Assembly: GCF_046119375.1 (NCBI RefSeq)
Contig: NW_027362767.1
Span: forward strand, 434,124,001-434,188,000
Direction of reading: 5' to 3'
Source of the DNA: Phyllobates terribilis
Lineage: Eukaryota
Length of the DNA stretch: 64,000 nt
Shown: positions 1 through 64,000 of the stretch, one piece after another
Position numbering within the stretch: position 1 is the first letter of the stretch
Layout of the letters: every line of letters starts with the position of its first letter
The notes under the pieces: generated by a model
The model's input: the letters and a program-made list of their open reading frames with translations, nothing else
Databases searched by the model: none
Told to the model about the DNA's origin: nothing
Position numbers and translations under genes: made by a program

Positions 1-3000
1 CCCACTCCCGCAGAACGGTCCCCCCCCCCACACACGCACGCGACCCCCATCCCGCAGAAAGGTCTCCCCACACACGCACGCGACCCCCTCCTGCAGAACG
101 GACCCCCCCCACACACACACACACACACGACTCCCCTCCTGCAGAACGGTCCCCCCCCCACACACACACACGACCCCCCTCCTGCAGAACGGTCCCCCCC
201 CCACACACACACACGACCCCCCTCCTGCAGAACGGTCCCCCCCCACACACACACACGACCCCCCTCCCGCAGAACGGCCCCCCCCACACACACACACATG
301 ACCCCCCTCCCGCAGAACGGCCCCCCCACACAACGGTCCCCCCCCAAACACACGCGACCCCCCTCCCGCAGAACGGTCACACACACGCGACCCCCCTCCC
401 GCAGAACGGTCCCCCGCACACACACACACACACAACCCCCCTCCCGCAGAACGGTCCCCCCCACACACACACACGCGATCCACCTCCCGCAGAACGGTCC
501 CCCCCCCACACACACAAGCGATCCACCTCCCGCAAAACGGTCCCCCCCCACACACACACAACCCCCCTCCCGCAGAACGGTCCCCCCCCCCCAGACACAC
601 AACCCCCCTCCCGCAGAACGGTCCCCCCCCCACACACACACAACCCCCCTCCCGCAGAACGGTCCCCCCCCCACACACACACAACCCCCCTCCCGCAGAA
701 CGGTCCCCCCCACACACACATGCGATCCACCTCCCGCAGAACGGTCCCCCCCCCCCCACACACACGCGCACGACCCCCCTCCCGCAGAACGGTCCCCCCC
801 CCACACACAAGCGACCTCCCTCCCGCAGAACGGTCCCCCCCACACACACACGACCCCCCCCTGCAGAACTCGCCCCCCCTCCCACAACTTGCCCCCACAC
901 ACCCACACACCCCTGCAGAACTTGCCCCCTCTCCCACAACTTGCCCCCCACCACACCAATGCAGAAATGACCCCCCCACACACTGAACGGTACACACACA
1001 CGCGACCCCCCTCCCGCAGAACGGTCCCCCACACACACGCGACCCCCCTCCCGCAGAACGGTTCCCCCCACACACGCGACCCCCCTTCCGCAGAACGGTC
1101 TTCCCCCCACACACGCACGCGACCCCCCTTCCGCAGAAAGGTCCCCCCCACACACGCACGCGACCCCCCTCCCGCAGAAAGGTCCCCCCCACACACGCAC
1201 GCGACCCCCCTCCCGCAGAAAGGTCTCCCCACAAACGCACGCGACCCCCCTCCCGCAGAACGGTCCCCCCCCAGACACGCACGCGACCCCCCTCCCGCAG
1301 AACGGTCCCCCCCAGACACGCACGCGACCCCCCTCCCGCAGAACGGTACCCCCCCAGACACGCACGCGACCCCCCTCCCGCAGAACGGTACCCCCCTACA
1401 CACGCACGCGACAGCCCTCCCGCAGAACGGTCACCCCCCACGCACACGCGACCCCCCTCCCGCAGAACGGTCACCCCCCACGCACACGCGACCCCCCTCC
1501 CGCAGAACGGTCCTGTCCCCCACCCCACGCGACCCCCCTCCTGCAGAACGGTCCCCCCCACACGCACAAGCGACCTCCCTCCCGCAGAACGGTCCCCCCC
1601 CCACACACACAAGCGACCTCCCTCCCGCAGAACGGTCCCCCCCCCACACACACAAGCGACCTCCCTCCCGCAGAACGGTCCCCCCCACACACACACAAGC
1701 GACCTCCCTCCCGCAGAACGGTCCCCCCCACACACACACGCGACCTCCCTCCCGCAGAATGGTCCCCCCTAAACACACGCGACCCTCCTCCCGCAGAACG
1801 GTCGCCCCCCCGCAGAAAGGTTTCCCCCCCCCCGCACACACATGCGACCCCCCTCCCGCAGAACGGTCCTCCCCCACACACACACACGCGACCCGCCTCC
1901 CGCAGAACGGTCCCCCCCCACACACATGCGCGACCCCCCTCCCGCAGAACGGTCCCCCCACACACACATGCGACCCCCCTCCCGCAGAACGGTCCCCCCA
2001 CACACACATGCGACCCCCCTCCCGCAGAACGGGTCCCCCCCCCACACACACACAGACGACCCCCCTCCCGCAGAACGGGTCCCCCCCCCCACCCCACACA
2101 CACACACACACGACCCCCCTCCCGCAGAACGGGTCCCCCCCCACACACACACACGACCCCCCTCCCGCAGAACGGTCCCCCCCACACACACGCAACCCCC
2201 CTCCCGCAGAACGGTCCCCCCCACACACACGCGACCCGCCTCCCGCAGAACGGTCCCCCCCCCACAAACACAACCCCCCTCCCACAGAACGGTCCTCCCC
2301 ACACACACAACCCCCCTCCTGCAGAACGGTCCCCCCCACACACACACATGTGATCCACCTCCCGCAGAACGGTTCCCCCCCCCACACACACGCGCGCGAC
2401 CCCCCTCCCGCAGAACGGTCCCCCCCACACACAAGCGACCTCCCTCCCGCAGAACGGTCCCCCCCACACACACACACGACCCCCCCCTGCAGAACTCGCC
2501 CCCCCTCCCACAACTTGCCCCCACACACCCCTGCAGAACTTGCCCCCCTTTTCCACACACCCCTGCAGAACTTGCCCCCCTTTCCCACACACCCCTGCAG
2601 AACTTGCCCCCCTCTCCCACACACCCCTGCAGAACTTGCCCCCCTCTCCCACAACTTGCCCCCACACACCCCTGCAGAACTTGCCCCCCTCTCCCACACA
2701 CCCCTGCAGAACTTGCCCCCCTCTCCCACACACCCCTGCAGAACTTGCCCCCCTCTCCCACACACCCCTGCAGAACTTGCCCCCCTCTCCCACACACCCC
2801 TGCAGAACTTGCCCCCCTCTCCCACACACCCCTGCAGAACTTGCCCCCCACTCCCACACACCCCTGCAGAACTTGCCCCCCACTCCCACACACCCCTGCA
2901 GAACTTGCCCAATCTCCCACAACTTGCCCCCCCCCACACCGAACGGTACACATACACGCCCCCGCAGAACGGTCCCCTCACACACACGCGACCCCCGTTC

Positions 3001-6000
3001 CGCAGAACGGTCCCACACACACACGCGACCCCCCTCCCGCAGAACGGTTACACACACACACGCGACCCCCACCTTCCGCAGAACGGTCTTCCCCCCACAC
3101 GCACGCTCCCCCACTCCCGCAGAACGGTCTTCCCCCCCACACGCACGCTCCCCCACTCCCGCAGAACGGTCCCCCCCACACACGCACGCGACTCTCCTTC
3201 TGCAGAACGGACCCCCCCCCCACACACACACACACGACTCCCCTCCTGCAGAACGGTCCCCCCCACACGCACGCGACCCCGCAGAACGGTCCCCCCCACA
3301 AGCACGCGACCCCGCAGAACGGTCCGCCCCCCCACACGCACGCGACCCCCCTCCCGCAGAACGGTACCCCCCAACACACGCACGCGACCCCGCAGAACGG
3401 TCCCCCCCCACACGCACGCGACCCTGCAGAACGGTCCCCCCCACACGCACGCGACCCCCCTCCCGCAGAACGGTACCCCCCCACACACGCGACCCCGCAG
3501 AACGGTCCCCCCCCACACGCACGCGACCCCCATCCCGCAGAACGGTATCCCCCCACACACGCACGCGACCCCCCTCCCGCAGAACGGTATCCCCCCACAC
3601 ACACGCGACCCCCCCTCCCGTAGAACGGTCCCCCCCACACACGCACGCGACCCCCCTCCCGCAGAACGGTACCCCCCCACACACGCGACCCCCCTCCCGC
3701 AGAACGGTACCCCCGCACACACGCGCGACCTCCCCTCCCGTAGAACGGTTCTCACACACACGCGACCCCCCTCCCGTAGAACGGTCCCCCCCACACACGC
3801 ACGCGACCCCCCTCCCGCAGAACGGTCCTCCCCCACACACGCACGCGACCCCCCTCCCGCAGAACGGTCCTCCCCCCACACACGCACGCGACCCCCCTCC
3901 CGCAGAACGGTCCTCCCCCCACACACGCACGCGACCCCCCTCCCGCAGAACGGTCCTCCCCCCACACACGCGACCCCCCTCCCGCAGAACGGTCCTCCCC
4001 CCACACGCACGCGACCCCCCTCCCGCAGAACGGTCCTCCCCCCACACGCACGCGACCCCCCTCCCGCAGAACGGTCCTCCCCCCACACGCACGCGACCCC
4101 CCTCCCGCAGAACGGTCCTCCCCCCACACGCACGCTCCCCCACTCCAGCAGAACGGTCTTCCCCCCACACGCACGCTCCCCCACTCCCGCAGAACGGTCC
4201 CCCCCACACACGCACGCGACCCCCATCCCGCAGAAAGGTCTCCCCACACACGCACGCGACCCCCCTCCTGCAGAACGGACCCCCCACACGCACACATGAC
4301 TCCCCTCCTGCAGAACGGTCCCCCCCCACACACACGACCCCCCTCCCGCAGAACGGTCCTCCCCCCACTCCCGCAGAAAGGTCTCCCCACACACGCACGC
4401 AACCCCCCTCCTGCAGAACGGACCCCCCCACACACACGACTCCCCTCCTGCAGAAGGGTCACCCCCCACACGCACGCGACCCCGCAGAACGCGACCCCCC
4501 CTCCCGTAGAACGGTACCCCCCCCACACACGCACGCGACCCCCCTCCCGCAGAACGGACTCCCCCACACACACGACTCCCCTCCTGCAGAAGGGTCACCC
4601 CCCACACGCACGCGACCCCGCAGAACGCGACCCCCCCTCCCGCAGAACGGTACCCCCCCACACACGCACGCGACCCCCCTCCCGCAGAACGGTCCTCCCC
4701 CCACACGCACGCTCCCCCACTCCAGCAGAACGGTCTTCCCCCCACACGCACGCTCCCCCACTCCAGCAGAACGGTCTTCCCCCCACACGCACGCTCCCCC
4801 ACTCCCGCAGAACGGTCCCCCCCACACACGCACGCGACCCCCATCCCGCAGAAAGGTCTCCCCACACACGCACGCGACCCCCCTCCTGCAGAACGGACCC
4901 CCCACACGCACACATGACTCCCCTCCTGCAGAACGGTCCCCCCCCACACACACGACCCCCCTCCCGCAGAACGGTCCTCCCCCCACTCCCGCAGAAAGGT
5001 CTCCCCACACACGCACGCAACCCCCCTCCTGCAGAACGGACCCCCCCACACACACGACTCCCCTCCTGCAGAAGGGTCACCCCCCACACGCACGCGACCC
5101 CGCAGAACGCGACCCCCCCTCCCGCAGAACGGTACCCCCCCCACACACGCACGCGACCCCCCTCCCGCAGAACGGACTCCCCCACACACACGACTCCCCT
5201 CATGCAGAAGGGTCACCCCCCACACGCACGCGACCCCGCAGAACGCGACCCCCCCTCCCGCAGAACGGTACCCCCCCACACAAGCACGCGACCCCCCTCC
5301 CGCAGAATGGTTCCCCCCCACACACGCACGCGACCCCCCTCCCGCAGAACGGTTCCCCCTCCCACACGCACGCGACCCCCCTCCTGCAGAACGGTCCTCC
5401 CCCCACACGCACGCGACCCCCTCCCGCAGAACGGTCCCCCCCACACACGCACGCGACCCCCCTCCCGTAGAACGGACCCCCCACACACACACACACACAC
5501 ACACACACGAGTCCCCTCCTGCAGAACGGTCCCCCCCCCACACGCGACCCCGCTCCCGCAGAACGGTCCCCCCCCACACGCACGAGACCCTGCAGAACGC
5601 CCCCCCCCACACGCACGCGACCCCCCTCCCGCAGAACGGTCCCCCGCCCACACACACGACCCCCCTCCCGCAGAACGGTCCCCCGCCCACACACACACGA
5701 CCCCCCTCCCGCAGAACGGTCCCCCCCCCACAACCACACGACCCCCCCTCTCGCAGAACGGTCACCCACACACACACACGACCCCCCCTCCCGCAGAACG
5801 GTCACCCACACACACGACCCCCCCTCCCGCAGAACAGTCACCCCCACACACACACACACACACACGACCCCCCCTGCAGAACTTGCCCCCCCCCACACCC
5901 CCCTGCAGAACTTGCCCCCTCTCCCACAACTTGCCCCCCCACACCCCTGCAGAACTTGCCCCCCTCCCATACACCCCTGCAGAACTGACCCCCCACACCA

Positions 6001-7240
6001 AACGGTACACACACGCCCCCGCAGAACGGTCCCCCCCCCACACGCACGCGAACCCCCTCCCGCAGAACGGTCCCCCCACACACGCACGTGACCCCCCTCC
6101 CGCAGAACGGTCCCCCACACACACACACGCGACCCCCCTCCCGCAGAAAGGTCCCCCCCCACACACACACACACACAACCCCCCCTCCTGCAGAACGGTC
6201 CCCCCCGCACACACACGAACCCACAACCCTACAGAACTGACCCCCCCACACCCCTGCAGAACTTGCCCCCTTCCACACACCCCTGCAGAACGTACCCCCT
6301 CTCCCACAGAAAGGTCTAACCCCCCCCACACGACCCCCCCTCCCACAGAACGGTCACCCCCCACACACACGACCCCCCCTCCCGCAGAACGGTCCCCCCC
6401 ACACACACACGACCCCCCCCTCCCGCAGAATGGTCTCCCCACACACACACACGACCCCCCCAGCAGAACTTGCCCCCCCCCACACACACACACGACCCCC
6501 CTCCCGCAGAACGCCCCCCCCACACACACGCGACCCCCCTCCCGCAGAACTCTCCCCCTCCTGCAGAACGCTCCCCCCCCCACACACACAACCGTCCCCC
6601 CCACAACACACACACGACCCCCCTCCCGCAGAACGCCCCCCCCACACACACGCGACCCCCCTCCCGCAGAACGGTCCCCCACACACACGCGACCCCCCTC
6701 CCGCAGAACGCCCCCCCCACACACACGCGACCCCCCCTCCCGCAGAACTTGCCCCCTCTCCCACACACCCCCGCAGAACTTGCCCCCTCTCCCACACACC
6801 CCCGCAGAACTTGCCCCCCCTCCCACACACCCCTGCAGAACTTGCCCCCCCTCCCACACACCCCCGCAGAACTTGCCCCCTCTCCCACACACCCCCGCAG
6901 AACTTGCCCCCTCTCCCACACACCCCCGCAGAACTTGCCCCCTCTCCCACACACCCCCGCAGAACTTGCCCCCTCTCCCACACACCCCCGCAGAACTTGC
7001 CCCCTCTCCCACACACCCCCGCAGAACTTGCCCCCTCTCCCACACACCCCCGCAGAACTTGCCCCCCCTCCCACACACCCCCGCAGAACTTGCCCCCCCT
7101 CCCACACACCCCTGCAGAACGTACCCCCTCTCCCACAACTTGCCCCCTCTCCCACAACTTGCCCCGCCACACCCCTACAGAACTGATCCCCCCACACCCC
7201 TGCAGTACTTGCCCCCCTCCCCTCCCGAACGTACCCCCCA
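1..7240. repeat. C/A-rich degenerate minisatellite (core GCAGAACGGTCCCCCC-(CA)n-CGCGACCCCCTCCC, ~35-45 bp), with blocks of a ~31-bp variant CCCCTGCAGAACTTGCCCCCTCTCCCACACA
   Basis: Core motif repeats continuously from base 1 to ~7240. Variant blocks at ~860-950, ~2480-2930, ~5870-5990 and ~6740-7210. The long ORFs here are low-complexity repeat translations. Confidence 0.97.
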
Positions 7241-7318
7241 CGCATGGATTTCCTCTACATGACACTCATCGGCAGAGCATTCCCCCTCCCAGCACAGCCC
7301 TCCGGGGGTCTCTCTCAC

Positions 7319-7420
7319 CTGCTCACCAGCAGCCGCCCCTTCCTTGCACTTTCGGGGAGACTTTTTCTCCTCTCTCGTTACTTGGCAAAGTCTCGGCGCA
7401 AGCCCCGCCCCCACATTCCA
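7319..7420 (-). other. Possible non-coding first exon of a leftward gene
   Basis: Minus-strand donor-like sites CAG|GTGAGA (boundary 7319) and CTG|GTGAGC (boundary 7327) lie just downstream of a promoter-motif cluster. No ATG in the interval. The 5' boundary is approximate. Confidence 0.35.
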
Positions 7421-7459
7421 GGACACGCAGGTATCTCCGCAGCCACAGGTGGGGCCGGC

Positions 7460-7655
7460 GCATGGAATGCCGGGACTTGTAGTCCTGAACCTGCCCCATC
7501 GCCTCAATATTGGAACAGGCGAGCAATAAGCGGACTACAAGTCCCAAAAGCGCCCGCGTCTTGCAGATTAAAGCCGCACCTCCCAGCATTCCCCAAGGAT
7601 CGGACAGGACTGGCAGCGTCACGTGGTGCTCCCCGGTGGTCACCGGAAATGATCA
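7460..7655. promoter_or_regulatory. Housekeeping-type promoter island: inverted pair of ZNF143/THAP11-type ACTACAANTCCC motifs, E-box, ETS site
   Basis: GGGACTTGTAGTCC (7472-7485) and GGACTACAAGTCCC (7532-7545) are exact reverse complements. TCCCAGCATTC near 7581, CACGTG 7620-7625, CCGGAAAT 7643-7650. CpG-rich unique sequence between two satellites. Confidence 0.6.
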
Positions 7656-8009
7656 TAGCACGACTCACAATAATCCCAGATAACTGCACTGATTTCCCAC
7701 AGTTTAGGTTTCACACTAAGAACCGTCACTTTCCACAGTTTTCGTCGTTGTAGAGGAGTGAAATACTTTACAACTCGTAGTTTTTATAGCAAACTCTCTA
7801 GATGCAATGTGTTATAAGTGTTCTCGTTGTGATGGAGCAAAATCCATAATTCCATTCTTCTTACTATATGGGATAAAGAACGTCATCGCTCGGGTAATTA
7901 CTGATGCAGCAATGGCCGCCTTACATCAGCTTTTCTTTGTTCTTTTACTTTACATTTTAATATGAACTTTAGTGACTTTTCAACAAGAAACCTGTGATCA
8001 CATCTATCA

Positions 8010-10101
8010 CTCCAGACCCCACACACTACACATGGAGGACAGGGAGAGAGTGATAGACCCCACACTACACATGGAGGACAGGTAGAGAGTGACAGACCCT
8101 GCACTACACATGGAGGACAGGTAGAGAGTAACAGACCCCGCACTACACATGGAGGACAGGGAGAGAGTGACAGACCCCACACTACACATGGAGGACAGGT
8201 AGAGAGTGACAGACCCTGCACTACACATGGAGGACAGGTAGAGAGTGACAGACCCTGCACTACACATGGAGGACAGGGAGAGAGTGACAGACCCCGCACT
8301 ACACATGGAGGACAGGTAGAGAGCGACAGACCCCACACTACACATGGAGGACAGGTAGAGAGTGACAGACCCTGCACTACACATGGAGGACAGGGAGAGA
8401 GTGACAGACCCCATACTACACATGGAGGACAGGTAGAGAGTGACAGACCCCGCACTACACATGGAGGACAGGGAGAGAGTGATAGACCCCACACTACACA
8501 TGGAGGACAGGTAGAGAGTGACAGACCCTGCACTACACATGGAGGACAGGGAGAGAGTGACAGACCCCGCACTACACATGGAGGACAGGTAGAGAGTGAC
8601 AGACCCCGCACTACACATGGAGGACAGGTAGAGAGTGACAGACCCCGCACTACACATGGAGGACAGGTAGAGAGTCCCGCACTACACATGGAGGACAGGT
8701 AGAGAGTGACAGACCCCGCACTACACATGGAGGACAGGTAGAGAGTGACAGACCCCGCACTACACATGGAGGACAGGTAGAGAGTGACAGACCCCACACT
8801 ACACATGGAGGACAGGTAGAGAGTGACAGACCCCACACTACACATGGAGGACAGGTAGAGAGTGACAGACCCCACACTACACATGGAGGACAGGTAGAGA
8901 GTGACAGACCCTGCACTACACATGGAGGACAGGTAGACAGTGACAGACCCCACACTACACATGGAGGACAGGTAGAGAGCGACAGACCCCACACTACACA
9001 TGGAGGACAGGTAGAGAGCGACAGACCCCACACTACACATGGAGGACAGGGAGAGAGCGACGGACCCCACACTACACATGGAGGACAGGTAGAGAGCGAC
9101 AGACCCCACACTACACATGGAGGACAGGTAGAGAGCGACAGACCCCGCACTACACATGAAGGACAGGTAGAGAGCGACAGACCCAACACTACACATGGAG
9201 GACAGGTAGAGAGTGACAGACCCCACACTACCCATGGAGGACAGGTAGACAGTGACAGACCCTACAGTACATATGGAGGACAGGTAGACAGTGACAGACC
9301 CCGCACTACAGATGGAGGACAGGGAGAGAGAGACAGACCCCACACTACACATGGAGGACAGGGAGAGAGTGACAGACCCTACAGTACATATGGAGGACAG
9401 GTAGACAGTGACAGACCCCGCACTACAGATGGAGGACAGGTAGAGAGTGACAGACCCCACACTACACATGGAGGACAGGTAGAGAGTGACAGACCCCGCA
9501 CTACACATGGAGGACAGGTAGAGAGTGACAGACCCCGCACTACACATGGAGGACAGGTAGAGAGTGACAGACCCCGCACTACACATGGAGGACAGGTAGA
9601 GAGTGACAGACCCCGCACTACACATGGAGGACAGGGAGAGAGTGACAGACCCCACACTACACATGGAGGACAGGTAGAGAGCGACAGACCCCACACTACA
9701 CATGGAGGACAGGGAGAGAGCGACGGACCCCACACTACACATGGAGGACAGGTAGAGAGCGACAGACCCCGCACTACACATGAAGGACAGGTAGAGAGCG
9801 ACAGACCCAACACTACACATGGAGGACAGGTAGAGAGTGACAGACCCCACACTACACATGGAGGACAGGTAGAGAGTGACAGACCCCACACTACACATGG
9901 AGGACAGCAGAGAGTGACAGACCCCACACTACACATGGAGGACAGGGAGAGAGTGACAGACCCCACACTACACATGGAGGACAGCAGAGAGTGACAGACC
10001 CCACACTACACATGGAGGACAGGGAGAGAGTGACAGACCCCACACTACACATGGAGGACAGGGAGAGAGTGACAGACCCCACAATACACATGGAGGGCAG
10101 G
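8010..10101. repeat. 39-bp tandem satellite, left part (GTGACAGACCCCACACTACACATGGAGGACAGGTAGAGA), ~53 units
   Basis: Direct tandem units. The 13-aa periodicity of the minus-strand ORFs (MCSVGSVTLYLSS) confirms the 39-bp period. Confidence 0.98.
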
Positions 10102-10106
10102 TAGTG

Positions 10107-11337
10107 TGTAGCGTCGGCGTCCCTGCCTCCTGCTAGGCAGGGACGCTGTTCCCCTCACCTCTCCGCTCCGAGCCCGGCGTCTTCCTCCCGCTCTGCTGGC
10201 AGCGCGCGCTCCTTCCCCTCTCTTAAAGGGGCCGCGCGCGCCGTCCTAAGGAGTCCCCGGCCAATGGCCGGAGGATTTCTCCATATATAAGGCACCTCCT
10301 CCAAAATGGAGGTGCCCGAGCAATGTTGTAGCATAGTTCATCACTCTGCTTCAGCCCTCAGGTCCCGTTACCAGTTATCTGCCAGTTTCCTGCCAATTTC
10401 CTGTCTGATACCTGCCTGACTCGTGTCTATCTGCTGTTATTCCTGCGGTCCGACAGTCTGCCTACCAGCCCTGCCAGTCTGTCTATGGATCCGTCTGCCC
10501 GCTCACCTGGGAGCGCTCACCTGCTACCTGCCTGCTAGCCTACCTGGAGGCTCTGCCGTCACGTGCTGTGACCACCTGCCTGTCCAGAGAATCTTACCCG
10601 CTCACCTGGGAGCGCTCACCTGCTACCTGCCCGCTAGCCTACCTGGAGGCTCTGCCGTCACGTGCTGTGACCACCTGCCCGTCCAGAGACTCTTGCCTGC
10701 TCACCTGGGAGCGTCCACCTGTTACCTGCCTGTTTGCCTACCTGGAGGCTCTGCCGTCACTTGCTGTGACCACCCGCTTGTCCAGAGACTCTCGCCCGCT
10801 CACCTGGGAGCGTCCACCCGCTACCTGCCTGCTTGCCTACCTGGAGGCTCAGCCGTCACTTGCTGTGACCACCCGCTTGTCCAGAGACTCTCGCCCGCTC
10901 ACCTGGGAGCGTCCACCCGCTACCTGCCTGCTTGCCTACCTGGAGGCTCAGCCGTCACTTGCTGTGACCACCCGCTTGTCCAGAGACTCTCGCCCGCTCA
11001 CCTGGGAGCGTCCACCCGCTACCTGCCTGCTAGCCTACCTGAAGGCTTAGCCATCACTTGCCGTGACCACACGCCTGTCAAGAGACTGCCCCCGTCACTT
11101 GCCATGACCTCCTGCCCTCTTACCCAGAGACTGTCCCCGTCACTGGCCGTGATCTCCTGCCCTCTTACCTAGAGACTGTCCCCGTCACTTGCCATGATCT
11201 CCTGCCCTCTTACCCAGAGACTGTCCCCGTCACTAGCCGTGACTGCCTGCCCGCCTTCCCTGGGTGTCACCCGCTTCCTTACAAGGACTGCCCCTTTGTA
11301 TAGTTGCTCTGTGGTTCCACCTCCCAGACCCCTTACA
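10107..11337 (+). repeat. 5' LTR (1231 bp) with TATA box, six 99-bp internal repeats and ~3.5 45-bp repeats
   Basis: Starts TGTAGCGTCGGCG, ends CCTTACA. TATATAA at 10284-10290. GCTCACCTGGGAGCG recurs at 10501, 10600, 10699, 10798, 10897 and 10996. CCCCGTCACT recurs at 11090, 11135, 11180 and 11225. Confidence 0.96.
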
Positions 11338-11339
11338 GT

Positions 11340-11349
11340 TTGCTCGGGC
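11340..11349 (+). other. Primer-binding site, self-priming type (complementary to the LTR transcript start)
   Basis: TTGCTCGGGC, 2 nt after the 5' LTR, is the exact reverse complement of GCCCGAGCAA (10314-10323), which begins 30 nt after the TATA start. It lacks the TGG start expected for a tRNA 3'-CCA primer. Confidence 0.8.
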
Positions 11350-11350
11350 C

Positions 11351-12301
11351 ATGGAACCCGGTGGCACCCAAGCTCCCTCGCTCTCGGACCTATGTCATGA
11401 ACTGTCCCGTCAGCGGTCCCAACAGGAGTCCATCCTGAGTCACCTGCGGAATGTCAACTCTCGCCTGGACACTCTGACTGCTCCACCAGCAACCACCGCT
11501 AGTGTCATGACTCGCAACCCGGCAACACCACTGCCCACCAATACCATGGTATCCTGCCCCGGACCCCGGCTTTCTGCACCCCCTCGCTTCGGAGGTGACC
11601 CCGCTCAAGCTCGGGGCTTCATAAACCAGTGCACCCTGCACTTTGAACTCTTGTCCCACCAGTTTATCTCCGACCGGGCCAAAGTAGCCTTCATCATGTC
11701 CCATCTCACGGGGGAGGCACTGACTTGGCTAAATCCTCTATGAGAGAGAGGAGACCCCCTGGTGACCGACCTGCCAGCCTTTCTCACGGCTTTCCGGAAA
11801 GTCTTCGACGAACCCAGACGGAAGACCTCATCCGCATCATCTCTGCTACGCCTCCATCAAGAAAATCTCACCGTTGGCCAATATGCCATACGGTTCCGTA
11901 CCCTTGCCTCGGAGCTGGCCTGGGATAACGACGCCCTGGTGTCTGTCTTTTGGGAGGGTCTGTCCGGCCGTATTAAAGATGAACTCGCCGGTCGGGACAT
12001 TCCTACCACTCTCGACGACTTAATAACTCTTGCCACCCGGATTGACATCCGGTTCCAGGAGCGCGCCAAAGAGGTCACCCGTGAGAGGAGGTTTCCACGT
12101 CTAGCCCCTACCTTTCAGAAACCCGTCTCTTCTCCCGCTACTCCCCAAGCGCACTCTTCCGAACCTATGCAGGTCGACCAGACCAAGATGCTCAAAACCC
12201 ATCAAGAGTTACGCCGAGCTGAGGGGAGCTGCTTCTACTGTGGCAGTAAGGAGCACCGGATCCGTACCTGCCCGGAGAGGTCGAGAAACGCCTGTGTCTA
12301 G
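11351..12301 (+). pseudogene. gag (retrotransposon capsid plus CCHC zinc knuckle), one premature TGA
   Basis: ATG 11351. Motifs P.RFGGDP, DRAKVAFIMSHLTGEALTW and CFYCGSKEHRIRTC. TGA at 11741-11743 sits where Trp is expected, and the same frame resumes afterwards. Confidence 0.9.
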
Positions 12302-15300
12302 GATCGCTCAGAGAGGTCGTCCTAGACAAGAATAAACCCTCTCCTTCTCTGTTGCTGTCGGTCTCTATCATCTGCGGGGAGAACCGTTATTTTGAACTAG
12401 CCCAACTTGACTCTGGAGCTGCCGGAAATCTCATTTCTCAGTCCCTGGTAGAAAAATACCTCTTTCCCACCAAACCTCTGGCTGTACCCTTATCTGTCGC
12501 TGCCATGGATGGGGGCCTCTTACCACGTCCCATCCACCGAATCCATTACTCTGCAGGTGGGAATGCTGCACTCTGAGAGCATCTTCTTTCATGTTCTGCC
12601 TGGACTCTCTCACGCCCTCTTGCTAGGCCTACCTTGGCTTCAGAGACATGCACCCGTGCTTGATTGGCAGACCGGAGAAGTCCTTCGCTGGGGACAGGAC
12701 TGCCATAAGACTTGTTTAGTTCCCGTCCATCCTGTCCGTCCTTCTCCTACCCCTGCTAATCTACCTGGACTTCCGATTCCCTATTGGTCTTATGCGGACG
12801 TCTTTAATAGAAAGGAGGCAGAGACATTACCCCCTCATAGACCATACGACTGCCCAATCGACCTGTTACCCGGCGCTACTCCTCCCCGTGGGCGTATTTA
12901 CCCTTTGTCCGCTGCTGAGACCCGGTCCATGTCTGAATATATTGAGGAGAATCTGGCCCGGGGATTTATCCGGAAATCTACCTCCCCGGCGGGAGCAGGC
13001 TTCTTCGTTAAAAAGAAGGACGGCTCACTCCGTCCCTGTATAGACTATAGAGGCCTTAACCAGATCACGGTGAAGAATAAATACCCCCTTCCGCTCATTC
13101 CGGAATTATTTGACCGTCTGAGGGGGGCTAGAATCTTCACCAAGCTGGACCTCCGTGGGGCCTATAACCTGGTCCGTATCCGTCAGGGGGATGAATGGAA
13201 GACGGCATTCAACATCCGGGACGGCCACTATGAATACCTGGTAATGCCCTTTGGTCTCTGTAACGCTCCCGCCGTCTTTCAAGAGTTGGTCAATGACATC
13301 TTCCGGGACCTTCTCTACTCCTGCGTAGTGGTGTACCTGGACGACATCTTGGTCTTCTCTCCGGATCTTCTCACTCACCGGAGGGATGTTTGTCAGGTCC
13401 TGCTCAGGCTCAGGCAGAACCACCTCTACGCTAAATATGAGAAGTGCCTCTTTGAGCAGACCTCGCTTCCGTTTTTGGGCTACATAATTTCTCAGACCGG
13501 CCTATGAATGGATCCTGAGAAACTGTCTGCCATCGAGAAGTGACCTCGACCAGAGGGGTTGAAGGCTATTCAGCGGTTACTGGGCTTCGCCAACTACTAC
13601 TGCCTCTTCATACCGCACTTCTCTTCCCGGACTGCCCCAATCTCTGCGCTCACCCGTAAGGGCACTAATCCCAGAGAATGGCCACCCGAAGCAGAGGAAG
13701 CCTTTCTTTCCTTAAAACAGGCTTTCTCTTCCGCCCCGGTGCTGCATCGCCCGGACGGCAACAAGCAATTTTTCCTGGAAGTTGATGCCTCCTCCTCTGG
13801 AGCCGGAGCGGTACTTACCCAAAAATCGTCTTCCGGAAGAATGGTAACTTGCGGCTTCTTCTCCAAACTCTTCTCCTCTTCTGAGCGCAACTATTCTATA
13901 GGAGACCGAGCGTTATTGGCCATTAAGCTGGCATTGGAGGAGTGGCGTTACCTGCTCGAGGGGGCTCTTCACCCGGTAATAATTTACATGGACCACAAGA
14001 ACTTGGCTTACCTCCAGAGTGCCCAGAGACTTAACCCGCGCCAAGCCCGGTGGTCCTTGTTTTTTGCTCGCTTTGATTTCGTTCTTCATTTTTGCCCGGC
14101 TGACAAAAACATCAAAGCTGACGCCTTGTCCCGATCCTTCCTGGAGTCTGATCTCGAGGAGGAACCTAAACACATCATCGATCCCGCCAGAGTAATGCAG
14201 GTGGCTCCCGTGAATCTAAATCGTCTCCCTCCCGGTAAGACGTTCGTAACTGTACCTGATCGGGAGAAGATCCTACACTGGGGTCACTCGTCTAAGCTAG
14301 CTGGCCACGCCGGTCAGAAAAAGACCCTCCAGCTTATTACCCGGCACTACTGGTGGCCTACCCTGCACAAGGACGTAATAGACTTTGTTTCTGCCTGTGT
14401 GTCCTGCGCCCGCAACAAGGATCCAAGACACCTGCCAGCCGGTCGCCTTCTTCCTCTTCCAGTACCTGCTGCCCCCTGGCAGCATATAGCTATGGACTTT
14501 ATTACAGATCTCCCTGTCTCTGCCAGTTGTACGGTCATTTGGGTGGTCGCTGACCGCTTTTCCAAGATGGCTCACTTCATTCTCCTGCCGGGCCTCCCGT
14601 CTGCACCCGAGCTGGCTAAAGACTTTATCCGCCACATCTTCCGTCTCCATGGCCTGCCTCTCCACATCGTATCGGATCGTGGGGTTCAGTTCACCTCACG
14701 CTTCTGGAGAGCCACATGTAAGTTGCTTGACGTCACTCTGGACTTCTCCTCCGCTTACCATCTACAGTCCAATGGTCAAGTGGAGCGGATCAATCAGAAC
14801 CTGACCAGTTACCTCCGGCACTTCGTTAATGCCCACCATTCAGACTGGGTGGATCTCCTACCATGGGCCGAATTCTCTTACAATAACCACGAGAGCGAAT
14901 CGTCCTCCAAATCCCCGTTTTTTGTAGTCTTCGGTCAGCATCCTCGGATCCCATTTCCCGTCTCCACCTCGGTGGACAATCCGGCTGCGGAATCTCTCGT
15001 TAGCAAATTTTCCTCCATTTGGGAGAGTACCTGATCCGCACTCCTTCAGTCGTCCGAGCGGATGAAAAAACACGCTGACAAAAGACGCCTGGATCCTCCA
15101 CAATTCCGTCCTGGAGATAAAGTTTGGCTCTCGTCCAAGTATGTCCGGCTCAAGATTCCTTCCTACAAGTTAGGGCCTCGGTTCATCGGCCCACTGGAAG
15201 TTATCAAACAGATCAACCCGGTGGCCTATAAATTGAAACTCCCGGCCAACTTGCGGATCCCTAACTCCTTCCATGTATCTCTCCTCAAACCCGTGGTACT

Positions 15301-15571
15301 TAACTCTTTCTCCAAGTCTACAGGTACGCCTCCTGCTCCGGTTTCCGCTGAAAACGAGTTTGAGGTAGAGAACATTCTGGCCACCAAAAGGGTAAGAGGA
15401 AAAACCTTTTTTCTAGTAGATTGGAAGGGGTTTGGTCCTGAGGAGAGAACGTGGGAGCCCCGGGAGAACATCCATGCCCCTCTCATCTTTGATAAATTTC
15501 TGTCTGACCTAAAGAAGGGGGGGCCTAAAGGGGGGGGGTACTGTAGCGTCGGCGTCCCTGCCTCCTGCTAG
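12290..15571 (+). pseudogene. pol (protease, RT, RNase H, integrase, chromodomain) in the -1 frame relative to gag, disrupted
   Basis: LDSGAAGN protease; [11 protein letters not shown] and YLDDIL RT; VDASS RNase H; H-H-C-C plus DFITDL/SDRG/VERIN integrase; GPRFIGP; chromodomain FEVENIL...LVDWKGFGPEERTWEP. Frameshift near 12530-12545; stops at 13505, 13541 and 15032. Confidence 0.95.
15527..15538 (+). other. Polypurine tract
   Basis: AAAGGGGGGGGG lies 3 nt before the 3' LTR start (TGTAGCG at 15542). Confidence 0.85.
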
Positions 15572-16789
15572 GCAGGGACGCTGTTCCCCTCACCTCTCCG
15601 CTCCGTGCCCGGCGTCTTCCTCCCGCTCTGCTGGCAGCGCGCGCTCCTTCCTGGCCATTGTGCTTAGGGCGCGCGCGCTCCCCCTCTCTTAAAGGGGCCG
15701 CGCGCGCCGTCCTAAGGAGTCCCCGGCCAATGGCCGGAGGATCTCTCCATATATAAGGCACCTCCTCCAAAATGGAGGTGCCCAAGCAATGTTGTAGCAT
15801 AGTTCATCACTCTGCTTCAGCCCTCAGGTCCCGTTACCAGTTACCTGCCAGTTTCCTGCCAGTTTCCTGTCTGATACCTGCCTGACTCATGTCTATCTGC
15901 TGTTATTCCTGCGGTCCGACAGTCTGCCTACCAGCCCTGCCAGTCTGTCTATGGATCCGTCTGCCCGCTCACCTGGGAGCGCTCACCTGCTACCTGCCTG
16001 CTAGCCTACCTGGAGGCTCTGCCGTCACGTGCTGTGACCACCTGCCTGTCCAGAGAATCTTACCCGCTCACCTGCTACCTGCCCGCTAGCCTACCTGGAG
16101 GCTCTGCCGTCACGTGCTGTGACCACCTGCCCGTCCAGAGACTGTTGCCCGCTCACCTGGGAGCGTCCACCTGTTACCTGCCTGTTTGCCTACCGGGAGG
16201 CTCTGCCGTCACTTGCTGTGACCACCCGCTTGTCCAGAGACTCTCGCCCGCTCACCTGGGAGCGTCCATCCGCTACCTGCCTGCTTGCCTACCTGGAGGC
16301 TCAGCCGTCACTTGCTGTGACCACCTGCTTGTCCAGAGACTCTCGCCCGCTCACCTGGGAGCGTCCACCCGCTACCTGCCTGCTTGCCTACCTGGAGGCT
16401 CAGCCGTCACTTGCTGTGACCACCCGCTTGTCCAGAGACTCTCGGCCGCTCACCTGGGAGCGTCCACCCGCTACCTGCCTGCTAGCCTACCTGGAGGCTT
16501 AGCCATCACTTGCCGTGACCACCCGCCTGTCAAGAGACTGACCCCGTCACTTGCCGTGACCTCCTGCCCTCTTACCCAGAGACTGTCCCCGTCACTGGCC
16601 GTGATCTCCTGCCCTCTTACCCAGAGACTGTCCCCGTCACTTGCCGTGATCTCCTGCCCTCTTACCCAGAGACTGTCCCCGTCACTAGCCGTGACTGCCT
16701 GCCCGCCTTCCCTGGGTGTCACCCGCTTCCTTACAAGGACTGCCCCTTTGTCTAGTTGCTCTGTGGTTCCACCTCCCAGACCCGTTACA
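15542..16789 (+). repeat. 3' LTR (1248 bp)
   Basis: Near-identical to the 5' LTR: about 20 substitutions by eye, plus a ~31-bp and a 14-bp indel. Ends CCGTTACA followed by the TSD. Confidence 0.96.
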
Positions 16790-16794
16790 TAGTG

Positions 16795-19700
16795 ACAGAC
16801 CCCGCACTACACATGGAGGACAGGTAGAGAGTGACAGACCCCACACTACACATGGAGGACAGGGACAGAGTGACAGACCCCACACTACACATGGAGGACA
16901 GCAGAGAGTGACAGACCCCACACTACACATGGAGGACAGGGAGAGAGTGGCAAACCCCACACTACACATGGAGGACAGGTAGAGAGTGACAGACCCCACA
17001 CTACACATGGAGGACAGGGAGAGAGAGACAGACCCCACACTACACATAGAGGACAGGTAGAGAGGGACAGACCCCGCACTACACATGGAGGACAGGTAGA
17101 GAGTGACAGACCCCACACTACACATGGAGGACAGGTAGAGAGGGACAGATCCCGCACTACACATGGAGGACAGGTAGTGAGTGAGAGACCCCACACTACA
17201 CATGGAGGACAGGTAGAGAGTGACAGACCCCACACTACACATAGAGGACAGGTAGAGAGTGATAGACCCCACACTACACATGGAGGACAGGGAGAGAGAG
17301 ATAGACCCCGCACTACACATGGAGGACAGGTAGAGAGTGACAGATCCCGCATTACACATGGAGGACAGAAAGAGAGTGACAGACCCCACACTGCACATGG
17401 AGGGCAGGTAGAGAGTGACAGACCCCACACTACACATTGAGGACAAGTATAGAGTGACAGACCCCACACTACACATGGAGGACAGGTAGAAAGTGACAGA
17501 CCCCACACTACACATGGAGGACAGGGAGAGAGTGACAGATCCCGCACTACACATGGAGGACAGGAAGAGAGTGACAGACTCCACACTACACATGGAGGAC
17601 AGGGAGAGAGTGACAGACCCCGCACTACACATGGAGGACAGGAAGAGAGTGACAGACCCCACACTACACATGGAGGACAGGAAGAGAGTGACAGACCCCG
17701 CACTACACATGGAGGACAGGGAGAAAGTGACAGACCCCACACTACACATGGAGGACAGGTAGAGAGTGACAGACCCCACACTACACATGAAGGACAGGTA
17801 GAGAGTGACAGACCCCGCACTACACATGGAGGACAGGTAGAGAGTGACAGACCCCGCACTACACATGGAGGACAGGTAGAGAGTGACAGACCCCGCACTA
17901 CACATGGAGGACAGGTAGAGAGTGACAGACCCCGCACTACACATGGAGGACAGGTAGAGAGTGACAGACCCCACACTACACATGGAGGACAGGTAGAGAG
18001 TGACAGACCCCACACTACACATGGAGGACAGGTAGAGAGTGACAGACCCCACACTGCACATGGAGGACAGGTAGAGAGTGACAGACCCCGCACTACACAT
18101 GGAGGACAGGTAGAGAGTGACAGACCCCGCACTACACATGGAGGACAGGTAGAGAGTGACAGACCCCGCACTACACATGGAAGACAGGTAGAGAGTGACA
18201 GACCCCACTCTACACATGGAGGACAGGTAGAGAGTGACAGACCCCACACTACACATGGAGGACAGGTAGAGAGTGACAGACCTCGCACTACACATGGAGG
18301 ACAGCAGAGAGTGACAGACCCCACACTACACATGGAGGACAGGTACAGAGTGACAGACCCCACTCTACACATGGAGGACAGGAAGAGAGTGACAGACCCC
18401 ACACTACACATGGAGGACAGGTAGAGAGTGACAGACCCCGCACTGCACATGAAGGACAGGTAGAGAGCGACAGACCCCACACTACACATGGAGGACAGGT
18501 AGAGAGCGACAGACCCCACACTACACATGGAGGACAGGGAGAGAGCGACAGATTACACACTACACATGGAGGACAGGTAGAGAGTGACAGACCCCACACT
18601 ACACATGGAGGACAGGGAGAGAGTGACAGACCCCGCACTACACATGGAGGACAGGTAGAGAGTGACAGACCCCACACTACACATGGAGGACAGGGAGAGA
18701 GTGACAGACCCCTCACTACACATGGAGGACAGGGAGAGAGTGACAGACCCCACACTACACATGGAGGACAGGTAGAGAGTGACAGACCCCACACTACACA
18801 TGGAGGACAGGGAGAGAGTGACAGACCCCGCACTACACATGGAGGACAGGTAGAGAGTGACAGACCCCACACTACACATGGAGGACAGGGAGAGAGTGAC
18901 AGACCCCTCACTACACATGGAGGACAGGGAGAGAGTGACAGACCCCACACTACACATGGAGGACAGGTAGAGAGTGACAGACCCCACACTACACATGGAG
19001 GACAGGGAGAGAGTGACAGACCCCACACTACACATGGAGGACAGGTAGAGAGTGACAGACCCCACACTGCACATGAAGGACAGGTAGAGAGTGACAGACC
19101 CCACACTACACATGGAGGACAGGTAGAGAGTGACAAACCCCGCACTACACATGGAAGACAGGTAGAGAGTGACAGACCCCACTCTACACATGGAGGACAG
19201 GGAGAGAGTGACAGACCCCACACTACACATGGAGGACAGGTAGAGAGTGACAGACCCCATACTACACATGGAGGACAGGGAGAGTGCGACAGATCCCGCA
19301 CTACACATGGAGGACAGGGTGAGAGCGACAGATTACACACTACACATGGAGGACAGGTAGAGAGTGACAGACCCCACACTACACATGGAGGACAGGGAGA
19401 GAGTGACAGACCCCGCACTACACATGGAGGACAGGTAGAGAGTGACAGACCCCGCACTACACATGGAGGACAGGGAGAGAGTGACAGACCCCACACTACA
19501 CATGGAGGACAGGGAGAGAGTGACAGACCCCGCACTACACATGGAGGACAGGTAGAGAGAGACAGACCCCGCAGTACACATGGAGGACAGGTAGAGAGCG
19601 ACAGACCCCGCACTACACATGGAGGACAGGTAGAGAGTGACAGACCCTACACTACACATGGAGGACAGGGAGAGAGTGACAGACCACACACTACACATGG

Positions 19701-22700
19701 AGGACAGGTAGAGAGCGACAGACCCCACACTACACATGGAGGACAGGGAGAGAGCGACAGATTACACACTACACATGGAGGACAGGTAGAGAGTGACAGA
19801 CCCCACACTACACATGGAGGACAGGGAGAGAGTGACAGACCCCGCACTACACATGGAGGACAGGTAGAGAGTGACAGACCCCACACTACACATGGAGGAC
19901 AGGGAGAGAGTGACAGACCCCACACTACACATGGAGGACAGGTAGAGAGTGACAGACCCCACACTACACATGGAGGACAGGTAGAGAGTGACAGACCCCA
20001 CACTACACATGGAGGACAGGTAGAGAGTGACAGACCCCACACTACACATGGAGGACAGGGAGAGAGTGACAGACCCCGCACTACACATGGAGGACAGGTA
20101 GAGAGTGACAGACCCCGCACTACACATGGAGGACAGGGAGAGAGTGACAGACCCCACACTACACATGGAGGACAGGTAGAGAGTGACAGACCCCACACTG
20201 CACATGGAGGACAGGTAGAGAGTGACAGACCCCACACTACACATGGAGGACAGGGAGAGAGTGACAGACCCCACACTACACATGGAGGACAGGTAGAGAG
20301 TGACAAACCCCGCACTACACATGGAAGACAGGTAGAGAGTGACAGACCCCACTCTGCACATGGAGGACAGGGAGAGAGTGACAGACCCCACACTACACAT
20401 GGAGGACAGGTAGAGAGTGACAGACCCCATACTACACATGGAGGACAGGGAGAGTGCGACAGATCCCGCACTACACATGGAGGACAGGGAGAGAGCGACA
20501 GATTACACACTACACATGGAGGACAGGTAGAGAGTGACAGACCCCACACTACACATGGAGGACAGGGAGAGAGTGACAGACCCCGCACTACACATGGAGG
20601 ACAGGTAGAGAGTGACAGACCCCGCACTACACATGGAGGACAGGGAGAGAGTGACAGACCCCACACTACACATGGAGGACAGGGAGAGAGTGACAGACCC
20701 CGCACTACACATGGAGGACAGGTAGAGAGTGACAGACCCCGCACTACACATGGAGGACAGGGAGAGAGTGACAGACCCCACACTACACATGGAGGACAGG
20801 TAGAGAGTGACAGACCCCACACTACACATGGAGGACAGGTAGAGAGTGACAGACCCCACACTACACATGGAGGACAGGGAGAGAGTGACAGACCCCGCAC
20901 TACACATGGAGGAGAGGTAGAGAGTGACAGACCCCGCACTACACATGGAGGACAGGGAGAGAGTGACAGACCCCACTCTACACATGGAGGACAGGTAGAG
21001 AGTGACAGACCCCACACTACACATGGAGGACAGGGAGAGAGCGACAGATCCCGCATTACACATGGAGGACAGAAAGAGAGTGACAGACCCCACACTGCAC
21101 ATGGAGGACAGGTAGAGAGTGACAGACCCCACACTACACATGGAGGACAGGTAGAGAGTGACAGTCCCCACACTACACATGGAGGACAGGGAGAGAGCGA
21201 CAGATCCCGCATTACACATGGAGGACAGAAAGAGAGTGACAGACCCCACACTGCACATGGAGGACAGGTAGAGAGTGACAGACCCCACACTACACATGGA
21301 GGACAGGTAGGGAGTGACAGACCCCGCACTACACATGGAGGACAGGTAGAGAGTGACAGACCCCACACTACACATGGAGGACAGGTAGAGAGCGACAGAC
21401 CCCACACTACACATGGAGGACAGGTAGAGAGTGACAGACCCCGCACTACACATGGAGGACAGGTAGAGAGTGACAGACCCCGCACTACACATGGAGGACA
21501 GGTAGAGAGCGACAGACCCCGCACTACACATGGAGGACAGGTAGAGAGCGACAGACCCCACAATACACATGGAGGACAGGTAGAGAGCGACAGATCCCAC
21601 ACTACACATGGAGGACAGGTAGAGAGCGACAGATCCCACACTACACATGGAGGACAGGTAGAGAGTGACAGACCCCGCACTACACATGGAGGACAGGTAG
21701 AGAGTGACAGACCCCGCACTACACATGGAGGACAGGTAGAGAGTGACAGATCCCACACTACACATGGAGGACAGGTAGAGAGCGACAGACCCCGCACTAC
21801 ACATGGAGGACAGGTAGAGAGCGACAGACCCCGCACTACACATGGAGGACAGGTAGAGAGTGACAGACCCCGCACTACACATGGAGGACAGGTAGAGAGC
21901 GACAGATCCCGCACTACACATGGAGGACAGGTAGAGAGCGACAGACCCCGCACTACACATGGAGGACAGGTAGAGAGCGACAGACCCCGCACTACACATG
22001 GAGGACAGGTAGAGAGCGACAGATCCCACACTACACATGGAGGACAGGTAGAGAGTGACAGACCCCGCACTACACATGGAGGACAGGTAGAGAGCGACAG
22101 ACCCCACACTACACATGGAGGACAGGTAGAGAGCGACAGATCCCACACTACACATGGAGGACAGGTAGAGAGCGACAGACCCCGCACTACACATGGAGGA
22201 CAGGTAGAGAGCGACAGACCCCACACTACACATGGAGGACAGGTAGAGAGCGACAGACCCCGCACTACACATGGAGGACAGGTAGAGAGCGACAGACCCC
22301 GCACTACACATGGAGGACAGGTAGAGAGCGACAGACCCCACACTACACATGGAGGACAGGTAGAGAGTGACAGACCCCGCACTACACATGGAGGACAGGT
22401 AGAGAGCGACAGACCCCGCACTACACATGGAGGACAGGTAGAGAGCGACAGACCCCACACTACACATGGAGGACAGGTAGAGAGCGACAGATCCCACACT
22501 ACACATGGAGGACAGGTAGAGAGTGACAGACCCCGCACTACACATGGAGGACAGGTAGAGAGCGACAGACCCCACACTACACATGGAGGACAGGTAGAGA
22601 GCGACAGATCCCACACTACACATGGAGGACAGGTAGAGAGTGACAGACCCCGCACTACACATGGAGGACAGGTAGAGAGCGACAGACCCCACACTACACA

Positions 22701-23841
22701 TGGAGGACAGGTAGAGAGCGACAGATCCCACACTACACATGGAGGACAGGTAGAGAGCGACAGATCCCACACTACACATGGAGGACAGGTAGAGAGCGAC
22801 AGACCCCGCACTACACATGGAGGACAGGTAGAGAGCGACAGACCCCACACTACACATGGAGGACAGGTAGAGAGTGACAGACCCCGCACTACACATGGAG
22901 GACAGGGAGAGAGTGACAGACCCCACACTACACATGGAGGACAGGTAGAGAGTGATAGACCCCACACTACACATGGAGGACAGGGAGAGAGTGACAGACC
23001 CCACACTACACATGGAGGACAGGTAGAGAGCGACAGATCCCACACTACACATGGAGGACAGGTAGAGAGCGACAGATACCACACTACACATGGAGGACAG
23101 GTAGAGAGCGACAGACCCCGCACTACACATGGAGGACAGGTAGAGAGCGACAGACCCCACACTACACATGGAGGACAGGTAGAGAGTGACAGACCCCGCA
23201 CTACACATGGAGGACAGGGAGAGAGTGACAGACCCCACACTACACATGGAGGACAGGTAGAGAGTGATAGACCCCACACTACACATGGAGGACAGGGAGA
23301 GAGTGACAGACCCCACACTACACATGGAGGACAGGTAGAGAGCGACAGATCCCACACTACACATGGAGGACAGGTAGAGAGTGACAGATCCCACACTACA
23401 CATGGAGGACAGGTAGAGAGCGACAGATCCCACACTACACATGGAGGACAGGGAGAGAGTGACAGACCCCACACTACACATGGAGGACAGGTAGAGAGCG
23501 ACAGATCCCACACTACACATGGAGGACAGGTAGAGAGTGACAGATCCCACACTACACATGGAGGACAGGTAGAGAGCGACAGACCCCACACTACACATGG
23601 AGGACAGGTAGAGAGCGACAGATCCCACACTACACATGGAGGACAGGTAGAGAGTGACAGATCCCACACTACACATGGAGGACAGGTAGAGAGCGACAGA
23701 TCCCACACTACACATGGAGGACAGGTAGAGAGTGACAGACCCTGCACTACACATGGAGGACAGGTAGAGAGCGACAGACCCCGCACTACACATGGAGGAC
23801 AGGGAGAGAGTGACAGACCCCACACTGTATATGGAGGACAG
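16795..23841. repeat. 39-bp tandem satellite, right part, ~180 units
   Basis: Same unit as 8010-10101. It resumes directly after the TSD. Confidence 0.98.
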
Positions 23842-24173
23842 CGAGGGATTATGGGGGTATCATATTGTGTGAGGTGGCTGTTACTCAAGGTACAGAGGCT
23901 GAATAACAGGAGAATATTATTTATAAACTTTATAAAAATCTTAATAAAAATGAATATACAACTAATGTGAAATAATAATAATGAGAAGATTTACGTTTGG
24001 CTTCTGCAACAGTGACGGTTTCGTGGACTCATGGGAAAATGAATTCCCCCCCCCCCCCCTGCATTATACTTATCATTGTACTGTGTTACCTCCTGTGTCC
24101 AATAGATGACGCTGGTACTTGTTTTATACCGTGTATGGAGGACAGATAGTGAGAGATCCCGCATCCCCTCATG

Positions 24174-24477
24174 TGTCCAGCAGGTTGCGCTGTTACCTGT
24201 ATTATACCGATTATTGTTACGTTTTATGTCCAGCAGGTGGCTCTGGTACCTTGATTATTCCGTTGATTTCACTGTGTTACCGTCTGTGTACGGCATGTGG
24301 CGCTAGTACACCGATTATTACACTGTGTTACGTTTTATGTCCAGCAGGTGGCGCTGGTATATGGATTATACAGTTTATTACACTGTTTTACCACCTGTGT
24401 CCGGCAGGTGGCGCTACTACCTGGGTTATACCGATCATTTCTCTGTGTTACCATCTGTGTCCGGCAGGTGGCGCTAG
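24174..24477 (+). promoter_or_regulatory. Tandem array of six co-oriented CTCF-like motifs (51-60 bp period)
   Basis: TGTCC(A/G)GCAGGTGGCGCT(A/G)G-like cores start at 24174, 24227, 24287 (degenerate), 24338, 24398 and 24458. They match the CTCF core consensus CCASYAGRKGGCRC. Confidence 0.65.
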
Positions 24478-24559
24478 TACGCATATTTTTTACCGATCCC
24501 TGCTCTGTTTCCTCCTGTGTCGCTCGGATATGACGTCATCATCCAGTAGACGCGGAGTG

Positions 24560-24566
24560 ATGGAGG
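24560..24566 (+). CDS. POLR1G: POLR1G coding exon 1 (ATG GAG G)
   Basis: ATG GAG G|GTAAGA is a strong phase-1 donor matching the phase-1 acceptor at 24746. CRE TGACGTCA at 24531-24538 lies upstream. Confidence 0.7.
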
Positions 24567-24745
24567 GTAAGATGGCTGCGCCCCTGATACATGTGACGGG
24601 AGCGTCAGTCACAGAGTGCAGGATCCGTGTGCTGAAGCCAATGATTGTAATGATGATTGATGCAGCAGCTGTGGTGTATGGACCTTTAGGCTGATGTTGG
24701 GGGTTGTAGTTGGGAAGTCGTGTGACTGACCATTGTTTCCCTCAG

Positions 24746-24866
24746 GTGGCGGCTTCCAGTGTCCGCAGGATTTTGTCCCGGTGGCGGAATGTGCCGGTTT
24801 GGTGACCTCTGACCCGGACACGGAGCTTTGGCTGATTAAGGCGCCCGCAGACTTTTCCCCGGAGAG
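24746..24866 (+). CDS. POLR1G: POLR1G coding exon 2 (RNA polymerase I subunit RPA34/PAF49/CD3EAP)
   Basis: TTTCCCTCAG acceptor. Encodes GGGFQCPQDF...DPDTELWLIKAPADFSPE, matching the recalled human FSCPPNF...GPDTELWLIQAPADFAPE. Donor AG|GTGAGA. Confidence 0.9.
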
Positions 24867-25156
24867 GTGAGAGCGGAGGCGACTCCTGAGGGGTGATGGG
24901 TCTGACTGCAGAAAGTAAGTGCCCCCCCCCCCACCCCCCTTTGACATGTGAGGCGGTTACAGGGACCGCTCCTTGTATCCACAGACTGTTATGGGGGCGC
25001 TATGGAGTCAAAGTGACCGTCACACCGGTGCGAGCGCGAGACGCTTCCCTCATCACAGCAAGAACCTGCAGTCACCACAAATAATTACAAGAGAAGGCCG
25101 AACACTCAGGACATTACTGAGCCGAGGAGGTTCACATTGGATCTTTATGAAATTTA

Positions 25157-27446
25157 CTAGATGGTGGCCCGATTCTAACGCATCGGGTATTCTAGAATAG
25201 GTATGCGGCCGACCGGGCGCAAGCAGCAGAGCGGTGTTTACGTTTGGCGCCAAAATCGCTGCTTGGTCGAGGCCGGCAACTGCGACTAATCAGCAAAGCG
25301 GTGTGAAAATTTGGCGCCTATATCGCAGATTGGTCACGGCCGGCGGTCGCGACTAATCAGAGCGGGGTTTAAATTAGGCGCCAATAATGCTGATTGGTCA
25401 CGGCCAGCGAACGCGACCCATCAGCAGAGCGGTATTTAAATTTGGCGCCAATAATGGTGATTGGTCACGGCTGCGACTAATCAGCAGAGCGGGGTTTAAA
25501 TTTGTCGCCAATAATGCTGGTTATTCGTAACCGCGACCAATCAGCGAAGCGGTGTTTAAATTTGGCGCCAATATCGCTGATTGGTCACGCCCGGCGGTCG
25601 CGACCAATCAGCAGAGCGTTGTTTAAATTTTGCGCCAAAATCGCTGATTGGTCGCGGTGGCCGGCCCCGACCAATCAGCAGAGCGGGGTTTAAATTTGCC
25701 GCCCATATCGATGATTGGTCGGGGCCGGTGGCCGCAACCAATCAGCGTCGTATTAGTGAGGACCGGAGAGCGGCGCTGCCTGTGCTGGTACTTCTGCTGC
25801 GAGCAGCTGGGAGATGAGCGGCTGCTCGCAGCAGAAGCATCCCGACCGGCGGCGCCGCTCCTCGGTCCTCCGTTCACACTTGCCGTCAAAAGATCATAGC
25901 GCTGTTTAAATTAGGCGCCAATCTCACTGCTTGGTCGCGGTCGGCTGGCATCCGCGACCAGTCAGCACAGCAATGTTTAAATGTGGCGGCAAGATCGGTG
26001 ATTGGTCGCGGCCGCTATTTAAATGTGGCGCCCAAGTCGGTGATTGGTCGCGGGCGGAGAGCGCGACCAATCAGCGAATCGTGTTGGTGAGGCCCGGGGA
26101 GTGGAATCGTATTGGTGAGGACCGGGGAGCGCCGCTCCCTGTGCGGCTACTTCCGCTGCGAGAAGCCGGGACATGAGCAGGCACTCGCAGCAGAAGTATC
26201 CCGACCCGCAGCGCCGCTCCCTGGTCCTCCCTTGACACCCTAGCCGCTGATGTCCCCACAGTATCCGCATGGTGTTACAAAGGTCCGGACATTTGTGTTA
26301 AAAATCGTTGATTGGTCACTGGCGCTGCCCGTGACCAATCACCGATTTGGCCGCCACATTTAAATATCGGCCGCGACCAATCAGTACAGCGGTGTTTAAA
26401 TGTGGAGCCAAGATCGGTGATTGGTCGCGGCCGATATTTAAATGTGGCGGCCAAATCGGTGATTGGTCACGGGCAGCGCCAGTGACCAATCAACGATTTT
26501 TAACACAAATGTCCGGACCTTTGTAACACCATGCGGATACTGTGGGGACATCAGCGGCTAGTGTGTCAAGGGAGGACCGGGGAGCGGCGCTGCGGGTCGG
26601 GATACTCCTGTTGCGAGCGCCCGCTCATGTCCCGGCTTCTCGCAGCGGAAGTATCCGCACAGGCAGCGCCGCTGACATCCATGCGCCTAGGGTGTGAAGG
26701 GAGGAGCGGGGAGTGGCGCTGACATCCAATTGGTCGCGGCCGCTATTTAAATGTGGCGCCAAAATCGGTGATTGGTCGCGCCCGGCGTCGGCGACCAATC
26801 AGCACAGCGGTGTTTAAATGTGGAGCCAAGATCGGTGATTGGTCGCGGCCGATATTTAAATGTGGCGCCCAAATCGGTGATTGGTCGCGGGCAGCGTCCG
26901 CGACCAATCAGCACAGAGGTGTTTAACTTTTGCGGTAAGATCAGTGATTGGTCGGGTCCGAAGACCGCGACCAATCATCGAATCGTCTTGGTGAGGACCG
27001 GGGAGCGGTGCTGCCTGTGCTGGTACTTCCGCTGCGAGAACCCTGGACATGAGCGGGCGCTCGCAGCAGAAGTATCCCGACCCGCAGCGCCGCTCCCCGG
27101 TCCTCCCTTCCGCATGGAGGTCAGCGGCGTCGGCGGTCCTTCCGCTGCTACCGGCCGGGAGATGAGCGCCTCGCGCCGCTCATCTACCGGCTGCATCTCC
27201 TTCCCGCAGATGGGTCCGGCGGTCGAGGTCCTTCTGCTGGTACCGGCCGGGAGATGAGCGCCTCGCGCCGGTCATCTCCTGGCTGCATCGCCGCTGAGCT
27301 CCGTCCCGCAGATGAGCCGATAACGGCCGCCATCTTTTTTCAGAAATCCCACGGCACTGATTGGTCCGGCAGCGGCCAATGAGCGACGCGGGATTTCCAG
27401 GACAGACAGACGGGATAAGACGATTATATATATATAGATAGATAGA
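25157..27446 (-). mobile_element. Non-autonomous Helitron-like element in POLR1G intron 2
   Basis: On the minus strand the 3' end is a hairpin CCCGAT-N8-ATCGGG followed 7 nt later by CTAG|T (25157-25160). The 5' end is A|TCTATATATATAAT type; its exact position is 27438-27446, ambiguous because of GATA repeats. No Rep/helicase ORF. Confidence 0.7.
26138..26663. repeat. Long inverted repeat: 143-bp perfect arms with a 34-bp spacer, extending imperfectly to ~245 bp
   Basis: 26241-26383 is the exact reverse complement of 26418-26560. Pairing continues with scattered mismatches out to 26138/26663. Confidence 0.95.
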
Positions 27447-28768
27447 TGCTGTGGGGTGCTTTGGCTGTTGGCTTTCCTGGTGTGTGTGTGTGTGTGTGTG
27501 GCGGGGGTTGGGCAGGTCGGGCCGACTCTGGGCCCTTGGCTCCCCGGGCATGTCGGGCCGACTCTGGGCCCCAGCCTTAACTCTGTAGGAAAGGCTCTGA
27601 GATTTTGAGGTGTCTGTGAACTTGTCAAGACTAAGACAGTTATCTCGAAATGCTTAGACCCGGTGTTTCATCTTTTGTATGTATTTTAATCTCTCCTTTG
27701 GATTTTTACGTACTATAATAAATGTGATGTTTTAATTTACTAATTTTTGTGGCTGCTGGCATTTTTTCTCCTTTTTCGTGCTTCATGCACCGCGCCCTAC
27801 TCTGAGAGAGTTTTCTACCCGATGAGCTGATGCTTGTTTTTCTTTCTACACTTATGTGGTTGGTTCTGAAGTTGAGTAAGAAGCTGTGCTGCAGTAGTCT
27901 CAGAAGAAATATCTGCACTCACTTTGCCTACCAAATCATAACTGTGTGCAATGCACAGACTGTCAGGATTCCCTTTGACCACCGGCACGAGGAATACGTC
28001 AATTGACCACATCTGTGATTTTCTTCCTTGACTGCGCTGGATTTTAGGTGCTTGTGTGTAATGGATGTGACTAAAAGTCATGAACCAAGTAATGAAAAAG
28101 TGGGTTCATACTGTATTTATCTGTACAGACATATAATGGGGGTTGTAGTGAACTTAGAGCAGTTTATTCATCAGTGACAAGTGTGGAGCAATACGCAGGT
28201 CTTGTATCTGCGTTACTGCCCTGCATAGATTATGTCCACGGCGCCTCCTGCAGGCTCAGACATGTATCCTAACACATGAGCACTGGATGAGGCCTCAATG
28301 TCGTCTACAGCAGCTTCATTTACCACTACAGCCTGTACTATACTCCAGAGCTGCACTCACTATTCTGCTAGTTTTCAGGTTGATCTACCAGTTAGGTCTG
28401 ATCCTCCCAGAGCCACCTTGTTTATGTCGCCTTGTTCTTTTCTCCGGGGGTCTCTTCCTGTATCACGGCCCGGGGTTCCTTTGCACATAGGCCCAGTTTG
28501 GTTCTTAGACTCCATTGTGCAGTCGTTTTGGCGTCACTATGCAGTGACTGTAGCTTTATACTGATATCTACAGAGCTGCTTCACATCCAATAAAAACTAA
28601 CTTTGGATTTCCAAAAAGGAAATACAAATCCAGAGCTCGATCAGAAGAAAGCCCTTAGAGTAACCCCCTGTGCCCTGCGGGTGGCGCTGTGTTATCACAG
28701 ATATATTGGCCGTGGGGATGTGAGTACTTTACTGTAGGGAGTAACGTCATCTCTCTTCTTGTCATCAG

Positions 28769-29171
28769 CTTTAACGCTCATCGTTTCCCGTTATCTGGCT
28801 ACAAGATGCAGAGGATCAAAGATGGCGGGGTGAAGAAGTATTACCACATGGTGTCCACGCCCGGCGCGACGCTGCCCCTCTGCGCCTTCCTGCAGCCTTC
28901 TGGGCTCCCGGAGGACGAGCTCCAGGCAGCTTCTACATTACAAGGTGTCATCACTCTGTCAGAGGCCCACGGAGACCACACAGCCCTGCGCAGTGTTCCT
29001 GACCGCCCGCCATTATCCCTCCCACAGGGACTGAAGCAGCGTTTTTGTCCATTTGGTGCTATTGCCCCTAATGTTAGTGAGGTGAGTAGAAAAGGCTCGC
29101 AGTTATCAGGAAGCCCCAAGAAAAAGAAAAAAGCAAAGAAACGGAAGCAGGAGGAAATGCTGGACGCCTGA
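28769..29171 (+). CDS. POLR1G: POLR1G coding exon 3 (terminal)
   Basis: TCTCTTCTTGTCATCAG acceptor; AG|C joins phase 2. Encodes SFNAHRFPLSG...LPQGLKQRFCPFGA...PKKKKKAKKRKQEEMLDA*, matching the recalled human FNGRHVPLSG...IPPGLRPRFCAFGG and a Lys-rich tail. Confidence 0.9.
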
Positions 29172-29225
29172 ACTCTGGACTTGGATTTTGGGATTTTTTT
29201 TTGCTGTATGGGGCCGTCCGAATCA

Positions 29226-29231
29226 AATAAA
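29226..29231 (+). terminator. Polyadenylation signal of POLR1G
   Basis: AATAAA 54 nt after the stop codon. Further AATAAA copies occur near 29366 and 29421. Confidence 0.55.
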
Positions 29232-29493
29232 AGCCTATGTGCGGTGCAGCTTGTGTTACCATCACGGGCCAATAGGTGTCGACAGTGTCCTTTTTAGATT
29301 TAAAGGGGTCACATGGAGGCAAAGAACCAATCAGACAACTGTTAGATAAATTCACATTCTGATGAAATAAAACAGATACAGATTGTAACCATCACGTTCT
29401 CACATCCCAGACAAGCCGTCAATAAAAATAAGTCTTATATGCTATAAAAATGGAAATGTACAAAGGTAAGAGGGGAGGGTGTGTCCACTGCAG

Positions 29494-30060
29494 TCATACT
29501 GCGCCCCCCGTACCACAGGCAGATGGTGCTGCCTCTGATGATGTCACCGCTTGCTCAGGTGATGTCACTTCCTCTTCTTCGTCTGTTATTTCTGCGGAGA
29601 CAGAGTCGTCGTCTTTGGTCGCAGTGGAAGACTCAGTCGTGTTCATCGCTTCTTCTGTTGTTCCCGAGTCGGGTGCAGCGGGTGGAATTTTTCTGTACCC
29701 TCCGCTCCTCTCCATGGCCCTCCGAAGCCGTTCCCACCCCCCTTCCTCACCCTGCAGCGCTCTCTCATAGAGTCTAGTATGAGCCTTCAGTTCTCGAATT
29801 GATCGCTGAGTCTCTCGTGTCCGACGTAGCAAGGCCAGAGAGCGCAGCGAGACCTCCAGGAGCTGCGGTGCCGCCTGCCTGCACACTTTGGGTTCAGGAG
29901 GAGCCGGATCTGTGTCTTTGGGAGGGTCGGAGGCCGAACTTGAAGGAGGAGGAACACGTGGTGCAATCTTAGGATAAGAGCGCAGGATGGGCAGGTAGGA
30001 GGAAGGGGAAGCTCTTTTACGATGGCGTCGGACAGGAGGCTGGAGAAGCACAAGGCGAGG
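29494..30060 (-). CDS. CIPC-family (CLOCK-interacting pacemaker-like) terminal coding exon
   Basis: Acceptor TTTCTCCTTCTAG at 30061-30062, phase 0. Encodes PRLVLLQPPV...SYLPILRSYPKIAP...LLEVSLRSLALLRRTRETQRSIRELKAHTRLY...GWERLRRAM, matching CIPC NYLPILNSYTKIAP and its C-terminal coiled coil. Symbol withheld because orthology versus paralogy is unresolved. Confidence 0.88.
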   Translation of the reverse strand, partial: PRLVLLQPPVRRHRKRASPSSYLPILRSYPKIAPRVPPPSSSASDPPKDTDPAPPEPKVCRQAAPQLLEVSLRSLALLRRTRETQRSIRELKAHTRLYERALQGEEGGWERLRRAMERSGGYRKIPPAAPDSGTTEEAMNTTESSTATKDDDSVSAEITDEEEEVTSPEQAVTSSEAAPSACGTGGAV

Positions 30061-30680
30061 CTAGAAGGAGAAATAGAGAAATGTTACCGGACTTAACCTG
30101 AGGAGCAGATTCACCACCAGGGCGGCAGCAGTGGGGCAACTAGATGATCGGCGTTCCTCAGTGTGATGTGGGCAGAGAATGGGGTTGGACTACAAGAAAC
30201 GTAGTGTCAGAATGGAGCTGTCAGATTCGTGCATGGAAGCTGCAGCTGATGAAAGAAGACCCCTGAAGGGGTTACAGGGGAGAGGGGCTTATAGCAGAGA
30301 CTGCAGGGAGGTGGCACCGCTGGTCTGGGCAGCACTTCAGTATAGGATTGGGCCGCGGCAGTCAGGCTTATCCGCATGTCATAATAGAAACTACTACGTG
30401 GCGTCGGCTCCATCACACAGACGCCTCCCCGACCTCGCAGACTTGTCGATGGTCTGTTGGGTCCTGGGGAGGCGTCTTAATAGTAATGTGCACTGAGCCT
30501 TATCTGGACGGGAAGTTCTTGGGGTTCTCCAGGATTAGAAGGAAGAATCGTTCTCCAGCCATGCGCCTGAATAGAAACTAAGTAGTAGTTCCAGACACGA
30601 CCATATCTGCAGGAGATAGGTGCTTGTACTGGAGAGAATCCTCCCTTTCATCCTGGAGAACCTCCTTTTAAAGAGTAACT

Positions 30681-30712
<32 letters not shown>

Positions 30713-31180
30713 ATTAATTATTGATCGGCCTTTGTAAAGTTATGAATCTTTGTAATATACGCCCTTTTTTTTTTTTTTTTCTTCGTCCTCTCACGTGTCG
30801 TTATAACCTCCTAGTTCATGCTCCTTTAGAAGCTGCTTTGAACTGCTCCTCCAGCAAGAATCCCTGGTCAACCTTCCCCTATCTGAGCACGGGGGAGGGG
30901 GGCATAGAAGCTGTAAATAGTGTTTGACTACGAGTCTTGCTGGAGCAGCAGCTCAATGTGGCTTCTAAAGGAACACAAACTAGCAGGTTATAACAGCAGT
31001 GTCCACACGTCACGTGGGAGAGAAAGAAGTAAAATAAGGTAATAGTGAATACTACAAAGATTTGTAACTTTATAAAGGACGATCAATGATTAATACGACG
31101 TTTAGATAATTGTAGAATGAACCGTTTTATCAAACACATTTGTTTCTTATTTTTTTTGTTGCTTCTGGTCTTTTTCTCAC

Positions 31181-31320
31181 CTGTTTGAGGATGACATTCT
31201 GTAGGATATATATAGGAGTATACGCCGCCTGTGTCTGCCGTGTGTCCGGGGTGGCGGCCGTCACGCTGGCGCTCGTTGATGGCGGCGATTCCTCTGAGCT
31301 GAGGCTTTCCGAGCTGCTGT
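31181..31320 (-). CDS. CIPC-family internal coding exon (140 nt)
   Basis: CTCTCTTCACAG acceptor and CAG|GTGAGA donor. Encodes (D)SSSESLSSEE...YTPIYILQNVILKQ, like CIPC DGSSECLSS...SPMVVMKNVLVKQ. Phases 1 and 0 fit both neighbouring exons. Confidence 0.88.
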
Positions 31321-32201
31321 CTGTGAAGAGAGCGTCAGTCAGTCCCTGGCGAGGCAGCGGACCGGCTCCATCCTCCCGACACAACTCTGTACAGAGGCGG
31401 GACATTGTGTGGGCGGAGCATTGTCTGCGCCCCAGGGTGGGTGGGGTCACCTGTAGATTGGCAGCGGGCTCTGATGATGACCCTCCCCCCCGTGACAGCA
31501 GAGATTTCGTCTGCAGGGATCCTGCCACCGCCAGATTTATCAGAAAGGTCGTTGTTGCCCATGGCAACCAATTACTGCGCAGCTTTCATTTTACCACAGC
31601 ATTAAGAAATGAAAGCTGCGCTCCGGTTGCTATGGGTAACAAAGGCAGATCATAAATGACCGGAAAATTCCATGAATTGGTAACTCTCACAAGGGGAGAA
31701 TACGCAGACGCTGAGAGCAGACAGTTTATGGATGACATTCCTGTCGGGGGGGTCAGGTAATGTGTGCTGTGCGGACCCTGAAGACGGTGGTAACCTGACT
31801 GATCATCTGGCCATAGCAACCAATCAGAAGACAGCTTACATTGTCCCAGAGCAGTAGATGAGGTGAGAGCTGTGCTCTGATTGGTTGCTGTGCAGGTGGA
31901 TTAGTCCATGTTTGCATCAGAGGTGTCTGAGGGACCAGTGTCGTCCACAAGGTCCTGTCAGGGAAGTTAATGGCTCTACAGCTGTATTCACATTAGGTTT
32001 GTTCTCCACGGCCAAAAAGTAGCCGGCACGGAGCCATTGGGCACAATGAGGTAACGTCTGCGGATGTGGCCGTCGTTGGTTGGGGGGATTCATGTGCGTT
32101 AACACCGAACTGAAAATGTAAACACAGCCGTGCACAGAGGAGATACTGAGGGTTGTAGTACGCAGGAGCGGAGGAACATGTAGTACATAAATGGCGCTTA
32201 C

Positions 32202-32328
32202 CGGAGTACCCAGAGTCCTTTTCGGTCTCGCTCGCTGACTGCTCCTTTGTGACCGGTGTCATCTCGGCCTCTGCACTTTTTTCTTCCCCGGGATTGGGAG
32301 GTCCGGTGTCTGGCAGAGGAGACTTCAT
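32202..32328 (-). CDS. CIPC-family first coding exon
   Basis: Acceptor TCTCTTCTCCGCTCCCCATCTGCAG|A then ATG at 32328. Encodes MKSPLPD...SETEKDSGYS G|GTAAGC, matching CIPC ESDKDSGFSD. An alternative in-frame ATG lies at 32406. Confidence 0.8.
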
Positions 32329-32600
32329 TCTGCAGATGGGGAGCGGAGAAGAGACTGCGTCAGTGTTGGAGAAGACGGCCCCAAGATCCGACCGAGCAGC
32401 GGCCATCGCACAGGTGACACATTCACATGGGGGAGCAGGGGGTCCAGACCCTCATACCCCAGTACCCTGCTCCATCCTCTATCAGCGGGAGCCCACCGGC
32501 CATGTCTAGGGGGCCTGACTGCAATCTGTGCTGAGGGGGGCGCTGCAGAGACTCTGAACACATGCACCATGCCAGAGATAAACGCCAATCGCTGGTCAGT

Positions 32601-34314
32601 GTGTGTATAATACAGAGTATAGTGCGGTATATAGCGACAACGCTCTCGTGTATAGTGCGGTATATAGGGCAGCGCTCCCGTGTATAGTGCGGTATATAGG
32701 GCAGCACTCTCATGTATAGTGCGGTATATAGCGGCAGCGCTCTTGTGTATAGTGCGGAATATAGCGGCAGCGCTCTCGTGTATAGTGCGGTATATAGGGC
32801 AGCGCTCCCGTGTATAGTGCGGTATATAGCGGCAGCGCTCCCGTGTATAGTGCGGTATATAGCGGCAGCGCTCTCGTGTATACTGCGGTATATAGGGCAG
32901 CGCTCTCGTGTATAGTGCGGTATATAGGGCAGCACTCTCATGTATAGTGCGGTATATAGCGGCAGCGCTCTTGTGTATAGTGTGGAATATAGCGGCAGCG
33001 CTCTCGTGTATAGTGCGGTATATAGGGCAGCGCTCCCGTGTATAGTGCGGTATATAGCGGCAGCGCTCCCGTGTATAGTGCGGTATATAGGGCAGCGCTC
33101 CCGTGTATAGTGCGGTATATAGCGGCAGCGCTCTCGAATATACTGCGGTATATAGGGCAGCGCTCTCGTGTATAGTGCGGTATATAGCAGCAGCGTTCTC
33201 GTGTATACTGCGGTATATAGGGCAGCACTCTCATGTATAGTGCGGTATATAGCGGCAGCTCTCTCGTGTATAGTGCGGTATATAGCGGCAGCGCTCTCGT
33301 GTATACTGCGGAATATAGGGCAGCGCTCTCGTGTATAGTGCGGTATATAGCAGCAGCGTTCTCGTGTATACTGCGGTATATAGGGCAGCACTCTCATGTA
33401 TAGTGCGGTACATAGCGGCAGCGCTCTCGTGTATAGTGCGGTATATAGAGGCAGCGCTCTCGTGTATAGTGCGGTATATAGCGGCAGCGCTCTCGTGTAT
33501 ACTGCGGTATATAGGGCAGCGCTCTCGTGTATAGTGCGGTATATAGCAGCAGCGTTCTCGTGTATACTGCGGTATATAGGGCAGCACTCTCATGTATAGT
33601 GCGGTACATAGCGGCAGCGCTCTCGTGTATAGTGCGGTATATAGCGGCAGCGCTCTTGTGTATAGTGCGGTATATAGCGGCAGCGCTCTTGTGTATAGTG
33701 CGGTATATAGCGGCAGCGCTCTCGTGTATAGTGCGGTATATAGCGGCAGCGCTCTCGTGTATAGTGCGGTATATAGCGGCAGCGCTCTCGTGTATAGTGC
33801 GGTATATAGCGGCAGCGTTCTCGTGTATAGTGCGGTATATAGCGGCAGCGCTCTCGTGTATAGTGCGGTATATAGCGGCAGCGCTCTCGTGTATAGTGCG
33901 GTATATAGCGGCAGCGCTCTAGTGTATAGTGTGGTATATAGGGCAGCACTCTTGTGTATAGCACAGTGTATAGCGGCAGCGTTCTCGTGTATAGTGCGGT
34001 ATATAGGGCAGTGCTCTCGTGTATAGTGCGGTATATAGCAGCAGCGTTCTCGTGTATACTGCGGTATATAGGGCAGCACTCTCATGTATAGTGCGGTATA
34101 TAGGGCAGCACTCTCATGTATAGTGCGGTATATAGGGCAGCGCTCTTGTGTATAGTGCGGTATATAGCGGTAGCGCTCTCGTGTATAGTGCGGTATATAG
34201 CGGCAGCACTCTCATGTATAGTGCGGTATATAGCGGCAGCGCTCTAGTGTATAGTGTGGTATATAGGGCAGCGCTCTTGTGTATAGTGCGGTGAATATAC
34301 ACCCCATACTGTAC

Positions 34315-34364
<50 letters not shown>

Positions 34365-35150
34365 TACATACACACACACACGCTGCCCTATATACCGCAC
34401 TATACACGAGAGTGCTGCCCTATATACCGCACTATACACGAGAGTGCTGCCCTATATACCGCACTATACACGAGAGCGCTGCCGCTATATACCGCACTAT
34501 ACACGAGAGCGCTGCCGCTATATACCGCACTATATACGAGAGCGCTGCCGCTATATACCGCACTATACACGAGAGTGCTGCCCTATATACCGCACTATAC
34601 ACGAGAGCGCTGCCGCTATATACCGCACTATACATGAGAGCGCTGCCCTATATACCGCACTATACACGAGAGCGCTGCCGCTATATGCCGCACTATACAT
34701 GAGAGCGCTGCCGCTATATACCGCACTATACATGAGAGCGCTGCCCTATATACCGCACTATACACGAGAGCGCTGCCCTATATACCGCACTATACACGAG
34801 AGCGCTGCCGCTATATACCGCACTATACACGAGAGCGCTGCTGCTATATACCGCACTATACACGAGAGCGCTGCTGCTATATACCGCACTATACATGAGA
34901 GCGCTGCCCTATATACCGCACTATACACGAGAGCGCTGCCCTATATACCGCACTATACACGAGAGCGCTGCCGCTATATACCGCACTATACACGAGAGCG
35001 CTGCCGCTATATACCGCACTATACACGAGAGCGCTGCTGCTATATACCGGTATATAGCGGCAGAGCTCTCGTGTATAGTGCGGTATATAGGGCAGCGTTC
35101 GTGTGTGTGCATATATATATATAATGTACAGTATGGGGTGAATATTCACC
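32601..35150. repeat. 31/33-bp minisatellite (GTGTATAGTGCGGTATATAGCGGCAGCGCTCTC) with an internal inverted segment and (TA)n
   Basis: Forward units to ~34292, (TA)n at ~34316-34358, reverse-complement units 34381-35048, forward units again 35049-35100. Confidence 0.95.
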
Positions 35151-35708
35151 AGTGGAGGCGGTCACTCTGGCAGTCGCCTGTGTACAGTGTAGAGGCTTCG
35201 CCCACAGATGTACAGTACACAGGGTTCGGCGTCCCTCGGATGTTGTGACTCACGCTGTACTGTACGCTCTGTGCCGGCTCCTCCCGTACACTCAGCACAC
35301 GTGTGGAACAGCGTGTTTACAGCTGACACTCACCCTGTCCTGCCATCCCCGTATGACTGCAAGTACATGAGCCTCTCGCCACCTGTCTCTGACCACAGAG
35401 CTGTCAGACGCCACATTAATCTGGACTGGTCCACAGGGGAACAGGGGAGTCCCCCGGTGGGCTGCTGTGGGGGGCTCTGCACCCCCTATATATAAGCAGT
35501 AGTTGGCACCAAACACCTGAATGTACAGACAGGAGCAACTCCTCCTCCTCATCCATCCAACAACACCCCCAGGCTATTATACAGAGGCCGAGGGGACATC
35601 TGCAAGAGGCCAAATAGTGGACCCCAGAGCCAATGTCACAGGTGGGCCCTTGACAGCCCAACCCAACACAGAGTTCATCAGACCTTGTGCCCGTGTCTCT
35701 GACCATCC

Positions 35709-36310
35709 ACCTGTGCCTCTGTCCCCCTACCTGTGCCTCTGTCCTCCTACCTGTGCCTCTGTCCTCCTACCTGTGCCTCTGTCCCCCTACCTGTGCCTCT
35801 GTCCCCCTACCTGTGCCTCTGTCCTCCTACCTGTGCCTCTGTCCTCCTACCTGTGCCTCTGTCCTCCTACCTGTGCCTCTGTCCCCCTACCTGTGCCTCT
35901 GACCACCCAGCTGTGCCTCTGTCCCCCTACCTGTGCCTCTGACATTCCACCCATGTCTCTGTCCTCCTACCTGTGCCTCTGTCCTCCTACCTGTGCCTCT
36001 GTCCCCCTACCTGTGCCTCTGACCACCCAGCTGTGCCTCTGTCCTCCTACCTGTGCCTCTGTCCCCCTACCTGTGCCTCTGACCACCCAGCTGTGCCTCT
36101 GTCCTCCTACCTGTGCCTCTGTCCCCCTACCTGTGCCTCTGACCACCCAGCTGTGCCTCTGTCCTCCTACCTGTGCCTCTGTCCCCCTACCTGTGCCTCT
36201 GACCACCCAGCTGTGCCTCTGTCCCCCTACCTGTGCCTCTGACATTCCACCCATGTCTCTGTCCCCCTACCTGTGCCTCTGTACCCCTGCCTGTGCCTCT
36301 GACCACCCAG
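35709..36310. repeat. 20-bp minisatellite (ACCTGTGCCTCTGTCC(C/T)CCT)
   Basis: About 30 tandem units, with GACCACCCAG and GACATTCCAC variants. Confidence 0.95.
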
Positions 36311-36576
36311 CTTTCTGATCACGAAGCTGTTTCTCTGACCTCAATTCTGTCTCTGACTACTTGTCTATTCACACCTGCCGTCTCTGTTCACCTGTCAGGT
36401 CCCCCAGGTGTCTCTATATTCACACCTGCCGTCTCTGTTCACCTGTCAGGTCCCCCAGGTGTCTCTTCTGGAGATAGGATTTCTCCCTAATAAGATCCAT
36501 CACAGAAGAACATGGAAAAGTCAAATCTTAAAAATCCCCCACTATAGAAAATGTGCTGGTGACAACAGAATCAGCC

Positions 36577-36650
36577 TCCTATCTATCTATCTATCTAGCT
36601 ATCTATCATCTATCTATTATCTATCTATCATCTGTCTTATTTATCTATAT
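36577..36650. repeat. (TCTA)n microsatellite, degenerate
   Basis: ATCTATCTATCTATCTAGCTATCTATC run. Confidence 0.85.
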
Positions 36651-36674
36651 ACACATGTAAGAGAAGTCTGTTAC

Positions 36675-36800
36675 CTGCTGTCTGTGTGGCTCTCGCTGCG
36701 GTTCTGCTCTTGTGTTCACACTCTGCTCTGTGTTGTGGTTGCTCCTGGGGCCGCCCTGCTCTCCTGCTCCTCCTCTTCTCCTCCTCACACTGGGGACAGG
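36675..36800 (-). other. Candidate 5' UTR exon of the CIPC-like gene
   Basis: Minus-strand CAG|GTAACA donor at 36675. The acceptor upstream of the ATG at 32329 requires some upstream exon. The 5' limit is unknown. Confidence 0.3.
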
Positions 36801-37474
36801 AGGAGGAGACTACATTTGTTTCTATCATTTTTCTGATTCTCTGACTCTGTTATATAATAGAATTTGCCCCATGCTGGGTGCTGTGTGGGCTGTGATGTGG
36901 ACTAGAGGAGAGACCCCGGGGTGTGCGGAGGGCGCTGCCCGAGCCTGGGGTGACAGCCTGCATTCATCTCACATCTATGGCTCCATCTCTGTCATTCTCT
37001 ATTTATCTAGTCACCTTGCTGCCACATCTGCGCCAGATTTTTCATATATTAGGATTGTGTCTTTTTGCCACAAATCTGGTTCACAGCTCATTCACGTCTC
37101 CTCTGGCCGCCGTTTTTCTAAAGTGTCGAGAGTAGTGTAAAATACCAAATAATGCCATTTTTGTGCAAAACGACATACACCAAAATTCACCACTTATCTG
37201 CTATTTCTGTCTTGGCTATTAATCTACATAAACATAACATATATATGGCCGCACAACTAAGTATTAATGTACAGGTACACAAGTCTGCTGCTGTCAATAT
37301 ACAATCATACACACACTGCGACTAGTCAGTGAATGAAGACCGCCGGCGTCTTAATCTAATCCTGAAGGCGCAGACCTACATTTGGGGGGAGAGGGTGCAG
37401 CCCCTCCTGAGCTGTAAACCCTCATCAGGGAGTGAGCCAGGTTCCTATCTCTTATCCATTTTTATTTGAGACAT

Positions 37475-37920
37475 GGAGCGGTGACGTCAGAGCGAGGAGC
37501 GGTGACATCAGAGCAAGGAGTGGTGACATCAGAGCCAGGAGCGGTGACATCAGAGCAAGGAGTGGTGACATCAGAGCCAGGAGCGGTGACATCAGAGCGA
37601 GGAGCGGTGACATTAGAGCGAGGAGCGGTGACATCAGAGCGAGGAGCGGTGACATTAGAGCGAGGAGCGGTGACATTAGAGCGAGGAGCAATGACATCAG
37701 AGCGAGAAGCGGTGACATCAGAGCGAGGAGCGGTGACATTAGAGCGAGGAGCGGTGACATCAGAGCGAGGAGCGGTGACATCAGAGCGAGAAGCGGTGAC
37801 ATCAGAGCGAGGAGCGGTGACATCAGAGCGAGGAGCGGTGACATTAGAGCGAGGAGCGGTGACATCAGAGCGAGGAGCAATGACATCAGAGCGAGGAGCG
37901 GTGACATCAGAGCGAGGAGC
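37475..37920. repeat. 21-bp minisatellite (GGAGCGGTGACATCAGAGCGA)
   Basis: About 21 tandem units; the ORFs show a 7-aa period (SGDIRAR). Confidence 0.96.
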
Positions 37921-37989
37921 GTCTATGAGGTCACCTGTTGCCATTGTGGCTTTTACACTTTTTTATACAAAATGTTGACTACCTTATTA

Positions 37990-38050
37990 CTATTGGGGGG
38001 GTTGAACTTGATGGACCTAGGTCTTTATTCAACCTATGTTACTATGTTTC
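37990..38050 (+). mobile_element. CR1-type LINE 3' end fragment
   Basis: GGTTGAACTTGATGGACCTAGGTCTTTATTCAACCTATGTTACTATG resembles amphibian CR1 3' termini (recalled). Confidence 0.55.
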
Positions 38051-39949
38051 TTACATTAGACACCAAAACATAGCCAAAAGGAGCATTACTCATAAAGGGG
38101 GTGGATCACTGTCCAGGCTTGGGCAGCACATCCCCCCTTACATCAACCATAAACTGTCAACAAAGCATGGAAAAAATAGGAGGACAAGACAGACAACATG
38201 GTATAAAGTGCTTCTGCCCTTGAGAAAGCGGACAGCTGTGCCGCAAAACGCGCGTCGGGCGCATTTCTTTTCCCTACCTGCCTCAATCCTTGGTAAGCAC
38301 ACTGGTCATTACATTGCTCCATGTAGTTTTTCCTTTCTACCTTCCCAGACTGTCACATCGATTCCTCCTGTGCATCTGTGCTCCTGTAATATATGATGGG
38401 CCATTGAGCCCTTGGGTGTGTTTTTCACTAGCTACCCATGCTTTTGTGAAATGTTTGAGGCTATCGGGGCACAGTGCAATAACATGAGACAATGACTTTA
38501 CATGTATGTCATAGGGTATTTTTAGATCTATTTGGAGCTAGCATAATAAAATCTTCTCTTCTAACTGCCCGTATTTAGGGCTATAAACTGTTATATGTGT
38601 CCAGTTTTGCTTCCACCTTGAATACTGTCTCTATTAACTTTTTTAACATTATAACTTAATAAAATGAATTTTTACACTTTATGCCATGTTGTCTGTCTTG
38701 TCCTCCTATTTTTTCTATGTTTCTTACATGTATAACAATAGTTGAGTCCGTGAATTCATTAACACACAGCAATCTAGAAATAATAGTTTGGGAGCACTGG
38801 CAGCACTCTTATGGAAATTGGTGAAAAATGTGGACCCCCAGATACACGCGACGTCTCAGCTCCTCGCCTGAAGCCTTTCTCCATGAGCTGCAATGTCACA
38901 TGTATCTATCTTCTCATCACTTGGAGGCTTCTTGGCTGCTTGCTTGCAGGAGTATTGCACCCACATCATTAGGACTGTGCTGCTACTTTCCCTTATAATC
39001 CATCTATCCTGTATCCATCCGTCCCCGCTCCCCCTCCTTGCACGGTGTCAGTGTGTGTGCCGCTGACGTACAGTAGCACTCGGTCGTCCATGTGCTGGGG
39101 ATTAACCCCTGCCTGGGGGGGTAGGATTTAGCGTTGTCAGGGAGGGGACGCGGGGGACGAGCTGTTGCATGTGGGTGATTGTCCTCCATGTGTTGGGGGC
39201 TCGGAGGAGGCCGCCCATTGTGGATTACACAGGTGTCTATGGGCGGTCAGGATACAGTATGGTGAGCAGCCAGCGGGTATTACTGTACGCCGCCGCCGCC
39301 GCTCCTCCTCCTCCCAGATGTTCTGTAAATAGCTGTAAATGCTCTTACATAATGATTGGATTGTACAGGCGCAGCGGCGGCGGTGGCCACAGGGTACAGA
39401 ATGCTCCAGTAGACGGCGCCTCCCCCTCATGTCCCGGGACAGGAGCCAACGGGAACACGAGGGAACTGACAGTCACAGGAGAGCAGCCAAAAGTACAATG
39501 TGTCTGCGGGGAAACAATCCGGGCGCCCGAGGAGCTGACACACATAAAAACACAAGATGGGCGATCAGCAGTATACAGGACGACAGTCACACCCGGGCCC
39601 CAGTGCCTGAGGGGCCCAACCGTCTATGGTCCATGGTTGCACGTATGTTGTAGACCCAATAATGGGCGATCATTACCGATCAGTCACTGTTGATTTCTTT
39701 GTTGGTTTAGGAATAATAGTGACTGGAGCGCCCAGTGTCAGGCAGCTGCTGCCAAGGCAAATTAAACCATAGTGGGCATGAAAGGACGCAGATGACATGA
39801 AGATCTGTTCTGCTTTCTATATCACTAGGCAGACCACACATGGAATATTCACCACAAGATCATAGCAGAGCTGAGAGGGTCCAACAGCAGCAAAAGTACT
39901 GTTACAGATGGACTACAGTACCCAGGAAATGTAGAAAAAAGATGGCCAA

Positions 39950-40180
39950 GATGCAACCTAATAACCATGTATAAATATAGTAATGGTCATAAGAGAGATC
40001 TCAACAACGACATATTCACACCCAGGACCGTGCCTATAACCAGGGACATCCTGGACAAACTAGAGGAAAGATATTACCATCATCACGTGCGGAGATTCTT
40101 TACTGTTAGAGCAGCGAGATTATGCAGTCATGGTGAATTCACTAAATGAGTTCAGAAGGAGCCTGGCTCCCTTTCTTCAT
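39950..40180 (+). mobile_element. CR1 LINE ORF2 C-terminal fragment
   Basis: Translates to ITMYKY...DIFTPRT...TR...LEERYYHHHVRRFFTVRAARL, the conserved CR1 ORF2 tail. Confidence 0.7.
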
Positions 40181-40626
40181 TGTATGAATATTCCCAGTTA
40201 TAATACGAGATTACTGTAGGTGAGACGGGAGGATAATCCAGTGATTGACTCTGATTGCCGGACTTAGAGTCCAGAGGGAATTTCTTCCCTTTTTTAATTA
40301 TCTGTTTTTCTTGGCTTGAAATAATAGAAGAGATTCTTTTCTGCATAAGCAGTGAGACTATTGGTTCTCTACGGTACAAGAAGTGAGACTACAGCTTTAC
40401 TCTATGAGCTTTGATACTAACGATACTTTACTGTACAAGCAGTGAGGCTATGGATTATTTACGGTATGCACAGTAAGACTATAGATTCTGTACTGTACAA
40501 CCAGTGAGATTAAATTTACTGTGTTAACAGTAAGGCAATGGATTCTTTAATGTACGGGCACTGAGACTATGGGTTCTTTTCTGCCTGAGCAGTGACACTA
40601 TGGATTCTTTTCTGTAAGAGCCTTTG

Positions 40627-41399
40627 TGTAACACCCATTGCCCCCCCCCGCCCATGGTTCCCCTCCTCCCCCCCACGCCGGCATATTCACCGCCCGTGGC
40701 AGCGTCCTCACGCTCCTCTCCCTCCTTCCCCTGTATACGCCGCTCTGACTTCTGGCGGCGCGCCTAGTGTGCATGCGCTCCCCCGCTCTTAAGGGGGCAG
40801 CGCGCACACCTGCAGAGATGCCCCCCAGCCAGTAGCTGGGAGGCATCTTGTATAAAAGGCACCCTCCCCAACAAGGAGGGGCCTGAGCAACCCCTATAGG
40901 TTTAGTGGTAGCTTGTGTATGCAACTGTCTGTTGCTAGGTCCCCCATCCTTAGTCTAAGTTAGTTAGTTCCCTATCCTGTGCTGTCCCGGTAGTCTTGTG
41001 TAGTTTATACGTTACCCTGAAGCCACTCCGGCAGTACCTGAACCCTTTTGCCACACCTGCGGGACCTGAACAGTTTCCCAAAACCTGAGTGTCTGAACAA
41101 GTACCTATCCCCGAAGTCCACGTTGTCTGTACTGTCTGTCATTCTCCGAATCCTTCCTGTCTCTGCCTCCACTCCCATGTCCCCGTCCAGCATACCCGAC
41201 CCCTGGGATCGGCAGCTGCGGTACCGGGGACTGCCTTTGAGTGGTACCTGGTGGCTACCTGCAGCTCAAGCTGACTCCACCATCTGGAGCTCCAGTGAAC
41301 ACCAGGTAGCCGCTTAGTTATGCCCCTACCTACTGTAGGCAAGCCTGGCCCCTTGGTACAGTGGGTCCACAAACTACGTGCGCCACAGGCGAGCGTGCG
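40627..41399 (+). mobile_element. Solo LTR of a Gypsy family related to the 10.1-kb element
   Basis: Starts TGTAACACCC. Flanked by CTTTG (40622-40626 and 41400-41404). TATAAAA at 40851 is followed by a hairpin and GCCTGAGCAA at the same spacing as in the 5' LTR. The 3' terminus is degenerate. Confidence 0.6.
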
Positions 41400-41465
41400 C
41401 TTTGTCTGTTTTAATATTGCAGCATAATAGGTTGAACAGGATGGACTCCATGTTTTTCAGACTTA

Positions 41466-42986
<1,521 letters not shown>

Positions 42987-43100
42987 TATAAACTTTGTTT
43001 TGCTTTAGTAGGTAGACATTTCTAGAACAGGATGTCTTGATAGGAGCCGCAGAGGGGCTGCGTGGTCAGTACTGCCCCTTGCAGAACCTTTGTTGGGTTT

Positions 43101-46100
43101 TAGTGTGTGAACCCGAACTCTATAGTTCAGGGTTCATACGGTATTGAACTCCGAACACTGACTTTTCCCCGGAAGTCCGTTTTAATGTTCGGGTTCGGTG
43201 CCTAATAAAGTTTGTTGAAAGGCTGCAGGTCAGCCAATCTACAAGCTTTTAGGCTGGAGCCATCACAGCCATGCCAAGTTTTGGCATGGCTGTGATTGGC
43301 TGGCGCACCACGTGACCCGGCCTGTATAAATGCCATATCACGGGTGTTGCCGCCATTCTTCTTTATTTAACGTAGGGGCAGGACGCCACTAAAGTGAAGG
43401 ACAGTGTTAGATTCTGTGTGTACTCTGCTTCCGTCTCTGTGGGAGTACTGTGCCAAAAAGCCTCTGTGTACGTGCCCTGCAGACATCTCTGTAGAAGTAC
43501 TCTGCCAAAGGGCCTCTGTGTGTACGGTGTACGCGACACATCTCTGTGGGAGTACTGTGCCCAAAAGCCTCTGTGTGTGTGCTCTGCACACGTCTCTGTA
43601 GAAGTACTCCACCAAAGGGCCTGTGTGTGTACTGTGACGGCAACACGTCTGTGTGGGAGTACTTTGCCAAAAAGCCTCTTTCTCTTCTCTACTGTGCGTT
43701 TTTTTGGGGGTGGAAAAAATGAGGAGAGCATCAAATAAGGGATATGGCTGTGGCGCTGCTGCTGCTGGTGGTGGTGTAGATGCCGCAGGGAGAGGATGTG
43801 GTCGATCTGTGCCTTAGATGCGCCCAAATGAAACACCGTCCTCTGCTGCACGCAGGCGACAGGATGTTCTGTGTCATGTTCTGGGGCCGAGTACCGCTGC
43901 ACAAATTGGGAGGCCAGAACATGTTGAAGCGGTGTTAGATTGGATGGCTGAGAGTGGCTCCAGTTCCTTTGCTTGATCTTCCACCCGGTCCACTGCAGAA
44001 AGTGCACAATTGGCATCTTACGTCCATGGTCATCCGGCTTCCACCTCACCCACATGCAGATCAGGCAAGCAGTCTGAGCCCCAAGTCATGCAGCAGTCTC
44101 TTCTGCTTTTTAATGACTCCGCTAGCTGTGGTTCCGTGGGCCATCCACCTGGCCCTGCCCCACAAGTGGAAGAGATTGAGTGCACTGATGCCCAACCACT
44201 TGTTCAGTTGGAGGATGATGAGTACGTGGGAGGGTTAATGTACACGGTCAGCGGCCGACCCCTGGCCAGCACGTCAGCTGCTACTGCCCACAGCACCGAT
44301 GGACTGAGCACACCAGAGCCAGCTCAAAGGAGCTCCCTGGTGTGGCATTTCTTCAGGCAATGTGCTGACGACAAGAGATGGGTGGTTTGCACGCTGTGGC
44401 ATCAGAGCCTGAAGCGAGGCATAAATGTTCTGAACCTGAGCACCACCTGCATGATGAGGCATCTGAAATCAAAGCACGAGCTGCACTGGAATACACACCT
44501 GAAAAACCAGGAAAGATCTGAGGCTCCTCCTGCTCCCTCTTCTGCTGTGGTCTCGGCAGCATCGACAGCACCACCACCATCAGTGTCACCGAGCATTTCC
44601 ACACCGTCCCATGTGTTGTGGTAGCCCCTTCCAAGGAGAGCTAATTTGGGTTGAGATACAAACGATCTCCAATATTTCTGCCGTTATTGGTTCAAATTAA
44701 ATAAAATAAATACGATGCATCGGATCTAAGAAAATAACACACAGCCGGTGTCTGAGTGTACAATTCTTGTCTGCCCTCAGATCCCAAGCAACAAGTATTT
44801 TATTACACCCCAAGAAGAAAGGGGAATGGCTACGTAGGTAGTATATTACCTACAAAAGATAGTATTTTAATTGGGAAATAACAAGGTAATAAATCATGGA
44901 GACTCCTGAATTCCTTTCTAACTAGCTCTGTACAGTTTATTTCTCTAACAAAGAAAGCTTAACACAGACAGCTCTATATCAGAGACAATGCCCTGTGTTA
45001 TTGCTTTTATGAATAACACTTATAAAGCTAATGCTAAAATACAAAATTATCAAAGATATATGAATTGTCTAAATAATCAAAGCAAAGTATAAATATTTAC
45101 CATAACAAGTGGAAGCGTTCAGTTGTGAAAAAAGAGAAAGTACCCCCTCTACCCACCCACGAGCCTGGGTCCTGAATGACAGCATTTCACAATTCCTGGC
45201 CTTTGAAATGCTGCCATTCCGGCTGGTGGAGATGGACAGTTTTATAAAACTGATGGCGGTGGCTGTCCCGCAGTACATGGTTCCCAGACGCCACTACTTT
45301 TCCCTGCACACACGTTACGGAGAAAATCAGGTGTGCACTGCGTAACTCCATCTGTGGCAAGGTCCATCTAACCACCAATGCGTGGACCAGTAAGCACGGA
45401 CAGAGACATTATATCTCCCTAATTGCCCACTGGGTAAATGTAGTGGTGGCTGGGCCTGAGGTAGAAGGCGTTCTGGCACACGTCCTACCACCACCGAGGA
45501 TTGCTGGACGTTTCTCTGTCCATGTTGCCTCCTCATCCGGTCAGCATAACACCTGCACCACCAACTTCAGCACAGCCAGGGGGAAACGACGGGTAGTTCT
45601 GAACCTCATCTGTTTGGGGGACAAATCCCACACTGTACAGGAGCAGTGGACGGGGATCAAACAGCAGACAGATGAGTGGTTGGTGCCGCTGAACCTCAAG
45701 GCCGGCCTGGTGGTGTGTGATAACGGGAGAAATCTCGTAGCATCTCTAGGCCTGGCAGGTTTGAAGCACATCCCTTGCCTGGTGCATGTGCTGAATTTGG
45801 TGGTGCAGAGCTTCCATAAAAATTGTGAGATGTGAGAGCTGCTGCAGAACGAGCGGGCCGTCTGTGTGCACTTTCGACGTTCTCACCCTGCTGCTCTCCT
45901 GTCTGCGCTGCATCGTCACCGCTTTATATACGACGTACCCACAAGGCGGAACTCCACCCTGCATATGCTGGAGACACTGTGCAAGCAGCAGCAGGCAATA
46001 GTGGAGTTTCAGCTGCAGCACACATGGCTGAGTCGCTTTGTGGAACAACCCCACTTCACCACCAATGAATGCGCCTCCATAGGGAATGTGTGTGCCATGT

Positions 46101-47670
46101 TGCGCTGCTTCGAGTACTCCACCAACATGGCCAGCGCTGATGACGCCATCATCAGCGTTAATATCCCACTTCTATGGCTGCTTGAAAAATGCTTCAGGCG
46201 ATGATGGATGAGGTCATGGAAAAGGAGGAGGAACAGGGAGCTTTCACACCATTATCAGGCCAGTCGTCCACACGTCTCGGAGGGTGGGCTCCCGTACCAA
46301 CAGCGGCTAGGTACACAACTGTCCAGCCTGGGAACAGTTTTGGAGGATGATGAGGAGGAACCGTGTTCACAGCATGGTGGTACTCAAATCAGTTCATGGG
46401 CATCACTGGAGCGTGGCTGGGGGGATACAGAGGACTCAGACGATACACCTCCCACCGAGGACGGTTGGTCATTGCCTCTGGGCAGCCTGGTACAAATGAG
46501 CCAATACATGCTGCTGTGCCCTGCTGGATCCCCTCTACAAGGACAACGTACCATACTTCCGTCACTGGAGCATGATAGGAACATAGGGAAATACAAGTGC
46601 ACACTAGTACACGCACTACTGATGGCGCGTTCCCACCTGACAGTATGGTCTCAGTGGAAGAGCAAGGCAGAGGAGGAAGTCACCAACGTAGCTGGGACAC
46701 CGGCACCACCTCGGAAGGGAGGGTTAGCATGGCCGAAATGTGGAGAGCTTCCTCAGCACACCACAACTTCCAGCAACACTATCTGATACGGTCCGTATTA
46801 GCAGGAGGCAGCGTTTCAACAGCATGGTAGAAGAATAAGTGTCCACACGTCTCCACGTACTGAGTGATGGGTCTGCCCTATTTAACTTCTGGGTCTCCAA
46901 ACTGGACACATGGCCTGAGCTTGCCCTTTACGTCTTGAAGGTACGGGCCTGCCCTGTGGCAAGTGTACTGTCGGAAGGTGTGTTTAGCATGGCAGGAGGT
47001 GTGATCACAGACAGGACATCCGCCAGTCCACAGCCAACGTGGGCAAGCTCACATTCATTAAAATGAACCAGGTGTGGATCCCACAGGACTTGTCCGTACC
47101 TTTTAGCTGACTAGAGAAGTAGACCAGCCGCACCCAGCCATTGTCATACTCAACCGCAGTTTGTTCCTTCTATTTGCCATTCCCAATGTTTTCGGGACTC
47201 CCCGAATATAAAAAAACAAAAAGTGTTGGCTACCTCCTCCTCCGCCTTTTTCACCTACAACGCCACGTCCACCGCCACTTGGGCCTCCACCTCCTGATTC
47301 AAGATTGTTGTTTTTTTTTTTTTTATTCTATGTTATTTTAAGTAATTTCCCTAAAAAACAAACAGAAAAACAGTGTTGGCTACCTCCTCCACCTCACCCG
47401 CCTCTTCCACCTCCGCCTCATGGTTCAAGATTATTATTATTATTTTTTTTTTAAAGTCATTTTCCTATCCACATTTGTTTGCAGGGCAATTATCCTGCTC
47501 TTACCCCCATTTTAATTCCTTTTGCAGCCCCCTACCCCTTACACTAACCATTTTACAGCACCGAAGTTGGGGTCCTCAATGACTTCTATTGGTTCGGGGT
47601 CAAGTTCAGATTCCTGAACCAAAGTTTGGACAACAGTTTGCCCGAACATCCACAGGAACACTCATCGCTA
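43101..47670 (+). mobile_element. Decayed hAT-superfamily DNA transposon
   Basis: BED finger (SSLVWHFF...VVCTLW...STTCMMRHLKSKH), hAT core fragments (WTSKHGQ, HIPCLVHVLNLVVQ, DVPTRRNSTL), C-terminal dimerisation domain (FWVSKLDTWPELA...ASVLSEGVFS). End resembles CTCATCGCTA. Many frameshifts. Confidence 0.85.
44614..45107. mobile_element. AT-rich 494-bp insertion with LTR-like termini inside the hAT transposase
   Basis: TGTTGTGGTA...TACCATAACA (9/10 inverted match, TG..CA). It interrupts the hAT reading frame and differs in composition. No clean TSD. Confidence 0.5.
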
Positions 47671-48399
47671 GTTTTAATCTTACTGTAGGCAACGTTAGCA
47701 TGGAGTGAGATTGTTCTCGTAGGTTTCCTTTTGGGTTCTCTCATAGGTTTGTGGCTTCCTCTATAATTGGCCCCAGTGTGTGTCTGAGATCGGGGGACCT
47801 TATTGTGGGGACTAATATGAATGATGATAATGGGGGGACCCTGAGGAGCGGTCAGTCAGGCTAGGTAGGTCGGGTGAGTTGACACTTTCAATGATTGTTT
47901 CTCTCCATCTTTACCCAACCATTGGAACTTGTACCAGTGACTCAGAAAACGACAAGAACAGAAAAACGAATAAAAACAGCTTTCCCGTGCGAAGAACTTT
48001 TCTGTTGGAGGAGGTTGATGGACAGGCCTGGTCCCATGCTCCTCCGCCAGCAGCCATTGTATGGACAGGGGCGCTGTGCAGCCTGTGAGGAAGGAGGAGG
48101 AGGAACTGTAATACTTGTATATTAGTAAGAGCCAGGAAATCACGTCCAACAACACGTCTGCTAAAATGAAGGTACAGTGGCCAACCCCTTTAAGTTCTGT
48201 CCTTTCCTATTTCTAATCCCAGTTCTTATTTCAGTTCCGTTCTCATTCCTTATATTTCGTGGTATCTCGGTCCTTATCTGGATTTTATCTCCGTTCTTCT
48301 TTCTGCTCATATCTCAATTTGTATCTTAATCTTTTATTCCTTTTCTAATCTCAGTTTGTATTTTATGCTGCATTTAAATGTTGAAATTTCATGGTGCTC

Positions 48400-50030
48400 A
48401 GCAGCACATACTGGTTACACAGGACAATGTGCTGCCTAGAACTAGATGGGCTGTCATCGTACACAGCAGCACACACCGGTTACACACTGTGCTGCCGAGA
48501 ACGATAAAGGCTGTCATCGTACTCATCAGCACACACGGGTTACACAGGACGGTGTGCTGCTGACGCGCCCCTTGGGCCGTGGGGTACTCGGTGCCGGACT
48601 GGTCGGTGCTGGGGATGTCACGGTGGCAGTGACTCGGTCCGTGACCCAGGGCGGTCAATTAAAGGGGAATAAAATAAAAGGAATAAAGTTTTTATATATA
48701 ATGTTCGTGACGCCACCTGTGGTATGCGGCTATATGGAGCCGCCGCTGCGGTGCAGATCCGCTGGAGCTGAAGGTGATGCAGCAGAGTTGGTTCAGCTCT
48801 CCACAGGTAGAGCTTAGCTCCAGGGCAGTATAGATGGTGATTTGGTAGATGTTGCTGTGCAGTGTGGTGCAGGTGATGGCGCAGATAATAATTCTAAGAC
48901 ACAGTGGGGTGCAGTCTTCAGATTTACTCACAGTTGTCAGACTCCAGGTTCCCAGTACCAGGGTATCCTCCCACGCCGTCCTGTATTCACCAAGGCAGGG
49001 GTTCAGCAATCTCCCAGGTATTTCAGGAGTACTTAACGGGACCCCATGCTGTGTGCCTTCCTTGGTCGTCTTCCTGCGCTGGCTTTCACCCTCCTACCCT
49101 GCGCCTCGCAACCAGTGTCCCAAGCCGGTAGTCTCGGATCGGATTTTGGCAGGCAACGTGCTGTCCCCTGAATCCTATGCGGCCACCTTTTTGGCAATAT
49201 AGTTGCGGTAGTGAGCAGCTGCACCCTGAAAGTACAGTAGCCTCCGGTTCCTAGCTGAACCTTGTAGTTCTCCACTAGTTAGGGGCCGGTCTCCTTTGCG
49301 GCTTGATCCCTCCACATCCTGGTAGATTCGGGCGCACGGGTGGCATCCGCACTTCCCGTGCCCCTGGGATCCCCTCTGTTCCTCTTGAAGCCTTCCCTCT
49401 GCTCCCGAACTCTTCCAGCCTGTCCTCCTGGGCCTCTCAGTCTAGGTCCGCTCCTCTCTCTCCTGAGCAGAGCTCCTACACAGTTCCTGCTCCCACTCCT
49501 CCTCTCAGACTGGACTCCTCTGTCTGCCTGAACTCTCCCAAGATGGTTCCCTTTTGTACTCCTACTCAAAGCGCTCCCCAGTTCTGCTTCCTCCACCCAC
49601 ACCCACTACATGGTTCCCCCTCTCTCGGTTCCCCCCACTTCCAACCAGGGACAGGGCTCAGCATAAGCCAGTGCATCTTGCCCCGCCTGCTGGTCTGGAG
49701 TAGTGTAGTGTTGGATGCAGGTGGGTGGATCGCGGGCAGTACTCCCTCCTTACCTGAGAGTGGGGCACCACACCTCTGGGTGAGATGCAGTACCTCTGTG
49801 GCGACTGAACCCACAGGGGCGCCACATTGCCAAGAACGATAAGGGCTGTCATGGTGCTCAGCAGCACACACTGGTTACATAGGACGATGTGCTGCCGAGA
49901 ACGATAAGGGTTGTCATTATAATCAGCAGCACACACTGGTTACACACTGTGCTGCCGAGAACGATAAAGGCTGTCATCGTACCCAGCAGCACACACTGGT
50001 TATATACGATGTGCTGCCGAGAATGATCAT
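48400..50030. repeat. ~60-bp degenerate tandem repeat (CAGCAGCACACACTGGTTACAC...GTGCTGCCGAGAACGATAAAGGCTGTCATCGTAC) split by an LTR
   Basis: Units at 48400-48560 and 49827-50030 flank the inserted element. Confidence 0.8.
48561..49826. mobile_element. Solo LTR-like element (TGACGCGCCCC...GGGGCGCCACA), copy 1
   Basis: TG..CA termini, 4-bp TSD CTGC/TTGC (one mismatch), homologous to 52292-53536. Confidence 0.8.
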
Positions 50031-50972
50031 TTTTAAGCAAGCATTTCTCCAGATGAATGAGTGTGGTTCTCACTTATCAGGTGATTGACAGCCGGTTTAC
50101 ACTGCACAATGATCAGGACGAGCGTTTCTGGGAACACTTGTTGCCAATAATCGTCAGTGTGAATGCCCCTTATGCCCGTTCGTCAGTTGATGGCTGGCGT
50201 ATTTACAGCGGCAGATAATCGTAAATTCCTGGTGTAAAAGCATAATTAGTCCTTACCTCTGATTATATCATTCCTTATCGCAGTTCCTATAGATGGGCTG
50301 ATGATCAGACAATAAGCTTTCATTGGAGCGCTGCTTCCCGATTTATTTAGTTCATATTTGGGCTTTTATTTGGCTTCTTCTATCACTTCGTAGTTCACAT
50401 CTCATCACTGATCCTTTATCCGACTCTTATCTTGGTGCTGACCTCGGTTATCTCCGGTATTTCAGCTCTTTTCTCCTGCTTTATCTCGGTGCTTATCCTT
50501 TATCTCCTCTTTTATCTCACTTGTTTTTCCAGTTCTTATATGTGCACAGGAAATATAAGACTTATACAGGACTTTCATCACCAAAAGTGACTTTATTACT
50601 GGAAAGAGATCATACATAATAGACGTGTAACTGCTCCGGTGCAGCTCGGTGCCGTGCAGCCATCCTCTGAGCTTGTCCATAGCCGGCCACACACCTTCAA
50701 TAGAAATAGGTCAAATGCGAATTCGGCCAACGGCTATTTCTCTTTATGATTTCATTGGCCGATCCATCCTAAATGTGATTTCAAAGCAGAGGGTGGAGAA
50801 AGCGGCTCCCGGACATCGCTAGTGTCAGCTTGTCTACCTTGAGTACAAAAGAATCAGTTGTACAAATTCAACCTGCTTGAACTTTCTGCCCTCAACATCA
50901 TCAGTTGGGGAAGAGTCTGGTGTTCTCCAAACCCAAAAAGTGGTCAGCCGCTCCCACCAAAACTCTATGTAA

Positions 50973-51775
50973 GACCAAGTGCCCACGTAGCGTTTTTGCG
51001 GCGTTTTTACGGCTGAGAAAACGCTTGTAAAACCGTCTGCCATGCAAAGCAATGTGAATTCGGATGTGCTGTGCACATGATGCGCTACTAAGCGCGCCGA
51101 ATTCGCATTGCGTTGCAAAACGCAGCAAGACCATTTCTACCGCGATTAAGCTGCAAATTCGCGGCCATTGAGGAACATTGAAACGCAGCAAACCCGATGC
51201 GAATTTGCAGTGTAATCGCGGTGCGTGTGGTACCCAGGATGAAGAGGAAACTACAACCCCTCTTCATCGAGGCTACCACGCGGTGAAAAAAAAGAAATAA
51301 AAAAGTTAAAAATAAAAAAAACCTGTATGCTCACCTCTCCGGTCTTCTCCCGGCCGCGTCCTCTCTCCTCGGCGTCCCGCGGTATACTTGCAGAACCTGC
51401 GGTGATGTCATTTAGTCAGCTAATGGTCACGCGACCGCTGACGTCAGCGGTCAGGTGATGGTCGTGTGACCATCAGCTGACTAAATGACGTCACCTCAGG
51501 TCCTGCTTTTTAATTCTTTTTTTTTTTTTTTTTATACTATAGATGCAGCATTTAAAGCATCTAAGTTGGTCACATAATATAAATCCATGCCAGTCAAGCA
51601 CTTTTCCAAGTGATGCTCAAAATCGCTTGGAAAAGTGCTTGAAAAAACGCATGTGAAAACGCTGAAAAAACGCTTCTCTCTGGCAGAAAAAACGCATGTA
51701 AATCTGCATGCGTTTTTTTCTGCCAGAGAGAGGCAAAAACGCTCTGCATCAAATCTGCTATGTGGGCACATAGCC
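50973..51775. mobile_element. PIF/Harbinger-like MITE
   Basis: TAA|GACCAAGTGCCCAC...GTGGGCACATAGCC|TAA, with internal GCGTTTT/AAAACGC inverted motifs. Confidence 0.5.
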
Positions 51776-52133
51776 TAAGAGGGTTATTCCCTATGAATAA
51801 GATAAGGGTTAACATCCTGATGGCTGAGCGTCTGACCACCGGGACTCCAGTGATCTCGAGTTCCAGGCTCTACAGACTGAAGATGCAGATGCTGGACCTC
51901 CGCTCCGTTCATTGTCTATGGGTCTGAGTACAACTCAGCTATTTTCGGAAGTCCCATAGATTATGAATGGAGCAAAGGCTGAAAATTCAAGACTCGTTAC
52001 AGAGCCCTGTTCTCTGGCTTCCAAGATCATTTGGGGGATACCAGTGGTCAGACCCTATGGATCCCCTCCCCCCCTGGTTAACTTATTTTTGATTTTTGGG
52101 AGAATAACCCTTTAAGGACAGATGCAGCATTAA

Positions 52134-53747
52134 AGGGGTATTCCCATCTCCAAGATCCTATCCCAATATGTAGTAGGTGTAATAATAATATTAGCAAGTA
52201 CCTCCAATTAGAAATGTAGTATAGTATTTTTGATTCGCTATGTCTCTTTCCTCATGTGCAGGCATTGCAGGACCTTAGGTATCCATGGTTATGACGCGCC
52301 CCCTTGGGCCATGGGGTACTCGGTAGCCGGGCCGGTCCTTGTTTGGGGTAGTCACAGTGACAGTGACCCGGTCTGTGGCCTAGGGCAGTCAATAAGAAAA
52401 GTCAATTGGGGAATAAAGATAAGATTTGTGACGCCACCTGTGGTATGCGGCTATAGGGGGCCGCCGCTGCTGTTCAGATCCACTGGGGCCATTGGTGATG
52501 CAGCAAAGATGGTTCATCTTTTCACGGGTAGAGCTAGGCCTCAGGACAGTTAAAGAGATTAATTTAGATGTTGGTGTAGTGCAAGGCAGGTGACGCAGTT
52601 ATTAAGTCAAGGACACAGTGGGGTGCAGTCTTCAAGTGTTTACTCACAGTTCTTATGAGGTTGCAGGTTACAACTGCCAGCAGGTTATAACAGCCCACCG
52701 CGTACTGTGTCCTCCGGGGAAGTGATCCAGCCAACTGTCAGATAACTTGGGTGCACTTGATCGGGACCCCCTTCTTGTGTATCTTTCCCGGGTCGTCTCT
52801 CTGCGCTGGCTCTCGCCCTCCTGCCCTGCGCCTCACACACAGTGTCCCAAGCCAGTGGCCCCGGGCCTTGTCGGGCGACGTCCTCTGAGTCCCCTTGGTC
52901 CTATATGGCCACCTTTTCAGCGAATGTGTGTGGGTTTGGCTACGGCACTTAGAGATACCGCAACCTCCGGTTTGCTAGCTGAGTCTTGTAGTCCTCCACT
53001 AGTCTGGGGCCAGTCCCCTACTGCGACCTGATCCCTTCACGGTCGGGGTGAACTCGGGCGGACGGGTGGACTCCGCACTTCCCGTGTCCCTAGGATCCTT
53101 TCTCTCACTCTGGAGCCTTTCTCACTGCTCCGGTCTTCTCTCCTCACTCGCGGTGACAGACTCCTGTCACCAACTCCACTCCAACTCCTACTCCTACTCC
53201 CTTTCTAGATCTTTCTATCCTTCTTTTCATACTACTCTCTGTCATGTGACCCACGTCACCAATTGTCACTCAACGTGGTCCCCTCTAACTTCAGTGCTCC
53301 CCTAAACTACTTCCTCCACCCACCTCCTCTACTTAGTTCCATTCTCCAGACAGGGACCGGGTCTGTGCTCTCCCTCAGGAGCAATCTCGCCCTTCCCTAA
53401 TGGAGTGGTGTGGTGTTGGATGTGGGTGTGTGGGTCCCGGGTCAGGTAGTGCTCCCTACTTACCTGAGAGTGGGGTACCACACCTCTGGCTGAGATGCAG
53501 TACCTCTGTGGCGACTGGACCCGCAGGGGCGCCACAGTTACGTCCACTGATAAAGTCACAGTTAGTTAGCTGGTTGCTAGTGGTCATAGCCATGGATACC
53601 TAAGGTCCTGCGATGCCCTGCACATGAGGTAAGAGACATAGCGAATCAAAAATACTATACTACATTTCTAATTGGAGGTATTTGCTAATATTATTATTAT
53701 TACACCTACTACATATTGGGATAGGATCTTGGAGATTGGAATACCCT
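52134..53747. mobile_element. Palindromic MITE (TTAA-AGGGGTA terminus, ~160-bp arms) interrupted by a solo LTR
   Basis: 52134-52290 is nearly the reverse complement of ~53590-53747 (CCAAGATCCTATCCCAATATGTAGTAGGTGTAATAATAAT...GGATACCTAAGGTCC). Confidence 0.8.
52292..53536. mobile_element. Solo LTR-like element (TGACGCGCCCC...GGGGCGCCACA), copy 2
   Basis: Perfect 4-bp TSD GTTA (52288-52291 and 53537-53540). Same family as 48561-49826. Confidence 0.88.
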
Positions 53748-55552
53748 TTTACCCCACTGTTATGTTTGGGATTGATTTATTCGTTACTGATTGCTATGGG
53801 TTATTGCTGCCCCTGTGGTGCTGAAGTCTTATTGCCATGTAAATATCACTCTGGGCCATATTATATCAGGGTGCTTGTGGTTTACTTGTATTGTCGTAGC
53901 TGCAGATGATCGCCGTGGCCCATGCTCTGCAGAGCTGCCGCCTTGTGGGAAGTAGGACGTGTTTTTCCCATTTTAGGTCTAGGACCAGACATTAGGAGAT
54001 CAGTGCAAATGGAAAGCAAATGGCATATGTGCCAGAATGTGGCTTACGATCAGTCTAGGGCTAGGTCCCCTTTTTTTTTTTTAAATTAACCTACACACAT
54101 ATCGATGACAGTTCTTTGTTTAATTACATGTACTAGATTAAAAAGAAAAGACAGTTTCGTCAGCATCCTAGAAAAAAAATCCAGAAACATTTTCATTTAG
54201 ACTTGTTATTCACCTGTCATGGCTCCGGGGCCAGGGTTTGTTCCCTTCTCCTATGTCTGGCTCCCCCTGTGCTAGCCCACACTGGGTTACTATGGAAGGC
54301 GCCTCGGATGTCATCATTCAAGGTCTTTTAATGCTGATTCAGGCGGCTGTGTGCTGCCTGAGTATTCAGGTGGTGGTTTACTCTGCAACCACATGCGTTC
54401 CTGGAGTCAAGTCACACATTCAATTATTTTTTTTCATTTAAAAGATGTCCCATTTAAATTCTGGTTACAGGAGAATTCGGAGAGAAGGTGCCATCTTTTG
54501 TGCCCTTACCAGACGGATATGAACTTCCCTATTATAGTACACCAGAAGACCCCCCACTAAGAAGACTGGCCATCCATGAGAGGCGGACCTAGAGGGGCCG
54601 GTGATTTTACGAGTAGTCAGTGACGCTGGAGGTGCCTGCTGATCTAAAGCTGCTGGTGGATACACAGGTGTCAGCGATTAAAAAAAGCGGGGGATCCTAG
54701 CTATAGGAGGGGGCTGCTGAGAGATGACAAACTGACGCTGCGACCGGAGGAGGAGAGCGCTACAATCCTGCACAATATTACAATTGTGAAATAATAATAA
54801 TCGCCTGCAGCGGCCTCTGTCTCTTAATATTATGTGAATCAGTGTATTAACTGGTCAGGAGACAACTATAGTCTCAGTGGATCTAGAATCAGCGATACTA
54901 TGGATCCCGGTAGATCTAAAGGTCTCAGCGATTCTAGAGGTACAATTAGTACTAGTGGGACCATGGCCCAAAAAGAACCCGATTTATCAATCATTTCTGA
55001 CAGTTACTTGATAGTTATTAACGAGGAACAATCTTCTTTAGAGGAAGACTGTAATTAATATCTCTTTTGGGCAATCTGGTAAGAAAACCATGAAACCGCT
55101 GAGGGGGCAACACTCCACCAAAGTCAGAAGCGGGAATGTGTGAGCGTAGTGGATAGAGGCGCCAGATTGGCTGTCACTGAGTCTGTTGTGGAGGTGGCTC
55201 CACCTTGTGGTTGGTGGCAGTATGCACTTGTACAATCTTTCCCCACACCCTCTGCAGAGTCTGTGAAGGCAGATGAAATATGCAAATTGCCTCTTCATAG
55301 AGGAAGAGGACTAGAACTCTAGCGCCACCTATGGGAAGAAGCGATCCTAGAAGTCAATATTAACCCTTTAATGAGCGTTGCAATTTGACTTAGGATAAAA
55401 GCCTAAGCAAAATAAAAAAGCAAAGCCACAGTAAGAGAAATTAGAATTCCCCCAAAAATTCAAGTATTAACACAGCAAAAAAGGGGCAGCAGCGTTTACC
55501 TGCCCAGGTCTCAGAACTAATGCACTATCAGGGTGCAGCAAAGCCAGAGAGT

Positions 55553-56011
55553 AAAGATGGCGGCAACACAGGTGCAAAATACTGATGAGACAATCACTCA
55601 CAACCTGCCAGCTCATGGAGGGGGTGATTGCTTAGTATTAGGATTGCACACAGAAAAAGCTTGTATAGGGCACTTGCGTATTTTGGCCAAATTATTTATG
55701 TTTTTTTGCCCGTTATCTATATTGAAGGTGCAGCCAGGCTCATAAATGTTGGTCTTGCGAGCTGGGATGTCTGTCCTCATGTGGTGCATTTATATAGTGC
55801 TGTGCGGCCCGTCTGATCTAATAGTATGAGCGTCACTAATAGCCTGTAAGCCAGACATTGTGCACTGCCTGTGTGTGACCAGCGCCCTACACAAGCTTTT
55901 TCTGTGTGCAGTCCTAATACTAAGCAGTCACCCCCTCCATGAGCTCCATGAGCTGGCAGGTTGTGAGTGGTTGTCTCATCAGTATTTTGCACCTGTGTTG
56001 CCGCCATCTTT
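55553..56011. mobile_element. MITE-like inverted repeat (~120-bp arms, ~210-bp spacer)
   Basis: AAAGATGGCGGCAACACAGGTGCAAAATACTGATGAGAC... (55553-55671) pairs with 55884-56011. Confidence 0.7.
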
Positions 56012-58199
56012 ATTAAATGGGTTTGCTGCATCCTGCATTAGTTCTGACACCTGGGCAGGTAAACACTGCTGCCCCTTTTTTGATGTGTTAAAAGCCAAAC
56101 CAGAATCTCAATTTGTAGACAGAGTGTTTCGGGTTATTGCCCCTCATCGATGCAAAGTATGAGATTTGGCTATGTGAGAGGCTTAAGGACTGAGATCTAA
56201 GGGGTAAATGTCTCTCCTTGTGCAGAGTGACAAGCAAGGCCTGGCATGCTTGTAAGGAGACTTATACGCCATGCTTGCTCCTCTGGGAAATTAAATATGC
56301 AAATTGCCTCTTGAGAGAGATGAGGTCGTCCTGTCCCAGGACTGTAGGTCACAGTGGCAATGTCGCCGCCAGTCCTGCGCTCCTCCTACATTGTGTCATA
56401 GAGATGATTGCACATCCGCAGTTTTGCCATGAATCATGAATGTGTCTGATCCCTCCACACTGATGTGTGCAGGACGTGTGGTGACATCTCCAGCCAGAGA
56501 CCCCACAGCAGAGGTGTCTGCTCATTCTGCGCTTAGTGTTTACTCTGGGGTCTGTACGTATTCTAGGGTCAGTATTTGGGGTCTGTTCCTGTATATATAG
56601 TAATTCTGAGGAGCTGGGTTGGGGTCTGTAGTTATTCTGGGGTCTGATGGGGGATGTACTGTCGCTTTGGGGTGTGATGGAGGAGTCCTAGCCATGTCCT
56701 ATGTAAACAGGGTAAATTCTTTGTCCCTTGTTACGCTGCTTCATGAAACCCCCTGATGTAACTAGTGTAAGGTAGTAGTGTGTGCTGTATGTGTTGTATA
56801 CACTATATACAGTAAAGATTACAATAAAGGAGCGCCATATTCTTAATCTTTCAGTGTAAACAGGCTGCCGATCACTTGATGGAACGAGCGTTTAGCAAAA
56901 ATGATCTTTTGTGCAGCACAAATGATCATGGTTCTCGGCAGCGCATTGTCCTGTGTAAACAGGACTCCTGCAACTGAGAACAATGGCAGCCTATGCACTG
57001 AGTGATCTAGTACAGATCCACACATCTACAGATCTATTACAGATCGCTCAGTGTGCATCATTTACCGCCGTCTGTCAGTGTAAACCGGCTGTGAAACTAC
57101 CGCCGTTCAGTAACGGTTTATGGATTGGCGGTTGTTTGGTGTCACTGGTCGGTCCATGTAAACAGACCCTTAGTTGGTTACAAGCCCAGCATGAAGGGAT
57201 CAGCAAGCCATTAACCCCGTGTTCTTTGTAAGATTTCTACAAGACTGTTTATTTCCGGAACATGCAAACTGACAAACAGCAGGGACAAGATTATCTTCTG
57301 TTTCTTTGCATCACTCATTTTTAGGGTTAGCATTCCTTTAAGGTTTCTCATTCATGAGCGAATAAATTGCCTGCAGTATTGTTGATGGTTTATTACTTTC
57401 ACCGTTATGATCGGGAAGAGTTTGTGAGATCGTTCATTCGCCCTCTTCCGTCATACACATAACGTTGCTGTTGGCAGCACATTTCCAGGTTTACACGGAC
57501 GATGCTGCCAACCGAAGATAATATCTAAGTCCACACAAAGGATGAAGTCAATCAAAACCTTCAGTCTGTAATACCTGAGGAAGCAGTGCAAGAGCTGCGA
57601 AACGCTAAACTCTGCTCAGATTATATTTTACTGCTCCACATGATGTATGATACATGGAGTGCACATTGCTCCCAGCTATAGGGATTGTGCATACCTCCGT
57701 TCAGCCCGCTGGGCCTATAAATACTTGGAATCCCTGGGTCTATGCACTCACTACCCCCCACCCCAGCCTGTGACCCGGATTCTAAAACTAGCCATGTGTG
57801 TAAGATGGAAGCCGGTGAAGAAGCGATCGATCGTCTTCTGAATATTCCACCAGTAGAGCCATACGCATCTCAGTCCACATTAGGCGTCACAGTTGTGTAA
57901 CTTGGGCCATACTGATTTCCTGACATCAGGAGGACGACATCTCTTGTGTGTGACTGTTGGAGAAACTTGTCCAATTCTTTCCAAAACATGGTGTAGTATT
58001 CTCGGGCCGCTAAAATGATCATCCATTGTTACATTTCACCCGACCGGTGTTTGTTGCAGCGGCTGAAATCAGCTCTAATCTTATGTGGGTCTTTATGACC
58101 TATGACTATTATCATCATACTCTGGTCTCCAGAGTCTCTCTGTACAGTGATATTCTCTGTATAGCAATTATTAGCGATGACCAGTAGAGGGCGGCATCG

Positions 58200-61100
58200 C
58201 CATTATTTTTTCCTACTTCTGTCCTTTTTATTGGTGATCCTAAACTTGCCCGGGGTCTTTGTGATTCAATGCATCGAACACTTTGTGTTGTGTCCCCAGC
58301 AATTTTTTTCGGAGTTATCGAAAGTGGCGTACATTTTTTCATCAGGAGATGCCTTGGCGTGGGCGGCACAATTATGGGAGTGGGACGTTTCCATGATGCA
58401 TTCTCCACCATCCTTCCTGTCTGCCATTCGGAGAGTGTTTGATGAACCTGGTCATGTCTACTCAGCTGCTGACTCCATACTGCGGCCTAACTCTGTGGGA
58501 CAATATGCCATTCTGGTCCGCATCCTTTCTGTGGAATTGGCCTGGAACGATGATGCCCTCCTGGTGGTCGTCTACGATGGCTTATCCAGTCAGATCAAAG
58601 ATGAACGTTCTGGCAGAGATTTGTCATCTCTCCTTGGTGAATAAATCTCTCTCAACGTCCAAGTGGACTTACATTTTACAGAGCAGTGAAGGGACAAAGC
58701 TCAAGATTCCCGTGTCCCAAATTCCAAAGCTTCTTCTCCCAGGAAGCCGAACCAGAACCCATGGAAATCGCCTTTTGTTTAACATTTTTTTCAGGTGAAG
58801 GATGAGGGATCGCCCTGGGATTAACTCTGTCCTCCACTAAAGTCAAGTTGCTTGTACTAGTGTCTATTACCTTCGGTTCCTCTGTGTTCACAGCACAAGC
58901 GTTCATTGATTTATAGAACTACAGAGAATTTTATTGACCTTTTTTCTTTTTGCGAAATGGCTGAAGATTGAAGTTTTCTTTTGTTTTGCTGAAGTTAATC
59001 TCTGCGAATGGCTCTGTGGTCGTATCCAATTCCGGACAGAGAAGGTAACTCTTCAGGTTGATGAACTACATGTTGAGGATATTTCTTTTTTCAATTTTGT
59101 CACTTTCTGACCCACCGGTGCTATAGGGACTTCAGTGGCTACGGCTACATGCTTGGGTCATTAATTGGTCGTCCGACCAGATCACCCGGTGGGGATCATA
59201 TTGCTTTCATAATTGCCTCAATGCTCTGCCTCTACCTACTTCTCTGAAACTCTGTTCTGCCTCCATTATGCCTCCTCCTTTACCTGGACTTCACCTTTAA
59301 GCTGATGGATGAGATACTCAGGGGCAGATATACCATTGGTGCAACCTGTGCAGCCGCACAGTGGCCCAAGAGGTAAGGGGGCCACAGCCACCTCCAAATC
59401 AGCAAGCAGTTTGTGTCACAGACAAGATATTGGAACTCGAAGGTCCCATATACTGTTCTTTCATAGGCGCCCTCTTCTGTCCGTGTCCGCTACTGGAGAT
59501 CCTACCTCCACATCGGCCATTTGACCTCTGCCAGTACCAGTTTTCCTGGTGCAGAACCACCCAGAGGAATAATTTATCCTCTTATCTTTCCCTGAGACTG
59601 AGGCGATGTCCTCATACACTAAAGAGAATCTGGAAACGGGGTTCATCCAAAAAATCCTAATCTCCAGCCGGTGCACCTTCATAAAAAAAGAAAGACGCAT
59701 CCCTGATGCCGTACACAGACTATCGGGGTCAGAGTAAAATCACGCTGAAAACAGTTATCCATTGCCCCTCATCTCTGACTTATTCTACAGGATTAAAGGT
59801 GCTGCCGTCTTCACTAAAGTAGATCTGCGAGGATAATCTAATCCTCGTTAAAGAGGGTGACGAATGGAAAGACAACATTTAACACCTGTGGTGGTCACTA
59901 TGAAGATCTTGTCATGCCGTTTGGATTGTGAAATGCTCCGGCTGTTTTTAAGCATTTTGTGAATGAAACCTTTTGTGATGACTATGTCCTAGTCTATCTG
60001 AATGACACCCTAATCTTCTCCAAAGATCTAGACTCACATCCGTTCCATTCTGACGAGACTGTGCAACACAATCTTTATGCCTAGCAGGAAAAAATGTCTC
60101 TGAGCATCTTGAGCAGCCATTTATCGGATACGTCATCTCATCTGGAGATCTGCATCTGGATGCATTGAAGTTTCTGATATTTTGGATGGGCCGCAACCCG
60201 TTGATCTCAAAGTTCTCCAAAGATTCTTCAGCTTTGCAAATTTATTACCTCAATTTCATTAAAAATTATTCTAAAGTAGTAGCTCCTCTTACATCCTTAA
60301 CTCGAAAAGGCGCTAATTCTCAGGAACTGGTCGGATTCTGCTGTTCAAACCTTCCAGGAGTTTCGATCATGAGTTTCCACTGTCCTACACCATCCTGATG
60401 TTGACATGTCGTTTTTCCTTGAAGTGGATGTCTCTGCTATTGGTGTAGAAGCAGTTATCTCACAAAATTAATCTGGATCAGGAAATCCTTCCTGCAAATT
60501 ACTCTCCAATAATTTTTTTTTTTTTCAAAAGAACAGAATTATTTCATCGGTGACCCATGACCTCCTTAGCCATAAAATTAGTTCTTGAGGAATGGTGACA
60601 TCTTAAAAGGAGCTACAGTAAGTTCCTACTGACCATCTATAATGGCCATGAAAATCTGTAATATCTTCAGTCAGCCCATAGACTGAATTCCTTCAAGACT
60701 TAATAGTCACTTCTCTTCTCACAGTTTAACTTCATCCTGCAGAGAAAAACTGTAGAGTTGATGCCCTATCCAGGTCCTTTGAGCCATGTGGTTCCTATGA
60801 AGACTCGGCCTCACATGTAATTGAAGCTTAACATATTCTTACCACCAGCTATTCTTCTTCCAATTCTTCACCTAAAAAAAGTTCTCTAGTCTCAAAAGCT
60901 CTCCTCCAGAAAGTTTTTATTTTGGATCCATTCTTCTGTTGTCTCAGGTCATCCAGGACTTGAACTACTGACCTCCTTTCTTGTATCTGTTGGAGGCCCA
61001 AATGGAGACACAACATTAAAGAATTCATATTATCTTCTCCTCAGTGTGCACAGTTGAAATCCTCAGTTGACTGCAACACAACCCCAAAGCATGATTGATC

Positions 61101-63155
61101 CTCCACCATGCTTAATGGTTGGCGAGATGTTTTTTTCCTGAAATTCTGTGTCCTTTTTCCTCCACTCATACCTTTGATTATTGTGGCCAGAGTTCTATAT
61201 TAACCTCATCAGTCCACAGGACTTGTTTCCAAAAATGCATCAGGCTTGTTTAGATGTTTTTTTGCATACTTTTGACCCCTAATTCTATGATGAGGACGCA
61301 GGAGAGGTTTTCTTCTGATGACTCTTCCATGAAGGCCATATTTAAGCAGGTGTCTCTGAATGGTAGAACAATGTACCACAACTCCAGAGTCTGCTAAATA
61401 TTTCTGAAGGTCTTCTGCAGTCCAGCAGGGGTTCTGATTTGCCTCTGTAGCAATCCTACGAGCAGTTCTCACTGAAATTTTGCTTGGTCTTCCAGGCCTT
61501 ATCTTGACCTCCACTGTTCCTGGTAACTGCCATTTCTTAATTACATTTTGAACTGAGGAAAGGGCAACTTAAAAAACAGCTTTTCTGTCTTCTTATAGCC
61601 TTCCTCGCTTTGCGGGCCTCCACCATTTTCCTTTTCAGAGTGCTAGACAGCTTCTTAGAAAAACCCATGGCTGTTGTTTTTTGGCACAAGGTTAGAGGAG
61701 GCTGGTTCTTATAAAGCTGGGAAATTTGCATCATCTGGCCTTTCCTAATGATGGTAAACAAGCCATAACCTTGACAGGCTAATTAAGGTCTGAAACCTTG
61801 GTCAAAGTTATCTGAGCACACAAATCTTCAAGGGTGCAAAACATTTGCATCGGCCCACTTTCCTTTTTAATTTTTAAAATGTAAAAAGTGACAAATATAT
61901 ATATTTTTTTCTAAAATACAAAGGAAATTTGTCATCTTTACCTTTGGGCCTTTTAAGAGATCATTGTATCTTCAACTTGCTTAACTGCTCACAATAACAG
62001 TAATTTTGACCAGGGGTGTACAAACTTTTGCATGCCACTGTACATAAGATCTGGACTGAGGATCTAATTTGGCTGCAGCTGTGACTAAAACAGAGTGCTG
62101 ATGGACACCGTTGACCCGTTCCCAACATTTCTCCCAGAGATAAGGTTTAGCCTTCCACCAAAAACATAAGTTTAAAGAATCATTGCAAAAACTTTGTTCC
62201 TAAGTTCATCGCATCATTACTAATTGTTTAGTAAATTAATCCGGTCACATTCCTTCTGAATCTACCTGCTACGTTAAAAATTCCTAATGCTTTTCCTAGC
62301 TCCCTATCACACCCTCTGGTCCTCAACAAATTTTCTCTACAGTTCCTGCTTCTGCCTATAATTCAGAGTATGAGATCAACCAAATTCTGGACTGTTTATA
62401 AGGTTTATGAGAACTTTTATTACTTGATAGACTGGAGGGGTTACAGTCCAGAGATGTGCTGGGCACCAATAAAGGACATAAATGCTCTAACCTTGTTGAA
62501 GAGATTTCATGACAAGCATCCTGATTGTGCAATAACTGACTTCTGGGAAGGGTTCAAAATGGAAGGGGTACTGTTACGCATCTGTCTCGACTCCAGGGTC
62601 AAGCTTCGTTCCCTTTTCCTATGGCCACCACTATTTTCTTTGCTCCATGCCAAGTTTCACAAGTTGCTCGACGTAACTCACAGATATCAGCATCCAAGGC
62701 CTTTTACTGTCCACTTAGACAGATGTGATAGGTCTGAGTATTCAGTTGCTATTTGCTTCCATCCTGTTGTTTCAGCTTCAATCAGCTTTGCAATCTCCTG
62801 TGGTTTCTACAACTTGCATCTACTGCTGCTCAGTCTTGTTGATTAATCCATTGTTTGGTGTAACCATTGCAAACTGTGGTTTAGAAATCATTCACATTCC
62901 GCTGCAATCATCTGTGCTAACTCCTGTGGTTTCTGCAAATTGCATTTACTGCTCCATAGACCTGCAGGTTAACCTAACTTCTGCTGCATTCTGTTAACCC
63001 TTCATCTGCTGTCGTGTTTGTCTACACTTCAGGCTCTGTGGCTTCCGGTGTGTGCTGCTCCACTTGCTTGCAGCCCAGAATATCACATTGTACTGGTCCT
63101 TACCGCTGTGCAATCACCTGGCTTAGTGGATCCATCTCACCAGGTGAGCCTAACA
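58200..63155 (+). mobile_element. Heavily decayed chromodomain Gypsy element with its 3' LTR (62572-63155); 5' LTR not found
   Basis: gag remnant (KVAYIFSSGDALAWA), RT remnants (PLPLIS, FTKVDL, GHYEDLVMPFGL), RNase H (EVDVSA), chromodomain (YYLIDWRGYSPE), PPT GGAAGGGG-TAC|TGTTACG, LTR end CCTAACA. Confidence 0.8.
61065..62040 (-). mobile_element. Truncated Tc1 transposon inserted in the decayed Gypsy
   Basis: Intact terminus GCATGCCACTG|TA at 62040. Minus-strand transposase remnants (RPGRPSKIS...ARRKPLL...FLETSPVD...[11 protein letters not shown]). The other end is missing. Confidence 0.8.
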
Positions 63156-64000
63156 CAAGGGGAGGGAGCACTCTCTCTATGTGCCAGGATCTCATGAGAT
63201 CAGATCTTTATCTACAATCCCAGGAATCCTGCAGCACTGATACCAGATTCTCGTCCATGCAGGAATCAGATCTCAGAGGCACAGAGTGAACAGACCTCTA
63301 TGTTCCCAAGTCCGATAAGGCTAGAAGCTGGAAATGACACAAGAATGAGGCCGAGACTTGTATTTAATGCAGTTTATTGGTCACCGCTTCATAAAGACAT
63401 AAACTATAATGAAGTCAAAAAATAGATATAATATATAATATAATCCTCTAAAAATTACAGCACTAACACAGGGACTATACACAGAACAGCCCCTCCGCTG
63501 TCACCCCCTCTGTGACGGGCAGTGTCTCTTTATGGGCGGGTGCAGGCAGGAGGGGCCCCGACAATAAACATGCTCCTCAGTGAGGGTCCGCAGGCATCCA
63601 ACGGCTTCTCTTAGCCCAGTAGCTCAGTATGGTCCTCGTATGCTGCCCACATGGACGGTGGCGACACAATGGACAGTCCTCCATGCTGCAGCCACCACTG
63701 TCACTGAGGATAGGATAGGAGGACTCTGAGCAGAACGGGCACAAAGTTAAATGTACCATTCCCTCATTTCTATCATCTCTGAAGAAATCTGATCACTGGA
63801 AGATCCAGGCCCAAAAAGCAAGAGGCGCTCATCACCCTCCACACCAGGTCCGCACCGCATCTCAGGCAGCATGTAGATCTCGATGAGGATGGTGATGTGG
63901 ACAACACATGGTGTCAATGACAACAGTGCAGCTGACAGGATGGGCTGTCATCAGTCTCTCAGTTGTGCAGCCTCAGGCTTCGGGCCTAGGTATTCGAAAT

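Follow-up and report, generated by a model that had tools for sequence, protein, structure and literature searches.

The gene that lies beside POLR1G in the genome of the frog Phyllobates terribilis belongs to the CIPC family, and the question raised by this locus is whether it is CIPC itself, moved to a new place, or a separate member of the family. The literature regards CIPC as one vertebrate-specific clock repressor. According to a review that cites Zhao et al. 2007, only the Per1 peak was reduced in mouse CIPC knock-outs, with the locomotor period unchanged (PMC12285964). We analyzed a stretch of 64,000 nucleotides containing the gene (hereafter, the window), together with related proteins, for which we use the names clade X (the CIPC-like group) and clade Y (true CIPC). 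The gene is very probably the frog ortholog of a second vertebrate CIPC-family gene, that of clade X, with three intact exons, transcription, and constraint, in the POLR1G/ERCC1/CLPTM1 region. It is already in the databases, under the name “uncharacterized protein” in this genome and as “CLOCK-interacting pacemaker-like” or si:ch211-132b12.7 in others. A literature search for “CIPC-like” returned mostly fungal CipC or cnidarian papers, and si:ch211-132b12.7 occurred solely in differential-expression lists; the clade-X gene seems to be unstudied.

Structure, transcription, and constraint of the gene

The gene has three minus-strand coding exons (127 + 140 + 567 nt, 278 codons) encoding a product of 277 aa (Table 1). 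The two introns, of phases 1 and 0, both follow the GT...AG rule and have polypyrimidine tracts. The translated exons correspond to residues 1–42, 44–89, and 90–277 of a database protein of P. terribilis (P0001, 277 aa), which is identical to the window gene product, is named “uncharacterized protein” by NCBI, and was used for the whole-protein analyses. The initial annotation had proposed three exons with consistent splice phases and about 277 aa, and this model was borne out.

The 3′ end of exon 1 encodes the EKDSGYS part of the invariant motif EKDSG[FY]SD, and the tblastn blocks of four frog orthologs stop at 32203, the edge of this exon. Exon 2 contains a Ser/acid-rich stretch and the PIYILQNVILKQ block, and its phase-0 donor after ...LKQ is common to true CIPC and clade-X genes. 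The intron positions (phase 1 after DSG[FY]S and phase 0 after ..KQ) are the same in the Phyllobates CIPC gene and in the family members of the caecilian, turtle, bird, and elephant shark. The exon 3 acceptor was set at 30060 because the PRLVLLQ residues added there are conserved in all orthologs; an acceptor at 30039 (270-aa product) would drop them and was ruled out. Exon 3 encodes the RRHRKR cluster, YLPILRSYPKIAP, a helical segment resembling the CLOCK-binding one, and an acidic disordered tail. A CTGCAG acceptor lies 1 nt ahead of the ATG in exon 1, which suggests that a non-coding exon may be present upstream. A 33-bp satellite in two arrays bounds the region available for a promoter or 5′ exon. 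CACGTG E-boxes were not enriched in the window (12 in all), and two of them, in intron 2, are part of the inverted-repeat element there.

Table 1 Positions of the CIPC-family gene, its encoded motifs, and neighboring features in the window
Feature	Positions	Strand	Residues	Description
POLR1G (RNA polymerase I subunit A34.5/PAF49 homolog)	24530–29171	+		Convergent with the CIPC-family gene; annotated 186-aa product with PF08208
POLR1G last-exon ORF	28689–29171	+		PF08208 RNA_polI_A34, E 1.6e−5; AATAAA at 29226
Gap between stop codons	29172–29493	.		322 bp; three plus-strand AATAAA hexamers
Coding exon 3	29494–30060	-	90–277	188 codons + TGA (29496–29494)
C-terminal helical segment	29707–29865	-	155–207	CLOCK-binding-like; in exon 3
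YLPILRSYPKIAP	29959–29997	-	111–123	In exon 3
RRHRKR cluster	30013–30030	-	100–105	In exon 3
Intron 2	30061–31180	-		1120 nt, phase 0, GT...AG; nested inverted-repeat (MITE-like) element inside, 30712–31095
Coding exon 2	31181–31320	-	44–89	2 nt + 46 codons; finishes codon 43 (D)
PIYILQNVILKQ	31181–31216	-	78–89	In exon 2
Intron 1	31321–32201	-		881 nt, phase 1, GT...AG; donor GT 32201–32200
EKDSGYSD		-	36–43	EKDSGYS part at the 3′ end of exon 1
Coding exon 1	32202–32328	-	1–42	ATG 32328–32326; 42 codons + 1 nt (first base of codon 43)
33-bp satellite	32617–35049	.		Two opposite-orientation arrays, 32617–34292 and 34381–35049; starts 289 bp upstream of the ATG

A Logan contig of 961 bp (L010, SRR27929899) from another frog carries the whole 263-aa ORF uninterrupted. 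Aligned with the window, it falls into three blocks whose breaks coincide with the predicted junctions. The junctions, on which the proposed gene model depended, are in use in the mRNA of this related frog. The dN/dS ratio, computed exon by exon with the counts pooled, was 0.25 against Anomaloglossus (Fisher p 7e−11); the comparison with Xenopus laevis was saturated. The window gene is confirmed as real, spliced, and selectively maintained.

The protein, its helix, and its reduction in frogs

Exon 3 alone matched Pfam CiPC (PF15800) with 35.5 bits, against a gathering threshold of 27 (E 1.3e−8), and the same domain is precomputed for P0001 and all of its orthologs. Exons 1 and 2, each scanned alone, gave no Pfam match because they are too short. 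The three CIPC hallmark motifs that had been read from the DNA are all present, together with the C-terminal helix (Table 1). Residues D38, S39, G40, S42, D43, Y111–L115, Y118, and I121–P123 are invariant across the short frog proteins, clade X, and true CIPC, and the family short motifs EKDSG[FY]SD, PxYI..N..LKQP, and YLPIL.SYP.IAP are kept. The frog gene thus resembles CIPC in the PF15800 domain, the three coding exons with identical intron positions, the EKDSG[FY]SD and YLPIL..Y..IAP motifs, and the homologous C-terminal helix; unlike CIPC, it is a separate, shorter gene at a POLR1G-side locus, has 25–31% identity to true CIPCs, and has neither the KxRRFxNT motif nor the region aligned with K186/K187. 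With clade X (zebrafish si:ch211-132b12.7), it shares the signatures TP[IV]YI..N[VI].LKQP and TQR.I.EL..H.RL, and clade X is its best profile match; the frog proteins differ from that clade in being shorter, in having IAPR for IAPHP and a gained RRHRKR cluster, and in their very long stem.

The C-terminal helix is the best-conserved and the only confidently folded part of the mostly disordered frog protein. AlphaFold places helices at residues 155–167, 171–191, and 197–207, with pLDDT values of 82–94 across 155–207, and the family-invariant positions L156, L166, T173, Q174, L180, A190, and L201 are kept. Residues 155–204 align weakly to chain C (“CLOCK-interacting pacemaker”) of PDB 5vji, with E 0.049 for the single sequence and 0.031 for a frog profile, and the 10 residues N-terminal of the aligned helix in the crystallized fragment have no counterpart in the frog protein. 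In mouse CIPC, this helix and CLOCK exon 19 together form a coiled coil (PDB 5vji/5vjx). By its alignment, weak and on the expected segment, the helix at 155–207 can be regarded as homologous to this CLOCK exon-19-binding helix. From the retained helix, we infer that the frog protein would bind CLOCK (or NPAS2) and would damp CLOCK:BMAL1 transcription as CIPC does.

The frog proteins are 260–295 aa long, compared with approximately 370–510 aa in clade X. The losses fall inside exon 3 and comprise approximately 30 residues after KQP and approximately 120 central residues, about 150 in total. Because of these deletions, no short frog protein has the KQRRFxNTVEIL or the SKRxCxEE motif, both of which occur in every other clade-X protein; these motifs are typical clade-X features, not criteria of descent. 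The neognath birds have independently lost parts of the protein of the same gene. In the frog lineage, the exon 3 deletions were accompanied by a burst of substitutions and followed by conservation from Ascaphus and Bombina to neobatrachians. In this remodeling IAPHP became IAPR, and RRHRKR, nearly invariant among the short frog proteins, was gained. The QKK of a 399-aa mammalian CIPC (K186/K187 region) aligns to the clade-X SKRxC, a segment deleted in every short frog protein; Lys186 and Lys187 are the nuclear-localization lysines of human CIPC. The RRHRKR cluster may replace the lost equivalent of this signal and now supply nuclear import in frogs.

The same changes can be read in another way. 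ERK-pathway or cytoplasmic functions have been reported for CIPC, and the frog gene might be a true clade-X ortholog that no longer acts on CLOCK and has such a role, or that of a decoy. The substitution burst (stem of 2.39 changes per site), the loss of some 150 residues including the K186/K187-aligned region needed for nuclear localization, the weak match of the helix to the crystallized CIPC fragment (E 0.03–0.05), and the 10 missing residues N-terminal of it all speak for a loss of CLOCK function. However, the helix is precisely the part that has been best conserved and is confidently folded with its invariant positions intact, and the invariant basic cluster could stand in for the localization signal. 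We regard a change of role as possible, although on the unlikely side.

Two CIPC-family genes and the place of the frog gene

P. terribilis has a bona fide CIPC (P0275, 338 aa, named “CLOCK-interacting pacemaker”) at approximately 8.9 Mb of scaffold JBJBSG010000007.1, and the window gene lies at approximately 434.15 Mb of the same scaffold, approximately 425 Mb away. The separate CIPC ortholog sought in this genome was thus found, and the window gene is therefore not a translocated sole CIPC. Both genes also occur in Spea, Pseudophryne, Hyperolius, Xenopus, Dendropsophus, Ascaphus, and Bombina, and in X. laevis they share chromosomes.

In a maximum-likelihood tree (60 rows, 372 columns), the true-CIPC clade was recovered with support of 100/99, and the window protein fell outside it. 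The short frog proteins formed a clade of their own (100/100) on a stem of 2.39 changes per site, arising from a basal polytomy, and an unstarred branch (76/93) had the frogs and clade X on one side. Clade X contained turtles, crocodilians, ratites and other birds, tuatara, squamates, caecilians, newt, coelacanth, bichir, gar, and teleosts. The taxa are complementary: no frogs occur in clade X, and no caecilians or newts in the short frog clade. In earlier trees, the frogs had grouped with the fast-evolving protein of the bird Calonectris by long-branch attraction; with ratites added, the bird protein joined the archosaur clade X. The family clustering included two partial human CIPC entries, which were left out of the alignments, and the clade-Y clusters hold fused gene models whose names refer to PGF and a TMEM63-type gene, both of them neighbors at 14q24.

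In the approximately unbiased (AU) test, uniting the short frog proteins with the whole true-CIPC clade was not rejected (delta lnL 1.6, p 0.36), nor was placing them beside the newt and caecilian clade X (p 0.27), so that the test does not separate the two sister positions and the tree leaves the frog branch unplaced. In a profile comparison, all nine frog proteins scored 98–122 bits with the clade-X HMM versus 47–74 bits with the true-CIPC HMM, a difference of 26–65 bits, and as a control, the true CIPCs of frogs scored higher on the clade-Y profile.

The chromosomal neighborhood also bears on the identity of the gene. The location beside POLR1G given in the initial annotation was upheld, the two genes lying tail-to-tail with their stop codons 322 bp apart and the last POLR1G exon matching PF08208. 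No minus-strand AATAAA or ATTAAA was found in the 322-bp gap, nor any minus-strand poly(A) hexamer within 1.2 kb of the stop, which implies 3′ UTRs that either overlap or have very little length. POLR1G is tail-to-tail with the short frog gene in Phyllobates, Anomaloglossus, and X. laevis; ERCC1 adjoins the clade-X gene in the turtle Mauremys, and CLPTM1 and ERCC1 flank it in the bird Calonectris, ERCC1 lying just downstream on the same strand in both turtle and bird. POLR1G, ERCC1, and CLPTM1 are mutual neighbors at human 19q13.32, to which the region of the window gene corresponds. With the turtle and bird loci as queries, ERCC1 exons had no match within the 64-kb window, so the frog and amniote neighborhoods share the region, not the identical neighbor. 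The human ERCC1/POLR1G (ASE-1, CD3EAP) pair at 19q13.32 is convergent, with 3′ ends within a few hundred bases of each other. The frog locus is similar in that POLR1G has a convergent neighbor, with 322 bp between the stops, but here the partner is a CIPC-family gene instead of ERCC1.

Outside frogs, turtle, and bird, the synteny is less uniform. No neighbor lay within 10 kb at the caecilian and catshark loci. In gar, the clade-X gene sits inside a Ras/Roc gene and so says nothing about the neighborhood. The neighbors in the elephant shark are instead PDGF-family and SH3 genes, not POLR1G, ERCC1, or CLPTM1, and the cartilaginous-fish genes are possible orthologs of clade X. The proposal of a 19q13-side paralog of CIPC is sustained by the neighbors (POLR1G in three frogs, ERCC1 in the turtle, and CLPTM1/ERCC1 in the bird) and by the profile score, whereas the tree alone leaves the long frog branch without a place.

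This long branch leaves some room for a third ancient paralog in the family, distinct from both true CIPC and clade X, which frogs would have kept while losing clade X and which all others would have lost. The emergence of the frog clade from a basal polytomy on its 2.39 stem, the missing KQRRFxNTVEIL and SKRxC motifs, which are common to clades X and Y, and the AU p value of 0.36 for frogs with true CIPC are in keeping with such a history. However, it requires two reciprocal and exactly complementary losses, and the frog gene occupies the same POLR1G/ERCC1 region as the amniote clade X. All of the frog proteins favor the clade-X profile (by 26–65 bits), the AU test allows them to stand beside clade X of newt and caecilians (p 0.27), and the missing motifs are accounted for by the exon 3 deletions in a gene that birds have reduced independently. 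We consider a third paralog very unlikely. A frog-specific segmental copy or retrocopy of CIPC, inserted beside POLR1G and diverging fast, is more improbable still: the two genes do share a scaffold in Phyllobates and chromosomes in X. laevis, and long branches are typical of young neofunctionalized copies, but a clade of short frog proteins and frog CIPCs was rejected (delta lnL 36.2, AU p 0.001), some 425 Mb separate the two genes, the profiles favor clade X over CIPC, and both family introns are kept at ancestral positions, so that the gene is not a retrocopy.

The origin of the gene pair can be placed tentatively. Human 14q24 and 19q13 are paralogous regions of whole-genome duplication, and human CIPC (CLOCK-interacting pacemaker, KIAA1737) is at 14q24.3. 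The split between clades X and Y may go back to the genome duplications of early vertebrates, and the known 14q24/19q13 paralogy makes the two genes candidate ohnologs. As expected from the claim that the gene is absent from mammals, the best 150 of the 361 family representatives (protein representatives) included no mammalian clade-X member, and we infer that mammals lost the gene.

A possible second CIPC-family member in vertebrate clocks

A more far-reaching scenario is that the ancestor of jawed vertebrates carried two repressors that bind CLOCK exon 19. The copy on the POLR1G/ERCC1 side would be non-redundant in the clocks of fish, amphibians, reptiles, and birds and lost in mammals, and frogs and, independently, neognath birds would have cut it to a phospho-motif and the CLOCK-binding helix, with altered localization or regulation. 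We put this forward tentatively, as a speculation that is rather unlikely to hold in full.

The practical weight of the finding is moderate because public annotation already includes a prediction of the gene and CIPC is a peripheral component of the clock. That annotation needs correction: the name “CLOCK-interacting pacemaker” is given to many clade-X genes as though to orthologs of CIPC, and those of frogs are “uncharacterized”. If non-mammalian vertebrates have kept a second family member for hundreds of millions of years, clock models based on Xenopus, zebrafish, relatives of the chicken, and reptiles may miss a component of the negative limb. In its trimmed form, the frog protein offers the CIPC family a natural deletion series and, if the two-repressor scenario is true, a natural “mini-CIPC” from which one could learn what parts of CIPC are sufficient for clock repression.

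Gene structure and surroundings

The three exons with consistent splice phases and a product of about 277 aa described in the initial annotation were borne out. The two introns of the CIPC-family gene (881 nt, phase 1, and 1120 nt, phase 0) have canonical GT...AG junctions, codon 43 is divided between exons 1 and 2 as G and AC, and the translations match P0001, a 277 aa database protein named "uncharacterized protein [Phyllobates terribilis]". P0001 was used for whole-protein analyses, and sequence searches were run exon by exon; exon 3 by itself matched Pfam CiPC at 35.5 bits (threshold, 27). The annotated acceptor of exon 3 was adopted because it includes PRLVLLQ, which is conserved across all orthologs. 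The predicted junctions were also matched by a 961-bp Logan transcript contig (SRR27929899), which encodes a 263 aa ortholog in an uninterrupted ORF and aligns with the window in exactly three blocks ending at those junctions, showing that a spliced mRNA of the gene is present in a related frog (a species other than P. terribilis). Over 25 frog species, ranging from Ascaphus, Bombina, Discoglossus, and Xenopus through the neobatrachians, were found to have orthologs (226–339 aa), with approximately 50 invariant positions among the 14 that were aligned. When the three exons were pooled, dN/dS against the dendrobatoid Anomaloglossus was 0.25 (dS 0.31, dN 0.08, 273 codons; Fisher p 7e-11).

Features of the window and of the bird locus (window coordinates unless a sequence is named)
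Feature	Position	Strand	Remarks
Coding exon 1	32328–32202	−	P0001 residues 1–42
Coding exon 2	31320–31181	−	P0001 residues 44–89
Coding exon 3	30060–29494	−	P0001 residues 90–277
EKDSG[FY]SDxSS motif	32202–32223 and 31310–31320	−	P0001 residues 36–46
POLR1G	24530–29171	+	Annotated product, 186 aa
Intron 2 inverted repeats	30712–31095		Nested; 72-nt arms (78% complementarity) and 63-nt arms (84%); flanked by poly-T runs
33-bp satellite	32617–34292 and 34381–35049		Unit GTATAGTGCGGTATATAGCGGCAGCGCTCTCGT; two arrays in opposite orientation, large palindromic block
41-bp satellite	1–7137		C-rich unit, ~6.7 kb
39-bp satellite	8013–10104 and 16791–23841		54 and 181 copies, either side of the retroelement
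gag-pol retroelement ORFs	~11.2 to 15.6 kb
99-bp repeat arrays	10497–11087 and 15980–16567		At the edges of the retroelement
Tc1/mariner-type and hAT-type transposase remnants (resemblance)	41793–42818, 43977–47063, 61212–61782		ORFs upstream of the gene
Calonectris borealis CIPC-like gene	OZ077843.1 (L006) 10001–11755		Neognath bird proteins P0108, P0223

The + strand ORF ending at 29171 was identified as POLR1G by a PF08208 match. The two genes are convergent, with a stop-to-stop gap of 322 bp (29172–29493) containing three + strand AATAAA hexamers (29226, 29366, and 29421). No minus-strand AATAAA or ATTAAA was found within 1.2 kb of the stop codon of the CIPC-family gene; its 3' UTR therefore uses a non-canonical signal or extends antisense into the last exon of POLR1G. 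The 33-bp satellite block begins 289 bp upstream of the ATG. Since a CTGCAG acceptor is present 1 nt ahead of the ATG, there may be a 5' non-coding exon on one side or the other of this block. The inverted repeats in intron 2 resemble a MITE or a foldback element. Their two CACGTG sites (30792 and 31011) are mirror copies of each other, and the pair is not evidence for clock control. No ERCC1 exons were found within the window, and the stretch from 35 to 64 kb yielded no other recognisable host gene.

Two clades of CIPC-family proteins and the position of the frog gene

A profile built from frog sequences reached only proteins named "CIPC" or "CIPC-like" from sharks, ray-finned fishes, caecilians, and reptiles; ordinary frog CIPC was absent among its matches. 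The non-frog matches formed one clade (clade X), the topology of which follows the species tree. When a broad profile was run exhaustively with HMMER against 1.84 billion representatives, 361 family members were recovered, from which a second clade (clade Y) emerged. Clade Y, identified by name as true CIPC, comprises mammals, birds, Alligator, newt, axolotl, coelacanth, gar, bichir, teleosts, and frogs, including Xenopus tropicalis NP_001120621, while coelacanth, newt ("CIPC-like"), tuatara, ostrich and rhea ("CIPC-like"), elephant shark, and bichir were added to clade X. Both clades are represented, by a single gene each, in Alligator, newt, coelacanth, gar, bichir, and sturgeon. Frogs were the only sampled non-mammalian tetrapod group without a clade X member, and the short form of the protein was confined to frogs.

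A separate CIPC ortholog was found in the same genome: P0275 ("CLOCK-interacting pacemaker", 338 aa) is encoded at ~8.9 Mb of scaffold JBJBSG010000007.1, which also carries the window gene at ~434.15 Mb. The window gene is therefore not a translocated sole CIPC. Nor is it a retrocopy, since both intron positions are common to the window gene, Phyllobates CIPC, and the caecilian, turtle, bird, and elephant-shark genes.

In a careful maximum-likelihood tree (60 proteins, 372 columns, LG+C20 PMSF, hagfish and lampreys as the outgroup), true CIPC was supported at 100/99 and the short frog proteins at 100/100, with 2.39 changes per column along their stem; the frog proteins and clade X lay on one side of a branch supported at 76/93 (unstarred), and the elephant-shark gene joined clade X at only 80/79. 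A frog-specific duplication, which would group the short proteins with frog CIPC, was rejected by the AU test (delta lnL 36.2, p-AU 0.001). Grouping with newt and caecilian clade X, as expected under orthology, was not rejected (delta lnL 3.3, p-AU 0.27), and neither was grouping with the whole of clade Y (delta lnL 1.6, p-AU 0.36), so the tree by itself does not choose between X and Y.

HMMs of the two clades were built without the frog proteins. On the clade X model, the nine short proteins of frogs all scored 98–122 bits, versus 47–74 bits on the clade Y model; the control, true frog CIPCs, scored 204–252 bits on the Y model versus 148–201 bits on the X model. The clade X gene of Mauremys lies 5 kb upstream of ERCC1 (Rad10 + HHH), that of Calonectris is flanked by CLPTM1 and ERCC1, and the frog genes of Phyllobates, Anomaloglossus, and X. 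laevis are tail-to-tail with POLR1G. At human 19q13.32, ERCC1, POLR1G, and CLPTM1 lie close to one another. Clade Y protein clusters contain fused models that carry the names of PGF and of a TMEM63-type gene, both 14q24 neighbours of CIPC, which is evidence of an indirect kind; some gar and bichir models join the true-CIPC gene to "PLGF factor". On the basis of profiles, neighbours, distribution, and gene structure, the window gene is probably the frog ortholog of the clade X paralog, and the profile scores and neighbours support the earlier proposal of a 19q13-side CIPC paralog. The paralogy of 14q24 and 19q13 is known, and the label "ohnolog" for the gene rests on it.

Distribution and naming of clade X

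The loss in mammals that the initial annotation had proposed was supported at the level of protein representatives: among the best 150 of the 361, 105 were unlabelled, and none of the 64 X-type sequences among these had a mammal as the nearest labelled relative, the four mammal-like unlabelled representatives all being Y-type. The elephant-shark gene (Callorhinchus milii, L012, WEZY01001733.1), only tentatively an ortholog of the other clade X genes, is flanked by PDGF/VEGF-domain and SH3-domain genes (1–389, 14357–16709), which differ from the ERCC1/POLR1G neighbourhood.

The gene is already in public annotation, as "uncharacterized" here, "CLOCK-interacting pacemaker-like" elsewhere, and si:ch211-132b12.7 in zebrafish. 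We found no treatment of it in the literature as a distinct CIPC paralog, and si:ch211-132b12.7 appeared there in expression lists only. NCBI/UniProt naming of the family is inconsistent: clade X proteins are often called "CLOCK-interacting pacemaker", like CIPC orthologs (squamates, caecilians, tuatara, many teleosts, Pristis, and Callorhinchus), and "-like" is applied to some true-CIPC genes (sturgeon, eel, and one X. laevis homeolog).

The reduced frog protein and its putative function

AlphaFold, run with the frog alignment, predicted P0001 to be disordered except for helices at residues 155–167, 171–191, and 197–207 (pLDDT 82–94). This helical segment, in which family-invariant positions are retained, aligns with chain C of PDB 5vji/5vjx ("CLOCK-interacting pacemaker"; E 0.049 with the single sequence and 0.031 with the frog profile), the CIPC fragment crystallised together with CLOCK exon 19. 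The alignment and the invariant positions tentatively favour a CIPC-like mechanism as the likeliest one, in which the helix would dock on CLOCK or NPAS2 at the exon-19 region and would damp CLOCK:BMAL1 output.

Compared with other clade X proteins, the frog protein lacks ~30 residues after KQP and ~120 central residues. In neognath birds, the CIPC-like copy (~240 aa, fast-evolving, annotated as "uncharacterized") lies between CLPTM1 and ERCC1; it has kept the helix and lost the YLPIL block, a loss that differs from that in frogs, so the reductions are independent. The segments lost in frogs take in KQRRFxNTVEIL and the SKRxC stretch, which aligns to the QKK that mammalian CIPC has at positions 186/187, reported to be essential for nuclear localisation (PMC12285964). 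A nearly invariant RRHRKR cluster (residues 100–105), upstream of YLPIL, may substitute for the lost stretch. The EKDSG[FY]SDxSS motif is invariant across the family and is similar to an extended beta-TrCP-type DSG phosphodegron; if it is one, phosphorylation-controlled turnover of all CIPC-family proteins would be suggested.
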